Shown here one piece after another: positions 1 through 64,000 of a stretch of DNA of 64,000 nucleotides. Source of the stretch: Schmidtea polychroa (Eukaryota); the NCBI GenBank assembly GCA_044892525.1, contig CM097885.1, positions 15,812,001 through 15,876,000 on the forward strand, written 5' to 3'. Position numbers and translations under genes: made by a program. Positions within the stretch are counted from its first letter, which is position 1. Each line of letters starts with the position of its first letter. The notes beneath the pieces were generated by a model. It was not told the origin of the DNA. It searched no databases and saw only the letters and a program-made list of their open reading frames with translations.

Positions 1-2463
1 GATACACAACCCTCATACATTGACCTTATATCAGATAAACCCATAACAGACACAGAACTCAACGAATCCATACTCAAACTTGACAGCACATCAGCCCCAG
101 GTAGTGACAAAATCACATACAAAGAGTGGAAAAAGATAGACCCGAAAAACAAATTTAGACTGGCACTTTTTAACAACATACTACGCAATGGACATAGTCC
201 CAAAACGTGGAAAACCTTTAGAACGAAACTCATCCTTAAACCAGGCAAAGAGCAATCACCGCATGAAGTATCATCCTGGAGACCGCTTGCTATACTGGAC
301 TCAGCATATCGCACATTTGCCTCAATCATGAATGATAGACTTCTCTCCTGGATTCAGCTAGGACACCTGTTGAGCACTAACCAGAAAGCGGTGGGAACTC
401 CGGATGGATGCGCTGAACATAACACAGTTATCAGTCTCGCCAAGGAATGTGCAGTGAGAAATGGGACGGATATTAATATCATCTGGCTGGACCTTGCGGA
501 TGCTTTTGGTAGCCTTCCGCATGACCTTATTTGGCATACCCTGTCGAGACTGAAACTGAAGGCAAAAACAATCGATCTTATTAAAGAAATGTATACTGAC
601 TGCTACTCAATATACGAATGCGAGGACCGACGATCAAGGGAGATACGGATAAACAATGGAGTCAAGCAAGGCTGCCCAATGTCTATGACTCTGTTCAGCC
701 TCTCCATTGACTATATCCTCCAGAAAATCCTCAAACAACACCCACTTGTTATAGATGGACACAATATAAGCATAATGGCATATGCAGATGACATTGTCAT
801 GATCTCCAACACACGGCAAGAAATAGGTAACATGTTACGAACTATAGTTGAACTCTCTGACATATCTCACCTTAAATTCAGACCCTCTAAGTGCGGCTAC
901 TTCCAACTACAACGAAACCACAAAGAGATACCCCTAACTATATACAAGGAAAAAATACCCATCATTGATCACGACAACATATATAAATACCTAGGAGTTG
1001 ACTTCGGCCAGAAAGGCAAACATGACATTGACAACACACTCATAAAAGCGATTGATGACACGACAAAAATAATGACCTCTGACCTACACCCAGCACAAAA
1101 ACTTCAAGCATACAAGACTTTCATACACTCTAGACTAATATTTCCATTCAGAAACTGTACAATCAACAACATGATTCTTGACAGCAACAGAAACAAAGTA
1201 GTACAAAATAGACCCAAACAATTAGGATATGACCAAAAAATAAAGAGAATATTAAAAGATACACTAGATGATATACACCAAAACATTAATAACAACTTCT
1301 TTTATGCACATTGTAAACTAGGAGGTCTTGGCATAGTGCCTAGTATAGATGAATACATGATACAAGGCATCACACACATCATCAAAATACTACACACACG
1401 AGACACTAGCATGAGGGAATTCATAATCCAGCAAATGATAGCAGTAGCCAAAATACGATTTAAACACACCACAATAGACATACACCAAACACTACGCTGG
1501 ATTAATGCAGACATTAAAGGTGACATAAGTGGACCAGCAACTGTATTCGGAAAATTTCGGTCTGCCATAAAAAGAATGAATGAGAAATTCGGCATCAAAA
1601 TCACACTGACACTTGACAACAACAAATACATACTACTCCTGAAAACAAAAGACTACACCATATATATTAACGACACAAACCTCACAGAAACCTCTGCCAA
1701 ACTACATGAAATCACAAGTGAATGGTATGCAGATCAATGGTACCAGATGACATGTCAAGGATACATTTCTAGGACCATAGGCGCAAATAGACAATCAGCA
1801 CACCTAATCAAATCACACACCCTGACAGATAAACAATACATATTTCTCATTAAAGCAAGAAACAACATGATAAGCCTCAACTATAGTGCATACAGAATGA
1901 AAGAAAACATGAATACAAAATGTAGGCTCTGTAATGCTGAACCAGAAACACAAGCACACATATTCAATCACTGCCTCAAAACAACAAATGCTAGGAGAAA
2001 CAAACACAATAAGGTCATGGATAAAGTTAGCGGGTATCTCATTTCGAAAGGTTTCCAAGTAGACGTAGAACGCCCACCCCCCGGAATAGACACTAGGCTA
2101 AGACCAGACCTCATCATCAAAACAAAAAGGAATAACAAAATCCACATACTTGACATTAAGGTACCCTATGACCGTGAAGAAAACTTCAAAACTGCCAGAG
2201 AAGACAACTACAAAAAATACAGAACATTGGCAATTGAAACAGGGAAAAAGAACGACTGCAAGACTACATTGGATGCGCTAGTTGTCGGCACTCTAGGCTC
2301 CTGGGACAAAAATAACGACACAGCACTTACCAAGATAGGACTAAACAACAGCGAAATCAAAGCTATAGCCAAGCTATGTATGAGAACAGCAGTGGCTGCC
2401 AGCTTTGCAATATACATGGATCACATAACAAATATAAGTAAACCATTATCAAACACACAATAA
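1..2463 (+). CDS. Non-LTR retrotransposon ORF: reverse transcriptase + CCHC knuckle + restriction-like endonuclease (RLE class, NeSL/Utopia-like); 5' end outside window
   Basis: Frame of ORF 328-2463 is open back to base 1 (SAPGSDKITY). RT motifs WLDLADAFGS, GVKQGCPMS, YADD, YKYLG; CRLC-x8-H-x4-C knuckle; RPDL...ILDIK endonuclease motif; LGSW near the C-terminus. Confidence 0.93.
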   Translation, partial: DTQPSYIDLISDKPITDTELNESILKLDSTSAPGSDKITYKEWKKIDPKNKFRLALFNNILRNGHSPKTWKTFRTKLILKPGKEQSPHEVSSWRPLAILDSAYRTFASIMNDRLLSWIQLGHLLSTNQKAVGTPDGCAEHNTVISLAKECAVRNGTDINIIWLDLADAFGSLPHDLIWHTLSRLKLKAKTIDLIKEMYTDCYSIYECEDRRSREIRINNGVKQGCPMSMTLFSLSIDYILQKILKQHPLVIDGHNISIMAYADDIVMISNTRQEIGNMLRTIVELSDISHLKFRPSKCGYFQLQRNHKEIPLTIYKEKIPIIDHDNIYKYLGVDFGQKGKHDIDNTLIKAIDDTTKIMTSDLHPAQKLQAYKTFIHSRLIFPFRNCTINNMILDSNRNKVVQNRPKQLGYDQKIKRILKDTLDDIHQNINNNFFYAHCKLGGLGIVPSIDEYMIQGITHIIKILHTRDTSMREFIIQQMIAVAKIRFKHTTIDIHQTLRWINADIKGDISGPATVFGKFRSAIKRMNEKFGIKITLTLDNNKYILLLKTKDYTIYINDTNLTETSAKLHEITSEWYADQWYQMTCQGYISRTIGANRQSAHLIKSHTLTDKQYIFLIKARNNMISLNYSAYRMKENMNTKCRLCNAEPETQAHIFNHCLKTTNARRNKHNKVMDKVSGYLISKGFQVDVERPPPGIDTRLRPDLIIKTKRNNKIHILDIKVPYDREENFKTAREDNYKKYRTLAIETGKKNDCKTTLDALVVGTLGSWDKNNDTALTKIGLNNSEIKAIAKLCMRTAVAASFAIYMDHITNISKPLSNTQ

Positions 2464-2528
2464 GATACATACCAACACAAACCCGTTCTAACCACCATGA
2501 TCTCAGTTAAGCAGAATATTGTGTTATG

Positions 2529-2986
<458 letters not shown>

Positions 2987-3133
2987 CTATACTAATGATA
3001 ACAGAATGTCTGCGACACAGGAGAGGGGCTTAGGAACAGGTAATAAAAATAATAAACCTAAAATTGCATCTAATGGCACAGAGTGCTTATTAGTGCAAGT
3101 ACCCTAACGGACCCCAGATCAGAAATGGGTCTT

Positions 3134-6039
3134 TTAGGGTAGACTAAAAAAGCAAAAATAAATGTAGTCAGAGGCATAAATAACCAACTGACACATAACA
3201 AACATGTAAATGGTTTGATAACTCGCCAATATCAAATCATTGAGCGGTTTTATCTCTGATATTCCCGTGAAGCACTGCATAATAGTGCTCAAATCCTTGG
3301 CCACCAGCGTAGTGATGACTGATGATCCCTCATGGGAACACAGAAGAAAATAATTCGTTTAAAAATCAAACCCGTTATGCTATGACCGCTTTGAGGTTGA
3401 AGCTCATCCGCCAGGATCCGACCTTCTCTTTGGAGCGGTAGGTAAAACCAAGCTTTGAACCAATTACCTACTTGTGAAGATGTGTTTCGTGATTACTGTT
3501 ACAATGAGAAATGTACGCAATTTCATACTGGCTTTAACGAACAAGCAACTCTTCTCGCAAATAAGGTGAAGGAAATTTATATGAAGGCAAGTATCCCAAC
3601 TGTTGAGTTCAGTAGTAGTGTGGTTCGTGTCAAGCGACTAATATCAAAAGTGCGTGAATTAGAGAAGTATCCAGAATGCAAGAGGTCATCTGCCAAATTT
3701 CAAGATAAGTTAAGCTCGTTTTCCAAATTGTTTGACATATGTTGCTGCAAATGTTTTAATGATGGTGCTCGTGGAAGAAGTCAGTGTACATGCCGATTGG
3801 CCTTGAAAATTCCTACCTTAGAGTGGGAGTTCTGGATTGACCAACAAACTACCAGAAACATGAAAATCGGAAATACGGACAGACAGGAAACCTCAAAATT
3901 GAAGAGAAAACAAACGAAAAGCAGCCGTACAGGAAAAGGAAAACAAATGAAAAATGAAATAATGGACACTGAAGTTAACGATCTACATCCGACCTCAAGA
4001 AGTGACACGGAGAGTGAAGCCGCTAGTGATGAAAGTAAAGATAAGTTAGACAATTCAACAGAAAGCTCAGAGTCAAGCGTAGAAGAATGTGATGAATTTC
4101 AAAATAGAAGACATTATCCTGAATTAAGTAAAGCTGTTGACAGATGTGGTGTGAGCAACAGAGACACTTGTTTGCTAGTAAACGCTTTTCTGAAAGATAT
4201 GGAACTGTTATCCTCTCAAACAATCATCGATCCCGCAAAATTACGGCGTCAGAGAAAGTACGGGAGGGAGAGAGAAATTGAACAGCATTCAGCAGAAGCG
4301 AAAAACTTGATTTGCCTCGGTTTCGACGGGAAACAAGATTCCACCTTACTTCATAGAAGGATCCTAAAAGAGGAGCATTATGTGATTGTCGCCTTTCCAG
4401 GGGATACATATATCGATCATGTTGTACCTCAAAGTAGTAAAGCTGTGGATATTGGCAAAGAAATCATGTCAATCATCGTTAGCACGCAGTCCTCACTGAC
4501 CCTTCAAGCAATTGTGTGCGATGGAACCAATACAAACACCGGAAAAAATAATGGAATAATCAGAAGACTCGAAAAAAGCCTAGGGCGACCTCTACAATGG
4601 CTGATATGCTTGTTGCATGTAAATGAATTGCCATTCAGGAAGTATTTTTCAGTCGTCGATGGTGGAGAAACAAAAGGTCCAAAAACGTCATGTGGTGAAA
4701 TAGGAAGCGTTCTTGATTTTGATCCAAAAGACAAGCCCGTAGTAGCCTTTATGTCCCTTCCTGGAAAGGTCGTAGATATTAGTGAAAATGTCAAGAAAGA
4801 ATTGAACACTGATCAATTGTATTTCCTCAGAGTATGCTTGGCAGTCCAGAAAGGGTACCACAACAACAAGGATGTCCCTTTTCTACAAAGTGCACAACCA
4901 GGAAATTTGAATCACAGTCGCTGGCTAACGAAAGCTAATAGAATTCTGCGACTATATATGTCCGAAACTGCTCCATCTGAACCTCTCATGCGAATAGTGA
5001 AATTTATTGTCAATTTCTATGGACCGTCATGGTTTTATATAAAGACTCACTCGTCATGCCAAGATGGTGCAAGAAATATTTTTTATATGCTCCAACTTCT
5101 GCAGGATTTGGATCCATCAGACCAAGAAATCATCTTTCCTGTCATTCAGAACAACAATTACTTCTCACATCCAGAAAATATACTCCTAGCTGCTGTTGGT
5201 GATGATGATGAAGAAATCAGAAAGTTTGCAACAGAAAAAATCATAACTGCAAGACAAAATTTTCTCCCTTCCGAAGTGATTCGCACTATGGACAAGAATA
5301 CTGTCTTTCTTCAGTCGTCTGCTACATCATATGTTGACATGATTGACTGGACAAAATGTAATTTGACGCCTCCCCCTCTTTTATCTCATATATTGGATCA
5401 TGAATTGAAGATGAATAAGAAAATTACATTAGAACAATTTCCCTGTCATTCTCAAGCCGTTGAAAGAGCCATCAAAGATGTTTTTTCTGCCAGTTGCAAA
5501 GTGTTTGGTCACAAGTCCAGACATGGTATGGTACTACTGTGTAAAAAATCAAGGAAGGAATTGCCCAAGGTGCAAAGCAAAGCTGATTTCATGTGACTTC
5601 TTTTTATGCCCTCGCTAATACATTTCTAAACTTTTGGCTGGATGTTTTTAATAAAAAATAATTTCGAAAGTTGATTTTTGTCTTTGAAAAGGATAATTCA
5701 AATTTGGCCCTTCCTAATCACTGACGTTGTCAGGATATATTTCAATGCGGGATGAGGACACAGAATATACTATCTCAGCCCAAGAGAGTAAATAATATAC
5801 TTAAAGCTCTTAAGAAAGCTACATCTAAATATGGACAAAGGCGCAAAACACATTCCGACACTAGCCAAATTACATTGTTTTCACACTTATGTTGAACTGC
5901 ATTTTCGGAAAAAAGTTGGGAGCAGTAAATGTCCATAAATCTAAGTAAAATGGTTTGATTCGATTTTTCTATACCAAAATACAACTTTTTAACCATGTTT
6001 CCTTTCTTGAACTCAAAATTTATTAACATTCGACCCACC

Positions 6040-6043
<4 letters not shown>
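3134..6043 (+). mobile_element. hAT-superfamily DNA transposon (hATm-like), near full length
   Basis: Termini TTAGGGT (3134) and ACCCTAA (6043) enclose a long transposase ORF. No TSD found; (TA)n follows the 3' end. Subfamily label is from motif recall. Confidence 0.75.
3455..5596 (+). CDS. DDE transposase (~713 aa), hATm-like; true start uncertain (TTG only)
   Basis: Motifs GFDGKQD, CDGTNTNTG, ICLLH (CxxH), HSRWLT, FPCHSQAVER. Confidence 0.85.
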   Translation: MNQLPTCEDVFRDYCYNEKCTQFHTGFNEQATLLANKVKEIYMKASIPTVEFSSSVVRVKRLISKVRELEKYPECKRSSAKFQDKLSSFSKLFDICCCKCFNDGARGRSQCTCRLALKIPTLEWEFWIDQQTTRNMKIGNTDRQETSKLKRKQTKSSRTGKGKQMKNEIMDTEVNDLHPTSRSDTESEAASDESKDKLDNSTESSESSVEECDEFQNRRHYPELSKAVDRCGVSNRDTCLLVNAFLKDMELLSSQTIIDPAKLRRQRKYGREREIEQHSAEAKNLICLGFDGKQDSTLLHRRILKEEHYVIVAFPGDTYIDHVVPQSSKAVDIGKEIMSIIVSTQSSLTLQAIVCDGTNTNTGKNNGIIRRLEKSLGRPLQWLICLLHVNELPFRKYFSVVDGGETKGPKTSCGEIGSVLDFDPKDKPVVAFMSLPGKVVDISENVKKELNTDQLYFLRVCLAVQKGYHNNKDVPFLQSAQPGNLNHSRWLTKANRILRLYMSETAPSEPLMRIVKFIVNFYGPSWFYIKTHSSCQDGARNIFYMLQLLQDLDPSDQEIIFPVIQNNNYFSHPENILLAAVGDDDEEIRKFATEKIITARQNFLPSEVIRTMDKNTVFLQSSATSYVDMIDWTKCNLTPPPLLSHILDHELKMNKKITLEQFPCHSQAVERAIKDVFSASCKVFGHKSRHGMVLLCKKSRKELPKVQSKADFM

Positions 6044-6084
<41 letters not shown>

Positions 6085-6086
<2 letters not shown>

Positions 6087-6664
6087 GTAATAAATTTAAA
6101 TAAAATTACATTTATTTTCTTAAAAAAATTTTATTTTACCCTTATTTATTGCCCTTTACACACAGTCAATTTAGATCTCGCTTAGAAATATTTTTCTATC
6201 CTTACGGTGTGTAATACAAAGACATGCAATACAAATGCATGAGTAACAAAGATATTTGCAATGCAAATGCATGAGTAACAAAGACATTTGCAAATGCATG
6301 TGTAACAAAGACATTTGCAAACGTAGTATTAAAACGTGTTTTGACTTTGAAAACTCTCTATAAAGTAATTCGTTAAATGGACTTAAGAAAATTTTTAAAA
6401 TTTTTAATTTTGACCTCAATTTGACCTTAAAATTAAGTGGTAAGGGTAGGGGGTTGACCTTAAAATTTTCTATGACCTTAAATTGAGAAAAAATTAGACT
6501 TTGGCCTCAAAAGTTGACCTTAAAATAGCCTAAAATCAACATTGACCTCAGAATTTGACCTTAAAATGGCTTAAATTGTCCTGAAAATGACATTGACCTT
6601 AAATTTGACCTTAGGTTGACCTCAAAATTTTCTATAAGTCATCGTGGGCTCACTTCTACCTACT
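6085..6664 (-). mobile_element. Repeat-rich terminus, possibly a Polinton/Maverick TIR fragment (mirror 44361-44985)
   Basis: Begins AGTAGGTAG on the minus strand at 6664, then many TTGACCT/AGGTCAA and GTAACAAAGACATTTGCA repeats; abuts the truncated hAT. Family call rests on the AGTAG-type end. Confidence 0.4.
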
Positions 6665-8170
<1,506 letters not shown>

Positions 8171-8183
8171 TTTCAACCAAATA

Positions 8184-8411
8184 CACTCATACCTCGCTTT
8201 ACGGCCTAGATACGTTCCAGGAAAGTTGGCCGCAAAGCGAAACGTCGCATAACGAATCAAATATTTTGATACAATTCCATATACAATTCAATAGGATTTT
8301 TGGCCGTATAACGAAACATTTTAGGCCGTAAATCGAAAAAGTGCCGTAAATAAAGTAGGCCGTTATAGCGAAAAGCCGTATAAAGAGCAGCCGTATAGCG
8401 AGGTATGAGTG
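8184..8411. mobile_element. 228-bp Tc1/mariner-type MITE (mirror 42732-42959)
   Basis: TIRs CACTCATACCTCGCT...AGCGAGGTATGAGTG, flanked by TA on both sides. Confidence 0.9.
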
Positions 8412-8532
8412 TACTATGCAACACCTAAAAATTAACTAAACACATAAAAATAACTAGACACATAACAAACATAAAAATTTACCAAACACATAAAAAGAAC
8501 AAAGTAAAGATATAAAATTTTATTTAATAAAA

Positions 8533-8781
8533 TCAATCTTCGTCAGATAAAATAATGTCATCAATATCAATATCATCTTCACCAACAACTTCTCCAACAT
8601 CTTCTCCAACATCTTCTTCATCAAATTCTTCATCATCTTCTCCAACATTTAATTGACTTAATCTTACATGCCCATATGCTAAACTAGTATTTTTCCCCAC
8701 CCAAACCCTTTTGTCATCTGCGTTAGTTAGTGCTATTTTAGTATTTTTAATTGTATAAATTTGATGGTTTTTGCTTGTTAT
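8533..8781 (-). pseudogene. C-terminal fragment of a Polinton/adintovirus-type protein-primed DNA polymerase B
   Basis: Own translation (not in ORF track): ITSKNHQIYTIKNTKIALTNADDKRVWVGKNTSLAYGHVRL + acidic tail + stop; matches the recalled H-x-IYT...K-x-AL...DDKR...AYGH end of this family. Confidence 0.75.
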
Positions 8782-9506
8782 TTTTTTTGAGGAGTCCAGT
8801 TGTCTTGGAACCGAAATTGGAACCAGTTGTTGATAAATGGGAAATCGATGAATCTAACATTGAACAAATATTGAATGTAACAGATGAATCTAATAAATGG
8901 TTCTCATCAAAAGAAGCCAAAATTCAAAAGAAAAACAAAAGGACAAAAGCTTAAGTAAACAAGTATTAATACTAAAACGTGTAAAAATCCATATAAATTG
9001 ATTAATACAGTAGAACTGTAAAGGAGGAAAAGAAGATAACTCCCATCCCTGAAGCAAAACCACCTGAACAGCCAACAGACAGCAGGTTACTTATCATACC
9101 AAGGGATTCAGTGATAACTGCAACTGGAAAAGAAAATGACAATATATCAAAAGTTAGTTTTAATTTGATTTTTATTTCTCGATATTACATTGTTTATTAT
9201 CCTAATATCAATTAATATCTGTTAATATCGATTGATATTCATTGATATCTATTAATATCCAATAATATCGATTGATATTCATTGATATCTATTAATATCA
9301 ATATCCAATTATTATATATTCTTTTAATTTAATATTTTTAACATTTTTCCTTGGAATCAACATTTATTAATCAATTAAAAAATTATGAATTTATAAAATT
9401 TTTTACATAAAATAATTGATCAATATTTATATAAATTAATTATTTTTATTATTTGATCAATTTTTCATACAAATCAATCATTTTTTATATCAATGATATC
9501 TTGGAT

Positions 9507-9965
9507 CAAGGGTTTGGAACCTGCGGCCCACGGAGCCTTATCGAAATAAATCTTAATTTACAAAAAGAACCATGAATTTTGAGAATTTACAAATGAAAAT
9601 ACTTGTAACTACTGGACTGCATATATCGTACTGTATAAGAATGCCACCGAGTACAAAGAACGAAATATAAAAGTCAATTATTCACATCCATAAATACAAA
9701 ACGTTTGTAGAAGAATAAATAAGATTATTTGTGAAATGATGACTTATTTGCATCAACTTTTCGATTCAGAAATAAAAAACATATTCCAGAATATTTCATA
9801 CAACTGCATTATTCAAATCTGGAGACTGATTATAAACATTGTTTTAATTACTAACTGTATATAAAATGAAATTAATTAATGTTAAAATACTTTTTGACTG
9901 CGGCCCCATTTGGAGGCCACAAATTTCAATGTGGCCTATGGAAATAAAAAGGTTCCCCACCCCTG
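9507..9965. mobile_element. 459-bp hAT (Charlie-like) MITE in an intron (mirror 41178-41636)
   Basis: Ends CAAGGGTTTGGAACCT and AGGTTCCCCACCCCTG; degenerate 8-bp TSD TCTTGGAT/TCTTTGCT. Confidence 0.8.
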
Positions 9966-10272
9966 TCTTTGCTGATGATGTTTGACCTCAGAACAACTTC
10001 TATATAGTAAAATTAATTCATAAAGAATCGATTTAATTTTGAATTTAAAAATTTTTTTTCAGTTTGTAATTTTCCATTCAAATTAATTTATTAAACATTT
10101 TGATCTAAATTGATTGATTTTATAAATGATTCAAATGGAAATTAAATCAATAACAGTTTACAGGAAACAATTGTGCAGAATTATAATCTAGTGCAGTTCA
10201 ATTTAATCCATTTTATTAAACACGGAAAGCGATTTATAACAACAATATATAAATTTGAGATTTAAATATTAA

Positions 10273-10504
10273 CCCTTTCGCCCCTATTGGGACAATACGT
10301 CCCGGAAACTTTCATCATGATCCTACTGGGATATTTTGAATGGTCCATAAAAGCCTATTGGGACTTATTATCCCAGGACTTTCTAGGATATTCAGAAGCG
10401 CCACGATTACAAAAATGAGAATATTTCATATTTAGGTCAATATTAACAAGTTCCAATATATAAATTTAGCATAGTGTCATTAGCGGAAAGTCGGTGCGAA
10501 AGGG
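10273..10504. mobile_element. 232-bp piggyBac-type MITE (mirror 40639-40870)
   Basis: TTAA on both sides; TIR CCCTTTCGC...GCGAAAGGG. Confidence 0.9.
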
Positions 10505-13500
10505 TTAAGTATTAATAAAATAAATCAATAAAAAGGATTTTACCAAAAAGATTGAGCAATTTACCATTTGATCGATTTAAAGAAGGAAATGAAGAAACTC
10601 AAATCTCAATATATATATATATATATATTAATTTGTATTTGAGGTAGAAATTTAAAAATTACGTACTAAGAAAATAAATCAAAAAAAGGATTTTAGCAAA
10701 AATTTTACCATTTGAAGGAAATGAAGAACCTCAAATATGAAAAGCATGTAGAATTTAAAAATTTAATAATTTGTCAATATTTTCACAATTAAATCAATAA
10801 TTATTGAACTGATAATGTAGGAATTTCATAAATTTTGATAATATTGATGGCATAAATTGAATTTTACTTGTATCAATTGCATTTTTAAACCTAAAATTTA
10901 AGACAGTAACTGCTTAAATTTTAAATGATTATTAAATGAGCTTGAGGAGTTATAACTGATCACAATATATTATTTTTTCTTATAACTTTTTTATAATGAT
11001 TGATTTAATAAAAATCATTTATAAAATTAAGTGTCAGATAGGACATCGATTGCATTGAAAAGTGACTATTATTTCCAGGGTCAGAACTATTAATTAATCG
11101 ATCACAGGTGTTACATAAAACCAGAATTCATTTTCTCAATTTCATTATTGAAATTACGTTTGTTCAGGTTAGACCAATAAGAATTGAATTGGAAAATCGA
11201 AAATCTGATTCACCATCAATATGGGGTCCAGTGAAAACCACTCCAACCGCAATTTCCACATCATTTATCCAAATACAGGCGGAAGAAAGTATTAAAATGA
11301 AAAAAGAAAAGAAATCCAATGAGCCGGAAATTCAACCAACGGTAGGAATTTTATACTGACTCCAATAAGAAATTATACTAACACAATAAAATTAATGATT
11401 TATATTATATATTCCATAGTTTGCCCTTACTTTATTACTTATATAACAATTTCTAACAATATCATAAAATGAATTTAATTAACTTTTTGATTGTTGAAAT
11501 AACTAAATATACTAAAATCCTAAAAAGTATGCATATTCCCTTCTATGTAATCACTGAAACCAATCAAGTAAGAGGAGAGGAACAATATACATCAATGATT
11601 ATCTCAGAATACCAGGTGTTGATATAGATTGTTACAATTGAAATGCCCCCATTATTCCATTCCCTATATAAAATATTTATTAAAAAGCCTGAAAATATAT
11701 CGATGTTTTTGATAAATTTACTGATTCATATTCTTCAAGCTCTTCTTTTTATAAATATAATGGAAAATAAATTAGTGGTGAAGTTTGAAAAAAAAAGTTC
11801 TTATTATCCATAAAATCCTTTACTCTGTTCACCTTTTCTCTGTTTTTATTTTTTTAACATTTCACTTATTTTGATTACGATTATAGATCAAAATTTCATT
11901 TATTGCTATTCAACAATAATTTTTGATCTGACGTTGTAATGAAAATAAATGAAATTTTAAAATAATTAAAATTGATTTATATTTAAAATAAATCAATTTT
12001 TTTATTAATAAATTACCCAATAATTTATTATATACAAAAAAAGATTCATTGTACCAAAAATAGGCATTGGAAGGATAATTTATTAATTTGAGTCCATTTC
12101 AATTATTTTCTTATGGTTTTTCAATTTATCATATTTATCTTTAATTTTTTAAAAAATATTATTTTATTGATATTATCTATAAAATCCTTTTCTGTTTTTA
12201 TTTTTTTAACATTTCATTTATTTTGATTACGATTATAGATCAAAATTTCATTTATTGCTAAATAAAATTCATTGAAAATAATTGAAATTTTAAAATAATT
12301 GAAATTGAAAACACAAAAAAGATTAATTGTACCAAAAATAGGCATTGGAAGGATAATTTTTTAATTGGATACTATTTTCTCTTTGGAACAAATACTTTTT
12401 GCCTTGTTGTCGTTTTTATTTTGAAGATAAATCCGTGTCCAGGTGCTATTACAATTATATTTAATCTTAATTCTATGTTTTTTGTTTTATTTTAACATTT
12501 CATTTATTTTCATCACGTCTATTGATCAAAATTAAATCGCTATTTTTCGCTATTCAACACAATAATTTTTAATCTGAATTTGGCAATCTTTTTTGGTGTT
12601 GTGTTAATGACTAGTAAATTAAAATTTCTATATTTGCTTTCTCGTACTTCAGTTACCAATCCCATTTAAATGTAATCTTTGTCGAGTATTTATCATATTT
12701 ATCAAAACTAAATTTTAGCCAATGTAATTATTGATTTATATTATTTCCTATATCACAGTTACTTTCAAATCTGATCAAAATATATATATTCAAGCCTGAT
12801 CTGCACAATATCTGATATTAGAATTGTGTAGATCGATATTTATGTTGGAATTTATGTTTCAATATTTATCCATTACTCGGCATTATCGTTATATTGAAAT
12901 ATTGATTAAACAGTTAAAATACGTAAAATATTGATTATAATAGACTGGCAGATATTGATTAAGTTATAGTTTTTCTTCAATTATTTTCATTTTCTCCAAT
13001 AGGTTGTACGAAATACTTCGCCAAAAGAAACTTGCAAAGTAGAACAGGTAAAGTCAATTTGGAATGCTGCTCCTCAGGCTCAAAAATCACCCAATCAAAT
13101 GGGCACAGAAAATAAATTGTCTGACAGTTCTGTTGTTATGAAAGATTCCGATAAATCAATAAAAGAACAATTACCAACTCTAAAGGAATCTCAGTTAAAA
13201 GTAAAAGTTGATGGAACAGTAAAACCGAAAATAGTAGAAGTAGGTAATAGAAAAAACAAGCAATCAAAATCAACAAATTTGTCTGAATCAAACAAAATTC
13301 CAGTAATCTTGTTATTTACCAACTAGGAACCAATTTCAATTGAATTTATATTTATTAAGTTATTTACTGAAAAGGAAAAATCTATAAAAAATGACATGCC
13401 AGCTTTGATTAAACCTCCGGTAATTGCAACAAAATCTTTGCTGCAAATCCAGGCTGAAGAAACTTTGAAAGAAAAAATAGCAAAAGAGCAACATGAAGTT

Positions 13501-13789
13501 TTAAAAAAATTAGAATTATCAAATGAAGTAATTGATTTTATTTTTTTCATATTATTTAAATTTTGGGCAAAAATTATTGTTATTCTCGCGTGATTCCATG
13601 TGATTGGTCGGGAATTTAAATGCATGTTGAATTCCACGCGTTTCACATAAATTATGGGCAATATCAGGATTTTTCTCTCTGTATTGATTTTAAATTTGCA
13701 CTTTTTATACAGTAATTACTTTAATCCATTAATAGCTCAATAATCCAATAATAACACTAATAATTAAATAATCTAAAAATAACACAAAT

Positions 13790-14395
13790 AATTCATTAAT
13801 GCAATAATAATTCATTATTCCAATAATTATTAATTAATCCAATAATAATTCATTAATCCAATAATTATTCATTAATCCAATAATTATTCATTAATCCAAT
13901 TATTATCCATTAATCATATATTAATTCATTAATCCAATAATAATTCATTAATCCAATAATAATTCATTAATCCAATAATAATTCATTAATCCAATAATAA
14001 TTCATTAATCCAATAATAATTCATTAATCCAATAATTATTAATTAATCCAATAATAATTCATTAATCCAATAATTATTCATTAATCCAATAATTATTAAT
14101 TAATCCAATAATAATTCATTAATCCAATAATTATTCATTAATCCAATAATTATTAATTAATCCAATAATAATTCATTAATCCAATAATTATTCATTAATC
14201 CAATAATAAATCAATAATCCAATAATAATTCATTATTCCAATAATTATTCATTAATCATATATTAATTCATTAATCCAATAATAATTCATTAATCCAATA
14301 ATAATTCATTAATCCAATAATAATTCATTAATCCAATAATAATTCATTAATCCAATAATTATTCAATAATAATTCAATAATAATCCAATAATTAT
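13790..14395 (+). repeat. Intronic 19-bp minisatellite (ATTCATTAATCCAATAATA)n; mirror ~36553-37270
   Basis: Read directly; right copy is 114 bp (6 units) longer by coordinate-sum shift 50949 to 51063. Confidence 0.93.
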
Positions 14396-16308
14396 TCTGT
14401 AATTATAATACAAATCTTTATAATGGAATAATTTAAAGACCAGTCAAAATAAAACTGAAACTCCTTCCACTTGGAAATCAGGACAAACTTTGTCTCAAAA
14501 TGTTTCTCCTGCAGCCAAATCACTTGTAGAAATCCAAGCCGAAGAAGCATTGAAAGCCAAGAAAACTAAAGAAATAGAAAAAGCAATGAAAGTTAATCAA
14601 ATAGAAACGAATAAAGTGACAGTAATGAATTGGAATTGAATAAAATTACAAGAAGATGATGATTTCTGTTCTTGTAGTCATTCAAGGAGTCATTGCTGAA
14701 GCAGACACCCAAACCCGCACAGATCCCAGTTGGCAAATCGATCTGGGATATGATTCCCAGCGATGTTCCTGTACATAATAAGGTGGTGGTGCCAGCCGCG
14801 GTGGTAACGGCCGAGTGCAATTCTAAACCACAGAACCACAAAATAAACGAAGTAAAATGGTTATATATTTATGGGGAATGGAATTGTAATATGAAATAGC
14901 CATCGATCAATCCGGTTCATAGACAGCAGCAACAATAACATCAAGCGCCAGTTGCGTCTAATTATAAGCAAGAAATCGGATCAGTGGATCAGCTGACTAA
15001 ATGGTGCTTGAAAAGGCTCGCTAAATTCTCCGAAGAGTTCGAATTAAATACTGTGATCGAGTTGTTAAAGGAGGTGCCAAATGAGGAGGTAATGGGTGTC
15101 GAGGGGTTGCGATTCGATTTGATTTTGGATTTCCTTCTCTAGGTTATGGAAATGGCTATCCAGTTGCTGGGCGATTCTAAGTTCACCTGCAATTTTGTAT
15201 TGGAATTTATCGCTAAACGCCAGGAGCTTTCTGACTATCAAGCAGTGGACACTTGGCAGGTTAGCTATCGATTTTCACTATTATATCATTTTTATTTAAT
15301 CATATATTTTATTATTATTTGTATTTATTAATTATTAATTTCTATGACATTTTATTATTTTATTTTTGTTAATTTTTTTGTAAGTATTATTTTAAATATT
15401 ATTAGTTTTTATGTATTTTTATTTATCAACTTCATCTAATTATTAAATTTTTGTTAATATTTATTTTTTAATAATATTTTTTATTATTTGATTATTTTTA
15501 TATATTATTTTTAATTTTTATTATATTTTATTTATTATTAATTATTATTATTAAGACTGGAAAAAATAGATTTCATTATTACTTTATTCATTTCATTATT
15601 TAATTAATTATTATTAAAATATATTATTATTAAGACTAAAAATTCCATTATCATTTAATTTTTGTTCGTAATATTTTTAATTAATTATTTTTAATATATT
15701 TTTTTTTCAATTAATTACTATTATTAAGACTGAAAATTTTCAATTCCAATATCTTACTATTATTTAATTTTCTTAAACAATTGTTTTTATTTAATCACAT
15801 TTTATTAATATTTTTTTTAATTATTTTAAATATTATTAGTTTTTATGTATTTTTATTAATATTTTTTATTTTATTATTAATTTTTTATTATTTTTATATA
15901 TTATTTTTAAATTAAAATTTTAATTATATTTTATTAATTATTAATATTAATTTTTTTGTAAATATTATTTTAAATATTATTTATTTATTTTTATTAAGAC
16001 TGAATAATATCAATTATATTCTATTATTTAAATTTTGTTAATATTTTTTTTTAATAATAAAAATTCGATTTTATTATTACTCTACTATTAAAATTTTATT
16101 ATTTAAATTTTTATAATTTTATTAAAATTAATTAATTATTTTTAATATATTTTACATTAATTAATAATCGCTCATAATTATTTTTATTTAATAATATTTT
16201 ATTAATTATTACTATTTATTATTTTAAATATTATTATTTATTTTTCTTATATTTTATTTATTATTTAATTAATTATTATTTTATTATAAAATTAATTAAT
16301 TTTTTTTA

Positions 16309-16349
<41 letters not shown>

Positions 16350-16864
16350 GACATTGAAATAACTACTCCACCACCAGCTGTCAACAATTCAAAAACTAAA
16401 TCTGGTAAGTCCAGATCTAAAAAGAAAATGGTTGTCATCGAAGCGAAATTCAGATGAGGGGCTGCCAGAGAGAATGATATGATATATAATATATAATATA
16501 ATATGATATGTGTTTGTGTGGATTTATTGAAGCCATTTGGCCTGTGATGTATATGTATATATGGTTGTAATGATCTGTGCTTGTAATAACAATTATTATT
16601 ATTATTATTATTATGATGATGATTAGCAACGGTAATAGCAACACATCGGTATCACCCATCACTGGTATGGACAGCAGCGCCTTTTAGCACTGGGATATAT
16701 TTACACCATCATCTAGCAGCGGTACGTGTACATATATATGTATCTATGCTCCTCCCTGGTTACCATGATATTATCATTATTATTAATAATTATATACATT
16801 TTTAATTGAACTAAATAGAATTTTAATATTTTTGATTTGTACTGTTTTTATTGCCCTTTCTATA

Positions 16865-16903
<39 letters not shown>

Positions 16904-17465
16904 CACATTTTGTGTCGGTGATACACAATTCTATTGGATGATGCGATTGGATCTGTACAAATGCCGCGTATATTTTAAACGATTATTTAAGCTTACAATT
17001 TGTAAATAAACGTTTCTTCTGTATTTTTTGATTTTTGTTGGTTTTAGATTTTATTAATGTTTGCTTGACAGTCGCACGAGTTACATGAAACAGACTGTTA
17101 TGTTTATGAAATCAATGTACTTTACAGGAATTAAATAATTAATATGGAGGAGTTACCGATTCTCTGACTTATTCCTATCCGGTTTATTGCCAAAGTTTCA
17201 CGTAAAGCTTTTTGGATTCCTACTACAATACTAGAGTGTAAAATATAGTTTACCTGAAACCTACCAGTACTATTATGATTATTCCCACTTTCATGACTAT
17301 CATCTTTGTATGATTACGATCAGTGTTATTTAGTCGTTCTATTGTGGCTGTGGTTCCGATTTCTATCATAATTGATCTCTGCCATTTATATCTTTATTAT
17401 ATTAATAACATCTATATCGCTATTATAATTGTGATATGTTGAGAAAAATTCCTCTCATCATTAAA

Positions 17466-20150
17466 TAGAGTCGTATATAAAATAGCAATGCTTGCCTGTA
17501 AAGCAAACATTTTTTTGTAAATCGCATTTTTGCTGTCGGGGTTATTAAATTTTGAAAAACCGTGGCGCTCTCATAAGGATCTAAAAATTATATGGCAAAG
17601 TGTGATCTAGGTGTTTTTTTAGATTTTCTAGTTAATATTCCTATTTAAAAACCCTAATTTCCAAGCTAAATGTTACATTTAAGAAACTGTCCTACCAGAT
17701 TGTCGTTGTTTACCATTCTATGCCTCCAATTCTATAATGGAAACAGAGTAACAATAATGTGATAATTCTTAATTTATCTGATTAATAACGTTTAAAAATA
17801 AAGTTCTGATTTCAGCTGAAAAGAGCTAATTGTGTCATATATAGGAATCCTATATTATAGAATGTTGTTTAAATAATGTTTATTTTCTCGCTCTTTCAAT
17901 TCCATTCTCATTACTTTATCAAAAACTTCCAAAATTGGGAGTTCATTTAAACTTATTGTTGGGAGAAGAACACGCTGACATTTCAAATTATATTTTAATA
18001 ACAATGTTTGAATATTTAAACAAACTATCCTAATATTAAAACATTTTATATTTTAATATTTGGATGGCTACATAAACCCCCAACGTAGATTATGGAGTAT
18101 CTTAACTTGAAAATGCGGCTTTTAGTCTGTCAACTGAGACTCTGACTATCTTTGAATTTTGTTCAATTTGATATGTTTTGAAATCTTCACTGCGACTAAT
18201 GACCTTGAAGCGTCCTTCATATATTGGTTGAAGGGAAGACCTTGATTCTTTGACCATCCATACGTGACTGCATGTTTTTAATTCTTTCGGAAAGTATGAC
18301 CTTTCGTTGCATTTGCGTTTCTTCAATTTTTTTAGGACGATGTCACCTGGCATTCTGGAATCGGTTCCAAAAACCGCTTGCATTGGTGATAGACCGGTTT
18401 CTTCTGATGTGACGTTTCTTAAGCCAAGCATAACTGCCGGTATGTCGTTAGCCCAACTTCTATTGGCATTGTCGGAATGTGTTCGAAGAGCTGCTTTTAA
18501 TGTTCTGTGCCATCTTTCGACTTTGCCATTACACTGAGGATGGTATGCAGTTGTATGTCGATGTTCGATGGCATATTTTGAGCACAGCTCCTTGAAAGTT
18601 GATGAGACAAATTGTCTGCCATTGTCAGTAATGACAATTTCTGGCGCTCCATATCGAGGAATCCATTCTTTTTCGAGTATATTAACTATGCTTGAGCTGT
18701 TTATTTCATTTATTGCAAAAGCTTCCGGCCATGAGGAGAATCTGTCAATGATTGTCAAAAGAAACCTTTTGTTGTTGACTGAGGGCAATTGACCTACTAT
18801 GTCAATATGAATTATTTTAAATTTACCTCTGTCTGGTAGTTGTCCTAGTTTTGATTTAGTATGTCTATTTATCTTGTTCTTTTGGCATGATTCGCATTCT
18901 TTACACCATTTACGTATCTGACTTCTCATTTTTGGCCAAACATATTTCTGTTTAATCATTTTGATCGTCGCATTTGCCCCAGGGTGGCACCTGTTATGTA
19001 GACGGTTGAATTCTAGCCGTCTAAAGACTTCGGGTAGAATTATCCTGACGATGTTGTTGTTGACATCAACAAGAACGCCATTTTCAGTTTCCTGTAACTT
19101 CAAAGTCGTTGATTTCAGTGATTTAATAAAGGATTCGTCTTTTTGTTGGATAATTAATTCTGTTAGCTTGATATTATTAACTATGGCTTCTTGAGGTTCT
19201 GTCTCCATTTGTCGCGATAGAAAGTCAGCAACTTGATTGTCTTGACCTCTTATGTGATGAATGTTGAAGTTAAACTGGTAAATGTAGTTGATCCATCGCC
19301 ATTGACGATTTGAAGGGTTTTTCATCGAACTCATGTGAATGAGCGGCTTATGATCAGTTTTTAGACAGAATTCGTTTGATTCCAGGTAGTGCTTAAAATT
19401 TTTAACGGACAGGTAAACTGCAAGCAGCTCTCTGTCAAATGTTGAATATTTTTGTTCTGTTGAGCTGAGTTTCCTTGAGAAAAATGATATTGGTTGAAGG
19501 CTTCCATCGCACCGTTCATGGTTACGCTGACATTTCAAATTATATTTTAATAACAATGTTTGAATATTTAAACAAACTATCCTAATATTAAAACATTTTA
19601 TATTTTAATATTTGGATGGCTACACTTATATCAACAGCAACGAAACGAAAGCGCCAGGTCTAAATTATCGCTATTTGAACCTGGGAATTCTCATTTGCCA
19701 AAGTGGCTCAGCAGACGTTATTTTTGATTCAATGACGAATTTGTTAGACAAGTTTGATGCTTGGAAAAATATTCAAATGATCGTGTGACACGACATCTGT
19801 TAACAAATGGAGTGTAATTCGAATTCAAAGAGAGTTCGAAAGGAAAATATTAGAAAAACCACAGTTTATCGGTTGCCAAAGCCATGTACTTGACCTGATT
19901 ATTCGCCATTTGCTTGATTATTGTGTCCCGACACGTTCGGTCAAGCCCAATATGAACTATAGTTTTATTTAATCCGTTTCCAGCGAATATGAAATTCTTG
20001 AGCGATAATATAGAAGAGAAGAGACACTCACACCGAGTGAAAACCCTGGTTGGAGTGATGACTTCAAATTCCTCTTTGAAATGTGTGAAGCGTATAACTT
20101 TCATCAGTTAAATTTCCCATCTTTAAATGGCAAAAGCTTCCAACTTAGGC
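17466..20150 (+). mobile_element. Decayed hAT-like transposon interrupted by a Gypsy insertion (mirror ~30800-33481)
   Basis: ~19787-19920 translates CDTTSVN...KPQFIGCQSHVLDLIIRHLLD (catalytic D and CxxH); possible terminus TAGAGTCGT at 17466. Confidence 0.55.
17831..19624 (-). mobile_element. Internally deleted Ty3/Gypsy LTR element (RNase H end + integrase)
   Basis: Mirror of 31323-33116; ORF 18102-19556. Confidence 0.9.
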
Positions 20151-20974
20151 TAATAAAACTCTTTCACCCAGAGAGGTACATTTGACAGAATAAATCCAGA
20201 AATTAAGGAAGCAACCGAGAAGAAAACCAAAAGGACTAAATCAGTTTGAGGCAACTTGGCTCTCACCAGATAAGGCCCATACATTACATCAGCGCATCTT
20301 TCACTTAGACTGGACTAGACAGGAAATTGTAACGGAAAGTCTGGCGCAACGGTTAGTAATTAGAAAAAAACATGAGCCGTTGCCCAAGATGTACACGGCA
20401 AAATAATTGGAAGCTCGAATCACACAAGGAGCGGCCTTAATGAACTTAGATGTGATCTTCAGTCATCACTTACCTCCCAGCAGTGGTGTAGTAGAACCTG
20501 TTTAAACAACTCAAGTTCCAACGCCCCAACCAGTTTCCGTAGTACCAGTACCAATAGCGACTCCATCTCCGGCAAATTGAAATCAATACGCAGAGACCCA
20601 CAGACTGCGCCGACAGCGGGCAAATGCCCGATGGCTAGCCGAGTTAGCCGCTATTAATTCTCCAATTAATCCCTCCAATGCCTTCAACAAGTACAACCCA
20701 ATCCACCATCACACTGGCCCAGCAGCCTTATATTTTCTTTAATGCTGATTTAGACGACTCAAATTTCAGACTTGATGTAATTCTGTAACTCTATGGATTC
20801 TTATTAGACTTGTGCAACATCAAAAATTAAATGAATGTTCGTTATAAATGTGTTGTAATTTTCCTTTTTTTAGTTATTATTGTAGTTAGAAAAAAAGATA
20901 TTCTAGGTTACGAAGTTTTGGATATATAGAAGTCAGTTGAGGAGATATACAAGGGAATTAAAGGTTTTCCAGTC

Positions 20975-21880
20975 GTTCTGGCCCAATACTGCAAAGAAAG
21001 CTGTTGTTCGGTTCTTTTTGATGTTGTATTTGTTGCAGAGTATTTTGAACATTTCTGATTCGAACTGTCTGTCTTGATCGGTTATGAATGTTTTCGGTTG
21101 GCCATAACAAGCTATTCAATTTAATTCAATCATTTCACATATATTTTTTGCGGTGATTTCTTCTATTGGGATTACTTCGAACCAGTTGGATTTGCTGTCT
21201 ATAATTGTCAACAGGTATTTGTAGTTGTCTTTTGGTGGTAGTGGTCCTACAATATCTGTGTGTATTGTTTAGAAGACTTCGCTGCTTGGGAAGTTTACTT
21301 TTAGAGGTTTGAGTTTTTTGTTGTTTTGTTTAACTGGCAGCTGTGAACTCTCTTGACGTAGTTTTTGATGTCTTTCCGCATTTTAGGCCATATATAATTG
21401 TTGTTTATTAGTTCGAATGTTACTTTGTTTCCAGAGTGATTAATCTTGTGTATCTTTTCGATGCAGTTTTCGCGGAATTCCTCCTGAAGTAATATTCGTT
21501 TGTTGCTTTTGTTGGAGACGTCGTGCCATACTCCGTTGAGTTCTTGTAGTTTCAAACTGTGTTTAGTGGGAAGTTTGTTAATTGTTTCGTTTTGTTTGGA
21601 TTTAATTTGATCCAATTTGATTATGTTTTCGAATTCCAGGGAGGTTATGTCACTTTCGTTTCTTGGTAGAGCGTCAGCTGCTATGTTTATTTTCCCGCTA
21701 CGTAGTTTATTGTGCAGTTAAATTGTAAAATGAAGTTGAATTGTCTAATTTGACTTGGTGAGGGGTTCTTTATTATGATTGCGTTAGTTAGCGGTTTGTG
21801 ATCTGTGAATATTTTTAAGTTTCGTCCTTCGAATAAATGTTGGAAGTGTTTGATTGCTTTGTGTATTGCTAAGAGTCATC
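20975..21880 (-). mobile_element. Decayed Gypsy pol fragment, RNase H-integrase (mirror ~29055-29960)
   Basis: Frameshifted IFTDHKPL, ADALSR-like, HSG...YIWPKMRKDI, HTDIVGPLP, TDQDRQF segments. Confidence 0.85.
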
Positions 21881-22846
21881 TACTTATTAAGAATTTCCCT
21901 AATATAGATTATCTATATATTTATTCATCTTGTATTTGAGAATTAAAATATTAATTTACAAATTTTATTTTTGACCTCTTAAAGTGCCACTGCTACTAAT
22001 CTCATCCTAAATGTATTAATGTAAATTGTTTTCTTAGAAATGTCTAATTAAAATTTTGAATTTTAAAATTATAATTTCATTTATGCCCCTCAAGTAATAT
22101 GACCATCAATCAAGTACCAAATTCGCTAATGTAAATTACTTTATTATGTATGCTCAACTTACGTTTAATTTAAGATTATAATTTATAAATTTTATAAATA
22201 ACCCCCCCCCCCCCCGCCTTAAACTCCATAACCGTCACTTATCACCACAAGGTATTGATGTAGATTAGGTATTGGACTCAACTTCACTTTAAAACCTCAT
22301 TTATAAATTTCCTAAATGATCCCCTTTTTTATAATTTCAAGATTTCAAGATAAATTTCGTTGTTTGTTAATAAGTAAAATTCAAAGAATTCAATTTGATA
22401 TAACGCGGTGTTAGTATTGCATTTAGGTGCATTTTACTGCCATTCAGTACAGCAATAATTTATCCAAAACTCATATAACATCAGCGGCGGTTTTTTCGTC
22501 AGTTCCACTCGTCATAGGAGCGTTTGATTTGTTGAGGCGATTTGTCAGCGCTTATATTCGGGTGAATTTTAATTTCATTTCTTTCAAATTAATTATTAAT
22601 TTAATTATAATAATTATTCAAATTAATTTATATTAAATGTTTTGATTTAATTAAATTGCTTTTATTTAATTATATAATTGATGTTGATATTGCAATTGGC
22701 AATTTGCTGTGAGCGCTCCGCCAAGTGATGATGATATCGGATGGAAGGCGAGAATGACAATAATTACCACAATAATTATCTCATATAATAAATATAATAA
22801 AAAATGCAAACAATAAAACAAATCAAAAGCCAAAATAAATCAATTT

Positions 22847-24472
22847 TTATTGATTTGTTTTAATTTGTAAGAATTTTTCAATTCTGCACCTGAGCAGCAA
22901 TTTATCACTTTTGGCTGCTAATTTATAGATTGAGCTGACATTATAATACTCATAATAAATGCCAATTGGATCATTTCTGTCTTGTGACGGTTTCCTCCAT
23001 CCGGCATCAAGAGGGCGATCTGAATATTTCATAAACTTGCTCATATAAATGTTGCCATTTTCTGGATCGATCACATCGATTGTCACGGATTGATTGAACG
23101 GCCAATCCAATTGCTCATCATTTGCCCCACGCATCAAACAGAAACCAACATTAACCCAATTAAATATCCCAAACAAATTACCACTAGTCCCCACCCACAA
23201 GCACATTTTGTAACCGATTGGCCCGGAATAAAATGCCTCGCTGTAAATAATTTCATTTCTCTTTTCTTGTGAAAATTTATCGATTTGCCATTCAAAAAAT
23301 CCATAATTTATATATTTTTCATTTGCTAATTTTGTTTCATTCTGCCGAATTTCATTGGCGCTTTTCGCCATTTCAAGCTGCGACTGAATCTCAAATTCAA
23401 ACATTTCAATAAATCAATAAATCACCTTTTCATTCCCCTGTTGCAACCGCTGCTCGTATTTCTCTTTCATCTCATCAATTTGATGTTGATATTTTGATTC
23501 ATTCTGCCGAATTTCATTGACATATTTCGCCATTTCAAGCTGCGACTGAATCTCAAATTCAAACATTTCAATAAATCAATAAATCACCTTTTCATTCCCC
23601 TGTTGCAACTGCTGCTCGTATTTCTCTTTCGTCTCATCAATTTGCTGTTGACATTTTGTTTCATTCTGCCGAATTTGAGCTGCCATGAGCATCAAGATAA
23701 TAATTAAAAATGCCAATTGAATTATTTCTCTCATTTGAGGCGATTCAATCGCCTCAATTTGCAGTCTGACCTGCTTTGCGTCAATAACAAATCAATAGTA
23801 AATCAAACCAATAATCAAACTTGACTGATTGATCCAATATTTGTCTCCATTCTCAATGAGCGGTTCGCATTCTTCAATGCCACCATTTCCTCATTCAATT
23901 CTTCTATTTCTCCTTTGTTCTCCGCCTCTTTCCTTTCAATATTGCTCTGTTTCACCTACAATCACAAATATCAATAAAATTAATTACAAATAAAATTTTA
24001 CATTGATATTGATAATTTCATTACGCAATGTCACATTCTCATCTCTCATTGCTTGCATCTCATTGCATATATTACTGATCTGATCAATCAATAATTTGCT
24101 ATAGCCTTCAGCGTTCTTGGTGCATGTACTCATGTGGCTTTCCATCACTTCTAATTCATCTTTGAATTGACAATTTTGCATTGGGCATCTCACTATCACT
24201 TCTGAAATCCTTAAATTGGCTGCATGATCTTCAGAAACATCCTTAATAAAATTTATCATTTTCTTTCTACAATGTTTTGCTGCTCCTGGACAGAATTTAT
24301 CTTTTCCATCCAAATAATGTTCAATGCAATCAGAACAAAAGCGACAACCGCAAGGAGCATTGCAAGCTTTTATCATTAAACACTTGCAAATTCTGCATAT
24401 CAATTCAATGCTGATTTCATTATCAAATTCAAATTTATTCCTCTTCATCATTTCCCATACGATTGCAAACAT
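22847..24472 (-). CDS. TRAF-like protein (RING, Zn finger, coiled coil, MATH), apparently intact, ~477 aa
   Basis: Predicted exons 24472-24002, 23955-23821, 23770-23588, 23539-23426, 23377-22847; phase-0 GT-AG introns of 46-50 nt; no internal stop. RING CRIC...PCGCRFCSDC...CP; MATH SEAFYSGPIGYKMCL and MRGANDEQLDWPF. Confidence 0.88.
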
Positions 24473-25258
24473 TTTATCTAAAATTAACAATATTATCAAA
24501 ATATTTCAACATTTTACAACAATCATAAATCATACTTATTATATTAATTATTTCCTCTGACGTTGACAATTTCAATATTTATAATGTGTATTTTGATGTA
24601 GATAAACAAACATTTTATAAATATTGTTTTTTAACTTTTAGCGCAAATCAAAATATTATTATTATTATATTATTAATTTTTTTCTCATTTATTTTAAATA
24701 TTACAAAATTATTTAAATTATAATTTTATAACATTTTATTGTGACATAGTTGCAATGATAAAACATCAAATGCACAAAGCAATATTGATAAATTGGATTA
24801 GATTTAACACAATAAAAAATTAAATTGTAACGAATATTTGTATAATTTTATGAAATCTGTGATCAATGCAATGCCTAATTGACACTTAATTTTAATTGAT
24901 TCTATCAAATTGTAGTTCACTGTGCTAGTGAATGTCCTGGAGAGTGTATGTTTTGATAGATGTACATAAATATGGCACAGAAATCGGTCACAGCAGATTC
25001 AGCAAAAAATCAAACATTTGTTTTAAATTTTTAATATTAATCCAATTAATGGACACCATTGAGCAATTGTCAGGACCATTCTGATGTCATTCAACAGTAG
25101 TCGTGGTCATCTTTCATTGTTTTTTGTTATTTCATCGAACGCATTGATACATTGTGACGTGACTTATTAGGAATTTGATTTTATCCTTTCTAGATCCTCA
25201 ATTTGAAGGTGTGGAAATTTGTACACAGACAAGATCCTACACTGACATATCAGATGGC

Positions 25259-25427
25259 CATTGAAAGCTTGGTCAGACCGCGTGCCAATACTCATGCTCA
25301 TTGCGGAAAATCCAGTCAAATCGCCTTCATTGCCCTCATAAACATTACACAAATGCACTCAGTCTGGGACACATTTCTCGCTATCCGTTCTGAGTAAGCA
25401 TCCGTTTGTACAGCTCCTTTCATGCAT
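25259..25427. other. Palindrome spacer (~169 bp)
   Basis: CAGATGGC ends at 25258 and its complement GCCATCTG starts at 25428. The sequence between is not self-complementary and recurs at ~54968-55137. Confidence 0.92.
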
Positions 25428-26214
25428 GCCATCTGATATGTCAGTGTATGATCTTGTCTGTGTACAAATTTCCACACCTTCAAATTGAGGATCTAGAAAG
25501 GATAAAATCAAATTCCTAATAAGTCACGTCACAATGTATCAATGCGTTCGATGAAATAACAAAAAACAATGAAAGATGACCACGACTACTGTTGAATGAC
25601 ATCAGAATGGTCCTGACAATTGCTCAATGGTGTCCATTAATTGGATTAATATTAAAAAATATAAAACAAATGTTTGATTTTTTGCTGAATCTGCTGTGAC
25701 CGATTTCTGTGCCATATTTATGTACATCTATCAAAACATACACTCTCCAGGACATTCACTAGCACAGTGAACTACAATTTGATAGAATCAATTAAAATTA
25801 AGTGTCAATTAGGCATTGCATTGATCACAGATTTCATAAAATTATACAAATATTCGTTACAATTTAATTTTTTATTGTGTTAAATCTAATCCAATTTATC
25901 AATATTGCTTTGTGCATTTGATGTTTTATCATTGCAACTATGTCACAATAAAATGTTATAAAATTATAATTTAAATAATTTTGTAATATTTAAAATAAAT
26001 GAGAAAAAAATTAATAATATAATAATAATAATATTTTGATTTGCGCTAAAAGTTAAAAAACAATATTTATAAAATGTTTGTTTATCTACATCAAAATACA
26101 CATTATAAATATTGAAATTGTCAACGTCAGAGGAAATAATTAATATAATAAGTATGATTTATGATTGTTGTAAAATGTTGAAATATTTTGATAATATTGT
26201 TAATTTTAGATAAA

Positions 26215-28098
26215 ATGTTTGCAATCGTATGGGAAATGATGAAGAGGAATAAATTTGAATTTGATAATGAAATCAGCATTGAATTGATATGCAGAATTTG
26301 CAAGTGTTTAATGATAAAAGCTTGCAATGCTCCTTGCGGTTGTCGCTTTTGTTCTGATTGCATTGAACATTATTTGGATGGAAAAGATAAATTCTGTCCA
26401 GGAGATGCAAAACATTGTAGAAAGAAAATGATAAATTTTATTAAGGATGTTTCTGAAGATCATGCAGCCAATTTAAGGATTTCAGAAGTGATAGTGAGAT
26501 GCCCAATGCAAAATTGTCAATTCAAAGATGAATTAGAAGTGATGGAAAGCCACATGAGTACATGCACCAAGAACGCTGAAGGCTATAGCAAATTATTGAT
26601 TGATCAGATCAGTAATATATGCAATGAGATGCAAGCAATGAGAGATGAGAATGTGACATTGCGTAATGAAATTATCAATATCAATGTAAAATTTTATTTG
26701 TAATTAATTTTATTGATATTTGTGATTGTAGGTGAAACAGAGCAATATTGAAAGGAAAGAGGCGGAGAACAAAGGAGAAATAGAAGAATTGAATGAGGAA
26801 ATGGTGGCATTGAAGAATGCGAACCGCTCATTGAGAATGGATATGGAGACAAATATTGGATCAATCAATCAAGTTTGATTATTGGTTTGATTTACTATTG
26901 ATTTGTTATTGACGCAAAGCAGGTCAGACAGCAAATTGAGGCGATTGAATGAAAATGTCAACAGCAAATTGATGAGATGAGAGAGAAATGCGAACAGCGG
27001 CTGCAACAAGGGGATGAAAAGGTGATTTATATATTTATTGAAATATTTGATTTTGAGATTCAGTTGCAGCTTGAAATGGCGAAATGCGCCAATGATATAC
27101 GGCAGAATGAATCAAAATATCAACATCAAATTGATGAGTTGAAAGAGAAATGCGAGCAACGTTTGCAACAGGTCAGACTGCAAATTGAGGCGATTGAATC
27201 GCCTCAAATGAGAGAAATAATTCAATTGGCATTTTTAATTATTATCTTGATGCTCATGGCAGCTCAAATTCGGCAGAATGAAACAAAATGTCAACTGCAA
27301 ATTGATGAGACGAAAGAGAAATACGAGCAGCAGTTGCAACAGGGGAATGAAAAGGTGATTTATTGATTTATTGAAATGTTTGAATTTGAGATTCAGTCGC
27401 AGCTTGAAATGGCGAAATATGTCAATGAAATTCGGCAGAATGAATCAAAATATCAACATCAAATTGATGAGATGAAAGAGAAATACGAGCAGCGGTTGCA
27501 ACAGGGGAATGAAAAGGTGATTTATTGATTTATTGAAATGTTTGAATTTGAGATTCAGTCGCAGCTTGAAATGGCGAAAAGCGCCAATGAAATTCGGCAG
27601 AATGAAACAAAATTAGCAAATGAAAAATATATAAATTATGGATTTTTTGAATGGCAAATCGATAAATTTTCACAAGAAAAGAGAAATGAAATTATTTACA
27701 GCGAGGCATTTTATTCCGGGCCAATCGGTTACAAAATGTGCTTGTGGGTGGGGACTAGTGGTGATTTGTTTGGGATTTTTAATTGGGTTAATGTTGGTTT
27801 CTGTTTGATGCGTGGGGCAAATGATGAGCAATTGGATTGGCCGTTCAATCAATCCGTGACAATCGATGTGATCGATCCAGAAAATGGCAACATTTATATG
27901 AGCAAGTTTATGAAATATTCAGATCGCCCTCTTGATGCCGGATGGAGGAAACCGTCACAAGACAGAAATGATCCAATTGGCATTTATTATGAGTATTATG
28001 ATGTCAGCTCAATCTATAAATTAGCAGCCAAAAGTGATAAATTGCTGCTCAGGTGCAGAATTGAAAAATTCTTACAAATTAAAAAAACAAATCAATAA
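26215..28098 (+). CDS. TRAF-like protein, right-arm copy; extra exon with in-frame TGA (truncated/pseudogene unless the exon is skipped)
   Basis: Predicted exons 26215-26685, 26732-26872, 26923-27021 (TGA 26950-26952), 27070-27354, 27403-27516, 27565-28098. Confidence 0.8.
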
Positions 28099-31000
28099 AA
28101 ATTGATTTATTTTGGCTTTTGATTTGTTTTATTGTTTGCATTTTTTATTATATTTATTATATGAGATAATTATTGTGGTAATTATTGTCATTCTCGCCTT
28201 CCATCCGATATCATCATCACTTGGCGGAGCGCTCACAGCAAATTGCCAATTGCAATATCAACATCAATTATATAATTAAATAAAAGCAATTTAATTAAAT
28301 CAAAACATTTAATATAAATTTGAATAATTATTATAATTAAATTAATAATTAATTTGAAAGAAATGAAATTAAAATTCACCCGAATATAAGCGCTGACAAA
28401 TCGCCTCAACAAATCAAACGCTCCTATGACGAGTGGAACTGACGAAAAAACCGCCGCTGATGTTATATGAGTTTTGGATAAATTATTGCTGTACTGAATG
28501 GCAGTAAAATGCACCTAAATGCAATACTAACACCGCGTTATATCAAATTGAATTCTTTGAATTTTACTTATTAACAAACAACGAAATTTATCTTGAAATC
28601 TTGAAATTATAAAAAAGGGGATCATTTAGGAAATTTATAAATGAGGTTTTAAAGTGAAGTTGAGTCCAATACCTAATCTACATCAATACCTTGTGGTGAT
28701 AAGTGACGGTTATGGAGTTTAAGGCGGGGGGGTATTTATAAAATTTATAAATTATAATCTTAAATTAAACGTAAGTTGAGCATACATAATAAAGTAATTT
28801 ACATTAGCGAATTTGGTACTTGATTGATGGTCATATTACTTGAGGGGCATAAATGAAATTATAATTTTAAAATTCAAAATTTTAATTAGACATTTCTAAG
28901 AAAACAATTTACATTAATACATTTAGGATGAGATTAGTAGCAGTGGCACTTTAAGAGGTCAAAAATAAAATTTGTAAATTAATATTTTAATTCTCAAATA
29001 CAAGATGAATAAATATATAGATAATCTATATTAGGGAAATTCTTAATAAGTAGATGACTCTTAGCAATACACAAAGCAATCAAACACTTCCAACATTTAT
29101 TCGAAGGACGAAACTTAAAAATATTCACAGATCACAAACCGCTAACTAACGCAATCATAATAAAGAACCCCTCACCAAGTCAAATTAGACAATTCAACTT
29201 CATTTTACAATTTAACTGCACAATAAACTACGTAGCGGGAAAATAAACATAGCAGCTGACGCTCTATCAAGAAACGAAAGTGACATAAACTCCCTGGAAT
29301 TCGAAAACATAATCAAATTGGATCAAATTAAATCCAAACAAAACGAAACAATTAACAAACTTCCCACTAAACACAGTTTGAAACTACAAGAACTCAACGG
29401 AGTATGGCACGACGTCTCCAACAAAAGCAACAAACGAATATTACTTCAGGAGGAATTCCGTGAAAACTGCATCGAAAAGATACACAAGATTAATCACTCT
29501 GGAAACAAAGTAACATTCGAACTAATAAACAACAATTATATATGGCCTAAAATGCGGAAAGACATCAAAAACTACGTCAAGAGAGTTCACAGCTGCCAGT
29601 TAAATAAAACAACAAAAAACTCAAACCTCTAAAAGTAAACTTCCCAAGCAGCGAAGTCTTCTAAACAATACACACAGATATTGTAGGACCACTACCACCA
29701 AAAGACAACTACAAATACCTGTTGACAATTATAGACAGCAAATCCAACTGGTTCGAAGTAATCCCAATAGAAGAAATCACCGCAAAAAATATATGTGAAA
29801 TGATCGAATTAAATTGAATAGCTTGTTATGGCCAACCGAAAACATTCATAACCGATCAAGACAGACAGTTCGAATCAGAAATGTTCAAAATACTCTGCAA
29901 CAAATACAACATCAAAAAGAACCGAACAACAGCTTTCTTTGCAGTATTGGGCCAGAACGACTGGAAAACCTTTAATTCCCTTGTATATCTCCTCAACTGA
30001 CTTCTATATATCCAAAACTTCGTAACCTAGAATATCTTTTTTTCTAACTACAATAATAACTAAAAAAAGGAAAATTACAACACATTTATAACGAACATTC
30101 ATTTAATTTTTGATGTTGCACAAGTCTAATAAGGATCCATAGAGTTACAGAATTACATCAAGTCTGAAATTTGAGTCGTCTAAATCAGCATTAAATAATA
30201 AATCAGCATTAAAATATAAGGCTGCTGGGCCAGTGTGATGGTGGATTGGGTTGTACTTGTTGAAGGCATTGGAGGGATTAATTGGAGAATTAATAGCGGC
30301 TAACTCGGCTAGCCATCGGGCATTTGCCCGCTGTCGGCGCAGTCTGTGGGTCTCTGCGTATTGATTTCAATTTGCCGGAGATGGAGTCGCTATTGGTACT
30401 GGTACTACGGAAACTGGTTGGGGCGTTGGAACTTGAGTTGTTTAAACAGGTTCTACTACACCACTGCTGGGAGGTAAGTGATGACTGAAGATCACATCTA
30501 AGTTCATTAAGGCCGCTCCTTGTGTGATTCGAGCTTCCAATTATTTTGCCGTGTACATCTTGGGCAACGGCTCATGTTTTTTTCTAATTACTAACCGTTG
30601 CGCCAGACTTTCCGTTACAATTTCCTGTCTAGTCCAGTCTAAGTGAAAGATGCGCTGATGTAATGTATGGGCCTTATCTGGTGAGAGCCAAGTTGCCTCA
30701 AACTGATTTAGTCCTTTTGGTTTTCTTCTCGGTTGCTTCCTTAATTTCTGGATTTATTCTGTCAAATGTACCTCTCTGGGTGAAAGAGTTTTATTAGCCT
30801 AAGTTGGAAGCTTTTGCCATTTAAAGATGGGAAATTTAACTGATGAAAGTTATACGCTTCACACATTTCAAAGAGGAATTTGAAGTCATCACTCCAACCA
30901 GGGTTTTCACTCGGTGTGAGTGTCTCTTCTCTTCTATATTATCGCTCAAGAATTTCATATTCGCTGGAAACGGATTAAATAAAACTATAGTTCATATTGG

Positions 31001-31322
31001 GCTTGACCGAACGTGTCGGGACACAATAATCAAGCAAATGGCGAATAATCAGGTCAAGTACATGGCTTTGGCAACCGATAAACTGTGGTTTTTCTAATAT
31101 TTTCCTTTCGAACTCTCTTTGAATTCGAATTACACTCCATTTGTTAACAGATGTCGTGTCACACGATCATTTGAATATTTTTCCAAGCATCAAACTTGTC
31201 TAACAAATTCGTCATTGAATCAAAAATAACGTCTGCTGAGCCACTTTGGCAAATGAGAATTCCCAGGTTCAAATAGCGATAATTTAGACCTGGCGCTTTC
31301 GTTTCGTTGCTGTTGATATAAG

Positions 31323-33116
31323 TGTAGCCATCCAAATATTAAAATATAAAATGTTTTAATATTAGGATAGTTTGTTTAAATATTCAAACATTGTTATTAA
31401 AATATAATTTGAAATGTCAGCGTAACCATGAACGGTGCGATGGAAGCCTTCAACCAATATCATTTTTCTCAAGGAAACTCAGCTCAACAGAACAAAAATA
31501 TTCAACATTTGACAGAGAGCTGCTTGCAGTTTACCTGTCCGTTAAAAATTTTAAGCACTACCTGGAATCAAACGAATTCTGTCTAAAAACTGATCATAAG
31601 CCGCTCATTCACATGAGTTCGATGAAAAACCCTTCAAATCGTCAATGGCGATGGATCAACTACATTTACCAGTTTAACTTCAACATTCATCACATAAGAG
31701 GTCAAGACAATCAAGTTGCTGACTTTCTATCGCGACAAATGGAGACAGAACCTCAAGAAGCCATAGTTAATAATATCAAGCTAACAGAATTAATTATCCA
31801 ACAAAAAGACGAATCCTTTATTAAATCACTGAAATCAACGACTTTGAAGTTACAGGAAACTGAAAATGGCGTTCTTGTTGATGTCAACAACAACATCGTC
31901 AGGATAATTCTACCCGAAGTCTTTAGACGGCTAGAATTCAACCGTCTACATAACAGGTGCCACCCTGGGGCAAATGCGACGATCAAAATGATTAAACAGA
32001 AATATGTTTGGCCAAAAATGAGAAGTCAGATACGTAAATGGTGTAAAGAATGCGAATCATGCCAAAAGAACAAGATAAATAGACATACTAAATCAAAACT
32101 AGGACAACTACCAGACAGAGGTAAATTTAAAATAATTCATATTGACATAGTAGGTCAATTGCCCTCAGTCAACAACAAAAGGTTTCTTTTGACAATCATT
32201 GACAGATTCTCCTCATGGCCGGAAGCTTTTGCAATAAATGAAATAAACAGCTCAAGCATAGTTAATATACTCGAAAAAGAATGGATTCCTCGATATGGAG
32301 CGCCAGAAATTGTCATTACTGACAATGGCAGACAATTTGTCTCATCAACTTTCAAGGAGCTGTGCTCAAAATATGCCATCGAACATCGACATACAACTGC
32401 ATACCATCCTCAGTGTAATGGCAAAGTCGAAAGATGGCACAGAACATTAAAAGCAGCTCTTCGAACACATTCCGACAATGCCAATAGAAGTTGGGCTAAC
32501 GACATACCGGCAGTTATGCTTGGCTTAAGAAACGTCACATCAGAAGAAACCGGTCTATCACCAATGCAAGTGGTTTTTGGAACCGATTCCAGAATGCCAG
32601 GTGACATCGTACTAAAAAAATTGAAGAAACGCAAATGCAACGAAAGGTCATACTTTCCGAAAGAATTAAAAACATGCAGTCACGTATGGATGGTCAAAGA
32701 ATCAAGGTCTTCCCTTCAACCAATATATGAAGGACGCTTCAAGGTCATTAGTCGCAGTGAAGATTTCAAAACATATCAAATTGAACAAAATTCAAAGATA
32801 GTCAGAGTCTCAGTTGACAGACTAAAAGCCGCATTTTCAAGTTAAGATACTCCATAATCTACGTTGGGGGTTTATGTAGCCATCCAAATATTAAAATATA
32901 AAATGTTTTAATATTAGGATAGTTTGTTTAAATATTCAAACATTGTTATTAAAATATAATTTGAAATGTCAGCGTGTTCTTCTCCCAACAATAAGTTTAA
33001 ATGAACTCCCAATTTTGGAAGTTTTTGATAAAGTAATGAGAATGGAATTGAAAGAGCGAGAAAATAAACATTATTTAAACAACATTCTATAATATAGGAT
33101 TCCTATATATGACACA
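31323..33116 (+). mobile_element. Internally deleted Ty3/Gypsy LTR element
   Basis: Direct repeat starting TGTAGCC at 31323 and 32875 (~101 bp shared); G-rich tract before the 3' LTR; probable TSD ATAAG/ATTAG. ORF 31391-32845 has YSTFDRELLA and TDHKPL (RNase H), HHCC finger, and HIDIVG/TDNG/VERWHR (DDE). Confidence 0.9.
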
Positions 33117-34491
33117 ATTAGCTCTTTTCAGCTGAAATCAGAACTTTATTTTTAAACGTTATTAATCAGATAAATTAAGAATTATCACATTATTGTTACT
33201 CTGTTTCCATTATAGAATTGGAGGCATAGAATGGTAAACAACGACAATCTGGTAGGACAGTTTCTTAAATGTAACATTTAGCTTGGAAATTAGGGTTTTT
33301 AAATAGGAATATTAACTAGAAAATCTAAAAAAACACCTAGATCACACTTTGCCATATAATTTTTAGATCCTTATGAGAGCGCCACGGTTTTTCAAAATTT
33401 AATAACCCCGACAGCAAAAATGCGATTTACAAAAAAATGTTTGCTTTACAGGCAAGCATTGCTATTTTATATACGACTCTATTTAATGATGAGAGCAATT
33501 ATCTCAACATATCACAATTATAATAGCGATATAGATGTTATTAATATAATAAAGATATAAATGGCAGAGATCAATTATGATATAAATCGGAACCACAGCC
33601 ACAATAGAACGACTAAATAACACTGATCGTAATCATACAAAGATGATAGTCATGAAAGTGGGAATAATCATAATAGTACTGGTAGGTTTCAGGTAAACTA
33701 TATTTTACACTCTAGTATTGTAGTAGGAATCCAAAAAGCTTTACGTGAAACTTTGGCAATAAACCGGATAGGAATAAGTCAGAGAATCGGTAACTCCTCC
33801 ATATTAATTATTTAATTCCTGTAAAGTACATTGATTTCATAAACATAACAGTCTGTTTCATGTAACTCGTGCGACTGTCAAGCAAACATTAATAAAATCT
33901 AAAACCAACAAAAATCAAAAAATACAGAAGAAACGTTTATTTACAAATTGTAAGCTTAAATAATCGTTTAAAATATACGCGGCATTTGTACAGATCCAAT
34001 CGCATCATCCAATAGAATTGTGTATCACCGACACAAAATGTGATAATAATAATAATAATAATATATAGAAAGGGCAATAAAAACAGTACAAATCAAAAAT
34101 ATTAAAATTCTATTTAGTTCAATTAAAAATGTATATAATTATTAATAATAATGATAATATCATGGTAACCAGGGAGGAGCATAGATACATATATATGTAC
34201 ACGTACCGCTGCTAGATGATGGTGTAAATATATCCCAGTGCTAAAAGGCGCTGCTGTCCATACCAGTGAGGGGTGATACCGATGTGTTGCTATTACCGTT
34301 GCTAATCATCATCATCATCATCATAATAATAATAATAGTTATTACAAGCACAGATCATTACAACCATATATACATATACATCACAGGCCAAATGGCTTCA
34401 ATAAATCCACACAAACACATATCATATTATATTATATATTATATATCATATCATTCTCTCTGGCAGCCCCTCATCTGAATTTCGCTTCGAT

Positions 34492-42353
<7,862 letters not shown>

Positions 42354-42361
42354 CAAAAAAA

Positions 42362-42610
42362 ATAACAAGCAAAAACCATCAAATTTATACAATTAAAAAT
42401 ACTAAAATAGCACTAACTAACGCAGATGACAAAAGGGTTTGGGTGGGGAAAAATACTAGTTTAGCATATGGGCATGTAAGATTAAGTCAATTAAATGTTG
42501 GAGAAGATGATGAAGAATTTGATGAAGAAGATGTTGGAGAAGATGTTGGAGAAGTTGTTGGTGAAGATGATATTGATATTGATGACATTATTTTATCTGA
42601 CGAAGATTGA
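42362..42610 (+). pseudogene. Mirror copy of the PolB C-terminal fragment
   Basis: Same 83-codon frame, TGA at 42608-42610. Confidence 0.75.
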
Positions 42611-42972
42611 TTTTATTAAATAAAATTTTATATCTTTACTTTGTTCTTTTTATGTGTTTGGTAAATTTTTATGTTTGTTATGTGTCTAGTTATTTTTATG
42701 TGTTTAGTTAATTTTTAGGTGTTGCATAGTACACTCATACCTCGCTATACGGCTGCTCTTTATACGGCTTTTCGCTATAACGGCCTACTTTATTTACGGC
42801 ACTTTTTCGATTTACGGCCTAAAATGTTTCGTTATACGGCCAAAAATCCTATTGAATTGTATATGGAATTGTATCAAAATATTTGATTCGTTATGCGACG
42901 TTTCGCTTTGCGGCCAACTTTCCTGGAACGTATCTAGGCCGTAAAGCGAGGTATGAGTGTATTTGGTTGAAA

Positions 42973-44360
<1,388 letters not shown>

Positions 44361-44983
44361 AGTAGGTAGAAGTGAGCCCACGATGACTTATAGAAAATTT
44401 TGAGGTCAACCTAAGGACAAATTTAAGGGCAATGTCATTTTCAGGACAATTTAAGCCATTTTAAGGTCAAATTCTGAGGTCAATGTTGATTTTAGGCTAT
44501 TTTAAGGTCAACTTTTGAGGCCAAAGTCTAATTTTTTCTCAATTTAAGGTCATAGAAAATTTTAAGGTCAACTCACCTACCTCTAACTTTAAGGTCATAG
44601 AAAATTTTAAGGTCAACCCCCTACCCTTACCACTTAATTTTAAGGTCAAATTGAGGTCAAAATTAAAAATTTTAAAAATTTTCTTAAGTCCATTTAACGA
44701 ATTACTTTATAGAGAGTTTTCAAAGTCAAAACACGTTTTAATACTACGTTTGCAAATGTCTTTGTTGCACATGCATTTGCAAATGTCTTTGTTACTCATG
44801 CATTTGCATTGCAAATATCTTTGTTACTCATGCATTTGTATTGCATGTCTTTGTATTACACACCGTAAGGATAGAAAAATATTTCTAAGCGAGATCTAAA
44901 TTGACTGTGTGTAAAGGGCAATAAATAAGGGTAAAATAAAATTTTTTTAAGAAAATAAATGTAATTTTATTTAAATTTATGAC

Positions 44984-45070
<87 letters not shown>

Positions 45071-45074
<4 letters not shown>

Positions 45075-45734
45075 GGTGGGTCGAATGTTAATAAATTTTG
45101 AGTTCAAGAAAGGAAACATGGTTAAAAAGTTGTATTTTGGTATAGAAAAATCGAATCAAACCATTTTACTTAGATTTATGGACATTTACTGCTCCCAACT
45201 TTTTTCCGAAAATGCAGTTCAACATAAGTGTGAAAACAATGTAATTTGGCTAGTGTCGGAATGTGTTTTGCGCCTTTGTCCATATTTAGATGTAGCTTTC
45301 TTAAGAGCTTTAAGTATATTATTTACTCTCTTGGGCTGAGATAGTATATTCTGTGTCCTCATCCCGCATTGAAATATATCCTGACAACGTCAGTGATTAG
45401 GAAGGGCCAAATTTGAATTATCCTTTTCAAAGACAAAAATCAACTTTCGAAATTATTTTTTATTAAAAACATCCAGCCAAAAGTTTAGAAATGTATTAGC
45501 GAGGGCATAAAAAGAAGTCACATGAAATCAGCTTTGCTTTGCACCTTGGGCAATTCCTTCCTTGATTTTTTACACAGTAGTACCATACCATGTCTGGACT
45601 TGTGACCAAACACTTTGCAACTGGCAGAAAAAACATCTTTGATGGCTCTTTCAACGGCTTGAGAATGACAGGGAAATTGTTCTAATGTAATTTTCTTATT
45701 CATCTTCAATTCATGATCCAATAATGAGATAAAA
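45071..45734 (-). mobile_element. Truncated 3' end of the hATm-like transposon, forming the outer end of the right arm
   Basis: Reverse complement of 5379-6043; ORF 45518-45721 equals the last ~67 aa of the transposase. Confidence 0.92.
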
Positions 45735-46189
45735 ATTTATGCGTGTCTGTATATGAAAACATTGATAAGAAGCAATAAATATTATATCAAATCTCTTATG
45801 TTTTACATAGAACTATATTAACCAATCAGAATCATAACCAGTATTAGTATAAATAAAACAGAATATTTAAAATTAATGTACAATGTCAAAATCAAATTTT
45901 GCAGAAAACATCTAAAAAAGTTTGGTTAATGAGAATATCGCACAAAGCCTCAGTTTCCTAGTTAAACAAACTGAGAAAATCATTGACGGAAACCATGTCG
46001 ACTACCAAACCATGCTTGATATGGAATGCCTGGAGACGAAGAAATTTTATTTCAAAAGGATTTTCGACTGTCTATTTGACGACCAAATGAAGCGGACCAG
46101 AATAATCATAGGTTTTACCTATATGAAGATTATTATAGAAAAAAGTCTATACGATGCTGATCATTATTATCTGTGGTCTCAAGAAGTAA

Positions 46190-46760
<571 letters not shown>

Positions 46761-47537
46761 AATTTGTAGATAGTCAAATCCAAGTTTTCGCCATGGATCG
46801 ATGCCAATGGTGGATGGCACACACTAGTCGAACTTGCCCAGAACGTACAAGAAATAGAGCAAGCCTAAGCAAAAGTCAAAAGTTATATGCGATTAGCCTT
46901 GGGAGTTGTTGTATTATATGTAATGTTTAAATATTTAAATAAAAGTTAATGTTGTTATTTATAAATATTATACTTTAAATATACACTCAAACTAAAATTT
47001 ATTAACACATTCACATTCATCATCTCCGCATTTCATAACATTTTCAACGATATGATCTATACAATCGTTATATACACGCGGTTCGGTATACTTAATATTT
47101 TCAGTTATATAATCCGTAAGTTCCTCCTTAGGTTCATCAATTTCTTGTATGATTTCCTCGTCATCTTCTTGTGTGTTTTCTTCATTAATTTGTTCTGTTA
47201 TTGCCTCATAAGTTTCATCAAATCTTGAATCTTCACTACCCAGTCTATATTTAATTCATTTGAAACAGATAATACATCCTCCATTTTTACACAAGATATT
47301 TCTGCTAATTTTGCCAACAAAACATTGATTAAATATTCTAAACAATAAATAATTCAATCAATAACTGACCATATTAACCTTTTTCTAACGTCATTATTAA
47401 CACTTTAAAACTATAATGTAAGTTTGTTTATCGAATGTCTTTGTTAAAGTTTGCATGTATTTTGCATTGATTTTGCAATTTCCTGGTTAAGTAAATGAAA
47501 AACAAATAGGACAAAATACATTTATTAAATACATTTA

Positions 47538-47924
47538 TTAAAAACAATAAATATAGCAAAATTTATAAAAATAGCTGTGAAAGTCTAGCAGACATAGTTT
47601 TCCAAATTGGAGAATATTATCAATATTATCATTATTATCAACTTTATATCCCTGGATTGCTATTGTTATATACCAATTTTCGTTTTCTTTAAAGCTGATT
47701 TCATCAATGGAATCATAAAATCTTGCATATCGGTTGTTGAACCATGCATGTTGATTACATGATAGATTCGCATCCAACCGTTTGAAAACCTCAATAGATT
47801 TAACATCTATCATTGAAAGTGTGCCGGATAAGAATTGAAATTGAGTAGGAATTAGCTTGATCGGTGACACCAATTTCATATTGATTTCTTCTTTTAAAAA
47901 ATGCATTTTGTAGTTGTGGAACAT
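47538..47924 (-). CDS. Unknown intronless ORF remnant, possibly Polinton-derived
   Basis: 128-aa ORF near the ATPase fragment; no motif recognised. Confidence 0.25.
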   Translation of the reverse strand: MFHNYKMHFLKEEINMKLVSPIKLIPTQFQFLSGTLSMIDVKSIEVFKRLDANLSCNQHAWFNNRYARFYDSIDEISFKENENWYITIAIQGYKVDNNDNIDNILQFGKLCLLDFHSYFYKFCYIYCF

Positions 47925-48170
47925 TTGAACAGGTTGTACAAGTTCTGCAACAACAACCTTTGGTTTTTCAGTGCTTGATATTTTCTTGGTAATCGTGAAT
48001 TATGATGGAATTGTAATGGTACAGGGTTTTTATACCTATGGCTATTGTTTATAAACCAATCAAATTGCAGTATGTCTTTGTTTTAATTACATTCAAAATG
48101 CATTGATGTTGCATTGTCATATGTTATATGTGTCATATTATTATTATTGCTTTTATTACTTCCAAACTAA

Positions 48171-48284
<114 letters not shown>

Positions 48285-48397
48285 AATGATGATTGCTTGG
48301 TAGCAGCATTTATTATTTAAAACAATAAAATGATAATTTAAGCCTTTTGCTGCAAATAATGTATTTAATGAAAGAATTTTCGACTATAAGATAGTCC

Positions 48398-48718
48398 TTG
48401 ATCAGCAGACATGTTGGTGTAACAGTTATTATCATAACACAAAATCTATTTCATCAAGGTGGTGCACATCGAACACGTAATTTAAATGTACAATATTTAG
48501 TTATTTTCAAGAATCCTAGAGATGCAACTGTCATTGATTTTCTTGGACGACAAGCATACCTTAATAACCGTAATTTTCTTATCATTGCATTTCAAGATGC
48601 TACTAAAATACCGCATGGATATATATTTCTTGATTTCACACAACAATGTCCCGATGATTTACGAGTAAAAACAGATATTTTCAACCCAAAAGGTGCCATG
48701 GTTCAAAAACAAAGTTGA
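48398..48718 (+). pseudogene. C-terminal half of a Polinton/Maverick packaging ATPase (A32/FtsK-like)
   Basis: SRH...VIIITQNLF...RT-x-x-LN-x-x-YLVIFKNPRD...RQ...DAT...GY-x-x-LD...LR-x-KT-x-IF. Walker A/B half is absent. Confidence 0.85.
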
Positions 48719-48724
48719 AACATA

Positions 48725-51700
48725 AGTAGGAAGTTAGTAGCGTACGGCAGCAATGACCCCCCCGGTGGGGTCTGCTGCCGTAATTTTTTGCTGCAACTTT
48801 TTATTACGCAATTGCTGCAACTCACATTTTTTGCTTTCAGGGATTTTTAGTCCAATTTTTTTTTATTAGACTATAGTGAGGGGGTCTCGATGGTCCTGGG
48901 ATTTTCAATACAAAAACTTTCTTTTCAATACAAAAATCCGATTATCACTAGAAAAGCATAGAAGTTTCAGACTATAGTGAGGGGTCTCCATGGTCCTGGG
49001 ATTTTCAATACCAAAAAATTTTTCAATAGAGAAAGGCGGTCTTCAATAAAAAAGGTGGTCTTCAATAAAAAAGCATGGAATTTTCAGACTATAGTGAGGG
49101 GGTCTCGATGGTCCTGGGATTTTCAATACCAAAAAATTTTTTCAATAGAGAAAGGTGGTCTTCAATAAAAAAGCATGGTAATTTAAGGTCTCAGGATATT
49201 TTCAATACAAAAATCCGAATATCACTAAAAAAGCATGGATTTTTCTAGTTCAATTCAGGTGGGTCTTCTTGGTCCTGAGAATTTTAATAAAAAAAGGTAG
49301 TCTACACTAAAAAACGTGGTAAATTTTTTAAAATAAAGCCAATTATGGGTCTAAAAATTGAATTACAGTAAATTAAGGTCCAAATTTTTAAATTAAAGTA
49401 AATTATGGGCTAAGATTTTTGAATTAAAGTAAATGATGGGTCTAATAATTGAATTAAAATAATCAATGGGTTCAACTTAGTAAATTAAGGTTCAAATTTT
49501 TAAATTAAAGTAATCAATGGTCAAAAATTTAAATTAAAGTAATAATTTTAAAATAAGTAACGTAATAAGTGAATAAATGTAAGATTTTTAAATTTATTAA
49601 CAAAAAGTTGGAATAATAGTAGGTGTTTGAGAATTAAAATTTTTTAATGAAAATTTTTATGAAATAATTTTTTAAGTAATTTTTAATAGAAATTTTAATG
49701 AAATATTTTTCAATGGTAAATTTTAATGGAAATATTTATGGAATAATTTATTTAGGATAGTTTTTAATGAAAATTTTTATGAAATATTTTTCAAAGACAA
49801 ATTTTAATAATAATTCAACAACAAACCAACAACTTAGTACCAACAACCAGTAACTTACGAACATGTATTAACAACCAGCTAACAACTAGCTACCACCTAC
49901 CAAGTACATACAACCAACATCAACCAGGTACTAAGCATTATCAACCAAGTACCTACAACCATCTACCAAGTACTCACAACCAAAAACAACCAGCTAACAA
50001 CTAACTACCACCTACCAAGTACATACAACCAACATCAACCAGGTACTAAGCATTATCAACCAACTACTAAGTACCTACAACCAACTAGCTACCACCTACC
50101 AAGTACTAACAACCGACTACAACCAGGTACTAGGCATTATTAACCAACTACTAAGTACCTACAACCAACTAGCTACCACCTACCAAGTACTAACAACCCA
50201 CAACAACCAGCTAACAACTAACTACCACCTACCAAGTACACACAACCGAAAACAACCAGGTACTTTGAATTATCAACCAAGTACCTATAACCACCTACTA
50301 AGTACTAACAACCAAAAACAATCAACCAACTAGGTACCAGATACCAAGTACTTACAGCCAGATGACCACATGAAATCATTGGTTAAATAAGTAAATTAAT
50401 GTCTAATTTTAAAATTAAGTAATCAATTATCTAAATATTAAAGTCAATTTAAGATGAAAGTTTTCTGGGATTTTCAATCTTAACCCTTTCATTCGGGAAT
50501 TAATTTTTCTTTTTGCGTGTGCTCTTCACAAAATCAACTGAAAAATACTGAAAATGTCACTATTTGGCGCCAAAATTATTAAAATGTACTATAACAAATT
50601 TCAATTTTCTTAAAAAGTACTTCTCACATTATATTTTCGAAAAGGTACAACAGATATTCAGCAAAAAAACTGTGTACAATATATTGTACACTCCGTATAA
50701 AAGGGTTAATTTTAGATGCAAATCTTCGTCAATTAATCAATGACCACATGAAATTATTGGTTAAATATGAAAATAAGGGTTATAATTAGTTGTTAAGTAA
50801 ATTATGGTGTAAAATTTAGTAATAAAGAATAATTAGGTACATTAAGGATAAGTAAATTAAAGTTAAAAATTTTAAATAAGTAAATTAAGAGTTTCAAAAT
50901 TTTAAAATTAAGTAATGTTTTCAAAAATTAAAGTTAAATAAGTAAATTAAAGTAATAATTTTTAAATAAGTAATGTAATATGTAAATTTAACTAAGATTT
51001 TTAAATTTATTATCAAAAGATTGAATAACCACCAACTTTTTTGAGAAATGTAATTTTTAATGAAAATTTAAATGTAAAATTTTTTAAGTTAATTTTTAAT
51101 GAAAATTTTTATGAAATATTTTTTTAAATTAATTTTTTTATACAACTTCTATAATAATTTTAATTACAATCAATAGAAAAACCTTTTCAAAATGTCTAAA
51201 TTTAATAAAAATGTTGATTTTCATCAAAAATAAATAATTGTCAACTCATCACCACGTGGAAATGATGATAATTTAAATTACAATGAAAGACTATAGAATT
51301 CTAATTTACAAAGCATTCTTCTTTTAAATGATAACTACTGACTTATTATTGCAAAGTAAAAATCACATTCAATAAATACTTATTGTTGATCAGTTTTATT
51401 ATATATTCTCTGAGTTTATCCGACAGGTTGTTTTGACCCTCTAAGGATATTAGTCATAAAGGTACTAGTCGTAAGGGTATTGGTAACACTCAACCACCAC
51501 CTACCCATTAACTAGTTACCATGTACTAACAACTAGGTCTCAAACAACTAAATACTAAACATTTACAACCACATACTAACAACCACCATCAAAACCCATC
51601 AACCTACAACTTGATACTTACAACCAGATACCTGCTACCAAGTACTTACAACTAGATACCAAGTACCAACAATCAACTAACCACACATAAAAATAATAGC
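48725..51700 (+). repeat. Complex repeat region, possibly a Polinton terminal/subterminal segment
   Basis: Starts AGTAGGAAG; GC hairpin 48743-48782; repeats AGACTATAGTGAGGGG... at 48868, 48969, 49086; ACCACCTACCAAGTAC-type array ~49860-50360; AT-rich block ~49530-49800 repeated at ~50945-51130. Confidence 0.5.
50484..50705. mobile_element. 222-bp piggyBac-type MITE
   Basis: TTAA flanks; imperfect TIR CCCTTTCATTCGG / CCGTATAAAAGGG. Confidence 0.8.
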
Positions 51701-53909
51701 AATTAAATACAAAATATTCTTCATCACATACACTATCTTCTTATCAAAATCTCAAAAGTCAACCAACTACTTACAACCAACTATGTACTAACAAATTGAT
51801 CTTTAAAAGAAAATACTCATCACTTGAAAAATTGGATGAAAAATTAATTGAACTCAAGGCATCAATAACTAGCTAAAAATTGATTAAATAATTGTAAAAA
51901 TTTTAAATTTTCAAAATAAATATTATAAAAATGTAATTAATGGACAAGAAAGAATTCTAGTCATTAATCATCCAGTAAATATAAAAATATTGATCATTCA
52001 AGTTAATATGAATCAACTAAGATAATAAATTAATAAGAATTTTGAAATAAGATCTAGTAGATAATTGATTTAGATTGAATAAATTAGTTGAAATAAAATT
52101 AATTTTAATTATTTTTTTAAAAGTAATGCATGTACTCAAATTGATTGACTGATTGCTCAATATATTCAAAAAATCATTATAAATTCATTACAATTATCAA
52201 AGTCAGCAATCTACAATAAAAATAGTTATCATTAAATTCCAAAAGAAACTAGATAACTAATGAGAACATCTAACAAACCAGTAAATTCATTTAAATGACA
52301 ACAATTGGTATATCCAAGTGAATTCTCCAATAAAATCATCTAAAAAGAATCATTTTCCCCTAAATATATCAATATTTAAAGATTGGTATTTTAATGATAA
52401 ATAATTGTTAAAGATCATATATTCACCTCAAACTAATAAGATTCCTTAAAATCCCTTAAATGACTATATTTCAACCCTTAATTCATATTATTACAAATAT
52501 CATCTAAAAAGCATCAAATTTCCTTGAAATAACTCTATCCTTAAAGATTGATATTTTAATGACAAGTACCCGTAAAAGATCATATATTTCCCTCGGACTA
52601 ATAGTGACTTTTTCCCTCTTTTGAATTGCAAATTTCATTCGTCGCTTCTTATATATTGCTGTAACCAAATTTCACTGCAATTGCATTTTGTAAGTAAATC
52701 TCTGATTTCGAGGTTAGTCTGTTCGTTAGCAATGACAGCAAGTTTCTTATTAAATGCGATCTGCGAGGAGGATGGTAAGATCATTTTGTTTATTACGGTA
52801 TAATTGGCGAAATGTTCATTGAAGAGTGGTTCATAATGAACTATGTTAAGCGCTACAAGTCTGTTTGCTTTTGTTTTATCCATACTCCTGTCACTAGAAT
52901 AATTTCATACTTGTTCATTTTTTTTAAATGACTTCGCTCTAACACAGTGACTTTTTCCCTCTTTTGAATTGCAAATTTCATTTATCGCTTCTTATATGTT
53001 GCTGTAACCAAATTTCACATAAAATATTGCATACAATACTTTCAAATAATTATGGAATGCATTTTTGTGGCTTTCAACAATTTCAAGCTGTTTCTTAATT
53101 TTATTTCGTTTTTCTGCGCCACTTTTAAATATTTTCTATGTGCTTACTATAGTAGATAGAAGTGTCACCGCTGAACCAACCCTCTGGTAAAATCTCAAGG
53201 TCGATTAAGAATTTTAGATAAGTGTATATAAAAAATGCTTAGTTTCCATGGAAATGAGCTTAAAACTCTCTAAATTAAAATATAGGTTATGCCATAATAT
53301 AACATTTTCTGTATATTATGAAACAAAGACAAACTTATATTATAGAATTAAACTCATATTCTTTAACACATGGGAAGACAATGAACAAAAGCATAAGAAA
53401 AGTAAATTATGCAAATTAACAAAATATGCTTAGAAATATTTTGAAAAATATACTTTATTACAGAAAATTATTTTAATATCGGAAAATAAATATTACAATA
53501 GTTGTTTACTATTATCAAGATTTACCTACAAATGGATTTAGCATGAATAATAATTTTTCAACTTTCTATAATTTCGTAAATATTATATTTATTAAAAAAC
53601 TTGACCTATTGTGGATAACTCATGGTGCATGTGATGGTGGATGTATAAAAAATATTAATAATAAATAATAATGATTGTTTCAGCCGATTTTGGATGGTTT
53701 TTTTGTATCGCGTCTGTAAGTTATGTTTCTGTAGTAATAGATTTAAATCGATCTTTAATTTGTGGAATTTGGTTTTGATGGTTTGTTAATGGAAGAGCAG
53801 GAATCGTTTGTTTGAACTGGTAAATTGTGTAGAAATTTTGGTTTTTAGTTGAAACATGGAAGAAAATGAAGGACTGAAATGTCGTATTGCAATGAGCAAT
53901 ATAGCGAAG

Positions 53910-54420
53910 ATTATTTTCTCACCTGAAGGGAGATTATTCCAAGTCGATTATGCATTTAAGGCAATTGCATTAGATGGATTGCTTTCCGTTGGTATTCGAG
54001 GATATAATGGTGGTGTAGTAGCTACACAAAGAAAAGTTCCAGATAAAATGATTGAGAAGAGTTCAGCTACAAGATTGTTTAATATTACTGAAAGTACTGG
54101 ATGGGTTATGACTGGTATGATCCCTGATTGTCGATTTCAAGTATGTCGTGCACAATGGAAGCAGCTCGATTTAAATATAAAAATGGATATGAAATGCCTT
54201 GTGACATAATATGTCGTATCGCGGAGATTAATCAGCTCTACACCCAATCGGCTGAGATGCGACCATTAGGTTGTTCAATGATAGCATTATCTTATGATAT
54301 TGAAATGGACAAACCGTTATTATTCAAAACTGATTCCAGTGGCTTTGTAGCTGGACATCGAGCTTTTGCAGTTGGAGGCTAAAAGTTATTTGGAAAAGAA
54401 ACTAAGTAAAAATAGAGCGT
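53910..54420 (+). pseudogene. PSMA6: Proteasome alpha subunit (alpha1/PSMA6-like) intronless pseudogene
   Basis: IFSPEGRLFQVDYAFKAI, QRKVPDK, VMTGMIPD, then a frameshift to EAARFKYKNGYEMP...YTQSAEMRPLGCSM; stop after AVGG; both ends missing. Confidence 0.9.
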
Positions 54421-54965
54421 GTGATACTATCAAATACAGAAAGATCTTTTTGACTTGTTTTAGACGAAAACAAACGATAATAATAACAAATAATAAATAA
54501 TAATAAATAAAAATAAGAATAATAATAATATAAAACGAAGATTCCTTGCCAGTAGCATCGATTAAAAATAAAATAATTAATAAATAAAGTTTTAGTGCAA
54601 ATTTCTTATTTAATAAAAACAAAAATGAGAATTTTCGACTATGAAATAATCTTATTTAATTGATTGAAAAATAAATAATAAAATTCCACGAGTGGTCAAT
54701 GTAGGTAAGGTGATTGCTCGCCATATATTCTCATGAAATGACCATACTTTGCCTTTTGATGGACATGAAGGACATTTTGTATCAGACTATTGCTGGAGGT
54801 ACTGTTTTATATGGATGCCACGTGGCAGCTGCCTGAGAGCCGCAGGAATATCCTAGAAGGCCACTATTAGCATAGAAAGGAACTTATTTCACTCCTCCTT
54901 CACTCACCAATGAGAATGAATAATAATCTAATGCTTTACTGATCCATCTCAGCCATGTAGAGGCG

Positions 54966-57900
54966 CCATTGAAAGCTTGGTCACACCGCGTGCCAATACT
55001 CATGCTCATTGCGGAAAATCCAGTCAAATCGCCTTCATTGCCCTCATAAACATTACACAAATGCACTCAGTCTGGGACAGATTCCTCGCTATCCGTTCTG
55101 AGTAAGCTTCCGTTTTGTACAGCTCCTTTCATGCATGCCATCCGATATGTCAGTGTAGGATCTTGCCTGTGTACAAGTTTCCAAACCTTCAAATTGAGGA
55201 TCTCATCATTAATTCATATTCATACACAAGGTAACACCACAGGTAATACTTAGCTAAATATTCTATGCGAATGATTCTTCCTTTCCTAATATTGACGTTT
55301 GTAGGCTACGGAATAAGTGATATGCAATTATATTTCTGTCATTGTTGATATAATCTGTAGCCCCCATTCCCTCCATTTATCATGTCAGTTAGTGTCAAAT
55401 ACTTTATTCAGCAATGGCATAAAATCCTTCATTCAATAAACAAATATTGAAAACTAAATAAAACAAGCGTTTCCAAAGCATTTATCACACGGGGCATGGA
55501 TATAGATGAATGCTACTGACGCCCTGTGATCTATTCCTTCAACTTTTACACATTCGCTATTGTAGGAAAAACTCTTGATAGAGTCCCCTAATAAGTCACG
55601 TCACAATGTATCAATGAGTTCGATGACACAACAAAGAACAATGAAAGATGAACACGGTTACTGCGGAATGGCATCTGAATGGTCCTGACAATTGCTCAAT
55701 GGTGTCCATTAATTGGATTAATATTAAAAAATAAAAAACAAATGTTTCATTTTTTGCTGAACCTGCTGTGACCGAATTCTGTGCCATATTTATGTACATG
55801 CATCAAAACAAACACCCTCCAGCACATCCACAGTCGCATGCACCAGCACATGAACCAGCACATGCACCAGCACATGCACCAGCACAGTGAACTACAATTT
55901 GATAGAATCAATTAAAATTAAGTTTCAATTAGGCATTGTATTGATCACAGATTTCATAAAATTATACAAATATTCGTTACAATTTAATTTTTTATTGTGT
56001 TAAATCTAATCCAATTTATCAATATTGGTTTGTGCTTTTGACATTTTATCATTGCACCTGTCACAATAAAATGTGAAAATGTCAATATGGGGCTCACAGG
56101 AACCTTGTACACATTTGAAAATGTCAGACAAATATTTGTAACCATAACGAGATCATTAGATCAATATATATGCATTTTATGAAAAATATTTATTTTTATA
56201 TTTTGATATATTTTAATTTGTATTTAAATTTGTATTTAAAATTTTACATTTCGTTATAAAATTATAATTTAAATAATTTTGTAATATTTAAAATAAATGA
56301 GAAAAAAATTAACATTAATAATAAGGCTAAAATACAATATTTATAAAATGTTTGTTTATCTACATATTCAGATTGCCCTGGTGCAGCCGGATGGGGGAAA
56401 CCGTCACAAGACAGAAATGATCCAATTGGCATTTATTATGATTATCCTGATGCCATCTCAATCAATAAATTAGCAGCCAAAAGTGATAAATTGCTGCTCA
56501 GGTGCAGAATTGAAAAATTATGACAAATTTAAAAAAACATTTCAATAAAGAATTTATTTTGGGTTTTGATTTGTTTTATTGTTTGCCTTTTTTATTATAT
56601 TTTTATTATATTTATTATATGAGATTATTATTGTGGTAATTATTGTCATTCTCGCCTTCCATCCGATATCATCATCACGTGGCGGAGCGCTCACAGCAAA
56701 TGCCAATTGCAATATCAACATCAATTATATAATTAAATAAAAGCAATTTAATTAAATCAAAAACATTTAATATAAATTAATTTGAATAATTATTATAATT
56801 AAATTAATAATTAATTTGAAAGAAATGAAATTAAAATTCACCCGAATATAAGCGCTGACAAATCGCCTCAACAAATCAAACGCTCCTATGACGAGTGGAA
56901 CTGACGAGAAAACCGCCGCTGATGTTATATGAGTTGTGGATAAATTATTGCTGTACTGAATGGCAGTAAAATGCAGCTAAATGCAATACTAACACCGCGT
57001 TATATCAAATTGATAAATGCCTTAACATTTCGCCAGCTATTTGTGAGGCATTTAAACGGAAATCCGCAACAACAATACTGATCAAATGTTCGAAATTTGC
57101 TTTCACATCTGTTTTGATAAGTTTACCAAAATTAGAGCTGTCGATTCGATGAGGGCAATCAATGCTTTCTAAACTCTATAACATTCTGTTACGAATTCTT
57201 TTAATAATTAAACGAATTACTTTATTTAATCTTTCATAAAATTTAGATTTACTAATAATATTATTGTTAATATAATAATAATAATAATTGCATTTGTACT
57301 GAGATCCTTTTCAAGAGCTTTTGACCTGATTTAATATTAAATAATGTAACATTTCATAAATTTATTCACTTTTTCATTCGTTAAATTTTCAAATACAATA
57401 TTATTTAAACAAAAAAAGATTTCATGTAAATTAATATTTAAATTCACAAATTTGATAAATTTTATGAATGCATTTTACTTATTAACAAACAACGAAATTT
57501 ATTTTGAAATCTTGAAATTTTAGGAAATTTATAAATTAGGTTTCAAAGTGAAGTTGAGTCCAATACGTAATCTACATCAATACCTTGGGGTGATAAGTGA
57601 CGGTTATGGGGTTTAAGGGGGGTCATTTAAAAAATTTATAAATTATAATCTGAAATTAAACGTAGTTGAGCATACATAATAAAGTAATTTACATTATTGA
57701 AGTTGGTACTTGAATGATGGTCAAATTACTTGAGGAGGTCATAAATAAATTATAATTTTAAAATTCAAAATTTAAGCTAGACATTTATAAGTAAACAATT
57801 TACATTAATGCATTTAGGATGAAATTAGTAGTGGTAGCACTTTAGGGGGTGATAAATAAATTTTGTAAATTATAGTGTTAGAATAAAAATTTAGGTCACA

Positions 57901-58830
57901 AGCAACTTACATTAATACATTTTAGATGAAATTAGTAGTGGTGGCACTTTTGGGGGGTCAAAAATAAAATTTGTAAATTAATATTTTGATTCTCAAATAC
58001 AAGATGAATAAATATATAGATGATCTATATTAGTGAAATTCTTAATAAGTAGATGACTCCTAGCAATACACGAAGCAATCAAACACTTCCAACAAGGACG
58101 AAACTTTAAAATATTCACAGATCACAAACCGCTAACTAACGCAATCGAAATGAAGAATCCCTCACCAAGGCAGATTAGACAAATCAACTTCATTTTACAA
58201 TTCAACTTCACAATAAACTACGTAGCGGGAAAATCAAACATGGCAGCTGTCGCTCTATCAAGAAACGAAAGTGACATAAACTCCCTGGAATTCGAAAAGA
58301 TAATAGCACGACGTCTCTAACGAAAGCAACAAACGAATATTACTCCCGGAGGAATTCTGCGAAAACTGCATCGAGAAGATGCACAAGATCAATCATTTAG
58401 GAAACAAAGTAACATTCGAACTAATACACAACAATTATATATGGCCTAACATGCGAAAAGACATCAAAAACTTCGTCAAGAGCTCTCACAGCTGCCAATT
58501 AAACAAAACAACAAAAACTCAAACCTCAAAAAGTAAACTTCCCAAGCAGCAAAGTCTTCGAAACAATACACACAGATATGGTAGGACCACTACCACCAAA
58601 CGACAACTACAAATATCTGCTGACAATTATAGACAGGAAATCCAACTGGTTCGAAGTAATCTCAATAAAAGAAATCACCGCAAAAAATAAATGTGAAATG
58701 GTCGAATTAAATTGAATAGCTCGTTATGGTCAACCGAAAACAATTATAACCGATCAAGGCAGACAGTTCGAATCAGAAATGTTCAAAATACTCTGCAACA
58801 AATACAACATCAAAAGGAACCGAACAACAG
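54966..58830 (+). repeat. Older, diverged direct paralog of ~25257-29940 (spacer, TRAF upstream region, TRAF 3' end, downstream Gypsy)
   Basis: Collinear blocks: 54966-55203, 55588-56075, 56250-56365, 56364-57012, 57470-58830; many substitutions and indels. Confidence 0.92.
56364..56523 (+). pseudogene. TRAF remnant (end of MATH only)
   Basis: Upstream sequence (...TTTATCTACAT) is joined to ATTCAGATTGCC...KPSQDRNDPIGIYY...LAAKSDKLLLRCRIEKL*; ~1.8 kb deleted relative to 26090-27915. Confidence 0.9.
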
Positions 58831-59800
58831 CTAACAACCCACAATCAAACGGAAAAAAGAGCGGTTCCACAGACATTAAAAGAAAGCATATGAACAAAAG
58901 CCAATGATCAAAATTGGTTAAATAATCTACTAATCGGACTGAAAAATAGTCCAAACTCAATAGATAATGAAAGTCCAGCAGTCAAGGTGTTCGGAAAAGC
59001 AACAAATTTACCATTACTCAAAAACAAAACAGCAGATAACACAGAAACAAACAAACAAACAATTAACAATAACAAAGGAAAAACAGATAAAAAACACAAA
59101 AGGAATTTTAAAAAGGAGACCGGACTCCTAATGGGATGGGAAAACAGTACTAACAACATATTTTTATTTCATCATAATAAAGAAACCATTCACAAAAGGT
59201 TTCGAATCTAAATACGAAGGTCCATTCAAACTCTTAGAAATTAACAAAAACATCGCTACAATAATCAAAAAAACAACAAAATGAAAATAAACATATGACG
59301 AATAAAACCCTATCCCCTGAACGAAAACCCACAAAACAATCCACCAGAAAACAAAACACAAAGACAAACGAAAACACAACCAATTCATAAAAACATCACA
59401 TTTAACCACAAAACCTCAATCAAACTATTTGACAAAGATACAATAATTACACCCTTATACAAAAAACGATACAGCGATTGCCTTAAATAAAACACCCACA
59501 AAAAAAGTAAAAATAACAAAACACACGCACAAACAATACTAATTGTACAGTTTTTTTTATCAATTTCGTTGTATATATAGAGTAAATTGTAAATTTTTTG
59601 TTTTATCCAGTTTATAGATACAAAGGAACAGAAACAAAATACATAAAAACATATAATACATACTAAAAAAAGGTTATTGAATGTAATTTTTTCGTTACCT
59701 TTAATTGATTCATGTTAAGCTCCGGTTTTAAAGGGGGAAGTTGTGTAATGTACAGTTATATATTTTATTTATTTTTAAACAAGGTTTTGCCACGCCTTGT
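58056..59800 (+). mobile_element. Decayed Gypsy element 3' part (RNase H, integrase, polypurine tract, probable 3' LTR start)
   Basis: Same family as 29055-29960 but longer (NPQSNG, YEGPF motifs); AAGGGGGAAG at 59731-59740 followed by TGT. Confidence 0.8.
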
Positions 59801-60233
59801 TATTTTATTGAGTGTAGATCGCAATGGAAAAAGAATAAAAAATACTATATAGCGATAATTTACTATGGTAAATACAAATATCGACAAATCCCAACGTTTC
59901 AATCAAAAAGAAATTCATTCTATAATATTTATTCTACCATCCGTTATTTCTTTCAAACGCCAAAAGAAGATTCTCGAATTAATCCAAGAAAGTAAATTCG
60001 CCGAAATTAACGAAGGATTACCATTCGTTCCCTCTCTAAGGTTTTACAATTTTTATTTAAATAAAGTTGGATTTTTAAATTGTTCATTGGTTCATAAAAC
60101 TAATTTATTTTAACAAAACTTTGGTGATTTCTTTGCAATACTATCTAAATTGTTCTTCTATTCGTTTTTATTCGCTTGTTCATATAACTAATTTTATTTT
60201 AATAATACTTTTGTGATTTCGTTTTATTACTGC

Positions 60234-62982
60234 CTAGATTTTATTTTGTCTACTCATAGTCATAAAATCCCTACACAACACGCACCCCGATTGTCCCGCC
60301 ACATTTTTAACGGTGATTCTATCGGGCTCTCCAGATTTCCTCACACATACACACTCCCTAAGACGAATATAATATAGGTAGAGTTTCCAAAATATCCGGT
60401 TTTTTAGTATCCGCGAATACCGCTTTTCATTATTCGAAAACCGCGGTTAACCGGTCGAATACGGATATTTTGGAAAAAGCTAATTTAAAAAAGAAAAGAT
60501 AAAAAAAAACTCGAAAAATTGTCAATTTAAGATGAAAATTTATTCACTTTTTTTCATTTATATACAAATATTTTAGAAAAACTAAGCAATTTAGAGATTA
60601 ATCAGATAAATGGGTTCAAAGTTTACCACAAAAGTGGGAGGAAACGGAGAAAGTCCTTTCGGCTTCGTTTGATGATGGCTTTATTGTTGTTAAGGCTTCA
60701 AATAATTTTTCAAGTTTTCAGGCCTTTGAACTGTTTTCTTAAATATCATAAAGTCATCGTTGATGTTTAAGTTGGATTTTTGAAAATTTCCGCAAGTAAC
60801 ATAATTAATTGCAGTATCAAGCTCTGCTTCCAACGAAACTGGTGCATCCGTGTTCAAATCTACATGTTTTGGTGAAGATGAAGGTGACATGATGAAGAAG
60901 ATTCAAAAAGTCTAGCAAACAGATTAGATGCAAATTCCAAAACAATTTTTGATGGTTTTATAGAGTTATTGGTGAGGCATGCCAGAGTATCAATAATGGT
61001 AGAGTTTTCTCGTTCTTTCATCCGTCGTTCGATATTTAATTTTAATGTACTACAGATCACGTCATTACATTCATTCAATTTGTTGTACAGAAAATTCATC
61101 GCTCCTTTTGCTGTTAATAAATTGGCGTCTTGTCTCCCCAATGTTTCAACAGCTAATGTTAATGGTTTTATTGCATTCATTAAGCTGCACAATTTTTCGA
61201 AATCTATTCCAGATACTAGGTGAAGTGCATTTAATTCGATCAGCGTGTTTTGAATTGGAATTCGAACTCTGAGTAGTTTTTCTAACATAGGATGAATAGA
61301 GTTCCACCTGTGTTTCAGATTTTTTTGTATGTCGACATCTTCATTATCTGCGAATTCTTCTTCATTAACATCATCATCGAAAAATTCATTGTCTTGGAAG
61401 TCGTCATCATCTTCTTCTTCTATAATGTCAACATCATTTGATTCAAAAACTTTCTTTTAATAAAATGTTTCAATTACCGCCAAATGCAGCCCTTGACATA
61501 AACATAACTGTGATTCAGATGGACAATCTGAACCATACTTCACCATTACCCTGGCACCATCATTTGTAGTATAAACAATGTCGTTTTGGAACGAAAAATT
61601 AAACAACTCTAAATGCTTGGTTACAATTTCAAACACTACAGCTGCAGTACACGAACCAGTAGCTCTCACCAAACCTAGATTGTTGCAATTTCCATTATTT
61701 CCATGTACATTAATATTAATAATGCGACGATTTCGTGCACTTACCCACTCATCAAGGGTTATACTAAACTTACTATATCATTCTAAATTGTTGTTAATTT
61801 TTTTATTCCCTCTTGTTTTCTATTTCGAATTCAGTATCAGTTATATCCTCTGTCTACAATAGATTGTCTGATAAACTTGAAATTTGTAATTGCACGAATT
61901 GTTATTCCGTTTTCAGCAGCTAATCTTGAAACAATCTCACTTAAACTTTGCCGTTTAACAAAATCCATCATCGTATTTCCTTTGATTTTCTTGAAGTTTT
62001 GCTCTTGCTCACCCAAAATGGATTCATCATTATCCCGTTTACAATAGATTTTGTGTACCATTTTCAGATGGTTTAGCATACCACCCGTGTTTCCATTACT
62101 ATTTGAAATAAAAACTATTTACTTTAAAAACTGAACTTTGGCAAATTTTTTATTGGTAGAAGGAATTTTTAAAAATATTCTCAAACAGGAGCTGATGGTG
62201 CCATGGGCTAAATAGTAGTACAATATAAATTTAATACAAGTTTTACGGTAAAAAATAAATTAATCATAATTACCTGTGATTATTTTCAATTCTTTGATTT
62301 GAGAGCTTTTAACAATTTCGCAATAACTAATTATATCGATTTTTCATTCTATTTAAAATTTTATTCTATACATAATTTAAAATAATTTTCACTATCCGGT
62401 AATCGCGAGTGTATTTGAGCGGATACCGAATACGGATTTTTGTCTGCAAATTCGCGGATATCGGATACGGATTATCCAAACTGTCAAACTCTAAATATAG
62501 GCTATATATTACACGTATAGAATACAATATCACCGAAATAACACACATAGAATATAATACACCGAAACCTCCAGCTATAATATAATAACTGGTATAATAA
62601 TAGCTATGATAGGGATGATCATTGCCGTGGTCGTTGCCAACGGTAGACAACCCAAATCCACTAGGTATTCATCATCATCTACTTGCCTACCATGGACCAT
62701 TATCAGGTATATACCTGTAGTTTTATCGGTAGCAATCACATCTCTCCTCAATATTCTGACTTTGATATAACAGTTAAAAGTCATTGTTAATGGTTCTTTT
62801 CCAACCATTCGCACGTCCAGATTAATGTTGCCTTGATTGTTAGGCTGACTTCGGATTGTTTTCCCATTTCTCCTCATCAACGCTTCGATTTGCGTCTGAA
62901 ATGGGCTTGTTTCTTTTACCACTGGTAGTATAATTGAAATTATTGCTACCAACAAATCTACTGGTATTCGTAATACTAACAT
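60234..62982 (-). pseudogene. Unknown small membrane-protein ORF split by the hAT insertion
   Basis: ORF 62982-62575, one frameshift near 62578, then a frame that stays open across the excised hAT to TAG at 60234-60236. Confidence 0.5.
60379..62493 (-). mobile_element. hAT transposon with both ends and a decayed transposase
   Basis: TIR TAGAGTTT...AAACTCTA; perfect 8-bp TSD AATATAGG (60371-60378 and 62494-62501). Fragments GMLNHLKMVH (BED finger), TLDEW, TNDGA, RWNS, PSSNEAERTFS. Confidence 0.93.
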
Positions 62983-63821
62983 CCAGTCTAGTATTTCTTT
63001 TATGGTTTCTCCGTCTCATGGAGAATTTTGTAATTCTAACCCTTGTCGTTGGGATAATTGTTGAGTTTCCTCCAATCTCTCAATTTCCATCTAAGTAATT
63101 AAGAATATACTGTCTTGATACATTACCGCCACTGGCTTCGGTGCTGTCTTTGTTGTGAACTTCGTCACTCTACCGAGGAGTATCCCGTTCTGTAGAAGTG
63201 TTTGGTTTGCTTCTAGTTTTATTCCACATAAGTACAAGTCATATCATTGATGCTTAATACTTGTCAATGTCTCTGTTAATTTATCTGCTCGACATCTTGC
63301 ATTTATATCGAGAATATACTCTTTATCCTGAGGGAGTTTTATATTGAGCTAAGCATCTTGGAGATCTCACTCATTCTCCATGATTTCTTCTAATATCCTT
63401 AGGATTTTATATGTGTCGTTATGATGCATTGGGTCATCTTCAATCTGCGATATCAGCTTCACTAATGTATCAATGAAAAATATTTATTTTGATATATTTT
63501 TAATTTGTATTTGTCGTTAAAAATGTTAAAATTTTACATTTCTGTATCAAATTGTAATTTAAATAATTTTGTAATATTTAAAATAAATAAGAAAAAAATT
63601 AGCATTAATAATATTTTGAATTGCTCTAAAAGCTAAAGAACAATATTTATAAAATGTTTTATCTACTTCAAAATACAAATTATAAATATTGAAATTGTAA
63701 ACGTCAGAGGAAATAATTAATATAATAAGTATGATTATTGAAATGTTGTAAAATGTTGAAATATTTTGATAATTTTGTTAATTTTAGAGTTAATTTTATA
63801 GTTTGTTAATTTTATAGTTAA

Positions 63822-64000
63822 ATGTTGGCAAGCGTATGGGAAATGATGAAGAGGAAAGAATTTGAATTTGATAATGAAATCAGCAGTGAATTGATATGCA
63901 GAATTTGCAAATGTTTAATGATAAAAGCTTGCCATGCTCCTTGCGTTTGTGGCTTTTGTTCTGATTGCATTGAAAATTATTTGGATGGAAAAGATAAATT
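63822..64000 (+). CDS. Further TRAF-like gene, 5' end (RING), runs off the window
   Basis: MLASVWEMMKRKEFEFDNEISSELICRICKCLMIKACHAPCVCGFCSDCIENYLDGKDK; upstream ~63540-63790 is homologous to ~25960-26210. Confidence 0.88.
   Translation, partial: MLASVWEMMKRKEFEFDNEISSELICRICKCLMIKACHAPCVCGFCSDCIENYLDGKDK

Follow-up and report, generated by a model that had tools for sequence, protein, structure and literature searches.

An interrupted 40-kb palindrome carrying a TRAF-like gene in Schmidtea polychroa, and its possible origin by fold-back and deletion

The window that we analysed is a 64,000-nucleotide stretch of Schmidtea polychroa DNA (assembly GCA_044892525.1, contig CM097885.1, forward-strand positions 15,812,001 to 15,876,000); it is AT-rich (~30% GC) and rich in repeats. 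It begins with a non-LTR retrotransposon ORF at 1-2985, which carries RT and zinc-binding domains, is open at the window start and is followed by a (TTA)152 run, and it also holds hAT and LTR-retrotransposon remnants. Comparing the window with itself by BLAST reveals a long inverted repeat, 5379-25258 against 25428-45734, with a copy of a TRAF-like gene in each arm. The main elements are the following.

5379..25258: left arm of the palindrome, ~19.9 kb (self-BLAST, arm alignment)
25259..25427: single-copy spacer of 169 bp, a piece of a decayed minus-strand reading frame, continuous with the right arm
25428..45734: right arm of the palindrome, ~20.3 kb (arm alignment)
22847..24505, minus strand: left-arm copy of the TRAF-like gene, its repeat region 249 bp shorter
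26182..28098, plus strand: right-arm copy of the TRAF-like gene, with a RING-like part (26182-26703), coiled-coil repeats and a MATH domain (27529-28098)

The coiled-coil region of the TRAF-like gene contains 162-bp tandem units (26946-27613), each with an in-frame stop; the short stop-bearing stretch in each unit may be a mini-intron. In the four sequencing runs described below, contig depth over the RING-like exon (26182-26915) is ~20 to several hundred times the depth over the spacer, hinting at a very large TRAF-like family, with the proviso that summed contig depth is not a copy number.

With tandem arrays set aside, 46 of 17,270 aligned columns (0.27%) distinguish the arms, 24 of them transitions and 22 transversions. 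The differences make up 41 events whose clustering is not significant (KS P 0.16). Indels also separate the arms, for example one of 249 bp at 26920 in the TRAF repeat region. The first arm-to-arm substitution lies 21 bp from the spacer, and further differences follow at ~230, 980, 1410 and 1440 bp. Tight multi-base clusters occur among the differences at 26405-6, 33496-33501, 38584-38590, 38966-38968 and 43954-5. Eight substitutions can be polarised with a paralog elsewhere in the window (see below), three being derived on the right arm and five on the left (P 0.73), so that neither arm shows an excess of derived changes. The locus thus has the long, near-identical inverted arms and the single-copy spacer of an interrupted palindrome, and the divergence of the arms is low and two-sided. 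We consider it very probable that this is a real, young inverted segmental duplication of a known kind.

The history of the centre can be read from two further copies of inner-arm sequence, which lie to the right of the palindrome.

54926..55213, minus strand: paralog of the centre, a decayed frame matching residues 130-225 of the protein P0122, unbroken through both spacer ends
54965..58832, plus strand: older paralog of the spacer and inner right arm (25257-29934), oriented like spacer plus right arm, with large indels
63545..64000, plus strand: second inner-arm paralog (25957-26393), the start of another TRAF-like gene, oriented as the right arm and running past the window end

Self-BLAST aligns 25257-25494 with 54965-55203 in the same orientation (95.8%, 239 bp, E 1e-106), and this agrees with the earlier observation that at the paralog the spacer leads directly into right-arm sequence. 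Over six arm blocks, the older paralog differs from the arms by 156 substitutions in 2,507 columns. With the paralog's minus-strand frame as query, a full HMMER search gave two hits. One of these, P0123, has a weak PAS-kinase match and was dismissed; the other, P0122, is a public protein of 280 aa with a partial RasGEF match. The P0122 alignment is uninterrupted across 55213-54926 (72% of 96 aa, E 6e-42), and on the left-arm side of the palindrome its match ends at residue 155, which is position 25259. Neither Pfam nor PDB gave a match to the centre frame or to the frames that lie right of 45734. As the P0122 alignment is unbroken through both spacer ends, the DNA preceding the paralog is the original continuation, and not unrelated DNA as the sequence-only reading had it. 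The boundary between spacer and right arm is crossed by the paralog, by P0122 and by contig 25 of run X5, which spans 25325-25516. All three therefore support, at the level of sequence, the view already taken in that reading, namely that spacer plus right arm is the old continuity and that the join between left arm and spacer is new. Since both paralogs face like spacer plus right arm, the left arm is the odd one out.

Two side observations concern the same region. The spacer is nearer to the paralog (4 of 169 columns differ) than the arms are, a post hoc comparison with a Fisher P of 0.04; this closeness could be due to chance, to constraint, or to a repair of the centre that used another copy. 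Recent copying of the spacer from the in-window paralog was rejected, as the two differ at those four columns and by one indel. In addition, ~380-390 bp of the paralog (55204-55586) are absent from both arms at 25495-25516, and a contig of run X10 continues beyond 25516 with the paralog's extra sequence. This deletion is, to judge from the sequences compared, older than the palindrome.

The two outer ends and the centre of the palindrome are described by the following features.

25257..25258, plus strand: apparent new centre join, GC, 2 bp of exact microhomology in a ~25-bp imperfect inverted repeat
3446..5596, plus strand: DNA-transposase-like ORF, continuous across 5379
45072..45734, minus strand: mirror copy of the element's 3' end, identical to 5379-6042 bar a 1-bp deletion
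45723..45735, plus strand: outer join of the right arm, with the transposase copy cut mid-ORF and no flanking repeat common to the left end
45735..54925: DNA right of the cut, with an ATPase-like remnant (48395-48715) and a proteasome-alpha pseudogene (53853-54400)

At the centre join the exact microhomology is GC, at 25257-25258 and 25428-25429, and 6.6% of random pairs reach 2 bp. A tiny imperfect homology, GCCAT versus inverted GGCAT, had been proposed here: weak pairing is indeed present, but its exact part is 2 bp and the proposed pair lies one base off register with respect to the product. Against 4,000 random pairs, the anchored pairing score is 8 inside the spacer (reached by 5.9%) and 6 outside it (15.8%), and the summed score is reached by 3.1%; the scoring was of our own choosing and post hoc, and the ~25-bp inverted repeat was measured in the paralog. 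Folding of the paralog centre is no better than that of shuffled sequences (z 0.35).

On the left, the transposase-like ORF matches residues 45-756 of P0002, a relative of 756 aa, at 98.7%. It was blank in Pfam, and we take it to be a hAT-type transposase. That the left arm runs into an intact transposase is thus right as to the continuity through 5379, but the ORF is without the 44 N-terminal codons, and P0002 residues 1-44 have no match anywhere in the window. On the right, the copy is cut mid-gene at 45734 just as had been noted, with only the 3' part of the ORF in the right arm. The transposon homology common to the two arms is 663 bp long and contains no substitution and one 1-bp deletion, 11 bp from the cut, which the P0002 frame assigns to the right arm; the chance of a small indel so near the cut is ~1%. 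The element's terminal motif lies at 6036/45072, ~660 bp inside the arm ends, and the join cuts the ORF. Alternative transposition is expected to leave a transposon end at a join, and a duplication driven by transposon ends fails as an explanation because there is no transposon end at this one.

The DNA right of 45734 looks local, as judged from its sequence, because the two paralogs of the inner arm end lie within 18 kb of the cut. In the 60 bases right of the cut we found no local template of 14 bp, and searches for further copies of three sequences (the right-of-cut DNA, the ATPase-like remnant, the transposase end) gave no confirmed locus. The window's tandem repeat list contains no telomere-like array. 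This part of the window also contains small units in which an (ATT)n run is combined with an 83-bp hairpin (46246-46328, 46479-46561) and which are tandemly doubled (46190-46761, 48173-48396), with a rearranged copy at 48211-48373. The proteasome-alpha copy at 53853-54400 is frameshifted, shows no intron and stands beside the RasGEF-like relic at 54926-55213.

Some frames in and beside the arms have a Polinton look. The plus-strand frame at 48395-48715 is packaging-ATPase-like, with Polinton/A32-type look-alikes, and serves as a lead only; 8533-8853 (minus) and 42290-42610 (plus), inside the arms, are presumably polymerase-end-like, a label to which searches gave no support for 42290-42610. 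All three are possible Polinton remnants. Polinton elements have AGT/ACT-type termini and a 6-bp target duplication, and neither end of the palindrome has a terminal AGT/ACT run or a flanking duplication; a Polinton-derived palindrome was rejected on these grounds. The locus resembles such palindromes in its Polinton-like remnants and differs from them in arms that carry a TRAF-like gene and unrelated transposon debris.

Seventeen sequencing runs are listed for 23700-28600, none of them an RNA run, and four of these (X1, X2, X5 and X10, from three studies) were compared over 25140-26915 at the level of contigs. At 25468 the contigs of all four runs carry a letter found in neither arm, and so do the three runs with cover at 25555, 25557 and 25593; at 25449 and 26405-6 every one of the four runs has the left-arm letter in its contigs. 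Among the contig pieces and joints listed, none bridges 25258|25259, and since contigs drop rare variants this is silent on the presence of the join. One row of run X1 passes from 25375 to 25257 with five letters between that resemble the paralog flank; it is ambiguous and is given no weight here.

The sequence-only reading had argued that a single fold-back should leave both new junctions on the same arm, that a second event was therefore needed, and that this was either an inter-arm crossover flipping the centre or the breakage and repair of a longer palindrome, as in a breakage-fusion-bridge cycle. We enumerated single switch-and-return events on an ancestor of the form flank, arm, spacer, continuation, downstream. 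An intrastrand fold-back alone does give the other order, as argued. However, the observed order is produced once, by an event of type 3-1-2-4, in which copying exits at the arm|spacer boundary, resumes at the spacer's far end on the other strand, copies back to the arm start and returns downstream. A second event is accordingly plausible and not required. The enumeration also yields the observed order from a fold-back product that is symmetric after replication and is then cut on the old-arm side, and likewise from a flip; taken together, we give these two proposed routes roughly even odds. A strict breakage-fusion-bridge cycle, which would lose distal DNA and be healed by a telomere, a translocation or a further fusion, is disfavoured and forms a minor part of the route that ends in a cut, because the DNA beyond 45734 looks local. 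A simple fold-back would leave the spacer joined to the old, untruncated arm; here it runs on into the truncated right arm, a state that a fold-back reaches only after a later cut or a flip. As in a 3-1-2-4 event, the spacer is also in the opposite orientation to the arm whose old outer flank is preserved.

Our tentative preference, held at somewhat less than even strength, is for a fold-back that made the left arm, followed by a separate deletion at 45734; this weight, like those given to the other routes, is our judgement and no computed posterior. The strand reading from right arm into spacer (the window's minus strand) would have broken or stalled at the spacer's far end, folded back at the weak inverted repeat 169 bp behind and recopied the arm. 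The left arm would then be the new copy, and the palindrome would once have extended further out than now, until a later, unrelated deletion-type join at 45734 took away the outer stretch of the right arm, the old one. In a variant, the 45734 cut would be older and the return join of the left arm would be hidden in the 663 bp of transposon homology; against this variant, that stretch is without substitution, and two separate transposon copies need not match so well. Which arm is new, the priming geometry and the timing of the cut are all points that we infer.

What speaks for fold-back and deletion is that both paralogs face like the right arm, that pairing is slightly stronger inside the spacer, the side a primer at the spacer end would use (a post hoc point), that the left transposon copy is itself truncated, and that large indels are frequent here. 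Relative to the paralog there are six events of at least 90 bp per 156 substitutions, from which 1.8 are expected between the arms, and the probability of at least one inter-arm event of at least 1.8 kb is P 0.45. Speaking against this sequence of events are its two steps where the 3-1-2-4 switch takes one, the size of the deletion, which must have been at least 5.4 kb because nothing in 1-5400 matches 45735-64000 in the window self-comparison, the need for that deletion to lie on the old arm, the weakness of the inside/outside pairing difference together with the failure of the paralog centre to fold better than shuffles, and the derived substitutions, which mark neither arm as new.

The one-step explanation, a single inter-strand template switch of type 3-1-2-4 on the FoSTeS/MMBIR scale, is unlikely but deserves weight. 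It makes the left arm the old one and dispenses with a second event: the nascent strand would have come off its template at 25258, switched to the opposite strand 169 bp further on, copied spacer and arm in reverse over 20.5 kb and rejoined at 45735, with deletion of the intervening DNA, so that both new joins flank one block, 25257-45734. It is the sole single switch-and-return solution of our enumeration, and it agrees with the local look of the DNA right of the cut. The 1-bp deletion near the outer join would suit an error-prone join, although it is compatible with any mutagenic one. Its geometry, termed 'inverted repeat with inverted spacer', makes up 0.26 of gold-standard short events (PMC7954356), and copy loss with a nearby inverted duplication is common in tumours (PMC7025897); yet the frequencies in print describe events tens of bases long and not 20 kb. 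Furthermore, the side that the switch would use as primer has only the 2 bp of exact and some weak imperfect pairing, and the ancestral copy would have to face opposite to both neighbouring paralogs.

That last difficulty is shared by the flip, in which a fold-back of type 3-2-1-4 that ended at 45734 would have produced the right arm before a crossover between the arms inverted the centre. We rate this route as rather improbable. It yields the observed order in the enumeration, uses the pairing inside the spacer, starts from the commonest short event (3-2-1-4, 0.49; PMC7954356) and invokes arm crossovers of a kind known in natural palindromes (PMC3723533), but in that same study crossovers are far rarer than conversions (3 versus 56), and here the arm differences are spread, with no clear homogenised tracts among the 41 events, and no molecule carrying the centre the other way round was seen. 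An assembly artefact, with a fold-back read joining two alleles head to head so that the 'arms' are haplotypes, is more doubtful still. Fold-back reads are a known long-read artefact (PMC12870357) and a divergence of 0.27% would be compatible with alleles. Such a read gives identical halves, however, whereas the arms differ from 21 bp off the spacer onward and by the 249-bp indel, and they agree with each other at 25468, 25555, 25557 and 25593, where a different letter stands at full depth in the contigs. Summed over five X2 contigs, 6 of 674 letters depart from the right arm, exceeding the divergence between the arms, and the join falls in a pre-existing weak inverted repeat whose total score few random pairs reach.

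Among published systems, the palindrome works like a template-switch or fold-back inverted duplication, in the class of interrupted palindromes. The 3-1-2-4 type was defined in the four-point model (PMC5453318) and accounts for 26% of short great-ape template-switch events (PMC7954356); the locus shares its order of old flank, arm, inverted spacer, inverted arm and downstream DNA, and differs in a block of 20.5 kb where the great-ape events measure tens of bases. Fold-backs with a single-copy spacer arise where short inverted sequences occur, and 13 human joins have inverted microhomology of 2-8 bp (PMC3907307); in yeast their products are stabilised or healed through repeats (PMC10622511). 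The locus shares the single-copy spacer and has 2 bp of inverted microhomology and an imperfect central inverted repeat, at levels that a few per cent of random pairs also reach, but the far end of those products is a telomere, a translocation or a ring, while here it seems to rejoin local DNA, and the spacer runs on into the truncated arm, as a fold-back would give only if the old arm was then cut or the centre flipped. Among tumour variants with two joins, the pairing of a loss with an inverted duplication close by is a common class (472 instances; PMC7025897). Such local two-jump variants likewise have two joins on one chromosome and an inverted duplication beside a loss; they are somatic, whereas the present one has apparently been inherited through 46 arm substitutions and its loss is inferred. 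ODIRA also joins at a short interrupted inverted repeat, with a preferred spacing of 40-80 bp in yeast (PMC10766183; PMC10766186), and secondary rearrangement of the palindrome arms is expected (PMC10766186; PMC10766183). An ODIRA triplication fails here, since the window holds one fold-back join and two near-identical copies instead of two joins and three copies, at a spacing of 169 bp. Natural palindromes can invert, as shown by three inversions among 83 phased chromosomes for human palindrome P6 (PMC3723533). Literature listings on planarian TRAF clusters and on large invertebrate palindromes contained nothing on this locus, and we make no claim that it is unpublished.

The geometry of the palindrome is already in print and, as it stands, of little consequence; the inverted duplication most likely arose by accident during replication or repair and has no function as such. 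A far bolder proposal would have near-perfect 20-kb arms around a 169-bp spacer tolerated over long times, both centre orientations present among individuals, and snap-back copying, as proposed for palindromic Polinton derivatives, acting on ordinary DNA to double TRAF-like genes head to head and so feed their expansion; we regard this as very improbable. What the locus does offer is a centre whose polarity is fixed by a paralog and by an outside protein, P0122. According to PMC10766186, long interrupted palindromes are unstable and seldom found in natural genomes, and this one has been kept long enough for 46 arm substitutions despite that instability. In the process, the duplication has doubled a TRAF-like gene of a many-copy family.
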